Position numbers and translations under genes: made by a program | Assembly (NCBI GenBank): GCA_963825935.1 | Contig: CAWGUN010000013.1 | Location: 948,340 to 1,012,339, forward strand | Source: an uncultured Bacteroidales bacterium | Lineage (GTDB): Bacteria > Bacteroidota > Bacteroidia > Bacteroidales > VadinHA17 | Direction of reading: 5' to 3' | Length of the DNA stretch: 64,000 bases | Part shown: positions 1 to 64,000 of the stretch, piece after piece | How the letters are laid out: every line of letters begins with the position of its first letter | Position numbering within the stretch: position 1 is the first letter of the stretch | Notes under the pieces: model-generated | The model's input: the letters and a program-made list of their open reading frames with translations, nothing else | Databases searched by the model: none | Told to the model about the DNA's origin: nothing

Positions 1-803
1 CACAGTGTTTAAACAGAGACCCGCGCATGGCTGCTACACTTGTTGACTCCATAAGGATCAACCAGGCTCATTCCGGATATTCAACCACCGGTTTTCTTTG
101 CCTGAAGTTCCTCCCTTATACTGCCAATAATATAGATCTGATTTATAATAGTTCCACAAATGTTACTGACGCCCCTGTAATCAGATATGGCGAGGTTCTT
201 CTTAATTACGCAGAAGCTGTGGCTGAACTTGGCCAGTTCATCCAGGCTGATGCAGACATGACTATCAACAAACTGCGCAACAGGAACATTAAGAAGAACA
301 ACATTGGTGCTGTGCTTCCGAAGGTTCCTCCAATGATTGTATCAGGGAACGATGTACTTGTCGGCGGAGTTGCAATAAACGACCCTGACAGAGATCCAAC
401 GGTATCTTCACTCATCTGGGAGATTCGCAGAGAGCGATGTGTAGAACTTATGTTTGAAGGTTTCCGAAAGAACGACCTTAGTCGCTGGAAAAAGTTCGAG
501 TATCTGAAAACTATAGAGACAAGTAGCCCTACTACCTTGGGTAAGGGTGCTTACGTAGATCTGAGTAAGTTTCCAACTGCTACCAGGACTAAAATACTTG
601 CAGCCGTAAGGTTCTATTATCCTAACCCGGCTACCGAACCACTCAAAGGCTTTATCTATAATCTTTATGATGCAAACATGAGAAGGGACTGGCAACCGGG
701 TGTCGCTTATTATGAAAGGCAATACCTGAATTCTGTTCCTCTTGATCAGATCAAACTTTATAGCGATTTGGGTTACGAATTGACACAAAATCCAGGTTGG
801 TAA
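1..803 (+). CDS. RagB/SusD family nutrient-binding outer-membrane lipoprotein, C-terminal part (5' end lies outside the window)
   Basis: The frame is open from base 3. It has the SusD-typical RYGEVLLNYAEA motif and a QNPGW C-terminus. A hairpin plus T-run follows the stop. Confidence 0.8.
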   Translation, partial: QCLNRDPRMAATLVDSIRINQAHSGYSTTGFLCLKFLPYTANNIDLIYNSSTNVTDAPVIRYGEVLLNYAEAVAELGQFIQADADMTINKLRNRNIKKNNIGAVLPKVPPMIVSGNDVLVGGVAINDPDRDPTVSSLIWEIRRERCVELMFEGFRKNDLSRWKKFEYLKTIETSSPTTLGKGAYVDLSKFPTATRTKILAAVRFYYPNPATEPLKGFIYNLYDANMRRDWQPGVAYYERQYLNSVPLDQIKLYSDLGYELTQNPGW

Positions 804-830
804 TAATAAGGATATCCAAAATTAGAATTA

Positions 831-862
831 GGGGCACCAATCTGGGTGCTCCTATTTTTTTC
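831..862 (+). terminator. Rho-independent terminator after the SusD-like gene
   Basis: The stem is ggggcacc/ggtgctcc with one G-T pair, followed by tattttttttc, 28 nt after the stop codon. Confidence 0.6.
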
Positions 863-993
863 TTAAATCATTTATATAATATTTCAAAGGAGACAATTTG
901 TGAAAAACTTGCATACTTTTTTGGTCAATAATAGCCATTAATAATAATTCAATTTATAAATTTGTGAGATGTAATACAACTTTATATTCTGTT

Positions 994-2178
994 ATGAGGC
1001 TCCTGATAGTATGTATATTAATAATCCTCATACCCGGATGCAAACCCCCGGTTGTTCCGGTTACCCTGCAAAAAAATATTGATTCAATTGTACACAAATG
1101 GGTTCCTGATCAGCGTGAAGGAATTTGCATACTCAATCTGTCGATGTTAACGGGAGGAAAGGTTTTGATTAGAGGTGAAACTAATTTGCCGGAAGCCAGG
1201 GTCGAGATCACCAATTACATTGTTAATTCAGGGTATGAGTATTCTGATAGCCTTCAGGTAATCCCTGATCCGGCGGAAATCAGCAAACCCTGGGGACTTG
1301 TTTCTGTCAGCGTCTGTAATATAAAGAAAAATCCTTCCCACTCAAGTGAGCTGGTTTCCCAGGCTGTTATGGGCACACCTGTCAAAATTCTTAAGAAAGA
1401 TGGCGGCTGGATGCTTATCCAGACACCCGATTATTACATTGGTTGGTCAAATGACAGCGGAATTGAAGAACTCGATGAAAAGGAAATGGCAAAATGGAGA
1501 CTGTCAGACCGACTGATATATACTGCGAAATCAGGAGATATTCTTTCCGAAAATGATGACAGCGAAGTTATTTCCGATATTGTGTCAGGGTCAATTGTAA
1601 ATAAAATTTCAGAACGAGGGAATTATTATGTCGTTGAACTTCCCGACGCCAGGAGAGGTATAATTGATAAGAAATATTGTGAGGATTTTGAAAGATGGCG
1701 TTCAGAGACTAAGCCCGATCCCGATAAGCTGATAACTTTTGCAAAATCACTCAGAGGTTCACCCTATCTCTGGGGCGGAACATCAACCAAAATGAATGAT
1801 TGCAGCGGTTTCGTCAAAACAGTCTACTTTACATGTGGTACTATACTCGCCCGTGATGCATCACTCCAGTTTCAGCATGGTATGGCTGTCGGAATTTCAT
1901 CGTCAATAGATTCCCTTCAACCCGGGGATCTTGTTTTTTTCGGATATCGGGGTAAAAATGGTGAACAGCGAATCATCCATGTTGGAATGTATATAGGTGA
2001 TACAGAAGTAATTCATAACGCTGGTATGGTAAGCATCAACAGCCTTGACTCAACCAGGTCCAATTACAGCAAATATCTTGGGAGCACAATAAAGGGAGCA
2101 CGACGGGTGATCGGAGAGAAGTCTGAAAAGGGAATTGAAGCAATTTTCAAAAATTCCTGGTATAATTCGCTGAACTGA
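994..2178 (+). CDS. NlpC/P60 (C40) peptidoglycan endopeptidase lipoprotein with SH3b-like N-terminal domains (YkfC-like gamma-D-Glu-L-diamino-acid endopeptidase)
   Basis: Lipoprotein signal MRLLIVCILIILIPGC. Catalytic Cys context GSPYLWGGTSTKMNDCSGFVKTVY and a downstream His in IIHVGMYIGD. The ORF track starts at GTG 964; ATG 994 gives a cleaner signal peptide. Confidence 0.8.
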   Translation: MRLLIVCILIILIPGCKPPVVPVTLQKNIDSIVHKWVPDQREGICILNLSMLTGGKVLIRGETNLPEARVEITNYIVNSGYEYSDSLQVIPDPAEISKPWGLVSVSVCNIKKNPSHSSELVSQAVMGTPVKILKKDGGWMLIQTPDYYIGWSNDSGIEELDEKEMAKWRLSDRLIYTAKSGDILSENDDSEVISDIVSGSIVNKISERGNYYVVELPDARRGIIDKKYCEDFERWRSETKPDPDKLITFAKSLRGSPYLWGGTSTKMNDCSGFVKTVYFTCGTILARDASLQFQHGMAVGISSSIDSLQPGDLVFFGYRGKNGEQRIIHVGMYIGDTEVIHNAGMVSINSLDSTRSNYSKYLGSTIKGARRVIGEKSEKGIEAIFKNSWYNSLN

Positions 2179-2219
2179 AAAGGTTTAACTGGTCTGACTT
2201 TCTGTTATATTATTCACTT

Positions 2220-3377
2220 ATGAAAAAGAGGGAGTTTATTAAATATTGCGGATTACTTGCAGGATCAATTATTGTAAGCAATTCTCTTTCGTGCATTAAT
2301 GAGTCTGGTAAAAAGTCAGTTCCGGTTAAAAAGCGGGCTTTGTCGCTGAAAATAAAGTATAAGCCTTATGAACTTCAGCTGAAACATGTTTTCACACTTG
2401 CATCCGGTTCCAGAACAACAACACCCGTTGTTCTGACTGAAATAGAATATGACGGTGTCAAAGGTTATGGCGAAGCATCAATGCCTCCTTATCTTGGTGA
2501 AAGCCATGAAAGTGTATTAAGATTCCTCTCTCAGGTCAGAGTTGACCAGTTCAATGATCCGCTACTGGTTGAAGATATTCTGGATTATGTAGATAAAATT
2601 GCTCCCGGCAACTATGCTGCTAAAGCATCGGTCGATATTGCACTTCATGATCTGGTCGGGAAATTATTGGGAAAGCCCTGGTTCAGATTATGGGGACTTG
2701 ATCCTGCTAAAACCCCGTATACAAGTTTTACCATAGGAATAGACACACCTGAAGTAGTCAAACAGAAAGTTGCCGAAGCTGAACCTTACAAAGTGCTGAA
2801 AGTAAAACTTGGTCTCGGAAATGATAAAGAAATGATTGAAACTATAAGGATGGTCACTGATAAACCGATTAGTGTTGATGTTAACCAGGGATGGAAAGAC
2901 AGGGTTTATGCTCTTGAAATGGCTGAGTGGCTTAAGGAAAAGAATGTGATCTTCATTGAGCAGCCAATGCCGAAAAACCAGATTGATGATATCGGATGGC
3001 TCACACAAAATTCGCCTCTTCCGGTTATTGCAGATGAAGCAGTGCAAACTCCAGGTGATTTATTCAATATAAAAGGCATATATTCCGGGATTAATATCAA
3101 GTTAATGAAATGCGGTGGAATGGATGCCGCACATAAAATGGCACAAATAGCCAGGGCTATGGACATGAAGGTAATGATCGGGTGTATGACCGAAACTTCA
3201 TGTGCCATATCCGCCGCTGCTCAACTATCTCCTCTTGCCCACTGGGCCGACCTGGATGGTAACCTGCTAATCAGCAATGATGTCTTTAAAGGAGTTACTA
3301 TTTCTGATGGCAGAATAACACTTAACGAAAAGCCCGGAATAGGAGTTGTTGAAACAGTAAAAATATTTCAGGACTGA
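2220..3377 (+). CDS. Enolase-superfamily dipeptide epimerase (L-Ala-D/L-Glu epimerase, YkfB/YcjG-like)
   Basis: KVLKVKLG, VDVNQGW, IEQP, ADE and KLMKCGG follow the MLE-subgroup catalytic Lys and metal-ligand pattern. It sits next to the NlpC/P60 gene, as ykfB does next to ykfC. Confidence 0.8.
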   Translation: MKKREFIKYCGLLAGSIIVSNSLSCINESGKKSVPVKKRALSLKIKYKPYELQLKHVFTLASGSRTTTPVVLTEIEYDGVKGYGEASMPPYLGESHESVLRFLSQVRVDQFNDPLLVEDILDYVDKIAPGNYAAKASVDIALHDLVGKLLGKPWFRLWGLDPAKTPYTSFTIGIDTPEVVKQKVAEAEPYKVLKVKLGLGNDKEMIETIRMVTDKPISVDVNQGWKDRVYALEMAEWLKEKNVIFIEQPMPKNQIDDIGWLTQNSPLPVIADEAVQTPGDLFNIKGIYSGINIKLMKCGGMDAAHKMAQIARAMDMKVMIGCMTETSCAISAAAQLSPLAHWADLDGNLLISNDVFKGVTISDGRITLNEKPGIGVVETVKIFQD

Positions 3378-3470
3378 AAATCGTTCCATTTATCCCTTTT
3401 CTTCACATACCTTTTCTCAATGTATAGTAATATTAAAATTGTTACTTTTATGAACTTTTAGTTTCCCTTT

Positions 3471-4580
3471 ATGGAAAAAAACAGTACAAGGCTCGTTTCC
3501 CTCGACATATTCAGGGGAATGACTATCGCCTTTATGATAATCGTAAACACCCCCGGAAGCTGGAATTACGTCTATGCACCCTTAAGTCATGCCAGGTGGC
3601 ACGGTTGCACTCCGACAGACCTGGTGTTCCCATTCTTCCTTTTTATTGTTGGTGTTTCAACCTGGTATTCACTTAAGAAATACGGACACGAGGTCAATTC
3701 AGGTTCAATAATCAGGATACTGAGACGGACAGTTACAATATTTGCCCTTGGCTTGTTTCTTGCGATATTCCCGCACTTCAGCAGGGACTATTCAGCTCTT
3801 CGTATTATGGGGGTTCTTCAGCGTATTGCTTTAGCCTATTGTGTCGGTTCACTTATCTGCCTGACTGTCAAGCGTGATTATTTGTGGATAGTCATCGCAG
3901 GCATTTTGCTGTTTTACTGGGGTTTACTTGCTTTATTCGGGGGCGCAGATCCCTATAGCCTTGAAGGAAATATTGCACCCAAAGTGGATGCTGCGATACT
4001 TGGTGTCAACCATCTTTACAAAGGATTCGGGATTCCTTTCGACCCCGAAGGAATCTTAAGCACCTTACCGGCAGTCTGCACAGTTTTGATCGGTTATTAT
4101 ATTGGAGAAATAATCGGAAAAGGTCCAGCTAAGGGTAAAACTGTCCTTAAGCTCATTCTGTTTGGTACGGCATCTGTCGGCCTGGGTCTTTTGTGGAGTA
4201 TATGGTTCCCACTCAACAAACCGTTATGGACTAGCTCCTATGTCTTGTTTACCGCCGGAATTGGAATGGGGGTCCTTGCCCTGATCTATTTTATTGCCGA
4301 TGTGATCAAATTTCAGAAATGGGGTTCATTTTTTCTGGTCTTTGGCACCAATGCCCTTTTCGCATTTTTTCTTGCAGGTGTATGGACAAGGCTTATGCTG
4401 TTGTTTAAAGTAACTTCCGGCAGCTCAAAGGTGACTCTCTATACGTGGATTTATGAACATATGTGCGTACCCGTGGCTGGCAATATGAACGGCAGCCTGA
4501 TGTTCGCATTGATGCAGGTTTTGTTTATCTGGCTGATAGCGTTGGTTCTATATAAAAAGAAAGTATTTATCAGGTTATAA
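3471..4580 (+). CDS. HGSNAT-like (DUF1624/DUF5009) polytopic membrane acyltransferase
   Basis: N-terminal RLVSLDIFRGMTIAFMIIVN motif, followed by roughly 10 hydrophobic helices. Confidence 0.65.
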   Translation: MEKNSTRLVSLDIFRGMTIAFMIIVNTPGSWNYVYAPLSHARWHGCTPTDLVFPFFLFIVGVSTWYSLKKYGHEVNSGSIIRILRRTVTIFALGLFLAIFPHFSRDYSALRIMGVLQRIALAYCVGSLICLTVKRDYLWIVIAGILLFYWGLLALFGGADPYSLEGNIAPKVDAAILGVNHLYKGFGIPFDPEGILSTLPAVCTVLIGYYIGEIIGKGPAKGKTVLKLILFGTASVGLGLLWSIWFPLNKPLWTSSYVLFTAGIGMGVLALIYFIADVIKFQKWGSFFLVFGTNALFAFFLAGVWTRLMLLFKVTSGSSKVTLYTWIYEHMCVPVAGNMNGSLMFALMQVLFIWLIALVLYKKKVFIRL

Positions 4581-4582
4581 GA

Positions 4583-5617
4583 ATGGATGAAATAAGCATT
4601 ATATCAGCTGGTTACAGAAAATATTACGGAGTTTCTGAAACGAAAATTGTCCCATTGCCACGATCAGGATCGGACCGGAGATATTACAGGATTTTTAGCG
4701 GCGATAAAACAATTATCGGAGCCTATAATGCAAACCGGGAGGAAAATGATGCTTTTGTGGGATTCACTGAACATTTCCTGAAAAAACAGCTGCCGGTACC
4801 TGAGGTCTTTTGTTATATGAAGGAAAGTGATATCTATTTTCTGGAAGACCTGGGTGATATTAATTTGTATACATGGCTCCATAAGAAGCCGGATATTTCA
4901 AACTTTGACAGCAGTACAATGGCTCTTTACCGTAAAGTGCTTGACAATCTGATACTCTTTCAGACAAGGGGAATCGAAGGACTGAATCTGGACCTTTGCT
5001 ATCCCCACAGGAGCTTCGACCGCCAGTCAATGATGTGGGATATGAATTACTTCAAGTACATGTTATTGAAGCTTCTGGCAGTTCCTTTTAATGAAAGGCT
5101 CCTTGAGCATGATTTCAACTCCCTGGCCGATTATCTTCTGGAAACAGGGCAGGATTATTTTCTTTACCGGGATTTTCAGACTGCAAATATCATGATCGTA
5201 GGGGAGGAGCCATGGTTCATCGATTATCAGGGTGGAAGAAAAGGGGCCCCACAATATGATGTGGCATCATTACTGTACGATGCAAAAATCCCGATGTCGC
5301 AGACCGACAGAGAGGAGCTCCTGTGGTACTATATCGAAAAATTTTGTTCTGCCAGCAATGAGGACAATCAAAAATTCAAGGGATATTATGACGGGTTCAG
5401 CATGATCAGGATTATGCAGGCTCTTGGCGCCTTTGGATTCAGGGGTTTGTATGAACAGAAACCAACTTTTACAGATAGTATAGTTCCGGGTGTATTTCTC
5501 CTGAATGAGGTTATATTTTCTGCTGAGAATCATGTTAAGCTTCCTGAATTGTATAAGACTGTCAGATCAATTCAAAGTACTCCGACATTTCAGCAACTGG
5601 TATCAGCCACTCATTAA
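4583..5617 (+). CDS. amgK: Aminoglycoside-phosphotransferase-fold sugar kinase, AmgK-like (anomeric MurNAc/GlcNAc kinase)
   Basis: APH-type catalytic loop YRDFQTANIMI and IDYQGG. It lies directly upstream of a MurU-like nucleotidyltransferase. Confidence 0.6.
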   Translation: MDEISIISAGYRKYYGVSETKIVPLPRSGSDRRYYRIFSGDKTIIGAYNANREENDAFVGFTEHFLKKQLPVPEVFCYMKESDIYFLEDLGDINLYTWLHKKPDISNFDSSTMALYRKVLDNLILFQTRGIEGLNLDLCYPHRSFDRQSMMWDMNYFKYMLLKLLAVPFNERLLEHDFNSLADYLLETGQDYFLYRDFQTANIMIVGEEPWFIDYQGGRKGAPQYDVASLLYDAKIPMSQTDREELLWYYIEKFCSASNEDNQKFKGYYDGFSMIRIMQALGAFGFRGLYEQKPTFTDSIVPGVFLLNEVIFSAENHVKLPELYKTVRSIQSTPTFQQLVSATH

Positions 5618-5627
5618 TACCTGACCA

Positions 5628-6368
5628 ATGAAAGCAATGATACTGGCAGCAGGAAAGGGTACCAGGCTCGGGAAGCTCACTGAAAACATTCCAAAAGTTC
5701 TTCTCCAGATAAATGGTAAAAGCCTGCTGCAGCATGCTGTTGAAAAATGCACCTCGTCGGGGTTTGATGATATTATCGTTAATGTTCACCATTTTGCCGG
5801 TATGGTTGAAGATGAAATTAACAGGATGAACAGAATGGGTTTCCGGTTGACTATTTCAGATGAAAGGAAAGAACTGCTTGAAACCGCAGGAGGACTTTAT
5901 AAAGCAAGACATTTTTTTGACAAGGAACCATTCCTATTATATAATGCTGATATAATTACGGATTTTCCGATTTCTGATTTACTTGCACTTCAATTCGAAA
6001 AGAAAGGCCTTGCAACACTGGCAGTGAGGAATCGTGAAGGTAAGAGGTATTTTATGGTTAACCGGGAAGGTCTTTTGAAGGGGTGGTGCAACACTTCAAC
6101 GGGTGAGAGAATTATTGCAGGTGATGAAAATGAAGAGCTGAGCAAAATAGCTTTCTCAAGCATCCACATAATTAGTCCCGAAATTTTCAATTACATGAGT
6201 GAAGGAATCTATACCATGACGGCATTATACATGCAGCTTGCATCTGATCATAAAATTCACACGCTCCTTCATGATGACGGGTACTGGTTCAATGTTGGTA
6301 CTCCTGAAATACTCGAAGAAGCCGGGCTGTTCCTTAAATCGCATCCACCGGTTGTCGGTAGCCGGTAA
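5628..6368 (+). CDS. murU: Sugar-1-phosphate nucleotidyltransferase, MurU-like (MurNAc-alpha-1-P uridylyltransferase)
   Basis: MILAAGKGTRLG nucleotidyltransferase signature, about 245 aa, paired with the AmgK-like kinase. Confidence 0.6.
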   Translation: MKAMILAAGKGTRLGKLTENIPKVLLQINGKSLLQHAVEKCTSSGFDDIIVNVHHFAGMVEDEINRMNRMGFRLTISDERKELLETAGGLYKARHFFDKEPFLLYNADIITDFPISDLLALQFEKKGLATLAVRNREGKRYFMVNREGLLKGWCNTSTGERIIAGDENEELSKIAFSSIHIISPEIFNYMSEGIYTMTALYMQLASDHKIHTLLHDDGYWFNVGTPEILEEAGLFLKSHPPVVGSR

Positions 6369-6374
6369 CCGGTT

Positions 6375-7820
6375 TCACAGCTTCCAGAAGCTCTTTGAAA
6401 AAAGAGTAAAAATTGCGAAAATCTCCAGTCGGCCTATTAACATCAGTAGGCTGAGAATAAAAAGACTTATTTCCGGCATGTTAGCAAAGTCATATATTGG
6501 ACCTGCGTTTCCGAGTTCCGGACCGATATTGCCAAGAGATGAGGCAACTGCACTGGCTGAAGTTACCGGGTCGCTGCCGGTAAGAACTATAATTGCTGTG
6601 CCGACGAGGAAAATGAAAAGGTACAAAACAATAAAAGAAAGTACCGATAAATTAGTTTTTTCCGGCAAAGGATTATTATTAAGCCTTATTTGCAAAATAA
6701 TATTGGGATGAAGAAGCTTCCTGAAAATCAGCTTGATGTTCTTAAGGGCAACGAGATGCCTTCCCATCTTTATGCTACCGGTAGTGGAACCTGTGCTGGC
6801 GCCGGCAAAAAGCAATAAAAATATCAATATAAGGGCTTCAGGAGGCCAGAGCAGATAATCGGTTGTTTTATAGCCGGTAGTTGTTATCATTGAGATCGCA
6901 TGGAAGAATCCTTCTCTGAAGGCTGTACCGGGGGTCTTATTTGCATGGATTATAAGAATAATACTCAGAAAAACCGAAGCAATAATGGTTATAATTATAT
7001 AAAACCATAATTCTTCATTTTTTCTTATTTTATTGAATTTAAACTTTACCAGGTAATAGTAAATAACAAAGCTGACTCCTGCCAGAAACATAAAGATCAT
7101 TACAATGTACTGGCTGTAGGATGAGTAATATTGAAGGCTGTTGTTCCGTGTTGAAAAACCCCCGGTTGCGATTGTGCCAAAAGAGTGGCAGATACTGTCA
7201 AACAGGGTCATATCACCCACGTTCAGTAAAATAGTTTCAGCCAGAGTAAGCCCGACATAAACGATCAGTATCCTAAACCCGACTGCCAGGGTTTTCGGAT
7301 GGATCTTCTCTTTCATTGACGACTCGAGGCTGAAAAGCTGATAACCTGAAATCTTAAGAGTTGGCAGGATAATTATTACTGTGACAATTATGCCGATCCC
7401 TCCAATCCAGTGCGTGAGACTTCTCCAGAAAAGAATCGAAAAGGAAAGGCTTTCAACATCATTCACAATAGTTGAACCGGTTGTTGTAAAACCTGAGGAG
7501 GATTCAAAAAAAGCTTTGATAAATGAAGGAATTGATCCGGAGATAATATACGGCAAAGTTCCCAGCAGGATAAAAAGTATCCAGGATAGTGCAACAGCTA
7601 CATAACCATCACGATTACTTATATCATGCAGATCCGCTTTTATGCTGATGGTTTTGAATGCAATATAAAGCGTTCCGGTTATTAAGGATGACCACAGAAA
7701 CGGCAGCAGTGATTCTTTATATATCAGTGCAACAGGCAGGCATGCTAGAAATGAGATTGTCTCAACCAGAAGGATTGTTCCTAATATTTTGATAATAATC
7801 AACGGATTGATCAGCTTCAT
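6375..7820 (-). CDS. trkH: TrkH/KtrB family potassium uptake membrane subunit
   Basis: Four selectivity-filter-like repeats (GFTTTGST, ATGGFS, TTTGYK, TGSTTGSIK) in a polytopic membrane protein. Confidence 0.85.
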   Translation of the reverse strand: MKLINPLIIIKILGTILLVETISFLACLPVALIYKESLLPFLWSSLITGTLYIAFKTISIKADLHDISNRDGYVAVALSWILFILLGTLPYIISGSIPSFIKAFFESSSGFTTTGSTIVNDVESLSFSILFWRSLTHWIGGIGIIVTVIIILPTLKISGYQLFSLESSMKEKIHPKTLAVGFRILIVYVGLTLAETILLNVGDMTLFDSICHSFGTIATGGFSTRNNSLQYYSSYSQYIVMIFMFLAGVSFVIYYYLVKFKFNKIRKNEELWFYIIITIIASVFLSIILIIHANKTPGTAFREGFFHAISMITTTGYKTTDYLLWPPEALILIFLLLFAGASTGSTTGSIKMGRHLVALKNIKLIFRKLLHPNIILQIRLNNNPLPEKTNLSVLSFIVLYLFIFLVGTAIIVLTGSDPVTSASAVASSLGNIGPELGNAGPIYDFANMPEISLFILSLLMLIGRLEIFAIFTLFSKSFWKL

Positions 7821-8043
7821 TACCTGCTATCTGAATTTCAGGGTACAAATATAATCAGAAAAAGTTTGGTTATTCTCCTCATGTAAACCAGAAGGGATAA
7901 TCTGTTTAATATGATAAAAATCTATTGATTGGTCATTTTTATGTCTTATATTTGAGTCAGGCTTTAAAAATTCCGGAATTCAATCAGCCAGGCGTTAATA
8001 TCTATAAACTATTTAAGTTCAATTTGTTATTACTACCAGGGAA

Positions 8044-9238
8044 ATGAGAAAAGTTTTAATTATCGGAGCCGGAGGAGTCAGTTCAGTGGTTGTTCACAAG
8101 ATGGCCTCTCTTCCGGAGGTTTTCAGTGAAATAATGTTAGCCAGCCGGACAAAATCAAAATGTGATGCTATTGCAAAAAAAATCGGCAATAACAGGGTTC
8201 AGACCGCTCAGGTCGATGCGGATAAAGTGCCCCAGCTTGTAAAGCTGATAAACTCTTTCAAACCCGACATTATTGTAAATGTGGCTTTGCCTTACCAGGA
8301 TCTTCATATAATGGATGCTTGTCTCGAAACCGGCGTTGCATACCTTGATACTGCGAACTATGAGCCTCTTGAGGAAGCAAAATATGAATACAGCTGGCAG
8401 TGGGCCTACAGAGAAAGGTACAAAAAGGCAGGTATTACTGCAATACTGGGCTGCGGATTTGATCCGGGAGTGACATCAATTTACACAGCATATGCTGCAA
8501 AGCATCATTTTGATGAACTCAATTATCTCGATATTGTTGATTGTAATGCCGGAGACCACGGAAAACCTTTTGCAACAAATTTCAATCCTGAGATAAACAT
8601 CAGGGAAGTAACACAAAAGGGTAAATACTGGGAAGACGGAAAATGGATCTACACAAAGCCTCACCAGATTCATAAGCCATTGAATTATCCTGATATCGGA
8701 CCAAAGGAATCTTACCTTATTTATCATGAGGAGCTGGAATCACTGGTAAAAAATTTCCCGACTCTTAAACGTGCCAGATTCTGGATGACATTCGGACAGG
8801 AGTATCTGACACACCTCAGAGTTATCCAGAATATTGGAATGGCAGGTATTGAACCTATAATGTTCGATGGGAGAGAAATAGTCCCGATTAAGTTCCTGAA
8901 GGCAGTATTACCTGATCCGGGTGAGCTCGGCGAGAACTATAAGGGATGGACATCCATAGGCTGCCGTATCAAAGGAATAAAAAACGGGAAAAGTAAAACC
9001 TATTACATCTACAATAACTGCAGCCACGAGGCAGCCTATAAGGAAACAGGAGCCCAGGGCGTTAGTTATACCACAGGAGTACCGGCTGCCATTGGCACAA
9101 TGATGTACCTTAATGGAATCTGGAAAAAACCGGGGGTTTTCAATGTTGAAGAGTTTGATCCTGATCCCTTTATGGAACAGCTAAATCTGCTCGGGATTGC
9201 CCTGGGTGGAACTGCATGATGTTGACCTGGAATTATAA
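8044..9238 (+). CDS. Carboxy(nor)spermidine synthase/dehydrogenase (saccharopine dehydrogenase family); the last ~15 codons are displaced into the +1 frame
   Basis: Rossmann motif VLIIGAGGVSSVV. The called ORF ends at 9219 as ..LNLLGIALGGTA. The +1 frame from 9194 reads GLPWVELHDVDLEL and stops at 9236-9238, which looks like the authentic C-terminus. Confidence 0.75.
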
Positions 9239-9242
9239 AAAT

Positions 9243-9281
9243 GGTACAAGGTGCAACGGTACGACGGTGCGACGGTGCGAC
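9243..9281. repeat. Octanucleotide tandem array (GGTRCRAC), about 5 units
   Basis: ggtacaa ggtgcaac ggtacgac ggtgcgac ggtgcgac, located between the dehydrogenase and decarboxylase genes. Confidence 0.9.
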
Positions 9282-9319
9282 AGTTTAAAGGTTTTAATTC
9301 AGAGTTTTATCTGGTAAAT

Positions 9320-9365
9320 CCCCTCCTGGGAGAGCTTGTCCCGCGAAGCGGGAGGTGGGGGTGGG
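9320..9365. repeat. GC-rich palindromic (REP-like) element
   Basis: cccctcc..tcccgc-gaa-gcggga-ggtgggggtggg. The core hairpin is at 9339-9353, flanked by C-tract and G-tract arms. Confidence 0.6.
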
Positions 9366-9389
9366 TTTAAAATAAATATAACTCTTCTT

Positions 9390-10526
9390 ATGATTGATTA
9401 CGATATATTACCATCCCCCTGTTATGTGATTGATGAAGAACGATTCAGGAAGAATCTTTCACTCATTAAGCATGTTGCGGATGAATCAGGGATTGAGATT
9501 ATCCTGGCATTCAAAGGATTCGCCATGTGGGGTGTTTTTGATATCCTGAAAGAGTATTTTTCCGGGGCTGCCGCCAGCTCGGTTCACGAAGCCAGGCTCT
9601 GCTTTGAACAAATCGGCTCTCCGGCTCATTCATATTCTCCTGTCTACAGGGAAAATGATTTTGAATCAATACTCGGCTTCAGTTCACATATAACTTTCAA
9701 TTCCCTTGGTCAGTACTCGAAATATTCCGGTCGGCTCAAAAAATATGACAGGAAGATCTCTGCCGGATTAAGGATCAATCCTGAATTCTCTGAGGTAAGT
9801 CACACTATTTATAATCCTTCTTCACCGGGATCAAGACTGGGTGTTACTGCTGATGATCTGAAAGCCGGCTTGCCGGAAGGTGTTGAAGGACTCCATTTCC
9901 ATGTTCTCTTTGAATCTGATTCTTATGCACTGGAAAAGGTGCTTCAGGTAGTTGAGACCAAATTCGGAAGATTCTTTACGGGACTCAAATGGATCAATAT
10001 GGGAGGAGGACATCTGATAACCAGGAAAGGGTATGATACTAACCACCTGGTTAGGATACTGAAAGAGTTTAAGAAGAGAACAGGATTGCATATTATTCTG
10101 GAACCAGGTAGTGCCTTTGCCTGGGAAACCGGTGAACTGACAGCTACTGTTGAAGATATTGTTGTAAATCAGGGTATTAAAACTGCAATACTTGATGTCT
10201 CATTTACCGCACATATGCCCGACTGCCTCGAAATGCCCTATATGCCAAAAATCATGGGAGCAACCGGTCCTGTTGAAGGGAAACCAACTTACAGGATGGG
10301 TGGCAATTCCTGCCTTTCCGGAGATTTTATGGGTGACTGGTCATTTGAAAAGGAGCTTAAACCCGGTGACAGAATTGTCTTTATGGATATGATCCACTAC
10401 ACGATGGTTAAGACAACCACTTTTAACGGTGTGCAGCATCCGTCTATCGGAATCTGGACGAAGGAAGGGGAATTTCGGTTATTAAAGGAATTCGGTTATA
10501 ACGATTATAAAAACCGCCTGTCATAA
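9390..10526 (+). CDS. nspC: Carboxy(nor)spermidine decarboxylase (PLP fold-type III)
   Basis: MIDYDILPSPCYVIDEE start, with INMGGGH and ILEPGSA motifs. The ORF-track start at 9336 only adds a translation of the GC-rich palindrome. Confidence 0.85.
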   Translation: MIDYDILPSPCYVIDEERFRKNLSLIKHVADESGIEIILAFKGFAMWGVFDILKEYFSGAAASSVHEARLCFEQIGSPAHSYSPVYRENDFESILGFSSHITFNSLGQYSKYSGRLKKYDRKISAGLRINPEFSEVSHTIYNPSSPGSRLGVTADDLKAGLPEGVEGLHFHVLFESDSYALEKVLQVVETKFGRFFTGLKWINMGGGHLITRKGYDTNHLVRILKEFKKRTGLHIILEPGSAFAWETGELTATVEDIVVNQGIKTAILDVSFTAHMPDCLEMPYMPKIMGATGPVEGKPTYRMGGNSCLSGDFMGDWSFEKELKPGDRIVFMDMIHYTMVKTTTFNGVQHPSIGIWTKEGEFRLLKEFGYNDYKNRLS

Positions 10527-10528
10527 TA

Positions 10529-10560
10529 CCGGTCACCGGACGCCGGACGCCGGTCGCCCG
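10529..10560. repeat. Heptanucleotide tandem array (CCGGWCR), about 4.5 units
   Basis: ccggtca ccggacg ccggacg ccggtcg cccg. It fills the gap between two convergent stop codons. Confidence 0.85.
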
Positions 10561-10564
10561 ATTC

Positions 10565-11269
10565 CTATTTCTTCCTGTTTATCGTAATATCTGTTACTAC
10601 CAGCTTATCCTTCATAAGAACAGCATTCACGATTTTTTCCGCAACCTCTTTAGTATCCATAAATCCGGAAATATCCCGGTCCTGTCCCTGTATCTTCCAG
10701 AAATCGGTCTTCATCCCGCCGGGATAAACAGCGATTATGTTGCGTTTTGTACCTTTTAATTCTGTCCTGAGAGCTTCTGTATAACCCCTGGCTCCCCATT
10801 TAGCAGCACAATAAATTGTCTCCTTGTCTCTTCCGTACAAGGCTGATGTCGACATTATGTTGACTATTGTAAGCTCTTCTTTTTCAGGAGTGATTCTGAG
10901 GATTTCGGATGTCAGAAGTATCATTCCCTTCAGGTTGGCTTCAAAAACATCTTCAATCATTTCTGAGGTTGATGTATCTGCCGGTGCAGTAAGCCCCCTT
11001 CCTGCATTATTAAAAAGATATTCGGTTATAATCTTATGATCATGCAGAAATTTGCCGGTTTTCCTTACATCCTCTTCATTCCCGATATTACAGACTGAGG
11101 TACTCACATGAGCGGTTCCGGATATTCTGCTTAGTCTTCTTGCTGCCTTTGTCAGCTTTTCACTGTCACGTCCGAGAATGAGTACATCTTTTCCCGATTT
11201 TACAAGGATTTCAGCAATTGACAGACCCAGTCCTCCTGATCCTCCGCTTATAACAGATACCTTTCTCAT
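10565..11269 (-). CDS. SDR family oxidoreductase
   Basis: VISGGSGGLGLSIA dinucleotide-binding motif and YCAAKWG (YxxxK) catalytic motif. Confidence 0.8.
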   Translation of the reverse strand: MRKVSVISGGSGGLGLSIAEILVKSGKDVLILGRDSEKLTKAARRLSRISGTAHVSTSVCNIGNEEDVRKTGKFLHDHKIITEYLFNNAGRGLTAPADTSTSEMIEDVFEANLKGMILLTSEILRITPEKEELTIVNIMSTSALYGRDKETIYCAAKWGARGYTEALRTELKGTKRNIIAVYPGGMKTDFWKIQGQDRDISGFMDTKEVAEKIVNAVLMKDKLVVTDITINRKK

Positions 11270-11281
11270 AGATATTTTTTA

Positions 11282-11289
11282 CAAAGATA
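11282..11289 (-). promoter_or_regulatory. Candidate Bacteroidota -7 promoter box (TATCTTTG) for the SDR gene
   Basis: Matches TAnnTTTG on the minus strand, 13 nt upstream of the ATG at 11269. Confidence 0.4.
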
Positions 11290-11320
11290 TCCAATATTCA
11301 TGACCATTAATATATCACCC

Positions 11321-11393
11321 GCCGAAACCGCCGTACCGTCGTACCTCGTACCATCGTACCGTCACGAACCGCCGTACCGTCTTACCGTCGTAC
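11321..11393. repeat. Octanucleotide tandem array (CGYCGTAC, the complement of the 9243 unit), about 9 units
   Basis: gccgaaac cgccgtac cgtcgtac ctcgtac catcgtac cgtcacgaac cgccgtac cgtcttac cgtcgtac. It starts 5 nt after the mnmA stop. Confidence 0.9.
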
Positions 11394-11398
11394 CCTCC

Positions 11399-12598
11399 TC
11401 ATTTATTTATCACCCCTGAACCCATCACCTCATCCCCCTCATACCATGCTGCAAACTGGCCAGGTGCAACGCCTCTCTGTAATTTATTGAAAATGATATA
11501 TATACCTTTTTTCCTTCTGTACAGAATAGCCTTTTGCAGTGGCTGACGATACCTTATTCTTACCATATATTCACGGCTTTCTCCTTCTTCCATGGCAATG
11601 TCAGTTCTTATCCAGTGTATCTCATCGTTCCTGATAAATAATCCTTTTCTGTACAAGCCGGGATGTGACTGACCCTCTCCGACATAAAGAATATTTTTTT
11701 CGACATCAATACCGATGACAAACAGGGGATCTTTGTAACCTCCGACATTTATTCCTTTCCTCTGACCAATAGTGAAGAAGTGTGCTCCGCTATGGGTACC
11801 GATAATTTTTCCGGAGGAAGTATCGTAATCGTGCGGGCTTACAGCCTGTTCCAGTTCATTATCTGTAATATTTTCACGAAGAAACCCTGTATTCCAGGTC
11901 CGGAATTCATTTATCAGCGGAATTTCCACAATCTGCCCCTTTTTTGCTTCAAGCTTTTGCTGCAAAAATGTAGGCAGGTGAACTTTCCCGACAAAGCATA
12001 TTCCCTGCGAATCTTTCCGGTGTGCTGTTGCGAGACCAAGCCTGTCAGCAATCTTGCGGACTTCCGGCTTTGTAAGATCACCGATGGGAAAAAGTGCATA
12101 GGCTAGCTGTTCCTGGCTCACCTGACAAAGGAAATAGCTCTGATCCTTATTTTCATCCTTGCCTGCAAGAAGCCTGTAAACAAGTGTATTATTAACATTT
12201 ATTATTTCTTTCCGGCAATAATGGCCTGTTGCAACAAAATCACCTCCCAGTTTCTTTGCTTCGTCAGCGAAAGAATCAAACTTTATCTCCCTGTTGCACA
12301 GCACATCAGGGTTGGGAGTGCGCCCTTTCTCATACTCAGCAAACATATAATCAACAACCCTTTGCCTGTAAGGACCGCTTAGATCCACCATGTGAAAGGG
12401 AATTTCCAGTTTTCTCGCAACCATCTCTGCAAACATCAGGTCATCTTCCCAGTGACAATCGCTCTGAAGCAGACCGGTTGTGTCGTGCCAGTTCCTCATG
12501 AACAGACCGATGACTTCGAATCCCTGTTCTTTAAGCACCCATGCTGCTACGCTGGAGTCGACACCACCTGACAGACCGACTACTACCCGTTTTTTCAT
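11399..12598 (-). CDS. mnmA: tRNA 2-thiouridine(34) synthase
   Basis: PP-loop motif VVVGLSGGVDSSVAA, with MnmA-like length and central and C-terminal domains. Confidence 0.9.
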   Translation of the reverse strand: MKKRVVVGLSGGVDSSVAAWVLKEQGFEVIGLFMRNWHDTTGLLQSDCHWEDDLMFAEMVARKLEIPFHMVDLSGPYRQRVVDYMFAEYEKGRTPNPDVLCNREIKFDSFADEAKKLGGDFVATGHYCRKEIINVNNTLVYRLLAGKDENKDQSYFLCQVSQEQLAYALFPIGDLTKPEVRKIADRLGLATAHRKDSQGICFVGKVHLPTFLQQKLEAKKGQIVEIPLINEFRTWNTGFLRENITDNELEQAVSPHDYDTSSGKIIGTHSGAHFFTIGQRKGINVGGYKDPLFVIGIDVEKNILYVGEGQSHPGLYRKGLFIRNDEIHWIRTDIAMEEGESREYMVRIRYRQPLQKAILYRRKKGIYIIFNKLQRGVAPGQFAAWYEGDEVMGSGVINK

Positions 12599-12647
12599 GG
12601 TGCAAAGTTAATAAAAAGAGTGGGAGAAAAATAAGTACCTTTATACC

Positions 12648-15600
12648 GTGGGACAGGGTACACTGACAATATATGGTGCATCGGCAGGATCCGGCAAAAC
12701 ATTTAAGCTTGCCGGTATTTATCTTTCCCTGCTTTTCAGTTCAAGGTATAATTACAGGAAAATACTTGCTGTGACATTTACAAATAAAGCCACAGCTGAA
12801 ATGAAAAACAGAATACTTGATCAGCTTTATTGTATTTCATCCGGAGATAAATCCGAATACCTTCCGGACCTGATAAAGGAGACAGGAAAGACCGAAAATG
12901 TACTCAGGAAAGAAGCAGGGGAGATCCTGTTTGCAATTCTTCACGATTTTTCAAGGTTCTCCGTATGTACTATTGATGCATTTTTTCAGAAGGTAATACG
13001 TGCATTTGCCCGGGAGTTAAATCTTCATTCCGGTTTCAGCATTGAGCTGGATCACAGTGTAATACTTTCGGATGCAGTTGATGGGATGCTTGCCGATTCT
13101 GCACGGGAACCGGAGCTTGGCAAATGGCTCAATGAATATGTAATGTCAAATCTTGATGACGAGAAAAGCTGGAACCTGAAAGGAGAGATCATGAAACTCT
13201 CTGAGGAGCTCTTCAAAGAAAAATTCAAAATCCTTTCAGCTGATGAACAGCTGAAGCTCGGAAATAAAGAGTTTCTTCTTAAGTATATAAGCAATTTACG
13301 GACTCTTACTGCATCATTCAGAAATAAGCTGACTGAACTTGGCAAAAAATGCGAAAAGATCTCTTCTGATCATGGTCTGACCGACGATATGTTTTTTCAG
13401 AAGAGTAAAGGTGTCCCGGGTTTTATAAGGAATCTTGCCCTGGGGAGAATGCCGGAACCAAAAAGTTATGTCCGCGAAATATTAAAAGATCCGCCAAAAT
13501 GGAGCACGGGCGTTACCCTGTCAGCAGCTCCGCGATGCAATATCCGGCGGGCTGGATGAGACCGTGAAGGAAGCAATCAGGTTTTGGGACAACAATATAA
13601 TTTTATATAATAGTGCAAATGCTATTCTCCCCAATATTTACGCACTTGGTATCCTGTCGGACGTGTTGATGAAGATCCGTAAAATTACTGCGTCTGAAAA
13701 CAGTTTTCTCATAACCGATGCGGGCGAGCTTCTTAGCCTTATAACAAAAGATGATCAGGCTCCTTTTATTTATGAGAAGATTGGGAACAGGTACGAGAAT
13801 TATATGATCGATGAATTCCAGGACACTTCACAATTGCAATGGGAAAATTTTGAACCACTGATTGATGAGAGCATGGGAGGAGGACATGATAACCTTGTGG
13901 TAGGTGATGTAAAACAGTCAATTTACAGGTTCAGGAACAGTGACTGGCAAATTCTTGGAAGGATGCAGAATGAGCTTGTTGACAATGTCAGATTTCTCAG
14001 TGAGCCTTTAAAGACAAACTTCAGAAGCCGTACAGATATTATCAGGTTTAATAACTCATTGTTCTCAATAATTCCCGAACAGATTGACAAGCGTTTTTCA
14101 GAGAACCCTCTCCCGCTGAAATTTACAAGACTATATGCCGAGGCTGTACAGAAGGATCCGGGAAGGAAGGAGGGCGGATATGTAAGACTGGAGTTTATTG
14201 ACGATGAAAAGAAAGAAGAAGATCAAAATATAATTGACCAATTCACGGGAATAGAAACCAAACCAGAAAAAAAATGGAGAGATATTGTCCTTGAAAAGCT
14301 TCCAGCTGTGATCGAGACTTTTCAGGATAAGGGTTACAAAGCTTCTGATATTGGAATCCTTGTAAGAGAAGGCAGGGAAGGTGCGGATGTTCTGAATAGA
14401 ATGATAAGTTACAGTAACGGATGTTCAGCTGAAAGAAAAAGAAAATACAATTATAATATAGTTTCAAATGATTCACTGGCGCTTTCAAACTCACCTGCAA
14501 TCAATTTTATCATTTCTGTATTATTAGTTCTGAATGATCCTTCAGATATGATCAGCCGTGCCCGGATGCTTCGGTTTTTCCTTATGGCTAAAGGGAATGA
14601 GAATGCACAGGATGTTCCATTGTTCAGCGAAACGCTTATCGGGGATAAGAATGGATATTTCCCGGATGGTTATAAAGAGTTTCTGAAGAAAACTTCACAG
14701 ATGCCTCTTTTTGAAGCGGTGGAAAATATTATTAGCTTTTTTGGCCTTGGCAGTTATGCCTGGAATGTCTCATATTTTAATACATTCCAGGATTTGGTTT
14801 TAAACTTTACAGGAAGTAAAAACACTGATCTTCAATCATTTCTCGAATGGTGGGAGACAACGGGAAAATCAAAATCCGTAATTCTTCCTGCAAATAAAGA
14901 TGCTGCCAAGGTTATTACAATTCACAAATCAAAAGGACTTGAATTTAAAATTGTTATTATTCCATTCATATCATGGAATTTAGATCATAAAAATCAGCAT
15001 CATCCCATACTCTGGATAAGGCCTGAAACTCCTCCTTTTAATACCCTTGGAGTAGTTCCTGTCAGGTATCAGAAGGACCTTGAAAAAACAATTTTCGCCG
15101 ATGCATATTTGCAGGAAAAGTATTCTTCTCACCTCGATAATTTAAACCTTCTTTATGTTGCAATGACGAGGGCTGTAGATGCGATATGGGGATTTTTACC
15201 AGCGACTCCCGGTAAAAACGGCGAAATAGCCCGGGCCGTAAAAGATGCTGTTACGGCGGAGGAGAAACCTGCCGGTGAATCAGGAATAATTCTGGCCGGT
15301 TGTTATAACAAAGAAAATAACGTATTTGAACTAGGCACGATACCAGGTCAAAAAATCAGGATTTCTGAAGATAAAAAAATACCCTCACTGAGTTACCTCG
15401 TCAGTAGAAAGCCGGAATCGCTTAAACTTAAGCTCCACGGAGAAAACTATTTTCTGGAGGAAAGGGAAGCAGTCAGGAAGAAGATCAACTATGGAAAGCT
15501 TATGCATGAAGTGTTTGAGGATATAAATACGAGGGAGGATATTCCTGCTGCAGTGAAGCGTCTTGTACTTGAAGGAAAGATTGAAGAATCTGAATCTACC

Positions 15601-15900
15601 TCCCTGATAAACAGGCTTGATTCGCTTGTTTCCATTAAACCCGTGTCTGACTGGTTCAGACCGGGCAATAATGTCTTAAAAGAGTCCGAAATACTATTGC
15701 CATCGGGTGTAACAAGGCGGCCTGACAGGGTCATAATTAATGACGGAAAAGCAGTGATAATCGATTTTAAATTTGGTGAAGAGAATAAACATTATGCAGA
15801 TCAGATCAGGCAATACAGGAGACTGTTGAGTGAAATGGGCTACAATGAGATTGAGGCATTTCTCTGGTACGTCGATAGAAACAAAATTATCACAGCCTGA
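12648..15900 (+). pseudogene. AddA/RecB-like UvrD-family helicase with C-terminal PD-(D/E)XK nuclease, split by a +1 frame break near 13515-13525
   Basis: Walker A ASAGSGKT, DEFQDTS, VGDVKQSIYRFRNSD, TIHKSKGLEF and nuclease motif RPDRVIINDGKAVIIDFKFG. ORF 12648-13559 and ORF 13564-15900 are contiguous in sequence logic: ..KWSTGVTL in frame 0 continues as QQLRDAISGGLDETVKEAIRF in frame +1. Confidence 0.8.
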
Positions 15901-16868
15901 TGGCGTCAGATCGGTCATACCATTATAAATATCCCTGGGGACATAACCGCAGGTTTAATGCCTATTCGAACTATTTCAGGAATCTTTTTGGTGCAAGAGT
16001 GCAGAAAGTTTCGGTTGATGCCGGTTTTACCTGTCCCAACCGCGATGGTACAAAGGGTACCGGAGGATGTACTTACTGCAATAATGATGCTTTCAATCCC
16101 TCATATTGTCTTCCTGAAAAGTCTGTCACGCAGCAAATTGAGGAAGGGATAAAATTCCATAAATGGAGATACCGGGGATCAGACTCTTACCTGGCTTATT
16201 TTCAGGCATTTTCCAATACCTATGCTCCGGTTGAAACCTTGAAAAAGCTTTACGGGGAGGCTTTGAAATACCCCGGAGTTATCGGACTGATCATAGGAAC
16301 AAGACCTGATTGCATTGATAATGAAAAGCTTGAGTATCTTAAAAAACTATCGGCCCGATGCTATATAGCTGTAGAATATGGGATTGAGTCATGTTATAAT
16401 AAAACACTTGAGAGAATAAACAGGGGACATACATTTGAAGAAGCGGAAAATGCTTTAAGGATGACATCCGCGCTTGGCATTAATTCAGGTGCACACTTCA
16501 TATTTGGTTTGCCGGGTGAATCCCGTGATGAGATGCTTGCTGAAGCTGGAATTATCTCCCGGTTACCTCTTAAAACTGTTAAATTTCATCAGCTTCAGAT
16601 AATAAAAGGTACTGCCATGGAAATTCAATACAGTAATAATCCTGGTGATTTTCAGCTTTTTACATGGGAAGAGTACCTCGATTTTTTTATCAGTTTCCTT
16701 GAAAGACTAAGTCCGGAACTGATCGTTGAACGATTTACAGGTGAAGCTCCGCCACGATTCCTGACAGGCGAGGGCTGGGGCAAGAAGAGAGCCGACCAGA
16801 TAGTAAATCTTATTGAAAAGCGTCTTGAAGAGCTTGATACATGGCAGGGGAGGCTCTATAATTCCTGA
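15900..16868 (+). CDS. TIGR01212-type (YhcC-like) radical SAM protein
   Basis: FTCPNRDGTKGTGGCTYCN cluster motif. The ATG overlaps the upstream TGA by 1 nt. Confidence 0.8.
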   Translation: MASDRSYHYKYPWGHNRRFNAYSNYFRNLFGARVQKVSVDAGFTCPNRDGTKGTGGCTYCNNDAFNPSYCLPEKSVTQQIEEGIKFHKWRYRGSDSYLAYFQAFSNTYAPVETLKKLYGEALKYPGVIGLIIGTRPDCIDNEKLEYLKKLSARCYIAVEYGIESCYNKTLERINRGHTFEEAENALRMTSALGINSGAHFIFGLPGESRDEMLAEAGIISRLPLKTVKFHQLQIIKGTAMEIQYSNNPGDFQLFTWEEYLDFFISFLERLSPELIVERFTGEAPPRFLTGEGWGKKRADQIVNLIEKRLEELDTWQGRLYNS

Positions 16869-18475
16869 ATCATAAGTTTCACCGTTTCGCCCGCCCTGAT
16901 CCTGACAGGCAATCCATTCATCACGTCATTCCCATTTATTATCTTTTCTTTTTTAGAACCTGAGACCACCATGTAACTTTTTTCTTTCTCCACTGTAAAA
17001 TATTCAGGGAACTGGTTAATTCTTGGCCAGTCGAATGGCAGGTGCATATATTCGGAATGGCGCTTTTTATCAAGCATCAGGAGTCCCTTCCAGTCTGAAT
17101 CTGAAGATATAGAAAGAAAAAGCATATTATCTTTAAGTACCCCCCCGATATGGAGGTCCTGTGACCATGGAGTCAGATATGCTCCGCCAGTTTTCCACAG
17201 GCAGTACATAATTGTTGTCCTCGCAAAGTTACCATCGCCATGCCACCCTTCGATTATACCGGATGGCTGCTGTTTGCTCCACATAACTTTAATCTCACTG
17301 TCGATCCACTCTTTTGCTGAAGGAACAGGTTCGCGTGCATAAAGGTTTAGTGTGCCTTCTATAGCGTCAGCGTAACCATCCTGGCTGGTACCTTCCCAGG
17401 CAAAGTTCCTGTATTTTGAGTTCAGGATACTGAGAGCAGTAATTACAGGTTCTCTGTATTTTTCAATTTTATCAATCAGGTAAACAGTATAAAAGCCATT
17501 CAGGGTATACCCGAAATTGTCTGCAATTGCACTGTCTACGGGAATACCCTTTACCGGATTTATTGAATTATAAAAGAGGCCGTCATTATTTCGCCCGACT
17601 GCAATTATCCGGTCAAGCATAGCATAAAGAGGAGCACTGTACAACTCTTTTTTTGAAGGATCAGCATATGAAACTGTCGCATAAAGCTCACATAGTCCTG
17701 AAACGATCTCACAACCATGATCTCTCAGGCGGAGAACTTTAAAATCTTTTGTCGGGTGATTATTTCCAAGAAGGTAGTAATCGCCAAGTCTCTCTGCCCA
17801 CTCAAGGTATTTTTTTTCACCGGTTGTCCAGTAAATTCTTGAAAGGGATTGTAACATGTCACCATTAACCTCCGGATTGTCAGAACATATTTTCCCGTAA
17901 GGAGTCTCCAGAGGAGCATATTTCCAGATGTCGTCAAGAATGCCGATCAGCCGCTCTGACCAGGGACTAGGTCCAAGCCACTCTGTAAGGGGAATCAGAC
18001 CATCCTTTATGTATTCAGCAGAGCCGAAGATTATATCAGAAAGAATCGTATCACTGACAGCAAATCCTTTTTTTGAGAAGGAATAAGTGTCGGGCATTCT
18101 GCCAATCCTTGATGTCAGCCTTTTCTCTGTTTCAAGCATCTCTTTCATTTTCCCGTTGAACAAATCATGATCAAGGAGCGCAGATGTCAAAACCATAAAC
18201 GGATAATTATCTGCTGCACAATCTTTTGCATTCCAGATATCTTTGCTCTCGGCATCATTTATGTTCCTGGGAATGAGACCTGTCAGTGGATCGGCCAGTT
18301 TTAACCAGCCATCAAGGTATTTAAGGCAACGGTCATAACCTTCATTTACAAGTACACTATTCTCTGCGGCTTGTTTAAATATCTCCTCCTGTTCCACAGA
18401 ATATTTTCTTTCTGAACAGCTGTATAATAAAAATATCGCTACTGTCAGGATCGAAATAATTTTAATTTTTTTCAT
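16856..18475 (-). CDS. Hypothetical lipoprotein, possibly with an (alpha/alpha)6-barrel-like fold
   Basis: MKKIKIISILTVAIFLLYSC lipobox. There is no catalytic motif I can name. The 3' end overlaps the convergent radical SAM gene by 13 nt. Confidence 0.5.
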   Translation of the reverse strand: MKKIKIISILTVAIFLLYSCSERKYSVEQEEIFKQAAENSVLVNEGYDRCLKYLDGWLKLADPLTGLIPRNINDAESKDIWNAKDCAADNYPFMVLTSALLDHDLFNGKMKEMLETEKRLTSRIGRMPDTYSFSKKGFAVSDTILSDIIFGSAEYIKDGLIPLTEWLGPSPWSERLIGILDDIWKYAPLETPYGKICSDNPEVNGDMLQSLSRIYWTTGEKKYLEWAERLGDYYLLGNNHPTKDFKVLRLRDHGCEIVSGLCELYATVSYADPSKKELYSAPLYAMLDRIIAVGRNNDGLFYNSINPVKGIPVDSAIADNFGYTLNGFYTVYLIDKIEKYREPVITALSILNSKYRNFAWEGTSQDGYADAIEGTLNLYAREPVPSAKEWIDSEIKVMWSKQQPSGIIEGWHGDGNFARTTIMYCLWKTGGAYLTPWSQDLHIGGVLKDNMLFLSISSDSDWKGLLMLDKKRHSEYMHLPFDWPRINQFPEYFTVEKEKSYMVVSGSKKEKIINGNDVMNGLPVRIRAGETVKLMIQEL

Positions 18476-18539
18476 AAAAAACTGATTTAAGTCGTTAAAC
18501 AAATATATTCACTTTGTGAGTACGGAGCACCATTTTAAC

Positions 18540-18547
18540 TAAATTTG
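18540..18547 (+). promoter_or_regulatory. Candidate -7 promoter box (TAAATTTG) for the AddB-like gene
   Basis: Matches TAnnTTTG, 44 nt upstream of the ATG at 18591. The octamer array lies between the box and the ATG. Confidence 0.4.
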
Positions 18548-18554
18548 AAACAAT

Positions 18555-18584
18555 AAGATTGCAAGACTGCAAGACCGCAAGACC
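18555..18584. repeat. Octanucleotide tandem array (AAGAYYGC), about 3.75 units
   Basis: aagattgc aagactgc aagaccgc aagacc, ending 6 nt before the ATG at 18591. Confidence 0.85.
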
Positions 18585-18590
18585 ATTTCT

Positions 18591-21476
18591 ATGGAGTATT
18601 TCCTCGAACGAATTGCCAGATCACTTTATGCTGAGTTTAAGGACAGGTTAAAATCGCATTGTCTTGTTTTTCCAAACAGGAGGGCAGGTTTGTTCTTTAC
18701 CAGGTACCTTGCGGGAGAGCTCAGCAAGCCTGTCTGGACCCCGTCAATAATGACAATAAATGATCTTTTCCGTTCTTTATCACCTCTTCAGGCTGCTGAG
18801 AATGAACTGCTCCTTTTTGAGCTTTTTAAAGTTTACCGCACACTGACAAAGAGTTCAGAGAAATTCGATGATTTTTATTTCTGGGGCGATATGCTCCTGA
18901 ATGATTTTGATGATGTCGACAAATACCTTGCTGATGCTTCAAAATTATTCAGTAATGTTCATGATTTAAGGAAGATAGATCAGCAGTTCGGTAGTCTTAC
19001 TTCTGAACAGGTTGAAATAATAAAACGGTTCTGGATTAATTTCAATCCCGACGATTTGACCGATAAAAAATCTGAATTTATCAGGATATGGTCAATTCTG
19101 ACCGACCTCTATAGGGAATTCAAAAGTAACCTGAAGAATAAAAACCTGGCCTATGAAGGTATGATCTTCAGGGATGTAGTAGAGAATCAGGACTGGAAAA
19201 CAGCAGCCGGTGCTAAATGGGATATTGTACATTTTATCGGGTTCAACGCATTAAACGAATGCGAGAAGGCAATTATGTCGGGTCTTAAAAAGGATGTCAA
19301 AGCACGTTTTTACTGGGATTACGATAATTCTTATGTCAGGGACCAAAAGATGAATTCTGCCGGATTTTTCATGAAGGATAACCTTGAAATTTTTGGAAAT
19401 GACATGCCTGCTGACTGGAGTTACGACACCATGTTGTCAAAAGGCAATGATTTGGTAAAGCGACGGGTGATAGATGCATCTTCGGATGTCTCACAGGTAA
19501 AACTATTACCGGGATTTATTGATGAAATTCCCGGACTTACTTCTGCAAATGCACATCAGACAGCAATTGTCCTTGCTGATGAAAACCTGCTTATGCCAGT
19601 TCTTACAAGTCTTCCTGAAAATATTGAAGATGTCAATATAACAATGGGTTACCCTCTCAGGCATACCTCTGTCTATTCCCTTGTAAAACATCTTCTTGAG
19701 ATGCAAAAGAAAGCAGAAGTCAGAAACGGAGTGATTTATTTTTACTATAGCGATGTGATGAGGATTCTTAAGAACAGCCTCATCGCCGGGCTTATGACCG
19801 AACCGGATAATGAAATTATTAAAGAAATAATTGAAAAAAATCTGATCCTTGTACCTGCCGGCAAATTTGCCAGTTCCGGTAAATTATCAGAACTCTTTAA
19901 AAAACCTTCAACTCCGGCTCAGATTTCAGACTATCTTAAATCAGTACTTTCTGTTATAGGTTCCGTGGATTCAGGTAAAGTGGAGGATGTTTCACAGGAA
20001 ATATTTCCACGAATTATAAGGAATGAATTCATCTACAGGGTAATACTTTCAATAAACCGGCTCGATACCATTTCGGGGGATCCAAATATCAGCTTTACTA
20101 CCGATACGTGGACCCGGATACTCGACAGGCTCTTAAAAATGCAGTCTGTTCCTTTTTCGGGAGAACCACTAACGGGCATTCAGATAATGGGTATTCTTGA
20201 AACAAGAACTCTCGATTTTAAGAACCTGGTTATACTGTCAGTGAATGAAGGAATTCTGCCTGCAATTACTGCATCATCTTCTTTTATCCCTTTCAGTCTG
20301 CGTGAAGCATTTGGTTTGCCATCAATAAACCATCAGGAATCGATTTACGCATATCACTTTTACAGGCTTCTGCACAGAGCTGAAAATGTCACATTTGTAT
20401 ATAACTCAAATCCAGAGGGTTTAAGGAGTGGCGAAATGAGCAGATTTCTGCAGCAGATGAAGTATGAACCAATGCAAAAGCCTGAATTTCGTAGCGTTGG
20501 TTTCGAGATCGGCAATCCTGCTGATACAGGAACGATTATTGAAAGGACAGAGGATCATTATCTCAGGATATTATCAAGATTTTCAGATAATAATGGAAAG
20601 AACAGACTTTCACCATCAGCAATAAATACCTGGCTAAGCTGTTCGATGAGATTTTATTACCGGTATGTGAATGGCCTGATGGAACCTGAAAAGGTCACTG
20701 AAGAGATAGATCCGGCTATGCTTGGAGTTCTGCTGCATGAATCCATGAGAAAACTTTACGGAGGACTGATTGGCAAACAGCTCGACACGGCCCTATTAAG
20801 CTCAATTCTGGATAACAGGAAAGAGATTACACAGTTGATAAACGACGCAATTAAGGATATATTCAAAAGGGCAAATGATTATCTGGTTGCCGTTAATGAA
20901 CTAATTGTCAGGAATGTATTACAGGTTTACATTTCAAGGATTCTCGAAATAGACAAAAGAATTGCACCTTTTACAATTCTTGCACTTGAGGAACCTGTAG
21001 GCTTCCGGGTGGCTTCAGGTGAAACAGGAATAATAGCAGGAGGCACTATCGACCGGGTCGATTTAAGCCGGGGAGTTACAAGAATTGTTGATTACAAAAC
21101 CGGTTCAACAGCAGATTCTATCCCATCAGTAAGTTACCTTTTTGAAAATGAAAGAGAGAAAAACTCAGACGGATGGCTCCAGACTCTGCTTTATTGCGAA
21201 GGTTATCTGAATACCATGCCTGAAGCCCGGGTCAGGCCATCGGTTTATAAAATAAGGAAGCTCCCGGGAGAACAGCTGAACGATAAACTCATTATAAAAG
21301 CACCTAAAAAAGAGGATTATCAGGTTGATGATTACGGCCTGGTCCGGAATGAATTTCTTGATGGTCTTGATATAGTCGTAAAGTCAATATTCAGTAAAAA
21401 TGAACCTTTTGTTATGACTTCCGATATCCGGAATAAATGTTTCTACTGTCCATACAGGGTTTTATGTATGAGATAA
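18591..21476 (+). CDS. AddB-like PD-(D/E)XK nuclease family protein
   Basis: C-terminal nuclease motif IDRVDLSRGVTRIVDYKTGS and terminal Cys cluster CFYCPYRVLC. About 960 aa, with an AddA-like partner upstream. Confidence 0.75.
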   Translation: MEYFLERIARSLYAEFKDRLKSHCLVFPNRRAGLFFTRYLAGELSKPVWTPSIMTINDLFRSLSPLQAAENELLLFELFKVYRTLTKSSEKFDDFYFWGDMLLNDFDDVDKYLADASKLFSNVHDLRKIDQQFGSLTSEQVEIIKRFWINFNPDDLTDKKSEFIRIWSILTDLYREFKSNLKNKNLAYEGMIFRDVVENQDWKTAAGAKWDIVHFIGFNALNECEKAIMSGLKKDVKARFYWDYDNSYVRDQKMNSAGFFMKDNLEIFGNDMPADWSYDTMLSKGNDLVKRRVIDASSDVSQVKLLPGFIDEIPGLTSANAHQTAIVLADENLLMPVLTSLPENIEDVNITMGYPLRHTSVYSLVKHLLEMQKKAEVRNGVIYFYYSDVMRILKNSLIAGLMTEPDNEIIKEIIEKNLILVPAGKFASSGKLSELFKKPSTPAQISDYLKSVLSVIGSVDSGKVEDVSQEIFPRIIRNEFIYRVILSINRLDTISGDPNISFTTDTWTRILDRLLKMQSVPFSGEPLTGIQIMGILETRTLDFKNLVILSVNEGILPAITASSSFIPFSLREAFGLPSINHQESIYAYHFYRLLHRAENVTFVYNSNPEGLRSGEMSRFLQQMKYEPMQKPEFRSVGFEIGNPADTGTIIERTEDHYLRILSRFSDNNGKNRLSPSAINTWLSCSMRFYYRYVNGLMEPEKVTEEIDPAMLGVLLHESMRKLYGGLIGKQLDTALLSSILDNRKEITQLINDAIKDIFKRANDYLVAVNELIVRNVLQVYISRILEIDKRIAPFTILALEEPVGFRVASGETGIIAGGTIDRVDLSRGVTRIVDYKTGSTADSIPSVSYLFENEREKNSDGWLQTLLYCEGYLNTMPEARVRPSVYKIRKLPGEQLNDKLIIKAPKKEDYQVDDYGLVRNEFLDGLDIVVKSIFSKNEPFVMTSDIRNKCFYCPYRVLCMR

Positions 21477-21498
21477 ATTGAAACTAAAACTGTTTCTT

Positions 21499-21987
21499 TT
21501 ATTTTTCTATTTCGCGCTGTAAAGCAGCCATCCTGATTGCAGATACGGCAGCTTCATCACCTTTATTCCCGTGTTTTCCTCCTGCTCTCTCTGCTGCCTG
21601 CTGATGTGATTCTGTCGTGAGTACTCCGAAGATGAAAGGAATATTATAATCGAGGTTCAGCTGGGTAATTCCATGTGTCACACCCTGGCATATATAAGTA
21701 AAGTGAGGAGTCTCACCCTGAATCACGCATCCAAGACAAATCACTGCATCAGGATCATCATATTCTGCAAGAAGCTGAGCTCCGAGAGTCAGCTCGAAGC
21801 TGCCTGGAACATGCCTGACAATAATGTTTTTTTCAGCTGCACCATGCTTTTTAAGAGTGCTTACTGCACCTTTAAGCAGTGACAATGTAATATCGCTGTT
21901 CCAGTCCGAAACAACGATTCCAAACCTCATTTTACCGGCATCCGGAATATTCTCCGGATCATAAGCTGATAAGTTGGTTGTAGCCAT
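21499..21987 (-). CDS. ribH: 6,7-dimethyl-8-ribityllumazine synthase
   Basis: [23 protein letters not shown] and typical length. Confidence 0.9.
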
Positions 21988-21988
21988 T

Positions 21989-22675
21989 CTACTTCATCAG
22001 AAGCTTAACGCGTGCAATATATTTGTCAATTGCAAGCCCTTCGGTGCTTTCGGGATACTCGTTTTGTATTCTTTCGTAAAGCTTAAGTGCTTCTGCATAA
22101 TTGCTGTCAGACTCATACAATTCACCAGCTTTCATCAGGAATATTGGGGTATTAAATGAGTTTGAAGCAAGATCGGCAGCTTCGATATATTTTGAAATAC
22201 CTTTGTTAATATCTCCAAGTTCAACATAGGCGTCACCTGTTGCGCCACAAGCCAGTGATCCGATAACCTTGTCTTTTTTGGAGTATTTATCAAGAAAATC
22301 TATCGCCTCCTGGAACTGACCAAGATGCAGATAGCATATCCCTGCACTGTAAAGTGCAAGATTGCCGGCGTTTGTAAATTTATAATCTTTCGAAATATCA
22401 AGAAATCCCAGGTAGTTGCCGTCACCATTTAAAGCAAGATTAAGAGAATCCATTTCAAGATACTTTTCAGCCTGGTACATCTGCGACTGAGCCTCATCAT
22501 TCCTCTTATTCAGGTACATTTTGCCCAGCCAGAACAAGCCAACAAGGCCTACCAGAACCACAAGCCCGATAAGCAGGGGTTTATAATTCTGTTCCAGGAA
22601 CTGTTCTGTTTTTGTAAGTGTCTCCTCAACATTCTTCAGGCTCTTCGGATTTTCTTCTTTTTTTGTTTTTGCCAT
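21989..22675 (-). CDS. Membrane-anchored tetratricopeptide-repeat protein (YfgM-like)
   Basis: A single N-terminal TM helix ([17 protein letters not shown]) followed by TPR-like repeats. It abuts ribH. Confidence 0.6.
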
Positions 22676-22776
22676 CTCAGTGTATAATAATAACTTAAAA
22701 ATTTACCACCGCAAAAGTAATTTTTTTAATATTATTTTGAAACAATTAAAGTAATAAAAGGAATTTTTAATAATAA

Positions 22777-22932
22777 GGGGATTCCTCGCTTCGCTCGGAA
22801 TGACAATGCATTTTGGGGTTACAGGGGGTAGAGGAGGCGGAATGCCTACCGCATTCCGCCTCCTCTACCCCCAAAAAATACGATTTGTCAATTCCGAAAG
22901 ACACCCACGGAGTGGGTGGAATGAGGAATCTC
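22777..22932. repeat. Composite GC-rich palindromic (REP-like) element
   Basis: Perfect 22-bp inverted repeat at 22824-22845 / 22851-22872 with a 5-nt spacer. A second hairpin, cacccac-gga-gtgggtg, lies at 22902-22918. Imperfect outer arms are attcctc/gaggaat and tcggaatgacaa/ttgtcaattccga. Confidence 0.85.
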
Positions 22933-22992
22933 CAAATTAAGGTAGTTCACTTTCACTGGAAAATAAAACAATTCTTTTCATAACTTTACACC

Positions 22993-23072
22993 CTTGAATC
23001 ATTGCACCGTTGTACCCTTGCACCGTTGTACCGTTGCACCATTGAACCATTGTACCATTATACCATTGAACC
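22993..23072. repeat. Octanucleotide tandem array (RTTGNACC), 10 units
   Basis: cttgaatc attgcacc gttgtacc cttgcacc gttgtacc gttgcacc attgaacc attgtacc attatacc attgaacc, ending 7 nt before the recF ATG. Confidence 0.95.
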
Positions 23073-23079
23073 TTTTGTT

Positions 23080-24204
23080 ATGTATTTAAAAAAGCTATCT
23101 CTGACCAATTTTAAAAACTACGATAGGGCAGAACTTGAATTTTCACCCAAAATAAATTGCCTTGTGGGCAATAACGGTGTCGGAAAAACAAACATTCTTG
23201 ATGCAATTCACTATCTGTCACTTACTAAAAGTTTCTTTAACAATATAGACAGTATCAGCATACGCCATGGTGAAGAATATTTTATAATTAACGGGACCTT
23301 TGTAAAAGACGATGTAGAAGATCAGATCTATTGTGCTTTTCAGAAACAAAAACAGAAAGTTCTTAAGAAGAACAGCAAGGAGTATCAGAAACTCTCAGAA
23401 CATGTGGGTAAATACCCTGTAGTAATGATCTCTCCTGCTGACAATGCTCTTATTTCTGAGGGCAGTGAAGAGAGGCGCAAATTCCTTAACAAGATAATAA
23501 GTCAGTATAATGCAGAATACCTCGATTCGGTTTTAAAGTACAGCAAAGCACTTCAGCACAGGAACAGACTTTTAAAGGACTTCAAAATGACAGGCAGGTT
23601 TGAGAGTGATGCCTTATCAATCTGGGATTCCCAGCTTGTGAAATACGGAACCTATGTATTTAATGAGAGGGAGCTGCTTGTAAATGAGCTCATCCCGGTT
23701 TTCCAGGAGTATTATTCAATGATCTCATCTGAAAAAGAACTGGTTAAGCTGGCGTACCGGTCGCATCTTTCTGAAGGAAACTTCAGTGAGGCCCTGGTAA
23801 ATTCTGTCAATAAAGACAGGTTTCTTGAGTATACGACAATTGGCATCCATAAAGATGACCTGATGCTTGAAATGAATCAGCATCCGGTTAAATCACTTGG
23901 CTCCCAGGGCCAGCAGAAATCATATCTCGTTGCACTTAAACTGGCAAAATTTGATTACATAAGACGGAAATCAGGTATTTCACCTATTCTTCTTCTTGAT
24001 GATATTTTCGATAAATTTGATGCTGAACGTGTAGAACAGATAATAAGGCTGGTAGGCCAAAACAGATTCGGCCAGATTTTTATAACTGATACTCACCAGA
24101 GCCGGCTGCACGAAATACTTTCTACCCATAAAACTGATTATAAACTGTTTATGATAAGAGGTAATGAAGTTAAGGAGGTAATTCAGAACGGAAAACCGGT
24201 GTGA
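23080..24204 (+). CDS. recF: DNA replication and repair protein RecF
   Basis: Starts MYLKKLSLTNFKNY. Walker A is GNNGVGKTNILDAI and Walker B is LLLDDIFDKFD. The ORF-track start at 23002 merely translates the octamer array. Confidence 0.9.
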   Translation: MYLKKLSLTNFKNYDRAELEFSPKINCLVGNNGVGKTNILDAIHYLSLTKSFFNNIDSISIRHGEEYFIINGTFVKDDVEDQIYCAFQKQKQKVLKKNSKEYQKLSEHVGKYPVVMISPADNALISEGSEERRKFLNKIISQYNAEYLDSVLKYSKALQHRNRLLKDFKMTGRFESDALSIWDSQLVKYGTYVFNERELLVNELIPVFQEYYSMISSEKELVKLAYRSHLSEGNFSEALVNSVNKDRFLEYTTIGIHKDDLMLEMNQHPVKSLGSQGQQKSYLVALKLAKFDYIRRKSGISPILLLDDIFDKFDAERVEQIIRLVGQNRFGQIFITDTHQSRLHEILSTHKTDYKLFMIRGNEVKEVIQNGKPV

Positions 24205-24494
24205 TGAGACGAAGCAAGACCATATCGCTTGCCGAGGCAATGAAGGATTACATCCGCGAAATGAACCTTGGGGACAAACTGAGTGAGGTTGGTGTAATTA
24301 ATTCGTGGGAGGAGACTGTTGGAAAAGCTATCTCATCACGGACATCGAAGCTGTATATAAAAGATCATGTCCTCTATGTTCACCTTAATTCTTCAGTAGT
24401 ACGAAATGAACTGCTGATGCTCAGACAGGCACTTATTAATAAGCTTAATGAAAAAGCAGGAAGTGAAGTAATAAAGGAAATTGTCCTGAAATAA
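24201..24494 (+). CDS. DUF721 (DciA-related) protein
   Basis: A small ORF that overlaps the recF stop (ATGA), the usual position for DUF721. It contains the motif WEETVGKAISSRTSKLYIKDHVLYV. Confidence 0.7.
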   Translation: MMRRSKTISLAEAMKDYIREMNLGDKLSEVGVINSWEETVGKAISSRTSKLYIKDHVLYVHLNSSVVRNELLMLRQALINKLNEKAGSEVIKEIVLK

Positions 24495-24578
24495 AATCCT
24501 TTTTGCGGACCCCAACCCTCCAAAAGAGGGGCTACCCTTTAGGAGGGCAGGGGGGTATTCCTTAAAGGAGACAGGATT
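24495..24578. repeat. GC-rich nested palindromic (REP-like) element filling a convergent intergenic gap
   Basis: Outer arms aatcct/aggatt. Arms accccaaccctcc (24509-24521) and ggagggcaggggggt (24542-24556). Inner hairpin aggg-gcta-ccct. Confidence 0.75.
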
Positions 24579-26195
24579 CTAACTAATAGTGTAATTATTA
24601 CATTTAATGCTTATCGTCTTGCTAAATGATTTTGATGAGTGAAAAATGAACTCATTTCCATTATAAATCAGCCGGATACTCTTATTATTTATTTCAATGG
24701 TTTTTAATGAAGAATTATCTTTCTGATGTATATAATCAGCAAGCAATATCGCTTTTTCAATGCCGTCACCCCGCCTGAAATTCCAGACTTCATCCGGAAG
24801 CGCCAGCCGCTTCCCGTCATATATTGACTGACCGGGCATTGCAGTTAATATTTTATATACTTCCTGGATTGCTTTACCGTTTAATTCATTAATACATACC
24901 GGATTACGTTCGATTGCAGCTTTAATGAAGGGCAGCCAGTCTATCTTATCCATCTGCCTGTAAACGTACAGAGTTAATTGAGATAGTTCTGAATTCCCGG
25001 TATGACTATATATTGATTGAATTATTTTATCCCTGTCATCATCGGCAGATATGACAGGTACGATAGTCTCAAGATAATTTTTGGAATCATCGGGAATTTC
25101 CGGTTCGATATGAATAAAGTCTGCAATATCAGCGAACATTGAATGAATAGTTTCATGAGGAATATGCCCGTGTAGTTTTATGAATTGACCTTCAATTTCT
25201 TTCAGGCTTTTTCCCTTGCTCGTCTCAATAATGGCTTCAGCATCGTTAAGCATTATTTTGCCCTGTAAAGGACTTAGATGAAACTCATCTCCTTCAATCT
25301 CTTTGACCAGTTGTGCACGGGTTTCTGCTGAAACATTGAATCGGCTTGTGTGCTCATACTCAAACATTTTCTCAAGCGCGATATACCTTTTTATGCCTGA
25401 ACAGTCGCACTCGAACTGGAACAGCGATTTATATTTTGACTTAAAACGCAGAAAATTAATAAATATAAGGTCCGTAAGATCAGTATTAAGAAACTCCCTG
25501 AGCCTGGCCGAAAAAAATTCATACGATTTCTTGCCAATAGTAGCATCTTTGAATATAGTATGTATGTATCCCGAAATATGCGAGACAATAGTAACTTTCT
25601 CATTTTCAAGAGCTCTTCTGGCTTTTTCTGATAGGGATGTACCATTGAACCACATGTTTTTTGAGACAATCCGCCTGTTATTTGTAATCAATCCTTCTTT
25701 CTCAATAATGAAGTTTTGTGAATGGAGCGGAGTGGCAATCAGAAAAATCTTTTCAAGGGGAATCCTTCCAACGACAAACATAGCTGCGGCGTACAGAGAT
25801 GAGAGTGAAACGCATTCTCCGGCTCCGGTTGTAAAGTTTTCTTTGAACCTGAAAGCAGTCATTGCTTCAATTGTCTCTGTTTTCCAGTAAGGTATAACAT
25901 CAGAATTAAATTTATCAAGACCAAAATGCTTCCTGATATCTATATCAAAATAATATTTATCCCCTTCGTAACCGAAAAGAGCATTTGAATGCCTCAGAAG
26001 GTCCATGTCGAAAAAGTCCCTGAACCTCGCAATCTCCCTGCTTTTTGTTGTAAGCCCCCAGGTGGACAGATCGAGATTGAAGACATAATTTTGTATTATA
26101 TACTGCTTTATCCTGTTTGCTTTATAGGTAAAGCTCTTCTTCTCAATATCCTTAAACCAGGGATCATCCCTCCATTCCCAGAGGATTGGCGACAT
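24579..26195 (-). CDS. Hypothetical protein with a transglutaminase/papain-like Cys-His signature
   Basis: TTGAGECVSLSSLYAAAMFVVGRIPLEKIFLIATPLHSQNF resembles a TGase-core Cys...His arrangement. The start is probably MSPILWEWRDD (26195) rather than 26285. Confidence 0.45.
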   Translation of the reverse strand: MSPILWEWRDDPWFKDIEKKSFTYKANRIKQYIIQNYVFNLDLSTWGLTTKSREIARFRDFFDMDLLRHSNALFGYEGDKYYFDIDIRKHFGLDKFNSDVIPYWKTETIEAMTAFRFKENFTTGAGECVSLSSLYAAAMFVVGRIPLEKIFLIATPLHSQNFIIEKEGLITNNRRIVSKNMWFNGTSLSEKARRALENEKVTIVSHISGYIHTIFKDATIGKKSYEFFSARLREFLNTDLTDLIFINFLRFKSKYKSLFQFECDCSGIKRYIALEKMFEYEHTSRFNVSAETRAQLVKEIEGDEFHLSPLQGKIMLNDAEAIIETSKGKSLKEIEGQFIKLHGHIPHETIHSMFADIADFIHIEPEIPDDSKNYLETIVPVISADDDRDKIIQSIYSHTGNSELSQLTLYVYRQMDKIDWLPFIKAAIERNPVCINELNGKAIQEVYKILTAMPGQSIYDGKRLALPDEVWNFRRGDGIEKAILLADYIHQKDNSSLKTIEINNKSIRLIYNGNEFIFHSSKSFSKTISIKCNNYTIS

Positions 26196-26380
26196 AATAT
26201 TTGCCAAGAACAAGAGGGTAAAATAATTCCGGAAAAATAAAAATCTCCATATCGGAGAGCGTGAAAGCAGATGAATACTTCTCAAGTGTTTTCTTATCGG
26301 AGAAATCTGCTGAAAATTTTAAATCCATAGATAGTTATTAAATCCTGTTAAGCTAATAACACAAAAAAGGATCTAAAGTT

Positions 26381-26806
26381 TTATTCAAGGAATCTTTCAA
26401 TTGTGGGAAAGAAGAAATTTGCCTCCCTTTCTGCATTTTCATCACTATCCGATCCGTGCACAGCATTCATCTGAACCGATACTGCAAATGTTTTTCTTAT
26501 AGTCCCCTGGTCAGCTTTATTTGGATCTGTGGCCCCGATCAGTTTTCTGAATTCTTCCACAGCATTTTCATGTTTAAGGATCATAACAAAAACGGGCCCC
26601 GAGGTCATAAATTCAATAAGACTCACAAAGAATGATTTCCCTTTGTGGATCACATAGAATGACTCTGCCTGTTCAGGGATCATCCTTATCATCTTCATTG
26701 CAGCTATCTCAAATCCTGCTTCGTTTATCATTGCCAGAATAGGACCGGTTTTCCCTGTTCTTACTGCATTTGGCTTGATTATTGAAAATGTGAAATTCCC
26801 ATTCAT
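26381..26806 (-). CDS. ndk: Nucleoside-diphosphate kinase
   Basis: FSIIKPNAV and NAVHGSDS active-site motifs, 141 aa. Confidence 0.9.
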   Translation of the reverse strand: MNGNFTFSIIKPNAVRTGKTGPILAMINEAGFEIAAMKMIRMIPEQAESFYVIHKGKSFFVSLIEFMTSGPVFVMILKHENAVEEFRKLIGATDPNKADQGTIRKTFAVSVQMNAVHGSDSDENAEREANFFFPTIERFLE

Positions 26807-26890
26807 AGATTGTCAGTTTGGATTGAAATTACGGAATTTGTCTTCAGGAATATTGTTTATCTTTACACACTTGAAAAAACAACTGAAAAA

Positions 26891-27916
26891 GTGTTTGAAC
26901 TATCCAAATATACGAAAGAATTAACAAAACTTTTTAACTCATCAGAGAATATATTGCTGATATGCCATATTAATCCTGATGGTGATGCAATTGGTTCACA
27001 ATTAGCGCTTTATCATTATCTTAAATCGCAGGGTAAAAAGACAGAGATGATCTCACCCAATAATCTGCAGGAGTTTTTAAAATGGATGGATGGCGCTGAT
27101 CTGATAAATGTTTTTATCAGGCAAAGGGAAAAGTGTAAAAAACTGATTGAGGAAGCTGACCTTATAATATTACTTGACTTCAATCAACCCGACAGGCTTG
27201 GTGAAGCGGAAAACCTGGTTACTCAGTCAGGGGCCGTAAAAGTGGTTATTGATCATCATCTCAACCCGCATAGTTTTACTGAACTGGTCATTTCAGATCC
27301 CTCCAAATGCGCTACTTCAGAGCTTATTTATGAGCTTGTTACAATGATTAACGAAGGACCATTTGTAAATAAATCGTATGCAGAAGCTGTTTATGTCGGA
27401 ATAATTACCGATACCGGCAACTTTGAGTACGGAACATATACAGGCAGGACATTCAGGATTGCTGCAGATCTGCTGGAAACAGGAATTGAAAAGGGATGGA
27501 TATTGAATCAGATTTATAATAATTTTTCTGCTGAGCGGATGAACCTGCTGGGATATGCCCTTAATAAAAGGATGGTAATAATCCCGGAATTTCAGACAGC
27601 CTATATTTATCTTACAAGGGAAGATCTTGCTTCTTATAGTCACGTAAAGGGCGATACTGAAGGATTTGTAAACCTGCCTCTTTCGATAAAGGGAATAGTT
27701 TTTACGGTACTGTTCATTGAAAAAGAAGGATTTGTAAAACTCTCATTCCGGTCAAAGGGAACATTTCCGGTCAATGAATTTGCTGCAGAGTATTTTTCCG
27801 GAGGCGGCCATCTGAATGCTTCGGGTGGTGAGTTCACCGGTACTCTCGGGAATTCCATAGAATACTTCCTGAAAGTTCTGCGGGAAAACTTTATGAGATT
27901 CAATAAGAAAGATTAA
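26891..27916 (+). CDS. nrnA: DHH-family phosphoesterase (NrnA-like oligoribonuclease/pAp phosphatase)
   Basis: HINPDGDAIGS, VIDHH and GGGH motifs. The ORF-track TTG at 26810 lies only 3 nt from the divergent ndk start, so GTG 26891 is more plausible. The start remains uncertain. Confidence 0.75.
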   Translation: MFELSKYTKELTKLFNSSENILLICHINPDGDAIGSQLALYHYLKSQGKKTEMISPNNLQEFLKWMDGADLINVFIRQREKCKKLIEEADLIILLDFNQPDRLGEAENLVTQSGAVKVVIDHHLNPHSFTELVISDPSKCATSELIYELVTMINEGPFVNKSYAEAVYVGIITDTGNFEYGTYTGRTFRIAADLLETGIEKGWILNQIYNNFSAERMNLLGYALNKRMVIIPEFQTAYIYLTREDLASYSHVKGDTEGFVNLPLSIKGIVFTVLFIEKEGFVKLSFRSKGTFPVNEFAAEYFSGGGHLNASGGEFTGTLGNSIEYFLKVLRENFMRFNKKD

Positions 27917-28434
27917 TGATGGCAATAAGGCTCCTCATGATTGCGTTATTAACTCTGACGTCTGTTTCCTGTAATTCCGGCCGGGACAAAACCGGCAATC
28001 AAACGAAGCCCGGTAAAAAGGAAATGGCAGAACTGAACAGATATCTTGTACAGAAAGACAGGGAAAGAATTGAAAATTATATTGAAAGAAAAAACCTTAA
28101 AATGAATGAATCTGCCTCCGGATTGTGGTATTACATTAAATCTGAAGGAGGGGGAAATTATTTTACTGATAATGATAAAGTTGTAATGGACTACGAATGT
28201 TCCCTTCTTGACGGAACTGATTGTTACTCATCAAAAGAACTTGGACCAAAAACAGTAGTTCTTGGCAGAAGCCAAATGGAAGCAGGGCTGAATCAGGGAT
28301 TACGGATGTTAAAACCCGGCGGTGAGGCAATATTTATTTTGCCTCCGTTTTTAGCCTATGGTCTACCGGGTGACCAAAAAAAAATACCTTCAAGGGCAGT
28401 GGTCGTTTATCATATCACGATCCTGAAGGATTAA
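27916..28434 (+). CDS. FKBP-type peptidyl-prolyl isomerase lipoprotein
   Basis: Signal ending LTSVSC, followed by an FKBP core (VVMDYECSLLDGT..LPPFLAYG). Confidence 0.8.
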   Translation: MMAIRLLMIALLTLTSVSCNSGRDKTGNQTKPGKKEMAELNRYLVQKDRERIENYIERKNLKMNESASGLWYYIKSEGGGNYFTDNDKVVMDYECSLLDGTDCYSSKELGPKTVVLGRSQMEAGLNQGLRMLKPGGEAIFILPPFLAYGLPGDQKKIPSRAVVVYHITILKD

Positions 28435-28484
28435 TGATTTATAGAATTTAATATTTAGTTAATAAAAATAAATAATTGGATACG

Positions 28485-28976
28485 ATGATGAAAAAAAGTA
28501 AAACCGGACTTTTAGCAGTAGCAGGTATTATCCTGATTTTAGTTGTCTCCTGCGACCCTTATAAAAAATATGAAAAGGAACAGAAAGCAGAAATTCAGAC
28601 ATTCATTAGCAGTCATCCTGAATATAATTTCCAGCTGAAAAACAGCGGATTGTATTACTGCGATGTTACAGTTGGAACAGGACCGGCAGCAGTCACTCAT
28701 GATACGGCGTATGTCAAGTATACAGCGAAATACCTAAATGGCACCACTTTTGATACGAATGTAGGCAAAAATGATACACTTATATTTCCCATTAATGAGG
28801 GTATTTGGATTGTAGGATTCGACGAGGGTATAACTTATATGAAAGAGGGGGGGAAAGCTGTAATGGTTATTCCATCTGATATTGGATATGGGAACACAGG
28901 TTATTATTTCCCTGCCTGGACACCTCTTTTCTTTGAGATTGATCTGGTAAAAATTGTTCCTGCATCTGGCAAATAG
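28485..28976 (+). CDS. FKBP-type peptidyl-prolyl isomerase lipoprotein
   Basis: Signal ending LVVSC, followed by an FKBP core (VKYTAKYLNGTTFD..IPSDIGYG). ATG 28485 is preferred over TTG 28476. Confidence 0.8.
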   Translation: MMKKSKTGLLAVAGIILILVVSCDPYKKYEKEQKAEIQTFISSHPEYNFQLKNSGLYYCDVTVGTGPAAVTHDTAYVKYTAKYLNGTTFDTNVGKNDTLIFPINEGIWIVGFDEGITYMKEGGKAVMVIPSDIGYGNTGYYFPAWTPLFFEIDLVKIVPASGK

Positions 28977-28978
28977 CA

Positions 28979-29677
28979 TTACTGCAGCACAAATACCGCA
29001 AGCCTTTTATTCAGATCAGGGATATTCATCTTCCATTCTGATATCCTCATCGTTATAATTGATTCAGAAGGCAGGGTAATATCAGCAGCAATGCACAGGA
29101 GGGAATCATTTTTGCAGGACTCAAGGATACATTCCATCATTTTCTGGTTCCTGTAAGGTGTCTCCATAAAGATCTGAGCATAACCTTCCTGTGCCTTCTT
29201 CTCGAGTTCCCGGAGTTTAGCAGACCTTTCAGCAGGTTTTACAGGAAGATACCCGTTGAAAGAAAAATTTTGTCCATTCATACCTGATGATATCAGCGCC
29301 ATTATAATTGAGGATGGGCCAGACAAAGGAGTGACTGTGATTTTTTTACGATGGGCCAGAGAAACTAATTTTGCACCCGGATCAGCAATACCGGGCAGAC
29401 CTGCTTCGCTCATTAATCCGATATCTGACCCGTTGATGACTGGGCCAAGGAAGTGACTTATGTCAGATTCTCCGGTATGTTCGTTAAGTTCAAAAAATAC
29501 TGTTTCATCTATCGGGAATGCTCTGTCAATTGACCTGAGGTACCTCCTTGCGCTTCTGATATCTTCAACAACAAAATGTCTGAGACGCCTTGTTATTTCA
29601 ATCGCTTTTTCAGGGATAACATCCTTGAAATCTTCACCTCCCAAAGTAACAGGTATGAGATATATCTTCCCTTTCAC
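28979..29677 (-). CDS. Tetrapyrrole-methylase-fold SAM-dependent methyltransferase (RsmI-related)
   Basis: GKIYLIPVTLG start and SEAGLPGIADPG motif. Confidence 0.6.
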   Translation of the reverse strand: MKGKIYLIPVTLGGEDFKDVIPEKAIEITRRLRHFVVEDIRSARRYLRSIDRAFPIDETVFFELNEHTGESDISHFLGPVINGSDIGLMSEAGLPGIADPGAKLVSLAHRKKITVTPLSGPSSIIMALISSGMNGQNFSFNGYLPVKPAERSAKLRELEKKAQEGYAQIFMETPYRNQKMMECILESCKNDSLLCIAADITLPSESIITMRISEWKMNIPDLNKRLAVFVLQ

Positions 29678-29793
29678 GACTTATTATTTTATCAAATATA
29701 GCAAATTAACATTAATGCCTTTGAGTAATAAAACGGCTTCCCTGTTGGCTGTTTTAGATTTTTAATATAGGTTTGTCATGAAATTTTTTAGTT

Positions 29794-30558
29794 GTGAAAA
29801 TAACTTTTCTCGGTACCGGTACCTCTCAGGGTGTACCTGTAATAGCATGTGACTGCAAAACATGCATGTCAGATGACCCTCATGATAAAAGGCTCAGGAC
29901 ATCACTTCTTCTTGAAAATGAAGATTCTGTCATTCTCTTCGATGCAGGCCCTGATTTCAGGCAGCAGATGCTCAGGGAAAATGTCAGGAAGCTTGATGCA
30001 ATAATCCTTACTCATGAGCATAAGGACCATATAGCCGGGATGGACGACGTGAGAGCATTTAATTATAAAAGCCAGAGAGCAATCGACATTTATGCTGAAG
30101 AAAATGTTCAGGAAGCTGTCAGAAGGGAATATGCTTATGTGTTTGCAGAAAAAAAATATCCGGGGATTCCTCAGATGAGGTTGAACCTGATAAATGATTA
30201 TCCTTTTATTATTAACAAGATTGAAATTATTCCTGTCAGAGTGCTTCACATGACTCTCACGATTTATGGCTTCAGGGTTGGCAACTTTGCTTATATTACT
30301 GATGCCAGCTATGTACCTGAGGAGTCAAAAGAAAAGCTTATAGGAGTTAAGTACCTGGTAATTAATGCACTCAGAAAAGAGAAGCATATAGCTCATTTTA
30401 ATCTCAGGGAGGCACTGGATTTTATAAGGGAGATTTCCCCGAAAAGGGCTTTTATAACGCACATTAGCCATCAAATGGGGCTTGATAAACAAGTGGCTAA
30501 AGAACTTCCTCCGGGAATAATGCTTGCCTATGACGGTCTAAGTGTAAAATTCGATTAG
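29794..30558 (+). CDS. MBL-fold metallo-hydrolase (PhnP-like)
   Basis: FLGTGTSQGVP, a CDCKTC Zn-ribbon-like pair and the HEHKDH (HxHxDH) motif. Confidence 0.75.
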   Translation: MKITFLGTGTSQGVPVIACDCKTCMSDDPHDKRLRTSLLLENEDSVILFDAGPDFRQQMLRENVRKLDAIILTHEHKDHIAGMDDVRAFNYKSQRAIDIYAEENVQEAVRREYAYVFAEKKYPGIPQMRLNLINDYPFIINKIEIIPVRVLHMTLTIYGFRVGNFAYITDASYVPEESKEKLIGVKYLVINALRKEKHIAHFNLREALDFIREISPKRAFITHISHQMGLDKQVAKELPPGIMLAYDGLSVKFD

Positions 30559-30568
30559 GAAAATTAAG

Positions 30569-30775
30569 CTACTTCCTTTTATAACCCTTGACAAGCTTTT
30601 TCTGGTAACCTGTTGAAAAATAGTATCTGTTCCTGCCGAGCTGAGTGGCATTCACTTTTGATGCATGCTTCCTTTTTTCCAGATATGTGTTTTTCTTTGC
30701 AGGAGCGCAGGCTGAGACTAATACAATACAAATTAAAATCAGGAGATACTTTAATATTTTGATTGTTTTAGACAT
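30569..30775 (-). CDS. Small lysine-rich hypothetical lipoprotein
   Basis: 68 aa with LILICIVLVSAC lipobox. No homology was recognised. Confidence 0.4.
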   Translation of the reverse strand: MSKTIKILKYLLILICIVLVSACAPAKKNTYLEKRKHASKVNATQLGRNRYYFSTGYQKKLVKGYKRK

Positions 30776-30941
30776 TCAGACGGATGTTTAACGAATCACA
30801 TATAAAAGTAGGAATTATTTATTTAATAAAAAAATTGAATGTTCGGCACTGTTTTCAATTTTCCTTTTGAAAAACAATTTTTTTAATGCCATGCATGTTA
30901 TATATTGCAATAAAAAACAATAATTCAATTCAAAGCAATTT

Positions 30942-32852
30942 ATGTATCATTCATTCTTTCGCAATCATTATTTCGATTTCTTGATCACTGCTTTGCTCTG
31001 TTGCTCATCAGCATATTCCCAGAATGTCAGGAACCTGGAAATAGCTACTGGTTCCGGACTTAGGGTTCAGAATCTTGTGCTTACTGATAGTTCCATTCTG
31101 AAGTTAACAGCTGAGAGGCCATTATTCAGCTTTCTCCTTGACGGAATCCTGATTAACACATACGATTATCCCGTATTAAAAGATAGCGGTGTAATGACTC
31201 AGATAATCGGAATCCATCTGAAAGTGAAATTCACCACACCTTCTGTTGTATCCGGTAGATGGACCGGCGAGATCGTTTTTGAGAATACAGGGCGTGATAC
31301 CATTTCTTTAAGCAATGTTGTTCCATTAGGCGAGGAGAGATCATCAGTATATATAACCGGTTATGGCCCTCCCGATCTTGCCCGTGCCTGTCTCTTCAGG
31401 CCGGGTTTCCGTCCATTGAGGGTTATCCTTCCCGATAACGCCTGGGAACTGGGATATTCATCATTTTCAACAGAGAGCGGTTTGTCAGTCTGTGCCCTTG
31501 TAAGAAGACAAAAAACTGAAGGGGGACAGAAAAGAAGATATGAGACTATTCTGCCGCCGAAGTCAAAAGTGACTTATGCAATGTACACCGATATTTTCAG
31601 GGGCGAATGGCAGGAAGGCCTCAGGAAAATGTTCAGGGACAGATATTTATATGACCTGGATAAATTTGACAACACTCTGTTTGAAAGACCCGACCTGGTC
31701 TGGATCAGGGAAAGTTACCTGATCATTCTTCAAATGGCATGGGACAAGGATTTCTATGACAGACTTTCGGGGAAATATACCTTCCCGGACCTTCTTAAAA
31801 AAGGAATTGAAACCCTTGGAGGTACTGATGTATATGCAATATGGCCTACATGGCCGCGTCTTGGGCTCGATCAGAGAAACCAATGGGATATGTACAGGGA
31901 TCTGCCGGGAGGAACCAGCCAGCTCCGCAATCTCGCACGAATGTCCCGCTCTTATGGTACAAAGTTTTTCATTGAATATAATCCATGGGATAACAGCACA
32001 AGGAAAGAGGATCAATTAAAAGGAATGGCAAGTATAATTTCCGAAACCGAAGCAGATGGTGTGGTCCTTGATACAAGAGGGAGTTCAAGCTATGAACTTC
32101 AGGCTGCAGCCGACAGTGTCAGGAAAGGAGTTGTCATGTATTCTGAAGGCATGGCAATTACAAAAGACATGCCCGGCATTATATCGGGCCGCGTTCATAA
32201 TGCAATATTTTTAAGTCCTGAGCTCAATCTCAATAAGCTTATTAAACCTGAATTTGCGATCTTCCGGGTTTGTGATGTTGGCGAAGATGTTCTTCACCGT
32301 GAAATTGCCATTGCATTCTTCAATGGGTATGGTTCCGAGCTGCATCTGGGTCGTCCGGGCGGAAGAGGTGAAAAATATGATGCCGACCTGGAATATCTTG
32401 CTCGTACCACCTTCATACTCAGGCAGAATAATGATGCTTTTCTCGATTATAACTGGACTCCGCTCATCGAAACATATGTGGATAATGTTTTTGTTAATAA
32501 ATGGAATTCGGGAGAAAAGACAGTATATACTATCCTTAACATGAAGTCTGAGGGAGTATCGGGTAAACTTTTTAAAGCTGAAAAGCATAATGGCAGACAT
32601 TTCGTATCGATATGGAATCATGAAAACCTTAATCCAGAAACTGAAAACGGGAAGGTTATTATTTCTTCATTGGCAGATGGATGGAATTCCATCTTTACAG
32701 GATCAAGAAGTGAGGGATCAGTCGACTGCATTGCTGAGTTTCCGGATATTCTAAGATCACGGCTGGATGGTGATTCACTGAAATTAAAAAGCCCGGGGAC
32801 AGGTAAAATATTTATCTGGAAGGGTAATCCTTCACACAAGACTCTGATATAA
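30942..32852 (+). CDS. Hypothetical secreted protein (possibly TIM-barrel glycosidase-like)
   Basis: Signal-like N-terminus ending SSAYSQ. Strand-end acidic residues in KFFIEYNPWD, DGVVLDTRG and VVMYSEG. No named family was recognised. Confidence 0.5.
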   Translation: MYHSFFRNHYFDFLITALLCCSSAYSQNVRNLEIATGSGLRVQNLVLTDSSILKLTAERPLFSFLLDGILINTYDYPVLKDSGVMTQIIGIHLKVKFTTPSVVSGRWTGEIVFENTGRDTISLSNVVPLGEERSSVYITGYGPPDLARACLFRPGFRPLRVILPDNAWELGYSSFSTESGLSVCALVRRQKTEGGQKRRYETILPPKSKVTYAMYTDIFRGEWQEGLRKMFRDRYLYDLDKFDNTLFERPDLVWIRESYLIILQMAWDKDFYDRLSGKYTFPDLLKKGIETLGGTDVYAIWPTWPRLGLDQRNQWDMYRDLPGGTSQLRNLARMSRSYGTKFFIEYNPWDNSTRKEDQLKGMASIISETEADGVVLDTRGSSSYELQAAADSVRKGVVMYSEGMAITKDMPGIISGRVHNAIFLSPELNLNKLIKPEFAIFRVCDVGEDVLHREIAIAFFNGYGSELHLGRPGGRGEKYDADLEYLARTTFILRQNNDAFLDYNWTPLIETYVDNVFVNKWNSGEKTVYTILNMKSEGVSGKLFKAEKHNGRHFVSIWNHENLNPETENGKVIISSLADGWNSIFTGSRSEGSVDCIAEFPDILRSRLDGDSLKLKSPGTGKIFIWKGNPSHKTLI

Positions 32853-32877
32853 GGAAATCAAAGTACTTAATGATACT

Positions 32878-33753
32878 GTGATAGGGATCAAGGATATTTT
32901 CGGCTATTATGAAGGCAAGATAGTTGTACAGCTTATAGAGAACAGGAGGCTGAAAGATGAGAATGTGCTTTATTTGAAAGGAGGCAAGCCATGGATTATT
33001 ACAAAGGTTTTACCGACAAAGAAGGCGACAGGCGCTTTTCCCGATATGGTGCTGGTACCGGGTGCTCATTTCTCCTTTGATGTAACCACGGCCGAAGATT
33101 TCATTCTTTATCCTGATGTGAGCGGTAAAAGCGTTAAAATCGATAGTTTCCTGGTCGATAAATATCCGGTTACAAATGCCCAGTATTTTGAATTCCTTTC
33201 AGGTTCAGGTTATGTTCCTTCTGATACAACACATTTTTTGAAAAACTGGGAATCAGGAACATTCAAACAGGGGCAGGATAAATATCCTGTTGTTTATGTA
33301 AGCTATGAAGATATGCAGGCTTATGCAAAATGGGCAGGTAAAAGATTACCGACACAAGCTGAATGGCAGCTGGCTGCACAGGGTTTGGATAAGCGCCAAT
33401 GGCCATGGGGTAATGAATTCCATGGAACATACTGTAATAATGCATTCGACAGGCCAACACCGGTAGATGCTTTTTCAAAAGGTCAGAGCCCTTATGGCGT
33501 TATGGATATGGTTGGCAATGTGTGGCAGATGACCAATGATATGTATTTTAATGGCACCAGTTATTTTACAATAATCAGGGGTGGCAGTTATTACCGTCCT
33601 GATTCCAGCTGGTGGTACATTCAGGGTGGACCCCAATCACTTGATAAAACTCAGATAATGCTGCTGGTGTCACCAGGTTTCGACCGGAGCTCCACAGTCG
33701 GATTCAGATGTGTGAAGGATGTGGATAGCAGAAACTTCAAGGGGAAAAAATAA
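32878..33753 (+). CDS. Formylglycine-generating-enzyme (FGE/SUMF1) domain protein
   Basis: VDKYPVTNAQYFEF, AKWAGKRLPTQAEWQLAA, GNVWQMT, RGGSYY and FRCV. It has a GTG start and no signal peptide. Confidence 0.7.
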   Translation: MIGIKDIFGYYEGKIVVQLIENRRLKDENVLYLKGGKPWIITKVLPTKKATGAFPDMVLVPGAHFSFDVTTAEDFILYPDVSGKSVKIDSFLVDKYPVTNAQYFEFLSGSGYVPSDTTHFLKNWESGTFKQGQDKYPVVYVSYEDMQAYAKWAGKRLPTQAEWQLAAQGLDKRQWPWGNEFHGTYCNNAFDRPTPVDAFSKGQSPYGVMDMVGNVWQMTNDMYFNGTSYFTIIRGGSYYRPDSSWWYIQGGPQSLDKTQIMLLVSPGFDRSSTVGFRCVKDVDSRNFKGKK

Positions 33754-33763
33754 AAACAGGTAC

Positions 33764-35194
33764 TCACACTTTCAGTTTCTTTTCTATTTCAGTTATCTGA
33801 TTCCTGAAATGTTTGTCGGTATCGATCAGGTTGTTAACTGTTTTACAGGCATGCAATACAGTTGCATGGTCCTTTCCACCGATATGCGAACCTATACTTG
33901 CAAGTGAAGCTTTAGTAAGACTTTTCGAGAAGTACATAGAAACCTGGCGTGCCTGGACAATTTCCCTTTTTCTTGTTTTGCCCTGGATGAGATCGATTGG
34001 GATCTTATAATAATCACAAACTATTTTCTGGATATATTCTATGGTGATCTCTTTTCTTGCCGTGCTGATGAGTTTTTCCACCATCAGTTTTGCAAGGTCA
34101 AGGTTTATTTCCTTTCTGTTAAGTGTCGATTGGGCATAGAGGGAAATGAGAACTGCTTCAAGTTCCCTGATATTATTTGAAATGTTGACAGCAAGGAATT
34201 CAAATATCTCATCAGGAAGTTCTATTCCATCGTTATAGGCTTTTTTCTTAAGTATTGCAAGGCGAGTTTCGTAGTCAGGTCTTTGAAGGTCGGCCTGCAG
34301 TCCCCATTTAAACCTCGACAGGAGTCGTTGTTCCATGCCCTGTAAATCGACTGGTGGTTTGTCGCATGTCAGTATAAGTTGCTTGCCTGATTGATGAAGA
34401 TGGTTAAAGATATGAAAAAAGGTATCCTGGGTTTTTTCCTTTCCTGCAAACTCATGAACATCATCAAGGATGAGAACATCGATCATCTGGTAAAAATGAA
34501 GAAAATCATTCTTGTTGTTGTTTCTGACTGATTCGACAAACTGGGTCTGAAATTTATTTGCATTTACATAAAGTACAGTTTTGTCGGGATGCTTTTCCTT
34601 TACAAGTATTCCGATTGCCTGTGCAAGATGTGTCTTCCCGAGTCCTGAATCGCCATAAATCATTAATGGGTTAAATGCTGTTCCGCCTGGATTATTACCG
34701 ACGGCTATACCTGCTGACCTTGCGAGCCTGTTGCATTCTCCTTCAATATAATTGTTAAAATTATAATCAGGGTTAAGTTTAGGATCGAAATGGACTTTTT
34801 TAATTCCGGGAATAACAAAAGGGTTTCTTATTGAAGGTTGTGTTACATCAAATGGAACCTGGACTGGTTTATTATTAAGATCTGTTTTATTTCTTGACGG
34901 GTATCTTACTGTATAGGGTTTCCCATCAGAATAGTTGGCATTCTCCATTACGACGTTGTATTCGAGCTTGGCATCTGTCCCTATCTCGCGCCTGAGGGTC
35001 TTTCTAAGGATATCAATATACTGTTCCTCGAGGTACTCATAGAAAAACGGACTGGGTACCTGAATGGTCAATACATTGTTTTCGAGCTTTAATGGGATGA
35101 TCGGTTCAAACCATGTTTTGTAGCTGATGGATGGAATAATATCTTTTATTATTTGCAGACAGTTATTCCAAACGTCATGATGGGTTTTGTTCAT
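33764..35194 (-). CDS. dnaA: Chromosomal replication initiator protein DnaA
   Basis: Walker A GDSGLGKTHL, Walker B LILDDVHEF, and a C-terminal DNA-binding domain with DHATVLHA. Confidence 0.95.
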   Translation of the reverse strand: MNKTHHDVWNNCLQIIKDIIPSISYKTWFEPIIPLKLENNVLTIQVPSPFFYEYLEEQYIDILRKTLRREIGTDAKLEYNVVMENANYSDGKPYTVRYPSRNKTDLNNKPVQVPFDVTQPSIRNPFVIPGIKKVHFDPKLNPDYNFNNYIEGECNRLARSAGIAVGNNPGGTAFNPLMIYGDSGLGKTHLAQAIGILVKEKHPDKTVLYVNANKFQTQFVESVRNNNKNDFLHFYQMIDVLILDDVHEFAGKEKTQDTFFHIFNHLHQSGKQLILTCDKPPVDLQGMEQRLLSRFKWGLQADLQRPDYETRLAILKKKAYNDGIELPDEIFEFLAVNISNNIRELEAVLISLYAQSTLNRKEINLDLAKLMVEKLISTARKEITIEYIQKIVCDYYKIPIDLIQGKTRKREIVQARQVSMYFSKSLTKASLASIGSHIGGKDHATVLHACKTVNNLIDTDKHFRNQITEIEKKLKV

Positions 35195-35535
35195 TTAGGT
35201 TTGTTGTTATTATTTTTAAAGGTACGAATCAACTTGATTCGTGAAGCAATATTTGTAAAAAAAAAGCTTATAAAAAAAATTATTTTTGCTTGATTATTTC
35301 AAAAAAAGTCTATGTTTTTAATCATCAGCAACTTATGACAAAATTTTTTTTTCTTTCGTGTAATCTGCTGGATAATAATGAGTTATAATTAATAAAATTG
35401 GTTTGTTGGTGTATTACAACTCTTTATGAACTCTTACTCAAAATTCAACAAAGTAGTTAATTAATGAGTAGTATTTTGACATCAGGTTTTTTTTCTTTTT
35501 CAAGAACAAGATACTCTGAATTTTAGAAATTCAGA

Positions 35536-36489
35536 TCATTCAGAAGGAATATTTTTTTTACCGAAGAGAGAAAAGTGAACATATCTTTTTGGATTGGCTT
35601 TCATGTCCTGTAAAAGTACATTAAGGCTCTCAAGACTGGCGGAAAGATTTGTATAGAGCGAATCGTTAGTCAATAATTGTCCCGCACTTCCTTTACCTTC
35701 ATTCAGATTTCCAATGAGTGTTGAGGCTTTTTCAAGACTTGATTTCAGATTCAGAACAGATTTGTAAATATCTGCTGCAGCAAGTGTATCAGTAATTGAT
35801 TCAAGATTGCTGAAAGTGTTTCTCATCTTTTCGGAATTATCGGAAAGCATCTTTGAAAATTTTGCTATATTATCAAGAGTTGCCTTGAGTTCTCTTTCTT
35901 TCGATCCGATAACTTCGTCGAGGCTTTTTGTTGTACTGTTCAGATTTGCAATTGTCCCGTTCACGTTTTTCCTGAATCCGGGATCCATAATTTCATTGAC
36001 CGAAGTAATAACTGAATCAAGAACGGTCAGCAGGTTAGTAATTTTTTCTTTAACCGGCATCAATTCTGTCTCCAGCTTGGTTAAAATTGATTCCGGGAGT
36101 CTTCCCGGGATTGTATCTCCATCTGAGTAGAATCCGGGACCATCACCGTAGACAAACTGTACTTTCATACCTGCAATTATGGATACGGGGACGATTTCGG
36201 CAACTGTATTCACGGGAAGTTTAAAACCTTTATTGACTGAAAATACCACAAGCAGCCTGCCGCTGGTTGCATCAATAAAATCAATCGACTGGACAACTCC
36301 GACCTTGTATCCGTTTATCTCAACGGGGCTTGATTCGGCAAGACCACCTACCTTATCATACACTGAGTAGTAATATGAAGTACTTTTAAATATATCTTTT
36401 CCTTTAAGGAAATTGAACAGCACGACGAAAGCTACAATGGTGATTAATGTAACCCCACCGACTTTAACTTCATTAGTGATCTTAATCAT
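35536..36489 (-). CDS. MlaD/MCE family protein
   Basis: N-terminal TM helix followed by an MCE domain (GLAESSPVEINGYKVGVV) and a coiled C-terminal half. Confidence 0.7.
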   Translation of the reverse strand: MIKITNEVKVGGVTLITIVAFVVLFNFLKGKDIFKSTSYYYSVYDKVGGLAESSPVEINGYKVGVVQSIDFIDATSGRLLVVFSVNKGFKLPVNTVAEIVPVSIIAGMKVQFVYGDGPGFYSDGDTIPGRLPESILTKLETELMPVKEKITNLLTVLDSVITSVNEIMDPGFRKNVNGTIANLNSTTKSLDEVIGSKERELKATLDNIAKFSKMLSDNSEKMRNTFSNLESITDTLAAADIYKSVLNLKSSLEKASTLIGNLNEGKGSAGQLLTNDSLYTNLSASLESLNVLLQDMKANPKRYVHFSLFGKKNIPSE

Positions 36490-36496
36490 CAGGGTA

Positions 36497-37654
36497 TTAT
36501 TTTATTTTTTCTTTTTTTCTTATTTGTTCCAGAGCCTGCTGCAAAGGTAATATTTTGTTCTCTTTTACAGCAATAACAAATGCGTCAGGAAATAGAGATT
36601 CAATTACTTTCCGGTATTTCACAGCATCGGTATATTCAGTATAATTTCCCGTTGCATATCTGAAACGATCACGCGTGTTGATTTCAACAATGTCATTTAA
36701 TCCCTTAAAATTTTCCGGCTTTACTTCTTTTCTGGTTGCTGAAGTAGCAACCTGCACTCTGAAAACAAGGGAGGTAATAGTGTCACGTGCAATTACTGTA
36801 CTAATGGAATTTTTTTCAGGTACGGACGATATACCGCTTTTGTCATCTATCTCCTCCATATAATCGCGGCAGGCCCTGTAAATAGCGGAGGCAAGATAAT
36901 CCTGTCCCTGATCTGAATTAAGATATTTTTCTTCAACAGGGTTTGAAATGAATCCGGTTTCTATCAATACACTCGGCATTGTGGTATTGAAAAGAACCCA
37001 GAATCCTGCCTGTTTGACCCCCCTGTCTTTCCTGTCGACCCTCTCTGTGAATTGTGTTTGTACTTTTAAAGCAAGATCGGTGCTCTGTTTCTGAAATACA
37101 TTTTGCATCAGGGTAAAAATGATATATGACTCGGGTGATTTCGGATCAAATCCCTGGTATTTAGTCGAATAATCATCTTCAAGGAGAATTACTTCGTTCT
37201 CTTTCATAGCCACTTCAAGATTCTCACTGTCTTTGGCCAGACCCATTATGTAAGTTTCGGCACCTATGACATTTTTTGATTTTGTCCAGTTTGTGTGAAT
37301 TGAGATAAACAGGTCCGCATTGTACTTGTTCGCAATCTGTGGCCGTTCTATCAGGTCCACGGTTGAATCATCATCCCTTGTAAAAACAACAGTTGCATCC
37401 TTATTATTCTCCCTGATATATTCACCTGTTTTTAAGGCAATTGCAAGATTAATATTTTTTTCCTTGCTGAATGATCCCAGTGCACCAGGATCTCTTCCCC
37501 CATGACCCGGATCAATGACAATAACCCATTTACCCTGAGTTTTCGGAATGGGGGCTGAAGCATTTAAATAATAAGGTATTATAAAAAGAGAAAACAAAGT
37601 AGCGGCATATATATTAATGGTATGAAGTTTGCCGTTTTTAATCCCTGTACCCAT
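36497..37654 (-). CDS. N-acetylmuramoyl-L-alanine amidase (Amidase_3) with C-terminal SPOR domain
   Basis: VIVIDPGHGGRDPGA and a SPOR-like tail (FRVQVATS...FVIAV). The start is uncertain: ATGs at 37708, 37696, 37693 and 37654 are all in frame. Confidence 0.8.
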   Translation of the reverse strand: MGTGIKNGKLHTINIYAATLFSLFIIPYYLNASAPIPKTQGKWVIVIDPGHGGRDPGALGSFSKEKNINLAIALKTGEYIRENNKDATVVFTRDDDSTVDLIERPQIANKYNADLFISIHTNWTKSKNVIGAETYIMGLAKDSENLEVAMKENEVILLEDDYSTKYQGFDPKSPESYIIFTLMQNVFQKQSTDLALKVQTQFTERVDRKDRGVKQAGFWVLFNTTMPSVLIETGFISNPVEEKYLNSDQGQDYLASAIYRACRDYMEEIDDKSGISSVPEKNSISTVIARDTITSLVFRVQVATSATRKEVKPENFKGLNDIVEINTRDRFRYATGNYTEYTDAVKYRKVIESLFPDAFVIAVKENKILPLQQALEQIRKKEKIK

Positions 37655-37694
37655 GTTTAGTTCATGTTTTTTTAATAGTTTTACCGCCGACATC

Positions 37695-40397
37695 ATGAAG
37701 TCACACAAAAACTATACAAAAATAGTATTTAAGTTGTATTTTTTTAGACAAAAGCGGTTACTTGTTGTGCTCCTTGTGATGGTCCGTTCTTTTTTATTGT
37801 TTTCGCAGGAAGACAAAATTATTCCCGACACTCTCCTTGTAAAAAATGATTCTCTCTTTGCCGATACAATCGGAAATTTAAAAAAGATATCTCCCAATGC
37901 AGTTGATTTACAAGTAACCTACAGCGCCATTGGCGGTTACATTAAAAATGATATTGCTGCTCAAAAAGCAATTCTTGTCAAAAATGGTAAAGTAAATTAT
38001 GGTGATATTGAGATTAAAGCCGACTCTATCGTCTTTGACATGAGAACAAATATAGTTTTTGCAGTGGGATTAAAAGATTCTACCGGAACAATTAAAGGCA
38101 AACCGGCTTTCAAATCGGGTTCCCAGGAATTTGAATCTGATACATTGAAATACAACTTCAAAACCAAAGTTGCATATATTAAAAATATAGTGACAAAGCA
38201 GGACGAAGGGCTGCTGCGAAGTTCGGCCACAAAACTTATGGAAGACGGGACTTCAAATATTTTCAGCAGCACTTATTCGACCTGTGATCTTGATACTCCA
38301 CATTTTTACATTTACCTTCGCAAAGCAAAGGTATACCCGGGTAAGAAGATAATTTCGGGTCCGGGAAACCTGGTGGTTTTAGGTATACCCTTACCGTTAT
38401 ATCTTCCTTTTGGTTTTTTCCCGATACAGACAAAGAAAGCAGTCTCCGGACTTCTGATACCAAAGCCGCATTATGAATCGGGACGTGGTTACGCATTGAG
38501 CGATGGTGGTTATTATTTCGCTATCAACAATTACTTTGATCTTACTCTCAAGGGAAATATTTTCACTAACGGATCGTGGCTTGCAACAGCTCAGACAAGT
38601 TACAATAAGCTTTATAAATACAGCGGAAGTTTCTTATTCAGCTATGCTAATAATATTTCGGGTCATAAAGGATTATCTGATTACTCCAAATCAAATAATT
38701 ACAGTATTGGATGGAGCTATTCCCAGAGTGCGAAGGCCCGGCCCGGTTCAAGATTTTCAGCCAGTGTAAACATGAGTTCAAGCGGTTACGACAGGAACAA
38801 CAGCTATAACCTGACTGATCATGTAACAACACAGCGGCAATCAAGTATAAGCTATTCAAAGACATGGGAAGGTACCCCCTTTAATCTGTCGGCAAGCATG
38901 AACCATAGCCAGAACGTCAAGAATAAAACAATTGCCCTTAACCTCCCACGTGTCAGCTTTGGTGCGTCACGCATATACCCGTTTAAAGGAAAGAACGCAT
39001 CCGGCCCGACCAAGTGGTGGCAGGAGCTTCAGTTTCAGTATACTGCATCACTCGATAATCAGATAAGTACTTATGACAGTCTGCTGTTCACAAATAAAGT
39101 CTGGAAAAATATGAAGACCGGATTTACGCATGAGGCACCACTTAGCTTTCAGATCAGGCCCTTCAGAAATTTCTCAATATCACCGGCGGTTAGTTATAAG
39201 GGCGTTTTATATACTCAGAAGATTATAAAAAGATGGGATCCTTTTTATTTTGACCAGGAATTGAACAAAATCGTTCCCTCAGTGGTAAATGATACTCTCA
39301 GAGGGTTTTTTTACGGGCAGGCAATCAATCCTTCAATAAGTGCAGGTTATAGTCCACAGATATTCGGTTCTTATACATTCACAAATCCAAATGCCAGAGT
39401 ACAGGCTATCAGGCATGTGATGAAACCTTCAATAAGCTTCAGCTATGTGCCTTTTTTAAAAGGACTCAGCTCCAAAATGTACAGGCAGGTGCAGGTCGAT
39501 TCAACAGGCAGGCTGGGCAGCAAATATTCAATATATGATGGTAATATTTTTGGCACTCCTTCACTTTCAAACAGAAGTGGCAATATATCCCTGAGTCTCA
39601 CCAATATTCTGGAAGCAAAAGTTTACCAGAGGAACGATACCACCGGAAAACCTCAAAAAACCAATATTATTGACAATTTTGGAATCTCAACTTCATATAA
39701 TGTTTTTGCTGACTCACTGAACTGGAGTCCCATTTCCATGGTAATGCGAACTACCCTGTTTAAGAAAGTGAATATATCTGCGAACAGTAGTTTCTCCCTT
39801 TACGGACTCAACAGTAAAGGACAGCAGATAGGGACCTATTACTTTTCGCAGACAAATAAACTGATGCGCCTTAACAATTTCGCAGTCAGCCTTGATTTCA
39901 GCCTTAGTGATCTTCTGAAAGGGAATAAAGAAAAGAAAGGCGGGCAGGAATCACAACCACAGGCAATACAAGCAGGCCAGGGTCCTGAAGATAAAGGAGT
40001 AACAAACCCTGTCACTGATCAGAATGCAGGTAAAGATCTCTTTGATGAATTCGGATACTCTAAATTTGATTCCCCATGGACAATGAATGTCAGCTATTCC
40101 CTTAACTATTCCAAGCCTGCCTTCAAATCAACTATTTCGCAGACTCTTTCCATGAACGGATCTGTTAAGCTGACAAAAAAAATGGATATTACCTATAATA
40201 CCGGGTATGACTTCAAAGCCAGAGCGATAACCATGACTCAGATACATATAACACGCGATCTGCACTGCTGGGACATGAGTTTTGACTGGATCCCTAACGG
40301 TTATATGAAAATGTGGACCTTCACAATCAGGGTTAAGGCTGCTGTTTTGGCCGACCTGAAATATGAAAGACGAAAAGATTATCACGATAATTATTAA
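37695..40397 (+). CDS. LptD/OstA-like outer-membrane LPS-assembly protein
   Basis: About 900 aa, with a signal-like N-terminus, an OstA-like N-terminal domain and a long beta-barrel-type C-terminus rich in alternating aromatic residues. ATG 37695 is preferred over 37629. Confidence 0.65.
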   Translation: MKSHKNYTKIVFKLYFFRQKRLLVVLLVMVRSFLLFSQEDKIIPDTLLVKNDSLFADTIGNLKKISPNAVDLQVTYSAIGGYIKNDIAAQKAILVKNGKVNYGDIEIKADSIVFDMRTNIVFAVGLKDSTGTIKGKPAFKSGSQEFESDTLKYNFKTKVAYIKNIVTKQDEGLLRSSATKLMEDGTSNIFSSTYSTCDLDTPHFYIYLRKAKVYPGKKIISGPGNLVVLGIPLPLYLPFGFFPIQTKKAVSGLLIPKPHYESGRGYALSDGGYYFAINNYFDLTLKGNIFTNGSWLATAQTSYNKLYKYSGSFLFSYANNISGHKGLSDYSKSNNYSIGWSYSQSAKARPGSRFSASVNMSSSGYDRNNSYNLTDHVTTQRQSSISYSKTWEGTPFNLSASMNHSQNVKNKTIALNLPRVSFGASRIYPFKGKNASGPTKWWQELQFQYTASLDNQISTYDSLLFTNKVWKNMKTGFTHEAPLSFQIRPFRNFSISPAVSYKGVLYTQKIIKRWDPFYFDQELNKIVPSVVNDTLRGFFYGQAINPSISAGYSPQIFGSYTFTNPNARVQAIRHVMKPSISFSYVPFLKGLSSKMYRQVQVDSTGRLGSKYSIYDGNIFGTPSLSNRSGNISLSLTNILEAKVYQRNDTTGKPQKTNIIDNFGISTSYNVFADSLNWSPISMVMRTTLFKKVNISANSSFSLYGLNSKGQQIGTYYFSQTNKLMRLNNFAVSLDFSLSDLLKGNKEKKGGQESQPQAIQAGQGPEDKGVTNPVTDQNAGKDLFDEFGYSKFDSPWTMNVSYSLNYSKPAFKSTISQTLSMNGSVKLTKKMDITYNTGYDFKARAITMTQIHITRDLHCWDMSFDWIPNGYMKMWTFTIRVKAAVLADLKYERRKDYHDNY

Positions 40398-40410
40398 AAT
40401 GAAAAGAAAC

Positions 40411-40788
40411 ATGAAACGAATCATTAAAACGTCAAATGCTCCTGCGGCTATCGGACCATACAGCCAGGCTGTTGAGATAAACGGTACACTTTATATTTCA
40501 GGACAAATAGCTATTGATCCGAAAACAGGCAAGCTTATCGACGGTGGTATTACTGCCCAGACGAAGCAGGTACTTAAGAATATTGACGCAATACTTCACG
40601 AAGCAGGGTATAGTTTTATACAGGTCGTAAAATCAACATGCCTGTTGAGTGATATATCAGATTTCAAGGCAATGAATGAGGTGTATGCTCAGTATTATTT
40701 TGAAAATCAGCCGGCAAGGGCAGCCTTTGCAGTGAAGGATCTTCCTTTGGGGGCGTTGGTCGAAATAGAAACTATAGCAGTTAAATAA
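40411..40788 (+). CDS. ridA: RidA/YjgF family reactive-intermediate deaminase
   Basis: MKRIIKTSNAPAAIGPYSQA start and AAFAVKDLPLGALVEIE C-terminus. Confidence 0.85.
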   Translation: MKRIIKTSNAPAAIGPYSQAVEINGTLYISGQIAIDPKTGKLIDGGITAQTKQVLKNIDAILHEAGYSFIQVVKSTCLLSDISDFKAMNEVYAQYYFENQPARAAFAVKDLPLGALVEIETIAVK

Positions 40789-40793
40789 AGCAG

Positions 40794-41240
40794 TTATTCA
40801 GCCACAATCTCAAATTCAACATCAACTTTTACATCTCTGTGCAGCTTTATAACAGCTTTATATTTACCGATCTCCTTGATCTGGTCTTCCGGAAGTGAAA
40901 TGCTCTTGCGATCAATTTCAAATCCCTTATCTTTCAGAGCTTCAGCGATCTGAATAGTATTGACAGATCCGAAAATCTTTCCTGAGGAGCTTGTTTTTGC
41001 ACCTATTATGATATTCAAACCAGTCATTTTAGTTGCAAGTTCCTGTGCTTCAGCTTTTATTTTCTCTTCCTTATGCGCCCGCTGTTTCAGGTTCTCAGCA
41101 TGCATTTTTCTTACCGATGGAGTGGCTGCGATAGCGTAACCCCTGGGTATCAGATAGTTCCTTCCGTATCCATCCTTTACATGTATCAGATCGTCCTTTT
41201 GTCCAAGCTTCTGAACGTCCTGTAATAGTATAATTTCCAT
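40794..41240 (-). CDS. rplI: 50S ribosomal protein L9
   Basis: MEIILLQDVQKLG start, in the order rpsF-rpsR-rplI. Confidence 0.9.
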   Translation of the reverse strand: MEIILLQDVQKLGQKDDLIHVKDGYGRNYLIPRGYAIAATPSVRKMHAENLKQRAHKEEKIKAEAQELATKMTGLNIIIGAKTSSSGKIFGSVNTIQIAEALKDKGFEIDRKSISLPEDQIKEIGKYKAVIKLHRDVKVDVEFEIVAE

Positions 41241-41252
41241 AAATGATCCTCC

Positions 41253-41522
41253 TTATTTTAATAGGTCAGTAACGTAAGGAAGAAGGGCAATATGACGCGC
41301 TCTTTTAACTGCCTTTGCCACTTTCCTCTGATATTTAAGTGATGTACCTGTTATCCTGCGGGGCAGAATCTTTCCCTGGTCATTCAGGAATTTCTTCAGG
41401 AATTCAGGATCCTTATAATCTATGTACTTTATCCTGTTCTTTTTAAAACGGCAGTATTTCTTTTTCTTGACCTCAACTGTCGGAGGAGTCAAATATCTGA
41501 TTTCTGATTCATTCTGTGCCAT
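41253..41522 (-). CDS. rpsR: 30S ribosomal protein S18
   Basis: [21 protein letters not shown]. Confidence 0.9.
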
Positions 41523-41525
41523 ATC

Positions 41526-41879
41526 TTATTCCTCCTTTGATTTTCCTGATTCTTTTTGTTTTCTTTTCTTCTCTGCATATTCGACGGCAAATTTTTCCAT
41601 CCTGAAAGTTAAAAACCTGATTATCCTTTCATCACGACGATATTGGAGTTCAAGTTTTTCGATAAGGGTTCCTTCACCTTTAAACTCAATCAGATAATAA
41701 AAGCCGGTCGACTTCTTCTGAATAGGATAGGCCAGTTTCTTCAGGCCCCAGTTCTCTTCATGAACGATCTCACCCTCATGGTCGGTGATGACCTTCTTGA
41801 ATTTTTGTACCGCTTCCTTCATCTGGTTCTCAGATAAAACGGGAGTTGCAATGAAAACGGTTTCGTACTGATTAGACAT
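41526..41879 (-). CDS. rpsF: 30S ribosomal protein S6
   Basis: YETVFI start and [10 protein letters not shown] motif. Confidence 0.9.
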
Positions 41880-41918
41880 AATAATTTCTTGTTAATTAAT
41901 TTTAATGATTTTGGCTCG

Positions 41919-41926
41919 CAAAAGTA
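41919..41926 (-). promoter_or_regulatory. Candidate -7 promoter box (TACTTTTG) for rpsF-rpsR-rplI
   Basis: Matches TAnnTTTG on the minus strand, about 40 nt upstream of the rpsF ATG. Confidence 0.45.
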
Positions 41927-42052
41927 CAATTATTTTCATTTAAACAAAAATTAAACAGCAGAAAATTATGTCTTTAAATAATTGCATAGTGTTTGTCTTC
42001 ACCGGAGAGGGTTAATTTTTTTTCACTCGTTTTTTCCCGAAGCCATTTTAAC

Positions 42053-42060
42053 TATATTTG
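42053..42060 (+). promoter_or_regulatory. Candidate -7 promoter box (TATATTTG) for dnaX
   Basis: Matches TAnnTTTG, 40 nt upstream of the ATG at 42100. Confidence 0.45.
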
Positions 42061-42099
42061 TAATGCAATAAATTTTATTAGCAAGAGAGTCAATATTTT

Positions 42100-43851
42100 A
42101 TGGAAAATTTCATTGTTTCAGCCAGAAAGTACCGCCCTGCCACTTTTGATATGGTTGTCGGACAGGACACTATCACACATACGCTGAAAAGTGCCATTAA
42201 AGGAAAACATCTTGCCCAGGCATACCTCTTCTGCGGTCCCAGAGGCGTGGGCAAAACTACATGCGCAAGGATATTTGCCAAAACAATCAACTGCATAAAC
42301 CTGACGGAGAATGGTGAGCCATGCGATAAGTGCGAATCATGCTTGTCATTTAATACGCTGAGGTCATTCAATATACATGAACTGGATGCAGCATCCAATA
42401 ATAAGGTTGAAGATATCAGGAGTCTTAACGACCAGGTGAGAATTCCCCCGCAGATCGGGAAATTCAGTATTTATATAATTGATGAGGTTCACATGCTGTC
42501 TTCTTCAGCTTTCAATGCGTTTTTAAAAACTCTTGAAGAACCCCCCGCTCATGCAATTTTTATCCTTGCCACAACCGAAAAACATAAAATTATCCCTACA
42601 ATATTATCACGATGCCAGATTTTTGATTTTAACAGGATCAGAATTGAAGATATTGTAAACAGACTTATTTACGTGGCAAAGAACGAGTCTGTAACTTTTG
42701 AGGAGGATGCTCTTCATGTCATTGCACAGAAAGCTGATGGTGCTTTAAGAGATGCTCTCTCTATATTTGACCAGATCGTAAGTCTTTGTGGAAAAAAAAT
42801 AACTTACAAGGATGTAATTGATAATCTGAATGTTCTCGATTACGAGTATTACTTTACTTGTATCGATGCAGCACTCGTCGGTGATGTATCAAAAATGCTG
42901 ATGACATTCAATGAGATTCTGGAAAAAGGATTTGACGGGCATAATTTCATTTCAGGTTTAAACAGCCATTTACGTGATCTTCTTGTAAGTAAGGACGAAT
43001 CTACAATAATCCTCCTCGAGGCAACTCCATCCGTGAAGCAAAGGTATCTAAAACAGACAGCCAACTGTCCGGTAGATTTTCTCTACAAAGCTCTTGAACT
43101 CGGCAGTAATTGCGATATATCATATAAAAGCAGCAAAAATCCACGCCTTCATATTGAGCTTTTTATGATACAGCTTTGCCGGCTTACAGGGGAATCTGCC
43201 GGTGATTCTGAAAAAAAAAAGTCAGATGAAGGCGAGTTGAAAAAGGCAGAAAAGGATTTACCGCTACCCTCCAGATCAGAGATTATAATGCATGATGCGG
43301 AGCCGGTGAAGAAGCAGGCAGGTAAAGTAGAAATCACCTCAGGCAAACATACCCCTGTATCCGAGAAACCTTCCAAAACATTTTCTATAAAAGATGTCAT
43401 TTCAGAGAGTGAAGAACCGACGGCGAAAGTTGTCACTTCATCTGCAGGTTCAGAAAAAGAGAGTGTCTCTCCGTCAGAAGCCAGAGTTGATATGACAAGC
43501 GACTCTTTCGTTTCAGCATGGAGTGAATTTGCAGATACTCTGAAAGGCGAAGGTGCAAGAATAGTGAGTATGTTCAAATCAATAAAACCCGAATTGGAGG
43601 ACGACCAGACTATTAGAATACATCTTAGCAATGCTGCCCAGAAAGACCTTTTTATTCAAAATTATAAACAGAAACTGATAAGTTTTCTTGAGCATAAGTT
43701 CGTGATAACTGTGTTGGATATTGAGACTGCAGTCGACCAGTCGGAATCAAATGAACTGCTTTATACTGATGAACAGAAATACAACCATCTTCAAAAGAAA
43801 TATCCCGTTCTGAAAGATTTCAGAAAAACTTTTAACCTCGATATTACTTAA
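42100..43851 (+). CDS. dnaX: DNA polymerase III subunit gamma/tau
   Basis: GPRGVGKTT, IIDEVHMLS, Zn module CDKCESC and SRCQ. Confidence 0.95.
   Translation: MENFIVSARKYRPATFDMVVGQDTITHTLKSAIKGKHLAQAYLFCGPRGVGKTTCARIFAKTINCINLTENGEPCDKCESCLSFNTLRSFNIHELDAASNNKVEDIRSLNDQVRIPPQIGKFSIYIIDEVHMLSSSAFNAFLKTLEEPPAHAIFILATTEKHKIIPTILSRCQIFDFNRIRIEDIVNRLIYVAKNESVTFEEDALHVIAQKADGALRDALSIFDQIVSLCGKKITYKDVIDNLNVLDYEYYFTCIDAALVGDVSKMLMTFNEILEKGFDGHNFISGLNSHLRDLLVSKDESTIILLEATPSVKQRYLKQTANCPVDFLYKALELGSNCDISYKSSKNPRLHIELFMIQLCRLTGESAGDSEKKKSDEGELKKAEKDLPLPSRSEIIMHDAEPVKKQAGKVEITSGKHTPVSEKPSKTFSIKDVISESEEPTAKVVTSSAGSEKESVSPSEARVDMTSDSFVSAWSEFADTLKGEGARIVSMFKSIKPELEDDQTIRIHLSNAAQKDLFIQNYKQKLISFLEHKFVITVLDIETAVDQSESNELLYTDEQKYNHLQKKYPVLKDFRKTFNLDIT
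43211..43229 (+). promoter_or_regulatory. Candidate recoding site in dnaX: an A10 run containing A_AAA_AAG, with a -1-frame UGA two codons downstream
   Basis: The zero frame reads gaa aaa aaa aag tca gat gaa. The -1 frame reads gtc aga tga. Confidence 0.45.
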
Positions 43852-43855
43852 TTCA

Positions 43856-46315
43856 ATGAAGAAGCTGATATTATTAAATATCGCCCTTGTTATTATTGCT
43901 TCAGCCTCTCCGCTTAACTCTCAGAAACTGATCAAAGGTTCATTTATTGCAGGTAAGACATACGCCGGCACTAAAGTGAACAGAATTTATATACCCCCTC
44001 CAAAGGAATTCTGGCTGAAGGCAGGAGCAAAAGGCAGGGCATCAATAAGTGTATATTATACATCTTTTCCGCAATCTGCTATCACTGCTGTAGAATATGC
44101 AACTTCGGTTCTTGAGGCTATCCTGCCAGCTGATGTGAATATCACAATTTTAGCTACATGGGAGCCTATAACAACCAAGGGAGTCCTTGCCCAATCATCG
44201 TCAACAGGTTATGCTGCAGGCTGGGGTATAGATGCCTTCAAGCCACTGGCATTTTACCCTTCGGCACTTGCGGAACATATTGCAGGAAAGAAGCTGAATG
44301 GAGACCTTGAAGGTGATATAAGTTTAAACATTAACAGCACTGTGAACTGGTATTATGGAACAGATGGAAAAACTTCCCCGCTTAAATATGATCTTGTTAC
44401 TGTTGTGATCCATGAACTTTGCCATGGCCTGGGTTTTTTCGACAGCTTTAATGTGACCGGTTCAACCGGCTCCTATGGTGTTTCTTCATTTCCCGTGATC
44501 TATGATACATTTGTCGAAAACGCGGCAAGGGTAAAGCTTACAGATACAAATACATATGCAAATCCCTCTTCTGATCTGAAAGTACAGCTGACAAGCCAGA
44601 ATCTCTATTTTAACGGACCTCTTCTGAAGTTCTATACATCAGGGTTAAGGGCACGGCTCTATGCTCCACTAACTTTTGATGCCGGCTCAAGTATAGCGCA
44701 TCTGGATGATGCTACCACACCTGATTCAATAGGATTGATGAGACCCTTTATCGACTTTGGCGAAGCCATTCATAATCCGGGTAAATTTACATTGTCAATA
44801 CTTGGCGATCTTGGCTGGATTAATACAAGAATAATTCATAAAGCCCATAAAGACACTGAAGAACACCTGACACAGTTGACTATTAATGCTGAAATAAAAT
44901 CAGATACATCATATAATCATAATAAAGTGGGACTGGTATGGTCTTTTGACAATTTTGTTTCAAAAGATACAACCTATATGATTTCTCCCGCGTTAAATAA
45001 TAATTATACCTCAAATATTCTGATTCCCTCATATGATGTCAGGCTTGAATACTATCTTTTCGCCGAGGACAGATTTTTACGGACTTTCAGAATGCCATCA
45101 TTAATCGATAAATTCCATTTTTCGGTTTATATCGGGACTGATACAGTAAAGCCTGTTATTTCTCACACTCCGGCAGATTATTATTTCAATGTTATCGATT
45201 CAATCATATTTGATGCCACGGTAACAGATAATATCGGAATCGACACTGTTTATGTTGAATATAAGGTAAATGAAGGTTCCTCCAGTTTTATAGGTCTTAA
45301 AGCAAAAGGGAAAGACAGATTCAGTAATATTTTTCCTGCCCGGTCACTATCTTTAAAGGGTGGAGATTCATTGCTCTATAGAATAATAGCCTTCGACAGC
45401 GCTGCTATAGCCAACAAGGCGATTTCCCCGAAGTCCGGATATTATTCTGTTAAAATTGAACCTGTTAACCCTGTTGCTGAGGGTTATTCTACCGATTTTT
45501 CAAATGCTTCAGGCGATTTTTTAAACAATGGTTTCAGGATAATTAAACCGGCAGGTTTTTCCAGATTTGGGCTTAATACACCTCACCCATATGTTAGTCC
45601 TGAAGGAAATGGCGACAGTATCGGGTACACTGCAATTCTCAAAACTCCGGTCAAGTTTGATGCAAATGGCATGATTATCAGTTATATGGAAGTAGTCCTT
45701 GTAGAACCCGGAGAGACGGGATCTGTATTTGGTTCGCCTGGTTTCTATGATTATGTTATTGTTGAAGGTTCAAAGAACTTCGGGAAAACCTGGTTCCCTC
45801 TTGCTGCCGGATACGACAGCAGGTATTTAACTGCATGGGAAACAGCATACAACAGCTCCATCGTTGGACAAAACTCCACTTTTATCGGAGATGAGTCATT
45901 GCTTGCAAAGCATACTCTGTTTCCAAAGGTATCTTCTGATATTTCAGCAGGCGACACTCTCATGGTGCGGTTCCGGTTATTTTCCGATCCGTTTGCTAAT
46001 GGCTGGGGATGGGTAATTGAGGATCTTCATGTTGGACCCCTCGTAAACAAGATCGACGACATTAATTATCAGCCTTTTGTGGTTTATCCAAATCCAGGGA
46101 ATGGGGTAGTCAAGATAAAACAACCTGATGGCAATGGCATTAAACCTTTAAAATATAACGTCTTCAATTCAACCGGGACCTTGATTTCTTCAGGTCTGAC
46201 GGATGGAGGTAATGAGACTGAGATAAATATTTCAGGACATTCACCAGGTCTCTACTTCATTGTTTTATACCTCGATGATGGAATCAGGACAATAAAATAT
46301 ACCCTGATAAGGTAA
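43856..46315 (+). CDS. Secreted HExxH metalloprotease-like protein with T9SS C-terminal sorting domain
   Basis: Signal peptide, VVIHELCHGLGF motif and a C-terminal PFVVYPNPGNGVVKIK...GLYFIVLYLDDGIRTIKYTLIR. Confidence 0.7.
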   Translation: MKKLILLNIALVIIASASPLNSQKLIKGSFIAGKTYAGTKVNRIYIPPPKEFWLKAGAKGRASISVYYTSFPQSAITAVEYATSVLEAILPADVNITILATWEPITTKGVLAQSSSTGYAAGWGIDAFKPLAFYPSALAEHIAGKKLNGDLEGDISLNINSTVNWYYGTDGKTSPLKYDLVTVVIHELCHGLGFFDSFNVTGSTGSYGVSSFPVIYDTFVENAARVKLTDTNTYANPSSDLKVQLTSQNLYFNGPLLKFYTSGLRARLYAPLTFDAGSSIAHLDDATTPDSIGLMRPFIDFGEAIHNPGKFTLSILGDLGWINTRIIHKAHKDTEEHLTQLTINAEIKSDTSYNHNKVGLVWSFDNFVSKDTTYMISPALNNNYTSNILIPSYDVRLEYYLFAEDRFLRTFRMPSLIDKFHFSVYIGTDTVKPVISHTPADYYFNVIDSIIFDATVTDNIGIDTVYVEYKVNEGSSSFIGLKAKGKDRFSNIFPARSLSLKGGDSLLYRIIAFDSAAIANKAISPKSGYYSVKIEPVNPVAEGYSTDFSNASGDFLNNGFRIIKPAGFSRFGLNTPHPYVSPEGNGDSIGYTAILKTPVKFDANGMIISYMEVVLVEPGETGSVFGSPGFYDYVIVEGSKNFGKTWFPLAAGYDSRYLTAWETAYNSSIVGQNSTFIGDESLLAKHTLFPKVSSDISAGDTLMVRFRLFSDPFANGWGWVIEDLHVGPLVNKIDDINYQPFVVYPNPGNGVVKIKQPDGNGIKPLKYNVFNSTGTLISSGLTDGGNETEINISGHSPGLYFIVLYLDDGIRTIKYTLIR

Positions 46316-46359
46316 GGAGAGTAATATATATTAAGAGGCTGTCTCAAAAGACTGATTTT

Positions 46360-46452
46360 ACCCCCAAACCCCCCAAGGGGGGCTTTTTAAGTCATTGGTT
46401 TTCAATAAGTCCCCCCTGGGGGATTTAGGGGTTAAACGCTCTGAAGGAGCGT
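46360..46452. repeat. GC-rich nested palindromic (REP-like) element
   Basis: acccccaaacccccc (46360-46374) pairs with gggggatttaggggt (46418-46432). Internal C6-aa-G6 and C6-t-G5 palindromes are present, plus the hairpin acgctc-tgaag-gagcgt (46436-46452). Confidence 0.75.
46369..46388 (+). terminator. Probable terminator after the T9SS protein gene
   Basis: cccccc aa gggggg followed by cttttt. Confidence 0.5.
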
Positions 46453-46503
46453 AATATAATTCCGAAAACTATCAGACCGGAATCCATAATCAGAAAATTC
46501 CAC

Positions 46504-46511
46504 TAATTTTG
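46504..46511 (+). promoter_or_regulatory. Candidate -7 promoter box (TAATTTTG) for secA
   Basis: Matches TAnnTTTG, 34 nt upstream of the ATG at 46545. Confidence 0.45.
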
Positions 46512-46544
46512 CGTGATATTTTAAAAACTGTAAAATTCTTTACA

Positions 46545-49500
46545 ATGAGCTTAATAAATGATTTTCTGGGTCTTTTCCTTGGAAATAAATATGACAGGGA
46601 CATGAAGGAGATAAATCCTTATGTTGAAAAGATCCATATTGAATTTGAAAAGCTTCAGGGTTTGTCAAACGATCAGTTAAGAGATAAGACATCTGAATTA
46701 AAGAAAGAGATACTTGCCTATATTGAGGAAGATGAGTCTGAAATAAGATCGCTTAGAGAGAAAGCCGAAGCTGAAGAGGATGTTTATCAGAAAGAAGAGA
46801 TATACAACGAGATTGATAAGATCGAAAAGCATATAAGTGAGAAAATTGAAAATGTGCTTGATGAATGTGTACCAAAAGCTTTTGCAATAATTAAGGAGAC
46901 TGCCAGAAGATTCAAGGAAAACAGTGTTCTTGAGGTAACTGCAAGACAGTATGACAGGGATCTTGCAGCGACCCGGGAAAGTATCATAATCAAAGGTGAT
47001 AAGGCTCAGTGGAATAACAAATGGATTGCAGGGGGTAATGAGATCCTCTGGGATATGGTCCACTATGATGTTCAGCTTATTGGTGGCGTGGCACTTCATA
47101 AAGGGAAAATTGCCGAGATGGGTACCGGTGAAGGAAAAACGCTGGTCGCAACCCTGCCTGTATTTCTTAACGCTCTTGCCGGAAGAGGTGTTCATATTGT
47201 TACTGTAAATGATTACCTCTCAAAGCGCGACTCAGAGTGGATGGGCCCTATGTACGAGTTTCACGGGCTTACGGTAGATTGTATTGACAAGCACCAGCCT
47301 AACTCAGCCGACCGGCGCAAAGCCTACAATGCGGATATAACATTCGGCACTAACAACGAGTTTGGTTTTGATTATCTCCGTGATAATATGGCAATCAACC
47401 CGGAGGATCTGGTTCAGCGCAAACACCATTATGCTATCGTCGACGAGGTCGACTCTGTCCTTATTGACGATGCCCGTACTCCGCTCATTATTTCCGGCCC
47501 TACCGCAAAAAGCGATACACAGCAATTTGATGAGCTAAAGCCAAAAGTTGATATGCTGGTTAACGCTCAGAAAAAGCTTGTTACACAAATACTTGCCGAT
47601 TCAAAACGCCTTATAGCTGACAGTAAAAATGAAGAGGGAGGACTTCTTCTTTTAAGAGCTTTCAAGGGCCTTCCGAAAAACGGTGCTCTTATTAAGTACC
47701 TGAGTGAAGAAGGCAATAAGACACTTCTCCAGAAGACTGAGAATTTTTATATGCAGAACAACAGCAAGGATATGCATAAAGCAACCGATGATCTCTACTT
47801 TATCATCGATGAACAGGCAAATTCAATAGAGCTGACAGACAAAGGGATCGATCTTATCTCAACTTCGGTAGAAGATGCAAGTTTCTTTATCCTCCCTGAT
47901 GTTGGTTCAAAAATAGCCGACCTTGAAAAATCCGGCAAGAACGAAAGGGAAAAACTCCTGATTAAGGATGAGCTATTGCAGGATTATTCGGTTAAATCGG
48001 AGAGGGTGCATACAATGACACAGCTGCTCAAAGCATGGACTCTTTTTGAAAGGGACACAGAATATGTTGTGATTGACAATAAGGTGAAGATAGTCGATGA
48101 GCAGACAGGACGAATTCTTGAAGGCAGACGGTATTCGGATGGTCTCCACCAGGCAATTGAAGCAAAGGAAAATGTTAAAGTTGAAGCAGCAACCCAGACA
48201 TATGCGACAATTACTTTGCAGAATTATTTCAGGATGTACCACAAGCTTGCGGGAATGACAGGGACAGCTGAAACCGAAGCCGGTGAATTCTGGAATATTT
48301 ATAAGCTCGATGTCGTAGTTATTCCTACTAACAGACCCGTTATCAGGTTTGACAGGGAAGATATAGTTTATAAAACCAAAAGAGAGAAATACAACGCAGT
48401 AATAGAGGAAATTTCAAAGATGTTCCGTGAAGGCCGGCCTGTTCTGGTCGGTACAACTTCGGTTGAAATATCTGAGCTGTTGAGCAGGATGCTCAAAATG
48501 AAAGGTCTTAAGCATAATGTTCTGAATGCAAAGCTTCACCAGCGTGAAGCTGAGATCGTGGCTGAAGCAGGTAAAACAGGTACAATTACCATTGCCACAA
48601 ATATGGCAGGTCGAGGTACTGATATAAAGCTTACCGAGGCGGTAAGACAAGCCGGAGGGCTTGCAATCATCGGTACAGAAAGGCATGAATCACGGAGAGT
48701 TGACAGGCAGCTTCGTGGACGATCAGGAAGACAGGGAGATCCGGGTTCTTCACAGTTTTTTGTATCTCTCGAGGATGAACTTATGAGAATATTTGGTTCA
48801 GAAAGGATTGCCGGGATCATGGACAAGCTCGGACTTAAAGATGGCGAGATGATCCAGCATTCAATGATCACTAAATCAATTGAGCGGGCACAGAAAAAAG
48901 TGGAAGAGAACAACTTTGGCATCCGCAAGAGGCTTCTCGAATACGACGACGTTATGAACTCCCAGAGAGAGGTCATTTATAAAAAGAGACGCCATGCTCT
49001 CCTTGGAGAAAGGCTAAGTGTCGATGTCGCAAATTCAATGTCGGATGTTACAGCAAACCTTGTAGATAATTATCACGAGGAAAGTGATTATGAGGGTTTT
49101 GATTTGGATCTTATTCGCTCATTCTCAATGGATTCTCCCATTTCTTCAGAGGATTTTAAAAAGGGGACTGCTGATTTAGTTATCGATAAAGTATATGCGA
49201 AAGTTCTTGATACTTATAAAAGAAAAGTAGAATCGATCTCGCAGCAGGCTTATCCTGTACTGAAAGATGTTTACGAACGTATGTCGGCTACGTATGAGAA
49301 TGTGGTCGTCCCGATTTCTGATGGTGCCAGGGTATTCCAGGTTGTTACAAATCTGAAAGCGACTGTAGAATCAGAGGGTAAAGAACTTGCTAAAGCATAT
49401 GAGAAAACTGTTGTTCTTGCAACAATCGATGATGCCTGGAAAGAGCACCTTCGTGAGATGGATGAACTGAAGCAATCTGTGCAGAATGCAACGTATGAAC

Positions 49501-49862
49501 AGAAAGATCCTCTGTTGATATACAAATTTGAATCTTATGAGCTCTTTAAGACCATGTTGATCAAAGTGAACAGAGATATTGTCAGTACACTTATGAAAGG
49601 CCATATTCCGACCCAGGATCCCGAACAGGTAAAAGAAGCCCAGAGGCGGCGCCAGATTGATAACCTGAGAACTTCCAGGACCGATTCAATCGGGAGCACA
49701 TCAGGAGGTGGTCAGGACAGAGACCGGAAAACTGAACCGGTAAGGGTTGACAAGAAAGTCGGACGAAATGATCCCTGCCCGTGCGGGAGCGGCAAGAAAT
49801 ATAAGAATTGCCATGGTATGCAGCAATCTTCTGGAAGTCCCGAAGCAAGACCACCCAGGTAG
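46545..49862 (+). CDS. secA: Preprotein translocase ATPase SecA
   Basis: [30 protein letters not shown], and a C-terminal Zn motif [17 protein letters not shown] 46545 is preferred over TTG 46509. Confidence 0.95.
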
Positions 49863-49868
49863 AAAGGA

Positions 49869-50747
49869 TTATTTAAGTTCTTCTGCTGCTTTCTGTATCC
49901 TTGAGAATATAGTCTTGCTGACCGGAACCAGAGGCAGACGTAAATTATTCTGACAAAGGTTCATTACGGTGAGGAATGCTTTTATCCCGGAAGGATTACC
50001 TTCGGTAAATAACAATTCTATAGATTCCAGGAACCGGAACTGTATCTCACGTGCAGTTTTGAAATTGTTTTTTAATGCATTGTTCACGAGCTCGCTGCAT
50101 TCTGCCGGATAAGCATTGGCAAGGACTGAAACCACACCTGACCCTCCTGCAGCTATTATTGGAATAGTCATCATGTCATCACCGGAAATAACCAGAAAAT
50201 TTTCAGGTTTTCCTTTTATTATCTTCATAATCTGGGCCATATCACCCGAAGCCTCCTTTACAGCAACAATATTTTCACATTCGTGAGCAAGTTCAAGACA
50301 TGTTTCAGAAGTTATGTTACTGCAGGTCCTGCCAGGAACATTATAAATGATTACAGGCAATGGGCTGCATGTTGCGATTGCTTTGAAATGCTGAAAAATT
50401 CCTCTCTGGCCAGGCTTGTTATAATAAGGAGTAACTGATAATATTCCATCAACTCCGGTGAGATCCAGTTCTCTGATAAAGTTTATAATTTCCTGAGTAT
50501 TGTTTCCTCCGATACCAACTACCAGTGGAACGCGGTTATCAATTGTTTCCGTGACATAGGAGACAAGGGCTTTCTTTTCCTCCTTTGTAAGTGTCGGAGT
50601 TTCACCGGTTGTACCCATGGCGACAATATAATTGACACCTCCCCTGATAACATGATTTATTACACGACCGAGAGCAGAAAAATCAATGCTGGAGTCGTTC
50701 TTAAATGGAGTAACAATTGCAACACCTGTCCCTTTGAACTTTTTCAT
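49869..50747 (-). CDS. dapA: 4-hydroxy-tetrahydrodipicolinate synthase
   Basis: GTGVAIVTPF, GTTGE and the catalytic Lys context VAVKEASG. Confidence 0.9.
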   Translation of the reverse strand: MKKFKGTGVAIVTPFKNDSSIDFSALGRVINHVIRGGVNYIVAMGTTGETPTLTKEEKKALVSYVTETIDNRVPLVVGIGGNNTQEIINFIRELDLTGVDGILSVTPYYNKPGQRGIFQHFKAIATCSPLPVIIYNVPGRTCSNITSETCLELAHECENIVAVKEASGDMAQIMKIIKGKPENFLVISGDDMMTIPIIAAGGSGVVSVLANAYPAECSELVNNALKNNFKTAREIQFRFLESIELLFTEGNPSGIKAFLTVMNLCQNNLRLPLVPVSKTIFSRIQKAAEELK

Positions 50748-50750
50748 ATT

Positions 50751-51326
50751 TTATTGTTTTTCAGCTCTTTTGGATGAACCTGAATTTATCATTTCGAGGT
50801 AGTGAATTATTTCGTTAAGATAAGTTTCAACCTGTACTGGTTCTTTTAGTTCCATCATCAGCTCGAAGCTTGAGGATCCGGGTTCACCGTCTGAAAGCCC
50901 CACTTTAAAACTGGCAGATGATAACGATGTAATGTATTTTAGAGGGAATACTTTATCAAAATTGAGATCAATTAAAATGTCGAATTTGTTATTGATAAAG
51001 AAATCTGATTCTGCTGATACAGGCAGGTAAAAGAAATTCACTTCCTTTCTCCTGATGCAGGAAAGATATCTTAATGCTGTATATTGATCAGGGAGCTCTT
51101 TCCCCGGATAATATCCGATTATTTTGACATCAATATTCCTGTCATGCATTCTCTGATAAAACTTCGACAGGCTGATAAAATCCCGGGTCTTTGAGGCATC
51201 CCATACAATACCTATGGATTTTACCTGTAAAATGTTTGAGTAATGTACCTTACGCCTGGTCCTTGCAATTTTTTTTGAAAGAATTGAATTCCCTAATTTA
51301 ATTCTTGTATTTCCGAATAATTCCAT
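50751..51326 (-). CDS. Hypothetical protein
   Basis: 191-aa ORF packed tightly between ligA and dapA. No motif was recognised. Confidence 0.4.
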   Translation of the reverse strand: MELFGNTRIKLGNSILSKKIARTRRKVHYSNILQVKSIGIVWDASKTRDFISLSKFYQRMHDRNIDVKIIGYYPGKELPDQYTALRYLSCIRRKEVNFFYLPVSAESDFFINNKFDILIDLNFDKVFPLKYITSLSSASFKVGLSDGEPGSSSFELMMELKEPVQVETYLNEIIHYLEMINSGSSKRAEKQ

Positions 51327-51372
51327 ACTGCAAACCTAACAGTTTTTTAATAAAATATACAGGCTATGAATA

Positions 51373-53382
<2,010 letters not shown>

Positions 53383-53421
53383 TTAAGGTAATGTTACCGG
53401 ATCCTTCTACGATTGAATATT

Positions 53422-54576
53422 TCAACTCCATACGCCCTTAATTTCTTTCCCGCATTTATTGCATTTTCCTCCGGTAATATTGTTTGTTGTTATCCTGTAT
53501 CCCTGACGGGCAACAACAATAGTGCCGCATGATGGGCATTTAGTATCAGATATTTCATCTCCCGGCACATTTCCGACGTAGACATACAATAATCCTTCGC
53601 TAATTGCAACCCTGGCAGCATTTTTAAGAATCTCCACCGGGGTCGGAGGCAGCTGTTCAAGTTTATACATAGGGTAGAATCTGCTGATGTGCACCGGAGT
53701 ATCCTTAAATCCGTTTTCGCTTAGCCATTTATACATCCTTCCGATTTCATCAATATTATCACTCCATGTCGGAACAATAAGATTTGTTATTTCAAGCCAG
53801 ACTCCCATGTCTTTGTATATTTTAAGGGAATCAAGCACCGGCTGTAATTTCCCTCCGGTAAGCCTGAGATATGTGCTGTCGCTGAACGACTTCAGATCAA
53901 TATTGGCAGCGTCAATAACTGAACAGAGTTTTTTTAAAGGTTCCGGATTAATATAACCGTTCGATTTTACAATATTCCTGACCCCGGCCTTTCGGGCAAT
54001 AACTGCAGTTTCATAAGTATATTCATAGAAAGTTGTAGGTTCTGAATACGTATAGGCAATCGACCGGCAGTTATTTTTAATTGACTCCTGAACAACCTTT
54101 TCCGGCATCAGGTCAAAATTGCGGGTCTTGTCGGGACTGGTTTGCGAGATGGTCCAGTTCTGACAGTTAAGGCAGACAAGGTTACACCCTGCAGTGGCAA
54201 TAGAATATGCCCTGGATCCGGGAAAAAAGTGATACATAGGCTTTTTCTCAACCGGATCGACATTGGCAGAACACGGATTACCATATGCCATTGTCCACAG
54301 TTTGGAATCATGAACCCTGCGATTATTGCATTTACTGGTTTCCCCCTCTTTGAGAACGCATTCATTCGGACAGATCCTGCACATTATCCCCCTGGGCGTC
54401 TCTTCCTGAAACATGGCAATCTTTTTATAGATACCCTGTTCATCAGAAATCAGACTTTTCATGACAGCAGATCCCGGCATGCAGGCAATTCCTGCAGAAA
54501 ATGCAAGGCACTTTTTCACGAAGATCCGTTTGCTGTTATCAAAATTCTTTTCAGTCATAGTGAATGAAGGATGCAT
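53422..54576 (-). CDS. AmmeMemoRadiSam-system radical SAM enzyme
   Basis: AGCNLVCLNCQNW (CxxxCxxC), an N-terminal auxiliary Cys motif CRICPNEC..C, and a C-terminal Cys pairs CPSCG..C..C. The genomic context includes Memo and AMMECR1 domains. Confidence 0.75.
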   Translation of the reverse strand: MHPSFTMTEKNFDNSKRIFVKKCLAFSAGIACMPGSAVMKSLISDEQGIYKKIAMFQEETPRGIMCRICPNECVLKEGETSKCNNRRVHDSKLWTMAYGNPCSANVDPVEKKPMYHFFPGSRAYSIATAGCNLVCLNCQNWTISQTSPDKTRNFDLMPEKVVQESIKNNCRSIAYTYSEPTTFYEYTYETAVIARKAGVRNIVKSNGYINPEPLKKLCSVIDAANIDLKSFSDSTYLRLTGGKLQPVLDSLKIYKDMGVWLEITNLIVPTWSDNIDEIGRMYKWLSENGFKDTPVHISRFYPMYKLEQLPPTPVEILKNAARVAISEGLLYVYVGNVPGDEISDTKCPSCGTIVVARQGYRITTNNITGGKCNKCGKEIKGVWS

Positions 54577-54591
54577 TAAAAAATAAAACTA

Positions 54592-57016
54592 CTACTTGTT
54601 CCTGGTTGTTCCAAGAAGTACACCGGCAAAAATCAGCACTGCCAGGAAAAAAATTGAGATTTGTATGCCGAAAGCAGGAAGTGCCACCCCTGAAATAAGT
54701 AAAAATCCCAGAGCTGAACCTGCAAGGTCAGCACTGTAGATTGAAGCCGGAGCTGAAATATCTTTATGAGAAGCAGTTAATTCCCTGAAGATATGACCTG
54801 TAATAAATCCCGGTAAAAGCGATAAAAAGATGATTATAATTATTGAGATTGCAGGCTGGTTTACTGATAAGATATATTTAAAAGATATTGCTGTAAGAAC
54901 ATAAAAGATCATCAGGGAAAATGCTTTGGTTTTAATTGAAAATGAATTAAGGAACTTCAGGTTTGTTCCAGCACCGGCTGCCAGTCCGGCCATTATAGCA
55001 GCAAGAATAATTCCGGTCAGCTGATACATGTTTCCTGCCGTAAGCTGTAATGCAAGCAAAATTATAAGCTCAAATCCGGCAAGTGCTGAAGCGCTGCAAT
55101 ACATAATCAGGTTGCTTCTCCTTACTGCCAGAACAGGTATTGCGAATGCCAGGATTAATAGAATTATTGCGGGTATCTTCTCATCCAGATCCTTACTGAA
55201 ATTATATGATTGAAAATGGAAGCAGGCGATTGGAAAAGCCGACCGGTTCACCCTTGTATTCTTATCTAGAACGGAAAGAACTTTTTCTGTCTTATTCTCT
55301 GTAAGATCATCAGAAAGGTAATCGCAGCTTACATATAAATTTTTAATTCCTCTTTTCTCTGTCAATGCGCAAAAATCAATAGATACTTCTTCATCCGAAG
55401 CTATAAAATACATCTTGTTGCCTGCAACGGGTTTTACATACCTGAATACAGATGTCAGGCTGTTGAACACTGAGGAATACAGGTTAACAGATTCCTGGTT
55501 CAGATACTCTTCACCGGGTCCGGGTGAGCACATGAAAACTCCACCCGGAATAAGCGTTTTCTGTACACTTATAAAAAAATCTGTCGTATAAAATCTGTTC
55601 AGTGAAAGAGTGGACGGAGGAGGAAGAAGCAGGATAACAGCATCGATCTTTTCTCCCTTACTCATTATGTAATGGTATGCATCTTTATTCTCAACATATA
55701 GTCTGAACAGGCCCGTTGTAAGGTTTTCTCAGTGCTGATATTGCAAGAGCCGGATCGCGTTCTATAAAAAGTATCTTCTTAACCGGGTATTTCAGCACCT
55801 CCTGAAGATGAGTTTCAAGCGAACCTGAGATCAGCAGTACCTTTTCAGGATTTGGTCTCTGGAGCAATGCGTAATGTATATCTTCTTCCCTTTCAATAAC
55901 ATCATTTTTATAAGCCAGAAGCCTTTGATTGTAATACACACTTTCTTCGCCCGAGTATTCCCCATGTGTTATATTTCCATATGGTGTATCTTTTGTTCCG
56001 GTCACATTCACTCCGGGTAACAGGAACTTCCTGAATGCAATATCCGGGTCAGAAATAATAATAATTGTGAGCAGGATCAGAAACAGTGTTTTTGCAATGA
56101 TCTTTGTATTTGCGGATTTTAACCAGAATGTCAATATTGTATATGCAAATAAGAGAATTATAACTATCATTAAAAGCTTGTAGGTGTTAAGCAATCCTGA
56201 AGTCAGTGCTGATAAAAGAATGCCGGCAGTAATCCCTCCGGTCGTTTCAATTGAAAAGGATCTTCCGGGGCTGAGATTATTTGATTCACCGGCATAACCA
56301 ATTAATTTTATAAATGTGAATCCGGAAACCATGCAAAAAGGCAGAAGCAGCAGGAAGGTAAAGATCATGCTCACGAGCAGGGAAGGAGTCTCGCCTGTTT
56401 CTAAAAATAGTCCCGATAAAATGACCATCAGGAAAAGAGATATGAAAGGGCTGAGCGAAAAGATCAGGTTGATTTTGCGGATGTCGTTTAAAGCTGATTT
56501 GGCTGCAATAGCTGCTCCTGAAGCAGATGCAATCAGCCATGAGCCAAGGAATATTCCGGTTATAAGCTCATATCCTCCTGAAATGTTCATCACCTCTCTG
56601 ATAAGCAGAAACTGAATTGCGGTACCGGCAAAACCTATAATAAAAAGGTTTGAAATAATCGATCCTGGACCAGGTTTTTGAAACTCCCGGCGAGCTTGTA
56701 TAATTTCTGATCCCGAAAATATTTTTCCAAAATATGACAGATGCCAGATAAAATGGAAAATGCCGGTCAATGCCAGACAAACTCCAATTTCTACATGCCA
56801 TTTGAGGATTATTTTTACAACCGGAATATCCCATTTGAAATTAATCTGAAGGGCCATGAACAGGCCAGCCAGTGCAGTAAAAAGAAAAGTAACCGCCAGG
56901 ATAATATTCCATAGCTTTTTATGGAAAGCCTGGGAATAGAGTCCGAACCGATAAAAGATGAAGCTGAGTAAGTAAAATAAGGAGACTGTTATAACTGTCC
57001 CGATGATATGATACAT
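54592..57016 (-). pseudogene. Polytopic membrane protein with an embedded spermidine-synthase-like (class I SAM/dcSAM) domain, split by a +1 frame break near 55695-55705
   Basis: ORF 57016-55691 ends ..VLLISGSLETHLQEVLKYPVKKILFIERDPALAISALRKPYNGPVQTIC*. The +1 frame continues YVENKDAYHYIMSKGEKIDAVILLLPPPSTLSLNRFYTTDFF, which is ORF 55665-54592. Both halves carry many hydrophobic helices. Confidence 0.7.
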
Positions 57017-57018
57017 TG

Positions 57019-58527
57019 TTACTTTTTATTTTCTTCAAGTACCAGACCTTCGTAAATAGATATTTCAGCACTCTTCCACCCATCCCAACCCAGACCTGCT
57101 TTGTCCCTGGATGTATAACCCAGGAATTGTTCGACAGTCCATCCGTTCTCGGTTGCAACCTGGGGCAGCATGGTTCCTGACCGGAAATCTTTCTTTATAT
57201 AGATCCCGTGTTTGCCCAGAACTATTTCACTGATATCATTGATTTTTTCCATGGGTCCCAGGACTGTTATCTCGAAATCGACCTTTTCATATTCTTCTTT
57301 AGTGAGTGCCGGGAACCGGGGATCTTCAAAAGCAGAAGATAATGCTGAAGCTTTTACAGCGTCATAAAGAGGGACGGGTGAGCTGAATCTTCCAATACAA
57401 CCCTTTAAGACTCCATTGATTTTCAAAGTGACGAAAGCACCAAACTGTTGTTTAAGAGCTTCAGGTATTTTCTTTTCATCGATTACATAATCCTTATTAT
57501 TAAACAGCTTTGATCTTATGCTGTTTCTTGCTATCTCAAATAATTTCTTCTTTTCATCCTCAGTAAATTTTACCTCTATGGGTGACTTTTCCGCTGACCG
57601 GGAGCTTTGGGTCTTTTCAATCACTGCAATAGCATTATAACCTACCACTCTGTCTTTCTCTCCATATGGCGAATCGCCGGAATTACAGTAATCAATCTTT
57701 TTCAGTGCGAGGTTTTTGTTTCCTTCAATCATATCAAGCAGCATAAGGCCGGATGTCCAACCACACATACTGGTTACCAGACCAGGGATATTTTTCGATG
57801 AGTTCTTTTTAAGAACAGCAAGAAATGTGGCCGGATCTCCTGAAATCAATCCGGCAGCGGTGAGATTATCTGCTTCGACAGCATCATTATATGAAGGGTA
57901 ATGTGAAAAATCACTGCTGATTACAAACAAATTATCGGGAGTGAACCAGGGCTTCAGGGCCTCGGCAATTGCTTTTATAGTTCCGGTGCTGGTGGTTCCG
58001 ATTATTATCGGAACAATCCTGGGTACTGTGGTATAATAGTACTGGATAAAAGGTATCTGAACTTCAATACAATGATCCTCGAGATGTGCATCTACGGGAT
58101 AATTAAAAACTTTATTATCATTTTTCAATTTATTGGCGATATCCCTGTTAACTATTGCCTTGCCGAGCGGAGTTATAAAATCTCCGGTATTATAGACGGA
58201 GGCTCCATCAAATGCCATCACATGGCTTGATCCTATTACGAAAATGTTATTGTATTCTGAGTTTTTCGAAGTCGCTGAGAAAGCAGAAGCTGCAATCTTC
58301 CCTGAGTAGATATATCCTGCATGAGGAGTTATAACAGCTCTGACTTTCCATTTCTCCTGCACTTTTTTGCAATCTGCGAAAAAATTTGAAAGATCTTTTA
58401 TCAGTGTTTCTTTGTCAGCAGCATAAAAACTTCCTGCTACAACCGGCCTTCTGTCAGTTGATTTATTCTGGGAATTTAGTTCCATAATACTGAAGATTGA
58501 TATCAATACTGTTAATACGATTCTCAT
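57019..58527 (-). CDS. Memo-like (AmmeMemoRadiSam protein B) fused to AMMECR1-like (protein A) domain
   Basis: N-terminal half: VVAGSFYAADKETL, ITPHAGYIYSG. C-terminal half: GAFVTLKINGVLKGCIGRF, FEDPRFP. The N-terminus is hydrophobic and signal-like. Confidence 0.75.
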   Translation of the reverse strand: MRIVLTVLISIFSIMELNSQNKSTDRRPVVAGSFYAADKETLIKDLSNFFADCKKVQEKWKVRAVITPHAGYIYSGKIAASAFSATSKNSEYNNIFVIGSSHVMAFDGASVYNTGDFITPLGKAIVNRDIANKLKNDNKVFNYPVDAHLEDHCIEVQIPFIQYYYTTVPRIVPIIIGTTSTGTIKAIAEALKPWFTPDNLFVISSDFSHYPSYNDAVEADNLTAAGLISGDPATFLAVLKKNSSKNIPGLVTSMCGWTSGLMLLDMIEGNKNLALKKIDYCNSGDSPYGEKDRVVGYNAIAVIEKTQSSRSAEKSPIEVKFTEDEKKKLFEIARNSIRSKLFNNKDYVIDEKKIPEALKQQFGAFVTLKINGVLKGCIGRFSSPVPLYDAVKASALSSAFEDPRFPALTKEEYEKVDFEITVLGPMEKINDISEIVLGKHGIYIKKDFRSGTMLPQVATENGWTVEQFLGYTSRDKAGLGWDGWKSAEISIYEGLVLEENKK

Positions 58528-58609
58528 AATTAAATTACAAAATACCGTAATAAAGTTATGCCAAAAAAATGAAGAATGAAGTGTTTGGAAGGAATAGTTT
58601 GAAGAGTGA

Positions 58610-58984
58610 TCAGATCAGCACCATTGACTCTTTCAGGACCTCTCCCTGATCACCAGTACCATAAAGTTTGATAGCTAGGTTTACAGACGGTGATCCTATC
58701 ATATCAATGACCGGACTAAGGACGTCCTTCAGATCATCTGACTCCAGCTCATCGAACTCTTCGATATCGAAGTAGAGATGTATCATAAGGGTGTTTTCAG
58801 GTCCCTTGATGGAGCTCAGGACTTTTGTGATTTTTGCAATCCAGATGGAAGATGTAGTGTTAAAATATTCAAGGTTAAGCCTCAGGTTCGTTATTCTCCG
58901 TGGACATTCAACATATTGTTTGACCCAGCTTAATATTTTTTCATAAAAAAAAGCTGCATTTTCCGGTATAGACCTTCCTGACAA
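58610..58984 (-). CDS. DUF1987 (SiaC-like) protein, start codon unclear
   Basis: GRSIPENAAFFYEKILSWV...LNLEYFNTTSS is typical of DUF1987. The reading frame stays open and family-like for 27 more codons upstream, to about 59065, with no ATG, GTG or TTG. Confidence 0.6.
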   Translation of the reverse strand: MSGRSIPENAAFFYEKILSWVKQYVECPRRITNLRLNLEYFNTTSSIWIAKITKVLSSIKGPENTLMIHLYFDIEEFDELESDDLKDVLSPVIDMIGSPSVNLAIKLYGTGDQGEVLKESMVLI

Positions 58985-59274
58985 AATAAGCTCCCCGGTA
59001 AGATGATTAAAATCGATCTGCGGCGTTTTTTTTGTAGGCTCAACAAATATATTTTTAAGCTCGTCCGTGGTGAGTAGTATTATTTATAGAGTACAATTTA
59101 AATTCCCCGGTTCAAAAATATAATAACTTATTCGTTATGTTTATCACCTTCATCAAAAAGAAATGTCAGGTAGTCAAATAATTCAATCTGTTAGTATAAA
59201 GAATGAAAATATCGCACTAACACAAGCTCCCGGTTTTTGATACCATTTTGTTTTATGTCAATATTTTAAAATAT

Positions 59275-59282
59275 TATCTTTG
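59275..59282 (+). promoter_or_regulatory. Candidate -7 promoter box (TATCTTTG) for argS
   Basis: Matches TAnnTTTG, 23 nt upstream of the ATG at 59305, with TTTG about 25 nt further upstream. Confidence 0.45.
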
Positions 59283-59304
59283 CGGCTGAAATTTGAAACG
59301 ATTA

Positions 59305-61092
59305 ATGGAGAAGATACTTAAAGAGAAGATAAAAGAAGCTGTAAGGATTCTTTATAGTAGCGATGTCGGTGATGATCTGATCCAGATCCAGGAGACAAGA
59401 AAAGAGTTCAGGGGCGATTTCACCCTGGTTGTTTTTCCATTGTTGCGTTTCTCGAAAAATACTCCGGAAAAAACATGTGAGACTATAGGAAATCAGCTTA
59501 TAACTATTTTCCCTGCAATATCGGGTTTCAATGTAATCAAGGGATTTCTGAATCTTGAAATTTCTGATGACTGGTGGATCCGGTTTTTTTATGAAATGGT
59601 TCTGGAAAGCAATCTCCTCAGCAGGTGTAATGTTTCTGATCCCGAGGTGATCCTTGTCGAATTTTCATCTCCTAATACCAACAAACCGCTGCACCTTGGA
59701 CATATCCGCAATAACCTTCTTGGCTTTTCCCTTTACAGGATATTGTCGGCTTGCGGACATAAAGTAATTAAGACAAATATTGTCAACGACCGGGGTATAC
59801 ATATATGCAAGTCAATGCTTGCCTGGCAGAAGCATGGGAATGGAGAAACACCTGAGTCTTCGGGAATGAAAGGTGATCACCTGGTTGGTAAATATTATGT
59901 ACTGTTTGAAAGGGAATATAAGCAGCAGGTCGACGATCTCATACAAAAAGGAGTGGATGCTAATGACGCCAGAAATTCTTCCCCGCTTATTAAAGAAGCC
60001 AGGGAGATGCTCCTGAAGTGGGAAGCCGGTGATAGTGAAGTTATGGAGCTGTGGAAAATGATGAATTCATGGGTATATAAAGGATTTGATGAGACTTACA
60101 GAATGCTGGGTGTTGATTTTGATAAGATATACTATGAGTCCGACACCTACAAAATAGGCCGCGATATTGTGATCACTGCTCTCGAAAAAAATGTTCTTTA
60201 TCGTAATGCTGATACTTCTGTTTGGGCCGACCTCAGTAAGGAAGGACTCGATCAGAAACTTTTGCTTCGTTCCGACGGAACAGCAGTATATATGACCCAG
60301 GACCTTGGTACGGCAGTTCTCCGGCATAATGAATACGGATTCAAAAGATGCATCTATGTCGTTGGAAATGAACAGAATTACCATTTCCAGGTTCTTAAGG
60401 CTGTCCTGAAAAAGATTGGGTATAACTGGTCCGATGGGCTATACCATTTCTCGTATGGCATGGTAGAACTTCCTGAAGGCAAAATGAAATCACGCGAAGG
60501 AACTGTTGTTGATGCAGATGATCTGATAAGTGAGATGAAGGAAACAGCAAAAGAGGTTTCCCTTGAGCTTGGAAAACTTTCAGATTATTCTGAAGAAGAA
60601 AAAGAGGATATCTTCGGTAAGATCGGACTTGGTGCATTGAAATATTTTATTCTTAAGGTTGACCCACGGAAAAATATGACATTCAACCCATCAGAATCAA
60701 TTGATTTCAATGGAAATACGGGACCATTTATCCAGTATACTTATGCAAGAATAAAATCAGTCTTCAGAAAAGGGGAACAGATGAATATTGAATTTGATCC
60801 TTCACTGTTAAAAGACATAAAAGCCGGGGCAAGGGAAATCCAATTAATAAAATTTCTCAGAAGGTTCACTCAAACGGTTTCGGAATCTGCTGCGGCCTTA
60901 AGTCCTGCCCTCCTGGCAAATTACTGTTATGATCTCGCAAAAGAATATAATCAGTTTTATCATGATTTTTCAATTCTCGGTGAACCTGATCCCGGAATTC
61001 GCAATTTCCGCCTGGCAATCTCAAAACTGACAAGCGAAATTCTCAGTTCCGGAATGTGGCTGCTAGGAATTGAAATGCCTGAAAGAATGTAA
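59305..61092 (+). CDS. argS: Arginine--tRNA ligase
   Basis: HIGH-type motif [10 protein letters not shown], a KMKSREG loop, and a C-terminal anticodon-binding domain ending GIEMPERM. Confidence 0.95.
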
Positions 61093-61123
61093 GAGCGAAT
61101 TAAATTATATACACGATTATTAT

Positions 61124-62443
61124 ATGTTTGAGAATCTGAGTGAACGGCTGGAAAAATCCTTTAAAGTTCTTAAAGGCCAGGGGAGAATATCAGAAATAAA
61201 TGTCGCCGAGACACTTAAAGAGGTTCGCAGGGCTCTGCTGGACGCTGATGTAAACTTTAAGATAGCTAAGCAATTTACCGACACTGTCAAGACCAAGGCA
61301 CTGGGACAGGAAGTGCTCAAGTCGATTAACCCGTCTCAGATGATGGTCAAGATCGTCCATGACGAGCTTGCAGAACTCATGGGCGGCGACAAAACCGAGA
61401 TCAATATAAAGATCAATCCTGCTATTATTCTTATTGCAGGACTCCAGGGGTCAGGTAAAACAACCTTCAGCGGAAAGCTGGCGAAGTGGGTCAAAAGCAA
61501 GCGTGGAAAAAATCCGTTGCTTGTGGCCGGTGACGTTTATCGTCCTGCAGCCATTGAACAGCTTAAAATTATCGGCTCACAGGTAGAAGTTCCTGTTTAT
61601 GTTGAAGAGGGGAGCATGAATCCGGTCCAGATTGCAAGAAATGCTGTCAGAGAAGCGAAGAAGAACGGGAACGACGTGGTAATCATAGATACTGCCGGAC
61701 GCCTTGCAGTCGATGAAGAGATGATGAAAGAAATTTCCTCAATTAAAGAGGCCGTAAACCCGCACGAAATACTCTTTGTAGTTGATTCCATGACAGGCCA
61801 GGATGCAGTCAATACAGCACGTGAATTTAATGAACGACTCGATTTTGACGGAGTGGTGCTGACAAAACTCGACGGGGATACACGCGGTGGAGCAGCCCTT
61901 TCAATAAGGTCAGTTGTAAACAAACCTATAAAGTTTGTGAGCACTGGTGAGAAAATGGATGCGATAGATATTTTCTATCCATTGAGGATGGCCGACAGGA
62001 TCCTTGGAATGGGAGATATCGTTTCTCTTGTAGAAAAGGCCCAGGAACAGTTCGACACCGAAGAAGCAAGAAAGCTTCAGAAGAAGATCGCAAAGGACCA
62101 GTTCGACTTTAATGATTTCATTTCACAGATCCAGCAGATCAAGAAAATGGGCAACGTGAAGGACCTGATGGGAATGATCCCCGGTGTTGGCAAAGCGGTG
62201 AAAGATCTTGATATTGATGATAATGCATTCAAAGGTATTGAAGCTATAATAAGAAGCATGACCCCGGAGGAGAGAACAAATCCAATTGTCCTGAATGGCA
62301 GCAGGCGTAAAAGGATAGCTCTCGGAAGCGGTACAACAGTTCAGGAAGTAAACAAACTGGTAAAGCAGTTTGATGAAACCCGGAAGATGATGAAAATGAT
62401 GACAAAGGGTGGTAATGCCGCCAAGCTTATGGGACGAAGATAA
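61124..62443 (+). CDS. ffh: Signal recognition particle protein Ffh
   Basis: MFENLSERL start, with [20 protein letters not shown] and a Met-rich M domain. Confidence 0.95.
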
Positions 62444-62452
62444 CAGAAGAAT

Positions 62453-63319
62453 ATGTATACACTTATCGACGGTAAAAAGATAGCAGCCGAAATCAGGCAC
62501 GAAATTGCTGATGAAGTTCTTAGACGCAGGAACGAAGGAAGGAAAATACCTCATCTTGCAGCTATACTTGTCGGTAATGATTGCTCAAGCCAGACCTATG
62601 TTGCAAATAAAGTGAAAGATTGCAAAGAGGTAGGCTTCAGGTCAACTCTAATAAAATTTGAAGACAATGTTCAGGAATCAGTTCTGCTTGACAAGATAGT
62701 GGAATTGAATAATGATCCGGATATTGACGGTTTCATTGTCCAGCTTCCGTTACCTGATCATATATCTGAGAATAAAGTTATTGAGTCAATCGATCCTTCA
62801 AAGGATGCCGACGGTTTTCACCCTGTGAACCTCGGGAAAATGGTTATTGGACTGCCGGGTTTTCTTCCTGCAACTCCCTATGGAATTGTGGAGCTGATTA
62901 AAAGATACAGAATTGAAACATCGGGAAAGAGTTGTGTGGTAATCGGCCGGAGCAATATCGTTGGAAGACCCGTAAGCATCCTGTTATCGCAGAAAGGAAT
63001 AGATGCAACAGTTACTGTCGTTCACAGCCGTACAAAAAACATCAGGGAAATTTGCCGGGAGGCAGATATCATAATTGCAGCATTAGGGTCGCCTGCTTTC
63101 GTGAAGGCTGATATGATAAAACCGGGAGCAGTAGTATTTGATGTCGGAACTACCCGCATTACCTCTGCTGAAACCAAATCAGGATTCAAGCTTGTGGGAG
63201 ACGTTGATTTTGATAGTGTGGCTCCACTGTGTTCATTTATAACACCTGTACCAGGCGGTGTCGGCCCTATGACAAGAGTATCATTGCTGAGAAATACTCT
63301 GGATGCTGCAAAGAAATAA
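62453..63319 (+). CDS. folD: Bifunctional methylenetetrahydrofolate dehydrogenase/cyclohydrolase
   Basis: [34 protein letters not shown] and [11 protein letters not shown]. Confidence 0.95.
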
Positions 63320-63352
63320 TTTAGAGCAAAGATGTCGGGATACCGGCAGTTA

Positions 63353-64000
63353 TTATTTTATTTTGATTCCCCTGAAGTAAAGATCATATCCACCTTTCCC
63401 TCCGGGTCTGTCGGAAGAGAATATTAAAAAATTATTGGTGAAATTATCTGCGGCTCCAATCACCGGCCGGTATTCATTAGATGGTGTATTAATATCGGGC
63501 CCGAAATTTACCGGAGAACTCCATTTTCCTTTTCTGAAGACAGAATAATAAAGATCGTAACCCCCAATACCGCCTGAACAGTCAGAAGCAAATACCATTA
63601 TTTTCTTATAGACAAAAGGGAATCTGTCGTTGCCTGTGGTGTTTATGCTGTCGGCTTTTGCTGCGGCAGAATATGTTCCACTGAGCCATGTATCAATAGA
63701 CATTCCGGAAGGTCGTTTCTTTACATATATATCAAAATCGCCACCATTGTTTGATGAGAAATATGCTGAATCCTGATTGAGATTAAAACTGATATAAGCA
63801 TCGTCTGATCCGGTATTCAGCAGGTTGGCAGGGTAGGGACCTAGTACGTCAGGCAGTGCAATGCTTAATTTCGGACGATTCTTAAGGTAAAAAAGGTCAA
63901 GATTGCCGCTGGTGTTCCTTGAAGTAAGCAGCAGGTAATCATAGCCATCGACGGGACTGAAAAGTCGGTATGGACCAAAATCGTCTCCGGTTGTATTTGC
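63353..64000 (-). CDS. PD40 (TolB-like beta-propeller) repeat protein, C-terminal part (5' end lies outside the window)
   Basis: Repeated FSSDR.GG.GGYDLY units. The frame remains open upstream of the first Met (63703) to the window edge. Confidence 0.65.
   Translation of the reverse strand, partial: ANTTGDDFGPYRLFSPVDGYDYLLLTSRNTSGNLDLFYLKNRPKLSIALPDVLGPYPANLLNTGSDDAYISFNLNQDSAYFSSNNGGDFDIYVKKRPSGMSIDTWLSGTYSAAAKADSINTTGNDRFPFVYKKIMVFASDCSGGIGGYDLYYSVFRKGKWSSPVNFGPDINTPSNEYRPVIGAADNFTNNFLIFSSDRPGGKGGYDLYFRGIKIK

What the first reader, a model, noticed from the sequence alone, without database searches (positions are those of the whole stretch)
22993..23072. Ten-unit octanucleotide tandem array forming almost the whole recF leader
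Seen: ten head-to-tail 8-nt units (cttgaatc attgcacc gttgtacc cttgcacc gttgtacc gttgcacc attgaacc attgtacc attatacc attgaacc) with consensus RTTGNACC. The array starts just after a TAACTTTA box (22981-22988, one mismatch from the TAnnTTTG -7 element) and ends 7 nt before the recF ATG.

A period of 8 is not a multiple of 3, so the array is not coding. The 26-codon N-terminal extension in the ORF track (LAPLYRCTIEPLYHYTIEPF) is an artefact of translating it. Its complement, GGTNCAAY, belongs to the same unit family as the arrays at 9243 and 11321, and more loosely the one at 18555.

Inference: this is a dispersed octanucleotide microsatellite family at gene boundaries. It could act as a slipped-strand spacing or contingency element, as an array of binding sites, or as a leader RNA element. 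I know of no described function.
Basis: partly seen in the sequence, partly recalled or inferred. Interest (0 to 1): 0.6.

Follow-up and report, generated by a model that had tools for sequence, protein, structure and literature searches.

The report
Variable 8-base repeat in recF leader
The run of ten 8-base units in front of recF is a real, non-coding, fast-changing simple repeat, one of about 36 such runs at gene ends in this genome, and it belongs to a known but functionally unsolved class of bacterial intergenic repeats.

Summary
Ten head-to-tail RTTGNACC units (window 22993-23072) lie between a conserved Bacteroidota-type -7 box and the recF ATG at 23080.

- **Non-coding.** The RecF model starts at that ATG, and a 97.6%-identical strain has a 14-nt shorter array.
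- **A family.** It is one of about 36 GGTRYRAY arrays in this 4.0-Mb genome, which also holds about 125 heptamer arrays. Nearly all are intergenic.
- **Hypervariable.** In 21 kb compared between two strains, the only indels of 3 nt or more fall in the two octamer arrays.
- **Old but fluid.** About half of 30 congeners carry a short-period, C>G array in the recF leader, with different units. Leader length runs from about 20 to 177 nt.
- **Orientation rule.** Arrays within 15 nt of a stop codon have the GGT strand as sense (own 14:2, other Bacteroidota 18:1). There is no bias further away. The GGT strand is rich in ATG and stop triplets, and the ACC strand, which is recF's leader, has no ATG.

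Best reading: a slippage-grown long simple-sequence repeat that acts as an unstructured, AUG-free 5'-UTR spacer filtered by orientation. It is not an on/off switch. The same polarity was published for G-rich heptamers (PMC4692102). This scan has noted similar arrays on other genomes.

The parts
22981..22988 (+). TAACTTTA, a Bacteroidota-type -7 promoter box of recF. Its 3' half plus CACC (22985-22992) reads as a degenerate eleventh unit.
   Evidence: Sequence. The same box with its upstream CAATTCTTTTNN context recurs upstream of recF in most of 30 congeners. The genome-wide scan extends the array to 22985. The transcription start was not mapped.
22993..23072 (+). Ten tandem 8-nt units RTTGNACC (GGTNCAAY on the minus strand). 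This is the inferred recF 5'-UTR.
   Evidence: It is 14 nt shorter in the 97.6%-identical strain. As RNA it is unstructured (z=+2.0). The ACC strand of the family's arrays carries no ATG triplet. There is no Rfam match.
23073..23079 (+). 7-nt spacer TTTTGTT between the array and the start codon.
23080..24204 (+). recF (374 aa), followed by a DciA/DUF721 gene at 24201-24494.
   Evidence: TIGR00611 at 329.8 bits. Pfam SMC_N/AAA_23 on recF and PF05258 on the next gene.
9243..9281 (+). Same-family array (GGTNCRAC x5), starting 23 nt after the stop of the 391-aa gene 8044-9219, GGT strand = sense.
11321..11394 (-). Same-family array (GGTACGAC-type, about 8 units), starting 4 nt after the mnmA stop, GGT strand = sense.
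18555..18583 (+). Loosely related octamer array AAGACYGC x3.6, ending 7 nt before the ATG of a 961-aa PD-(D/E)XK gene.
   Evidence: The other strain has one extra unit.

Best explanation
The array is a long simple-sequence repeat (an octanucleotide microsatellite) that grew, and still changes length, by slipped-strand mispairing. It fills almost the whole untranslated leader of recF, between the -7 promoter box and the start codon.

It is one of about 36 GGTRYRAY arrays in the genome. These survive only in dispensable DNA at gene ends, and in the orientation the neighbouring gene tolerates. The GGT strand is full of ATG and stop triplets, and it is the sense strand where an array touches a stop codon; there an array unit often supplies the stop itself. 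The ACC strand has no ATG and few stops, and it is the sense strand in the recF leader.

For recF the array therefore acts as a length-variable, unstructured, AUG-free, C>G spacer. It may tune leader length, and so translation or transcript fate, slightly. It is not an on/off contingency switch, and there is no sign of a dedicated binding-site array.

Shown: the array is real, non-coding and strain-variable; it belongs to a family; the orientation rule holds; the codon-signal asymmetry holds; the RNA is predicted to lack structure. Inferred: that it is transcribed as the 5'-UTR, that slippage is the mechanism, and that selection on orientation is the filter.
For: - **Non-coding.**
- **Slippage signature.** Edge units are more degenerate than interior units (1.30 vs 0.63 mismatches). 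Adjacent units are more alike than distant ones (7.05 vs 6.45 of 8). Units are more alike within arrays than between arrays (6.60 vs 5.72 of 8). Copy number ranges broadly from 3 to 14 with no preferred value.
- **Indel hot spots.** In 21 kb at 97.6% identity, the only indels of 3 nt or more are in the recF array and the 18555 array.
- **Intergenic.** 38 of 45 period-8 arrays and 101 of 125 period-7 arrays are intergenic.
- **Position.** The G-rich strand's 5' end is nearer a gene boundary in 33 of 38 period-8 arrays (p=4e-6).
- **Orientation.** The bias is confined to arrays 15 nt or less from a stop: own genome 14:2, other Bacteroidota genomes 18:1. There is none at 16-400 nt.
- **Stop in phase.** The stop sits in phase at unit positions 5-7 in 11 of 32 arrays (p=0.0012).
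- **Codon signals.** 89 ATG and 103 stop triplets on the GGT strand against 0 and 13 on the ACC strand.
- **Leader structure.** MFE -7.8 against shuffles at -13.0 +/- 2.6.
- **Congeners.** The -7 box is conserved, the leader runs 19-177 nt, arrays use different units, and the array is missing in about half of the species.
- **No functional theme.** I judged this by reading the neighbouring proteins, not by a family search.
- **Repair and termination genes.** MutS, MutL and Rho are all present. From my own knowledge, 7-8-nt loops lie outside the loop size usually handled by MutS.
Against: - The same unit family recurs at about 36 loci and in scattered Bacteroidota lineages, yet in only 1 of 400 sampled high-quality genomes of the phylum. 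Plain slippage does not explain that.
- An array has persisted at the recF leader, and at the mnmA stop, across many species. This could reflect function.
- The same polarity was reported for GGGAATC and GGGGAYT heptamers, whose G-rich strand has neither ATG nor stops (PMC4692102). Codon-signal asymmetry therefore cannot be the whole cause.
- Tight adjacency to start codons is rare (2 cases in this genome), so the leader-side rule rests on few independent cases.
Confidence: 0.6

Rival explanations
1. Regulatory leader RNA. The roughly 90-nt leader presents a pyrimidine-C dinucleotide every 8 nt in unstructured, C>G RNA. It serves as a loading site for Rho (rut-like attenuation of recF) or as a tandem binding platform for a single-strand RNA-binding protein (S1, cold-shock or RRM type). 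Unit number would set occupancy.
For: - The leader has 27 C against 13 G in 91 nt, and 23 of 25 congener leaders have C>G.
- The RNA is predicted to be unstructured.
- Rho is encoded, in a 619-aa frame.
- Array presence and strand are kept at the recF leader in many species while the units change.
- Similar proposals were made for TAACTGA repeats (PMC4679880).
Against: - Congeners are not independent, because an array and its strand are inherited.
- About half of the species have short leaders without an array, so it is not required.
- No copy number is preferred.
- Orientation bias at 3' ends vanishes beyond 15 nt from the stop. An RNA-level 3'-UTR function would not predict that.
- C content (30%) is only moderate for a rut site (my own knowledge).
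Confidence: 0.2
2. Contingency (phase-variable) element. Slippage in unit number switches or grades recF expression between cells, giving subpopulations with different recombination-repair capacity.
For: - Unit number differs between two strains at this array and at the array in front of an AddB-like nuclease gene, so two recombination genes carry leader arrays.
- A 5'-UTR tetranucleotide repeat tunes uspA2 in Moraxella catarrhalis (cited in PMC4679880).
Against: - The array is downstream of the -7 box and upstream of the ATG, so unit changes touch neither promoter spacing nor frame.
- The family sits next to genes of all kinds, mostly at 3' ends.
- Only two repair genes are involved.
- No within-population data could be obtained.
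Confidence: 0.08
3. DNA-level element. Either a tandem array of duplex binding sites (iteron-like) for a protein, or a non-B structure on the GG-containing template strand that punctuates transcription units. A related option is a remnant or arm of a mobile hairpin cassette.
For: - A common unit at many loci suggests a common reader.
- The polarity is the same as that of the G4-forming heptamers of Xanthomonas and Nostoc (PMC4692102).
- A few arrays occur as inverted pairs, and inverted heptamer arrays flank four 118-aa genes in this genome.
- Assemblies break at the arrays.
Against: - Flanks are not conserved and there are no terminal repeats.
- The recF array is solo and not self-complementary.
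- GG runs with 6-nt loops are poor quadruplex formers (my own knowledge).
- An 8-bp period does not keep sites on one face of the helix.
- Unit number is broad.
- Arrays sit inside apparent operons with 16-25 nt to the next start, so they cannot be efficient terminators.
Confidence: 0.07
4. The array is translated as an N-terminal extension of RecF from the TTG at 23002.
For: The frame is open from 23002.
Against: - The RecF family model begins at the ATG-started protein.
- The sister strain differs by 14 nt, which breaks the frame.
- Congeners have arrays of period 7 or 8 and of any length.
- The open frame simply reflects the stop-poor ACC strand.
Confidence: 0.01

Closest known systems
Long simple sequence repeats (LSSR) with 5-11-nt units in prokaryotic genomes (Mrazek, Guo and Shah 2007, as summarised in PMC4679880)
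   Same: Tandem units of 5-11 nt, far longer than chance allows. They are concentrated in non-coding DNA of particular, phylogenetically scattered genomes, with heptamers most abundant. This genome has 125 period-7 and 45 period-8 arrays.
   Different: The unit family GGTRYRAY and its Bacteroidota hosts were not among the genomes described in what I read.
G-rich heptamer repeats GGGAATC (Xanthomonas) and GGGGAYT (Nostoc), Rehm et al. 2015, PMC4692102
   Same: - Dispersed intergenic arrays.
- Closer to the ORF on the 5' side of the G-rich strand, whatever the ORF orientation.
- On the coding strand right after, or overlapping, the stop codon, and on the non-coding strand upstream of starts.
- Kept between the same genes in related species, with extensive length and sequence variation.
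- No functional theme among neighbouring genes.
   Different: Those repeats have 7-nt units with G3-4 tracts, form quadruplexes in vitro, and prefer 4 units. Here the units are 8 nt with only GG, there is no preferred number, and the G-rich strand carries ATG and stop triplets, which theirs does not.
TAACTGA heptamer direct repeats of marine Beggiatoaceae, Cyanobacteria and five Bacteroidetes (MacGregor 2015, PMC4679880)
   Same: Short tandem arrays a few nucleotides upstream of start codons in forward orientation. Taxonomic distribution is patchy, downstream genes show no functional pattern, and the function is unknown (translational regulation was proposed).
   Different: The unit and period differ. 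Most arrays of the present family abut stop codons rather than starts.
AGAT repeats in the 5'-UTR of uspA2 of Moraxella catarrhalis (Attia and Hansen 2006, cited in PMC4679880)
   Same: A tandem repeat between promoter and start codon whose copy number varies between strains.
   Different: There the effect on expression was measured and concerns a surface protein of a pathogen. Here nothing is measured, and the gene is a housekeeping repair gene.
REP/BIME and MITE-type intergenic repeats
   Same: Dispersed, intergenic, and often just after stop codons.
   Different: Those are palindromic hairpins with defined ends. The recF array is a direct repeat with less predicted structure than shuffled controls and has no conserved flanks.

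Membership tests
Long simple sequence repeats (LSSR) | Head-to-tail repeats of a 5-11-nt unit, longer than chance allows | tested here: met
   TRF gives 9.1 copies of an 8-nt unit. The reversed control pattern has 0 hits against 34.
Long simple sequence repeats (LSSR) | Many loci per genome, mostly non-coding | tested here: met
   There are 266 arrays of period 5-12. 38 of 45 period-8 arrays and 101 of 125 period-7 arrays are intergenic.
Long simple sequence repeats (LSSR) | Length polymorphism by whole units (slippage) | tested here: met
   The other strain has +8 nt at the 18555 array and -12 to -14 nt at the recF array. These are the only indels of 3 nt or more in 21 kb. One-nucleotide differences there may be assembly errors.
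Polar gene-end G-rich repeats (Rehm et al. 2015) | G-rich strand on the coding strand right after or over the stop codon, and on the non-coding strand upstream of starts | tested here: met
   Stop side: 14:2 in this genome and 18:1 in others. Overall 33 of 38. The start side has few cases: recF plus one other within 15 nt.
Polar gene-end G-rich repeats (Rehm et al. 2015) | Heptamer with G3-4 tracts able to form a quadruplex, with a preference for 4 units | tested here: not met
   The unit is 8 nt with GG only. Unit numbers run from 3 to 14 without a mode at 4.
TAACTGA repeat family | Unit TAACTGA | tested here: not met
   The unit is RTTGNACC / GGTNCAAY.
Phase-variable contingency locus | Repeat inside the ORF or between the promoter hexamers, so that a unit change switches frame or promoter spacing | tested here: not met
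   The array lies between the -7 box and the ATG. The box position is conserved in congeners.
Phase-variable contingency locus | Length heterogeneity within a population, with an expression consequence | not testable with these tools
Only one strain pair was compared.
Rho utilisation (rut) site | About 70-80 nt of unstructured, C-rich, G-poor RNA | tested here: inconclusive
   The 91-nt leader has 27 C and 13 G and is unstructured. Rho is present. C content is only 30%, and termination was not measured.
REP / MITE hairpin elements | Self-complementary arms and conserved ends | tested here: not met
   Folding z-scores are +2.0 and +1.8. Flanks share no sequence.
Known RNA families (Rfam 15) | A match to a curated covariance model | tested here: not met
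   No hit overlaps the array. Only sub-threshold generic hairpin hits appear at 22805-22884.

The most novel reading that the evidence does not exclude
The gene-end polarity shared by this octamer family, the Xanthomonas and Nostoc heptamers and other arrays seen in this scan reflects a general RNA- or transcription-level punctuation system. Inward-reading transcripts would carry a C-rich, regularly spaced loading platform (Rho or another single-strand binder), and outward-reading ones a G-rich, non-loading tract. The recF leader array would then be an attenuator tuned by unit number.
Probability: 0.12. Interest if true: 0.7.

Novelty: new member of a known kind. Interest (0 to 1): 0.4.

Why it matters
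Short tandem repeats of 7-8 nt at bacterial gene ends have been catalogued since 2007 without an accepted function. This case adds a well-delimited octamer family in uncultured Bacteroidota.

It also adds a quantitative rule. The orientation bias is confined to arrays within 15 nt of a stop codon, and the stop is often supplied by an array unit. That gives a simple, testable, largely non-adaptive explanation for part of the published polarity.

Practically, these arrays cause false N-terminal ORF extensions, as at recF. They break assemblies, and they are the main multi-nucleotide indel sites between close strains, so they are useful typing markers.

If the minority view is right and the arrays are a regulatory platform, recF and an AddB-like gene would be under a new kind of leader control.

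Tried and rejected
- **Second-strain loci.** Exact-protein look-ups to fetch more loci failed for the SDR gene and ribH. The ENA record behind L128 is not held for searching.
- **Naming the organism.** Matching congener loci to named MAG contigs gave no hit. The taxon remains 'Bacteroidota, large MAG-only genus'.
- **Replication-strand bias.** Rejected. On contig C13, left of dnaA, the GGT strand is + in 5 arrays and - in 5.
- **Loss of mismatch repair as the cause of repeat richness.** Rejected. MutS and MutL are present.
- **Mobile-element origin.** No conserved flanks or terminal repeats.
- **Known RNA family.** None found.
- **Uniform G-richness rule for all repeat periods.** Not supported for heptamers (60:41, p=0.07).
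- **Cross-phylum family.** The hits in Burkholderia, Longimicrobium and others are mostly single-unit arrays. They match a degenerate pattern and are not evidence of one family.
- **Arrays as terminators.** Unlikely. Several sit between co-directional genes only 16-25 nt from the next start, and others are followed or preceded by ordinary hairpin-plus-T terminators.

Full report
**1. The observation**

The sequence shows TAACTTTA at 22981-22988. Ten 8-nt units run from 22993 to 23072: cttgaatc attgcacc gttgtacc cttgcacc gttgtacc gttgcacc attgaacc attgtacc attatacc attgaacc. A 7-nt spacer follows, then ATG at 23080.

Tandem Repeats Finder reports period 8, 9.1 copies and 80% matches. It also gives higher-order readings of 16 and 24 nt.

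The ORF list contains the 400-aa TTG-started frame 23002..24204. The ATG-started 374-aa protein matches RecF TIGR00611 at 329.8 bits (cut-off 172), with profile position 1 at residue 3. The next gene is a DciA/DUF721 gene.

The arrays at 9243, 11321 and 18555 are as described.

**2. A genome-wide family in a repeat-rich genome**

The window is C13:948340-1012339 of a 4.03-Mb, 40% G+C assembly in 13 contigs. TRF finds 266 non-overlapping arrays of period 5-12 with 3.5 or more copies:

| Period | Arrays | Intergenic |
|---|---|---|
| 7 | 125 | 101 |
| 8 | 45 | 38 |
| 9 | 31 | 25 |

About 11% of the genome is intergenic by my rough ORF calls.

A phase-locked scan finds 36 arrays of three or more GGTRYRAY units. 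At the two unit positions that the scan left free, 93% are purine (position 4) and 85% are pyrimidine (position 8).

The pattern (GGTRYRAY)x4 hits this genome 34 times, and the reversed control hits 0 times. Five of 24 congeners have 1-9 hits. One genome of another family in the same order has 58, often at contig ends. Among 400 other genomes of the phylum that are at least 90% complete, only one has a hit, and it has a single one.

Mixed-unit arrays at several loci per genome occur in MAGs labelled Saprospiraceae, Bacteroidales, Rikenellaceae and Lentimicrobiaceae. The high-G+C hits (Longimicrobium, Burkholderia and others) are single-unit arrays that merely fit the degenerate pattern.

**3. 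Variation**

An ENA metagenome contig encodes an identical RecF and is 97.6% identical over 21 kb. The 405-nt recF upstream region differs by one substitution outside the array, but the array is 14 nt shorter.

Over the whole 21 kb there are 29 gaps, and 25 of them are 1-2 nt. That assembly has frameshift-split genes, so its 1-nt gaps are not trusted. The only gaps of 3 nt or more are at the 18555 array (one extra unit) and at the recF array.

Within arrays, three measures point to local duplication and loss of units:
- Edge units deviate more from the array consensus than interior units (1.30 vs 0.63 mismatches).
- Neighbouring units are more alike than distant ones.
- Units are more alike within arrays than between arrays.

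Unit numbers run from 3 to 14 with no preferred value. MutS, MutL and Rho are all encoded, so repeat richness is not due to loss of mismatch repair.

**4. Orthologous sites**

Upstream of recF in 30 congeners (RecF identity 70-87%), a box of the type TAACTTTG with the upstream context CAATTCTTTT recurs. The distance from the box to the ATG ranges from 19 to 177 nt.

About half of the species have a short-period array in that leader, but with other units:
- ACCGTTGT x5
- ACCGTCRY x13
- CCTTNNRC x8
- GCCTYTGC
- CCTGAAC x9
- CTTTTRYC

C exceeds G in 23 of 25 leaders. These species are kin, so this indicates an old array with unit turnover. It does not amount to 23 independent events.

Downstream of mnmA, about 12 of 30 congeners have a different G-rich short-period array starting at the stop codon. 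The downstream neighbour differs between them.

**5. Position and orientation**

For period-8 arrays, the 5' end of the G-rich strand is nearer a gene boundary in 33 of 38 cases (p=4e-6). The medians are 11 nt against 86 nt. The trend is weak for heptamers (60:41).

For the GGTRYRAY family the bias is confined to arrays within 15 nt of a stop codon. Beyond 15 nt there is no significant bias, although the 16-40-nt class in the other genomes (5:1) is too small to judge:

| Set | Distance to stop | Stop faces GGT-strand 5' end | Stop faces 3' end | p |
|---|---|---|---|---|
| This genome | -30 to 15 nt | 14 | 2 | 0.004 |
| This genome | 16-40 nt | 4 | 6 | 0.75 |
| This genome | 41-100 nt | 1 | 2 | 1 |
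| Other low-G+C genomes | -30 to 15 nt | 18 | 1 | 8e-5 |
| Other low-G+C genomes | 16-40 nt | 5 | 1 | 0.22 |
| Other low-G+C genomes | 41-100 nt | 4 | 8 | 0.39 |

In 11 of 32 stop-adjacent arrays the stop codon occupies unit positions 5-7 in phase with the array (4 expected, p=0.0012). In those cases the ORF ends in an array unit.

In 1664 nt of family arrays, the GGT strand carries 89 ATG and 103 stop triplets. The ACC strand carries 0 ATG and 13 stops.

Arrays within 15 nt of a start codon are rare: recF and one other here, both with the ACC strand as sense. In divergent spacers, 9 of 10 period-8 arrays have C>G on the sense strand of the nearest gene, but several of these are not family members.

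No replication-strand bias is seen on contig C13. Flanks share no sequence. Neighbouring genes are of all kinds, including gcvT, queA, a pseudouridine synthase, an ABC-F ATPase, glycoside hydrolases and a TetR regulator. I identified these by reading the proteins, not by a family search.

**6. The recF leader as RNA**

The 122-nt stretch from the box to just past the ATG folds to -7.8 kcal/mol, against -13.0 +/- 2.6 for shuffles (z=+2.0), and its centroid is unpaired. The opposite strand behaves alike, as expected for direct repeats. No Rfam family matches the array.

**7. Interpretation**

The simplest account that fits all the tests is a slippage-driven simple-sequence repeat. It persists in dispensable DNA and is filtered by what the adjacent gene end tolerates. 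Only the stop-rich strand can lie against, or cap, an ORF end. Only the ATG-free strand lies against a start.

For recF this makes the array a variable-length, unstructured, AUG-free leader. Because it lies downstream of the -7 box and upstream of the ATG, unit changes cannot switch promoter spacing or reading frame. A classical contingency mechanism is therefore not available; at most, leader length is tuned.

An RNA-level role (Rho loading or a tandem binding platform) is not excluded. Three results count against it: the array is absent from many congeners, copy numbers are broad, and the orientation bias disappears beyond 15 nt from stops.

**8. What is known**

- **The class.** Long simple sequence repeats of 5-11 nt (Mrazek et al. 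2007, summarised in PMC4679880).
- **The polarity.** Rehm et al. (PMC4692102) reported it for GGGAATC and GGGGAYT heptamers: nearer the ORF on the 5' side, on the coding strand at or over the stop codon, and on the non-coding strand upstream of starts. They found retention between the same genes with length and sequence variation, and no functional theme. Their G-rich strand has no ATG or stops, so my codon-signal account cannot be general.
- **Start-side arrays.** MacGregor (PMC4679880) described TAACTGA arrays just upstream of start codons, including in five Bacteroidetes.
- **This scan.** Earlier notes report similar 7-8-nt arrays at stop codons in other genomes. So the scan has seen this kind of array before, on other DNA.

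**9. Verdict**

The feature is real, correctly delimited and non-coding. It is a new unit family of a known, functionally unsolved repeat class. Interest is moderate. It lies in the quantified stop-codon rule, in the persistence of the array with unit turnover at orthologous sites, and in practical consequences for annotation and assembly.

Noticed in passing
window 22780-22935: Three G+C-rich hairpin (REP-like) elements lie between the divergent TPR gene and the recF promoter. Rfam gives only sub-threshold generic hairpin hits there.
   Followed up: partly
window 9300-9360; G000:C12 about 17985-18030; L161 and L182 downstream of mnmA: A recurrent hairpin element (GAGAGCTTGTCCCGCGAAGCGGGAGG and variants) directly follows octamer arrays at several loci, in this genome and in congeners.
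   Followed up: no
window 18555-18583: An AAGACYGC array ends 7 nt before the ATG of a 961-aa PD-(D/E)XK (AddB-like) gene, and the sister strain has one more unit. With recF, that makes two recombination genes with leader arrays (n=2 only).
   Followed up: partly
G000 genome-wide, e.g. C13:147378, C2:348727, C12:19910: Heptamer AAGACAA arrays begin at stop codons (distance -2 to +2) and run to within 4-20 nt of the next start, filling whole intercistronic spacers. Sense-strand orientation is about 10:1.
   Followed up: partly
G000:C6:27536-27972, 28879-29409, 31888-32379, 44667-45153; C9:271907-272445: Genes of 117-118 aa, resembling by eye the four-helix-bundle proteins of 23S rRNA intervening sequences, are each flanked by inverted hexamer or heptamer arrays inside a polysaccharide-export locus.
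   Followed up: partly
G000:C11:202825-202875; C13:193804-193890; C6:49393-49973: Octamer arrays occur in inverted pairs in three settings. One pair fills a 51-nt convergent gap, one lies head to head in a divergent gap, and one flanks a 125-aa DksA/TraR-like gene.
   Followed up: no
G000:C13:1-1600 and C4 about 4900-5700; G039 contig ends: The same priA 3' end plus array sequence sits near two contig ends. In another genome many contigs end in arrays. The arrays break assemblies.
   Followed up: no
window about 33.7-34.2 kb (L189:20690-21125): dnaA lies about 10 kb downstream of recF on the minus strand, so the window is probably near the replication origin.
   Followed up: no
G000: about 8 loci, e.g. 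C13:495906-495989, C3:59241-59309: Hairpins whose two arms are heptamer arrays (ATTGCGG/ATTTCGG facing AATCCGA), separated by only 6-22 nt.
   Followed up: no

What the first reader, a model, noticed from the sequence alone, without database searches (positions are those of the whole stretch)
53422..58984. AmmeMemoRadiSam-type operon built around a ~800-aa polytopic spermidine-synthase-like membrane protein, with export-like N-termini
Seen in the sequence:
- All genes are on the minus strand, in the order DUF1987 (58984-58610), then one 502-aa ORF that fuses a Memo-like half (ITPHAGYIYSG) to an AMMECR1-like half (GVLKGCIGRF).
- After a 2-nt gap comes a membrane protein. Its centre is a spermidine-synthase/class-I transferase-like fold (VLLISGSLETHLQEVL..FIERDP..DAVILLLPPPST), flanked on both sides by many hydrophobic helices.
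- After a further 15 nt comes a radical SAM enzyme (AGCNLVCLNCQNW).
- The Memo-AMMECR1 ORF opens with a signal-peptide-like MRIVLTVLISIFSIMELNS.
- The radical SAM ORF opens with a Tat-like KRIFVKKCLAFSAGIACMPGSAV.

Established knowledge: AMMECR1, Memo and this radical SAM subfamily recur as a three-gene set (the TIGRFAMs 'AmmeMemoRadiSam system'). Its substrate and role are unknown.

Inference: a membrane-embedded aminopropyl/methyl-transferase-like partner lies inside the triad, and the N-termini look envelope-directed. Together these would point to a membrane-bound or periplasm-facing substrate. The window already encodes the carboxyspermidine dehydrogenase/decarboxylase route to spermidine (8044-10526), so this SpeE-like protein is unlikely to be the housekeeping synthase.
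Basis: partly seen in the sequence, partly recalled or inferred. Interest (0 to 1): 0.7.

Follow-up and report, generated by a model that had tools for sequence, protein, structure and literature searches.

The report
Envelope-directed Memo–AMMECR1–radical SAM cassette
A three-gene set conserved in uncultured Bacteroidota joins the Memo/AMMECR1/radical-SAM trio, whose function is unknown, to a transporter-like membrane protein and appears to direct the machinery to the cell envelope; in this genome the membrane gene is broken by a one-base insertion.

Summary
The genes are real and the family assignments hold. TIGR04336, TIGR04335 and TIGR04337 all score above their curated cut-offs. The "~800-aa" membrane protein is two ORFs here (441 + 357 aa), split by one extra base near 55697. 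More than 700 relatives are intact at ~807 aa, and dN/dS (0.13) shows the break is recent or an assembly error. The cassette Memo-AMMECR1 fusion → membrane protein → radical SAM recurs in 80 related genomes. It also recurs in 8 of 8 distant loci (27–31% identity) with unrelated flanks, so the linkage is functional. DUF1987/SiaC is only a lineage-specific neighbour. The membrane protein has an MFS-type fold: two homologous 6-TM bundles plus a central helical hairpin. The SpeE-fold domain sits at the tip of that hairpin, and three arguments place it in the periplasm. This lineage has lost the aminopropyltransferase catalytic residues. Memo-AMMECR1 carries a Bacteroidetes "Q-rule" signal peptide (81/81). 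The radical SAM enzyme carries a Tat-like leader that is always Lys-Arg (83/83), and canonical amrS genes lack it. Best reading: an envelope-directed variant of the AmmeMemoRadiSam system with a dedicated transporter partner. Where the radical SAM enzyme sits is unresolved.

The parts
57019..58527 (-). Memo-AMMECR1 fusion protein (AmrB-AmrA type), 502 aa
   Evidence: TIGR04336 222 bits and TIGR04335 156 bits, both above cut-off. Pfam Memo and AMMECR1. PDB relatives are MEMO1 and the archaeal AMMECR1 proteins 1zq7/1vaj. Motifs PHAGY, GSSH, SSDFSH, MCGW and GCIG are present.
58471..58527 (-). Cleavable-type signal peptide MRIVLTVLISIFSIMELNS, followed by Gln
   Evidence: The leader precedes the Memo HMM start (residue 26) and the MEMO1 alignment start. 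It is conserved in 81/81 loci, with Gln at about residue 20 and Ser/Ala at -1 in 72/81. This matches the Bacteroidetes Q-rule (PMC5837995).
57622..58452 (-). Memo domain (residues 26-302)
57049..57546 (-). AMMECR1 domain (residues 328-493), including LKGCIG
55691..57016 (-). Membrane protein, N-terminal fragment (441-aa ORF, ends at a premature TGA)
   Evidence: It corresponds to residues 1-439 of the 807-aa family protein.
54592..55698 (-). Membrane protein, C-terminal fragment. The reading frame is open from 55698 (YVENKDAYHYI...), and the listed ORF starts at the ATG at 55665.
   Evidence: It corresponds to residues 441-807 of the family protein.
55694..55700 (-). Site of the single-base insertion (+1 frameshift) that splits the membrane gene
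   Evidence: DNA alignment to L089 and L001 shows one extra base. dN/dS is 0.129 and 0.137 for the two halves against 0.135 for the neighbouring gene.
56720..57016 (-). Optional N-terminal three-helix module with conserved His32, His74, His88, His92, Trp36 and Asn37
   Evidence: AF2 helices 2-24, 29-60 and 65-99. Present in about half of 136 family representatives, with H74, H88 and H92 at 99-100%. No Pfam or PDB match.
56123..56668 (-). First 6-TM bundle (residues 117-298)
   Evidence: AF2/DSSP. Homologous to the second bundle by hhalign, 98.3% probability, E=2.6e-14.
56054..56113 (-). TM7, first arm of the central hairpin (in to out)
55189..56053 (-). SpeE-fold soluble domain (residues 322-609), predicted periplasmic. 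It spans the frameshift. The motifs read ISGSLET, IERD, KDA and LLLPPP.
   Evidence: PF01564. PDB hmmsearch hit 6bq2, E=2.7e-15. Foldseek TM-score 0.65-0.70 to SpeE and thermospermine synthases. Motif analysis. Topology.
55129..55188 (-). TM8, second arm of the central hairpin (out to in), followed by RR on the inner side
54610..55119 (-). Second 6-TM bundle (residues 633-802)
   Evidence: hhalign repeat. Separate AF2 model with pLDDT 82.5. All 50 top Foldseek PDB matches are MFS transporters.
53422..54576 (-). AmmeMemoRadiSam radical SAM enzyme (AmrS type), 384 aa (378 aa if it starts at the Met at 54558)
   Evidence: TIGR04337 336 bits, cut-off 220
54457..54576 (-). Tat-like leader of the radical SAM enzyme. 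The SKRIFVKK motif is at 54511-54534, followed by a weakly hydrophobic stretch (CLAFSAGIACMPGSAV) and a basic residue.
   Evidence: The leader precedes the HMM start (residue 62). It is conserved with K-R in 83/83 loci, plus L090 and L092. Canonical amrS genes lack it.
54163..54186 (-). CX3CX2C radical SAM cluster motif (CNLVCLNC)
58610..59062 (-). SiaC/DUF1987 gene. It is a neighbour specific to this lineage and not part of the conserved cassette.
   Evidence: PF09345 60 bits. The equivalog model NF038265 is not met, 37.8 against 150. Coding extends upstream of the TTG at 58984. The gene is absent from L009 and L043 and from all 8 distant loci.
59113..59120 (-). Candidate Bacteroidetes-type -7 promoter box (TATTTTTG) upstream of the SiaC gene. 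It is the only intergenic one on this strand before ligA.
   Evidence: The evidence is weak: the window-wide count of this motif equals chance.

Best explanation
This is an envelope-directed variant of the AmmeMemoRadiSam system. Its conserved core is three genes: a Memo-AMMECR1 fusion, an MFS-fold inner-membrane protein, and the AmrS-type radical SAM enzyme.

Shown or strongly predicted:
- The fusion protein is exported by Sec and cut by signal peptidase I.
- The membrane protein is built as [optional 3-helix His module]-[6 TM]-TM7-[SpeE-fold domain]-TM8-[6 TM], so the SpeE-fold domain projects into the periplasm.
- That domain keeps the adenosine-binding positions (Glu419, Asp445). In this lineage it has lost the residues that define aminopropyl transfer, so it is not a spermidine synthase.

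Inferred:
- The MFS body moves a small, probably cationic metabolite (SAM-, dcSAM- or polyamine-like) across the inner membrane and hands it to the periplasmic domain.
- There, Memo-AMMECR1 acts on an envelope-located substrate.
- The radical SAM enzyme is brought to the same site by its Lys-Arg Tat-type leader, either exported or held as an uncleaved anchor.

In this genome the membrane gene carries a one-base insertion that is either an assembly error or a very recent inactivation.
For: Family assignments are above cut-off.

Linkage:
- Every assessable locus of 80 related genomes has the cassette.
- So do 8 of 8 distant loci with different flanks.

Topology, three independent arguments:
- K/R counts are 13.0 on one face and 1.6 on the other, and the soluble domain lies on the poor face.
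- The two bundles are parallel homologous repeats separated by exactly two helices.
- The bundle matches only MFS transporters, whose bundles start and end in the cytoplasm.

SpeE fold and motifs:
- The fold is confirmed.
- GGGDGG has become ISGSLET and D-x-x-D-P has become L-L-P-P-P, while E419 (90%) and D445 (96%) are kept family-wide.

Leaders:
- 81/81 signal peptides follow the Q-rule (PMC5837995 and PMC10653852).
- 83/83 rSAM leaders carry K-R, with the layout of a Tat signal.
- A K-R pair serves a Tat-dependent Fe-S protein, the thylakoid Rieske protein (PMC3471235).
- The rSAM leader tracks the membrane gene. Seven canonical amrS genes align only from residue 64, and the three inspected start directly at the domain. 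No membrane gene lies beside those three.

Selection: dN/dS of 0.13 shows the gene was under selection until very recently.
Against: - No localisation has been measured. All placements are sequence predictions made without SignalP, TatP or TMHMM.
- The Tat motif is never Arg-Arg, although neighbouring proteins in one carrier genome use canonical RR. No Tat HMM matches, and no tat genes lie in the window.
- To my knowledge, no SAM pool or low-potential reductant is known in the periplasm, which a periplasmic radical SAM enzyme would need.
- Foldseek E-values for the MFS match are weak (0.02-0.15), and Pfam MFS_1 does not match.
- A Segatella system has a signal-like leader on Memo-AMMECR1 but none on AmrS and no membrane gene. 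So exported Memo-AMMECR1 can coexist with a cytoplasmic rSAM.
- The transported molecule and the final substrate are unknown.
- In this window the membrane gene is interrupted.
Confidence: 0.5

Rival explanations
1. Split-compartment model. The radical SAM enzyme stays in the cytoplasm, held at the inner face of the membrane or of the MFS protein by its K-R leader. It either modifies the Memo-AMMECR1 pre-protein before Sec export, as anaerobic sulfatase-maturating enzymes do for exported sulfatases in Bacteroides, or it makes a small molecule. The MFS protein then exports that molecule to the periplasmic SpeE-fold domain and to Memo-AMMECR1.
For: - Lys is invariant in place of the first Arg (83/83), while canonical RR signals occur on neighbours in the same genome.
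- This model needs no periplasmic SAM or reductant.
- The family is related to PflA-type activases that act on proteins.
- Segatella has a leader on Memo-AMMECR1 but a leaderless AmrS.
- The anSME precedent comes from my own knowledge and was not checked here.
Against: - The leader has all other hallmarks of a Tat signal, and K-R works for a Tat-dependent Fe-S protein.
- The leader appears exactly where the membrane gene appears. That is easy to explain if the enzyme leaves the cytoplasm, and less easy otherwise.
- The hydrophobic stretch is too weak to act as a membrane anchor by itself.
- The Segatella amrS is C-terminally truncated and sits next to transposase debris, so that system may be decaying.
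Confidence: 0.3
2. In this particular genome the cassette is dead. The one-base insertion is real, and the membrane gene is a fresh pseudogene. This is compatible with either functional model for the family.
For: - The frameshift is in the sequence and is not in a homopolymer.
- Every other gene examined in the window is intact, so the assembly does not look generally error-prone.
- The SiaC gene also lacks a canonical start codon.
Against: - Both halves are free of further stops.
- Both show dN/dS of 0.13-0.14, the same as the neighbouring gene.
- All three partner genes are intact.
- A single-base indel is a common assembly error.
Confidence: 0.3
3. The membrane protein is an ordinary membrane-bound spermidine or polyamine synthase that merely sits next to the triad, with no functional link.
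For: JGI and NCBI call relatives 'spermidine synthase' or 'fused MFS/spermidine synthase'. PF01564 matches.
Against: - All SpeE equivalog models score far below cut-off, for example TIGR00417 at 18-35 bits against 249.55.
- The catalytic Asp residues and the dcSAM-specific acid are absent.
- The domain is predicted to be periplasmic.
- The window has its own nspC route.
- The gene order is kept in 8 of 8 distant loci with unrelated flanks.
Confidence: 0.03
4. The export-like N-termini are artefacts of start codons called too far upstream.
For: The rSAM ORF has internal Met codons at residues 7, 39 and 55.
Against: - Amino-acid conservation of both leaders holds across 80+ genomes and across distant lineages.
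- Intergenic gaps would grow from 15 to more than 120 nt.
- The Memo-AMMECR1 leader has no alternative downstream start before the domain.
Confidence: 0.02

Closest known systems
AmmeMemoRadiSam system (TIGR04335 AmrA, TIGR04336 AmrB, TIGR04337 AmrS)
   Same: All three family models are met above cut-off and the genes are adjacent. AmrB-AmrA fusions followed by amrS also occur in canonical systems in Segatella and Ideonella.
   Different: The canonical amrS genes inspected have no N-terminal leader and no membrane gene between amrB/A and amrS. Here an MFS/SpeE-fold membrane gene is inserted, and both soluble partners carry export-type leaders.
'Fused MFS/spermidine synthase' (NCBIfam NF037959) and membrane-type polyamine aminopropyltransferase (NF002956/PRK03612)
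   Same: These are the best-scoring NCBIfam models. They share an N-terminal polytopic region followed by a SpeE-fold domain. NCBI names distant relatives 'fused MFS/spermidine synthase'.
   Different: Scores are below cut-off: NF002956 at 24-145 bits against 472; NF037959 at 29-39.7 bits against 40, with no hit for this lineage. This family has a second 6-TM bundle after the SpeE-fold domain and often an extra His-rich module. In this lineage the catalytic motifs are gone. Neither reference family has, to my knowledge, a tested function or topology.
Spermidine and thermospermine synthases (SpeE, ACL5; PDB 1uir, 6bq2, 1inl, 2o07)
   Same: Same fold, including the N-terminal beta-hairpin sub-domain (TM-score 0.65-0.70). 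Shared positions are YHE/H (E377, H381), the ribose-binding acid (E419) and the adenine-binding Asp (D445).
   Different: GGG(D/E)GG has become ISGSLET (family consensus ISGGISG). Catalytic D-x-x-D-P has become L-L-P-P-P (family consensus (N/D)-L-P-(E/D)-P). The domain is inserted in a membrane protein and predicted to be periplasmic.
POT/PepT-type MFS transporters with two extra central helices (HA/HB), e.g. PepTSt 4xni/4d2c
   Same: They are top structural matches of the membrane half. They share the plan of two 6-TM bundles with a two-helix hairpin between them.
   Different: There is no detectable sequence similarity. Here a 290-residue enzyme-fold domain sits at the tip of the hairpin. 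No transport activity is known.
Tat-dependent Fe-S proteins with a Lys-Arg signal-anchor (plant thylakoid Rieske protein)
   Same: An Fe-S passenger with a K-R pair in place of R-R in a Tat-type leader (PMC3471235).
   Different: Export of the rSAM enzyme is untested. No radical SAM enzyme is known to me to act outside the cytoplasm.

Membership tests
AmmeMemoRadiSam system | AmrB (Memo-type) protein matching TIGR04336 above cut-off | tested here: met
   222.2 bits against a cut-off of 26, residues 26-302
AmmeMemoRadiSam system | AmrA (AMMECR1-type) protein matching TIGR04335 above cut-off | tested here: met
   155.9 bits against a cut-off of 99, residues 328-493
AmmeMemoRadiSam system | AmrS radical SAM enzyme matching TIGR04337 above cut-off, with CX3CX2C | tested here: met
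   336 bits against a cut-off of 220. CNLVCLNC lies at residues 131-138.
AmmeMemoRadiSam system | The three components are encoded together | tested here: met
   Same strand with gaps of 2 and 15 nt around the inserted membrane gene. Conserved in 80 + 8 loci.
Polyamine aminopropyltransferase (SpeE) | Equivalog HMM (TIGR00417, NF002010, NF002956) above cut-off | tested here: not met
   18-66 bits against cut-offs of 249-472, for the window fragments and for intact P0001
Polyamine aminopropyltransferase (SpeE) | SpeE fold (beta-hairpin N-domain plus Rossmann-type domain) | tested here: met
   Foldseek TM-score 0.65-0.70 to 1uir, 6bq6 and 1inl. PF01564 scores 23.2 against 22.9.
Polyamine aminopropyltransferase (SpeE) | Acidic residue in GGG(D/E)GG that selects dcSAM | tested here: not met
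   Leu in the window; Ile/Leu/Val in 99 of 136 representatives
Polyamine aminopropyltransferase (SpeE) | Catalytic Asp residues of the D-x-x-D-P loop | tested here: not met
   L463 and P466 in this lineage. Family-wide counts are N74/D10/L14 at the first position and E44/P36/D27 at the second.
Polyamine aminopropyltransferase (SpeE) | Aminopropyl transfer from dcSAM to a polyamine | not testable with these tools
   Needs an enzyme assay
MFS transporters | Two homologous 6-TM bundles in the same orientation | tested here: met
   hhalign 98.3% probability, E=2.6e-14, over 175 columns. Helices from AF2.
MFS transporters | Structural match to solved MFS proteins | tested here: inconclusive
   All top 50 matches are MFS, with TM-score 0.49-0.58 over about 185-200 of 201 residues. 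However, E-values are 0.02-0.15.
MFS transporters | Sequence match to Pfam MFS models or to NF037959 | tested here: not met
   No MFS Pfam hit at E<=5. NF037959 scores 39.7 against 40 for distant P0143, with no hit for this lineage.
Tat (twin-arginine) substrates | Consensus (S/T)-R-R-x-F-L-K with two arginines | tested here: not met
   S-K-R-x-F-(L/I/V)-K in 83/83, never R-R. No TAT_signal HMM hit.
Tat (twin-arginine) substrates | Long n-region, weakly hydrophobic h-region, basic c-region, cofactor-bearing passenger | tested here: met
   Leader of about 40-55 residues; CLAFSAGIACMPGSAV followed by MK; Fe-S enzyme
Tat (twin-arginine) substrates | Tat machinery present in the genome and Tat-dependent export | not tested
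   No tatC-like ORF in the 64-kb window. The rest of the genome is not available.
Sec/signal peptidase I substrates of Bacteroidetes (Q-rule) | n-h-c signal peptide with a small residue at -1 and Gln at +1 | tested here: met
   81/81 have Gln at about residue 20. Position -1 is Ser in 66 and Ala in 6. Position -3 is T/I/L/S/V. Rule as in PMC5837995.
SiaC (DUF1987) partner-switch phosphoprotein | Pfam PF09345 above cut-off; equivalog NF038265 above cut-off | tested here: inconclusive
   PF09345 is met, 60 against 24.5. NF038265 is not met, 37.8 against 150. The gene does not travel with the cassette outside this lineage.

The most novel reading that the evidence does not exclude
This would be the first radical SAM system that works outside the cytoplasm. 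The AmrS enzyme would be exported, with its Fe-S clusters, through Tat by a dedicated Lys-Arg leader. The MFS protein would exist to supply it. Its transporter body would export SAM, or a related adenosyl cation. Its periplasmic SpeE-fold domain, which keeps the adenosine-binding residues but not the catalytic ones, would receive SAM and present it. The optional His-rich three-helix module would pass electrons across the membrane. This would explain why the membrane gene and the rSAM leader appear together and are both absent from canonical systems.
Probability: 0.25. Interest if true: 0.9.

Novelty: new variant of a known kind. Interest (0 to 1): 0.62.

Why it matters
Memo and AMMECR1 are conserved from archaea to humans and are linked to human disease, yet their molecular function is still unknown. 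The same is true of their prokaryotic radical SAM partner.

This variant adds three concrete handles:
- a predicted location, the cell envelope;
- a dedicated transporter-like partner whose soluble domain has a ligand-binding fold that can be assayed;
- a clean comparative contrast, since leaderless canonical systems lack the membrane gene.

If the radical SAM enzyme really is exported, this would overturn the working assumption that radical SAM chemistry is confined to the cytoplasm. It would also imply SAM export. The topology argument further suggests that the wider class annotated 'membrane-bound spermidine synthase' or 'fused MFS/spermidine synthase' may carry extracytoplasmic SpeE-fold domains and be mis-named.

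Tried and rejected
- **Programmed frameshift:** rejected. More than 700 relatives, including two close ones aligned at DNA level, read straight through.
- **General assembly sloppiness:** not supported. RsmI and all other genes checked are intact.
- **SiaC/DUF1987 as a system component:** rejected. It is absent from L009, L043 and all 8 distant loci.
- **Synteny within the 80 related genomes as proof of linkage:** set aside, because the housekeeping genes argS and ligA are equally syntenic. Distant representatives were used instead.
- **L092 168-aa gene as a detached His-module:** rejected. It is an unrelated lipoprotein.
- **His-rich module identity:** no Pfam or PDB match. The COX7B hits at E~0.1 reflect TM composition.
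- **Lipobox in the rSAM leader:** rejected. The Cys is not conserved.
- **K-R as a habit of the lineage's Tat signals:** rejected for L082, where neighbours use R-R. A second K-R leader in the window (an MR/MLE enzyme) remains uninterpreted.
- **Hidden membrane gene next to canonical amrS:** none found.
- **Source genome look-up by exact protein:** not on record.
- **Literature:** six papers mention 'AmmeMemoRadiSam' only in passing. The key comparative paper (Burroughs et al. 2019, J Biol Chem 294:10211) is cited in PMC7159879 but is not held. I therefore cannot exclude that it already lists this membrane partner. From memory, its abstract links Memo contexts to nucleotide-base and isoprenoid modification.
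- **Periplasmic radical SAM:** no paper found on this.
- **Membrane-bound SpeE proteins:** no paper found on these.

Full report
**What is in the window**

Four consecutive minus-strand genes lie between ligA (51373-53379) and a divergently transcribed argS:
- a SiaC/DUF1987 gene;
- a 502-aa Memo-AMMECR1 fusion;
- a polytopic membrane protein with a SpeE-like centre;
- a radical SAM enzyme.

The curated models confirm the triad. TIGR04336 scores 222 bits (cut-off 26), TIGR04335 scores 156 bits (cut-off 99) and TIGR04337 scores 336 bits (cut-off 220). Pfam agrees.

The window encodes carboxynorspermidine synthase (E=3e-120) and NspC (509 bits, above cut-off) at 8044-10526.

**The main correction: the membrane gene is split**

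The membrane protein is not one ORF here. It is split into 441-aa and 357-aa ORFs in different frames. A DNA alignment with the two nearest relatives shows exactly one extra base in CAGACTATATGTTGAG, near 55697. Removing it gives an 807-aa protein collinear with more than 700 intact relatives of 805-810 aa.

Against the nearest relative, the two halves have dN/dS of 0.129 and 0.137. The neighbouring Memo-AMMECR1 gene has 0.135. Selection therefore acted until very recently, and the break is either an assembly error or a fresh mutation. It is not a programmed frameshift.

**Is the membrane gene really linked to the triad?**

A scan of one genome per species found 213 genomes with a relative. 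The 80 fetched are all uncultured Bacteroidales-type MAGs. All of them have Memo-AMMECR1 upstream and the rSAM downstream wherever the contig allows. Because argS and ligA are just as syntenic there, that is one lineage and weak evidence.

I therefore searched 1.84 billion cluster representatives with a profile. This gave 2,609 representatives at E<=1e-30, in two architectures:
- about 805-850 aa, with an N-terminal module of about 115 aa;
- about 705-730 aa, without it.

I looked up eight distant members (27-31% identical to the window protein), including a 'Bacteroides sp. SM23_62_1' MAG and an Ignavibacteriales MAG.
- All eight have a Memo-AMMECR1 fusion next door.
- Six have the rSAM downstream.
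- One contig ends before the rSAM position, and one locus lacks the rSAM.
- The flanking genes are unrelated in every case.

That is real evidence of functional coupling. SiaC is absent from all eight and from two of the related loci, so it is only a neighbour.

**Anatomy of the membrane protein**

An AlphaFold model of the closest intact relative (pLDDT 79, pTM 0.78) shows, in order:
- three helices;
- seven helices;
- a beta-rich and Rossmann-type domain;
- seven helices.

The soluble domain matches spermidine and thermospermine synthases (Foldseek TM-score 0.65-0.70; hmmsearch E=2.7e-15 to 6bq2).

hhalign shows that residues ~116-299 and ~630-805 are homologous 6-TM repeats (98.3% probability, E=2.6e-14). 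The plan is therefore [6 TM]-TM7-[SpeE-fold]-TM8-[6 TM].

A separate model of the C-terminal half (pLDDT 82.5) matches only MFS transporters in its top 50 PDB hits (PepT/POT, FLVCR, VMAT2, NorA and others). TM-scores are 0.49-0.58, though E-values are weak at 0.02-0.15. NCBI names distant relatives 'fused MFS/spermidine synthase', and NF037959 reaches 39.7 bits against a cut-off of 40 for one of them.

**Topology**

Three arguments place the SpeE-fold domain in the periplasm:
1. Loops on one face carry on average 13.0 Lys+Arg and loops on the other face 1.6. The soluble domain is on the poor face.
2. The two bundles are parallel repeats separated by exactly two helices, so whatever lies between those helices is on the face opposite the bundle termini.
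3. MFS bundles begin and end in the cytoplasm (established knowledge of the fold), as in POT transporters with their HA/HB hairpin.

**Is it a spermidine synthase?**

No.
- All SpeE equivalog models are far below cut-off.
- In the alignment to solved enzymes, GGG(D/E)GG is ISGSLET. The family consensus is ISGGISG, and the dcSAM-selecting acid is replaced by Ile/Leu.
- The catalytic D-x-x-D-P is L-L-P-P-P. Family-wide this is (N/D)-L-P-(E/D)-P.
- The ribose-binding acid (E419, 90%), the adenine-binding Asp (D445, 96%) and the YHE/H positions (E377, H381, 99-100%) are kept.

The domain probably still binds an adenosyl-type ligand but does not do aminopropyl transfer, at least in this lineage.

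**The N-termini**

The Memo-AMMECR1 leader (MRIVLTVLISIFSIMELNS|Q) precedes the start of the Memo model and of the MEMO1 alignment. In 81/81 loci a Gln follows a signal peptide of about 19 residues, with Ser or Ala at -1 in 72. This is the Bacteroidetes Q-rule for signal peptidase I substrates (PMC5837995, PMC10653852). Distant loci show the same pattern.

The rSAM leader has the layout of a Tat signal: a long n-region, S-K-R-x-F-(L/I/V)-K-K, a weakly hydrophobic Gly/Ser/Ala-rich stretch and a basic residue after it. The pair is Lys-Arg in 83/83 loci and in the further distant loci. In one carrier genome, neighbouring Gfo/Idh/MocA and AP-endonuclease-2 proteins use canonical SRREF and TRRRF. 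The Lys is therefore specific to this enzyme. A Lys-Arg pair is known to serve the Tat-dependent thylakoid Rieske Fe-S protein (PMC3471235).

**Contrast with canonical systems**

Seven plasmid-borne amrS genes align to the window enzyme only from residue 64.
- In Ideonella, both AmrB-A and AmrS start directly at their domains.
- In Trichlorobacter, AmrS starts directly at its domain.
- Neither locus has a membrane gene nearby.
- In Segatella (Bacteroidota) the AmrB-A fusion has a signal-like leader, but AmrS has none and there is no membrane gene. That amrS is C-terminally truncated beside transposase remnants.

The rSAM leader therefore tracks the membrane gene. The Memo-AMMECR1 leader may be older, and it shows that an exported Memo-AMMECR1 can coexist with a cytoplasmic rSAM.

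**How it most likely works**

Shown or strongly predicted:
- a three-gene module;
- secreted Memo-AMMECR1;
- an MFS-fold membrane protein with a periplasmic, non-catalytic SpeE-fold domain.

Inferred:
- The MFS body carries a small cationic metabolite outward. Invariant acidic and polar positions E150, Q657 and D763 lie in or next to helices.
- The periplasmic domain binds that metabolite.
- The triad acts on an envelope substrate.

Where the rSAM sits is open. It may be exported through Tat, which raises the problem of SAM and reductant supply. The membrane protein could be the answer to that problem. Alternatively it may be retained at the inner face, acting before export or making the transported molecule. 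I put 0.5 on the envelope-directed module as described. I put 0.3 on the split-compartment version and 0.25 on the fully periplasmic, SAM-supplied version.

**Known or new?**

The triad is curated, and the membrane family has a generic name. I found no curated model or paper that describes their association, the leaders or the topology. The one paper most likely to mention such contexts (Burroughs et al. 2019) is not held, so prior description cannot be excluded. I rate this a new variant of a known kind. All carriers found are uncultured, which limits immediate testing.

Noticed in passing
window 994-2178 (+) and 2220-3377 (+): An NlpC/P60+SH3 lipoprotein-like peptidase is followed by an MR/MLE-family (L-Ala-D/L-Glu epimerase-like) enzyme. 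This is a YkfC/YkfB-type murein-peptide recycling pair. The epimerase opens with MKKREFIKYCGLLAGSIIVSNSLSC, a second Lys-Arg export-like leader in this genome.
   Followed up: partly
window 58985-59080 (-): The SiaC/DUF1987 reading frame is conserved for 26 codons upstream of the TTG at 58984 in all related loci. The window has no ATG, GTG or TTG there (ATA ATA CTA CTC ACC ACG GAC GAG...). Either a non-canonical start is used or the start has been lost.
   Followed up: partly
membrane protein residues 1-99 (window 56720-57016): An optional three-helix module has near-invariant W36, N37, H74, H88 and H92. It is present in about half of the wider family and has no Pfam or PDB match. It could be a heme or metal site.
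   Followed up: partly
membrane protein Cys496 and Cys549 (window about 55528-55530 and 55369-55371): Two cysteines in the SpeE-fold domain are invariant in this lineage but rare family-wide (5-9%). That would fit a disulfide in a periplasmic domain.
   Followed up: no
L085 4426-10955: In one distant locus the Memo-AMMECR1 gene is divergent and abuts cytochrome bd oxidase genes. Two tandem AmrS-type rSAM paralogues follow the membrane gene, and both carry K-R leaders.
   Followed up: partly
L037 9524-11920 (also L059, L060): A 798-aa MacB/FtsX-type permease gene is inserted on the opposite strand between the membrane gene and the rSAM gene.
   Followed up: yes
L092 5498-6004 and 8170-8866: A 168-aa lipoprotein gene and a HEPN/nucleotidyltransferase toxin-antitoxin pair are inserted inside the cassette without disrupting it.
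   Followed up: yes
L093 (Segatella hominis NZ_CP137560.1) 3408-8400: A canonical amrB-amrS pair lies on a 317-kb secondary replicon. AmrB-A has a signal-like leader. amrS is C-terminally truncated and followed by sulfatase and transposase fragments, so this system is possibly decaying.
   Followed up: partly
window 50751-51326 (-): A DUF6913 protein is encoded between a dapA-like gene and ligA.
   Followed up: no
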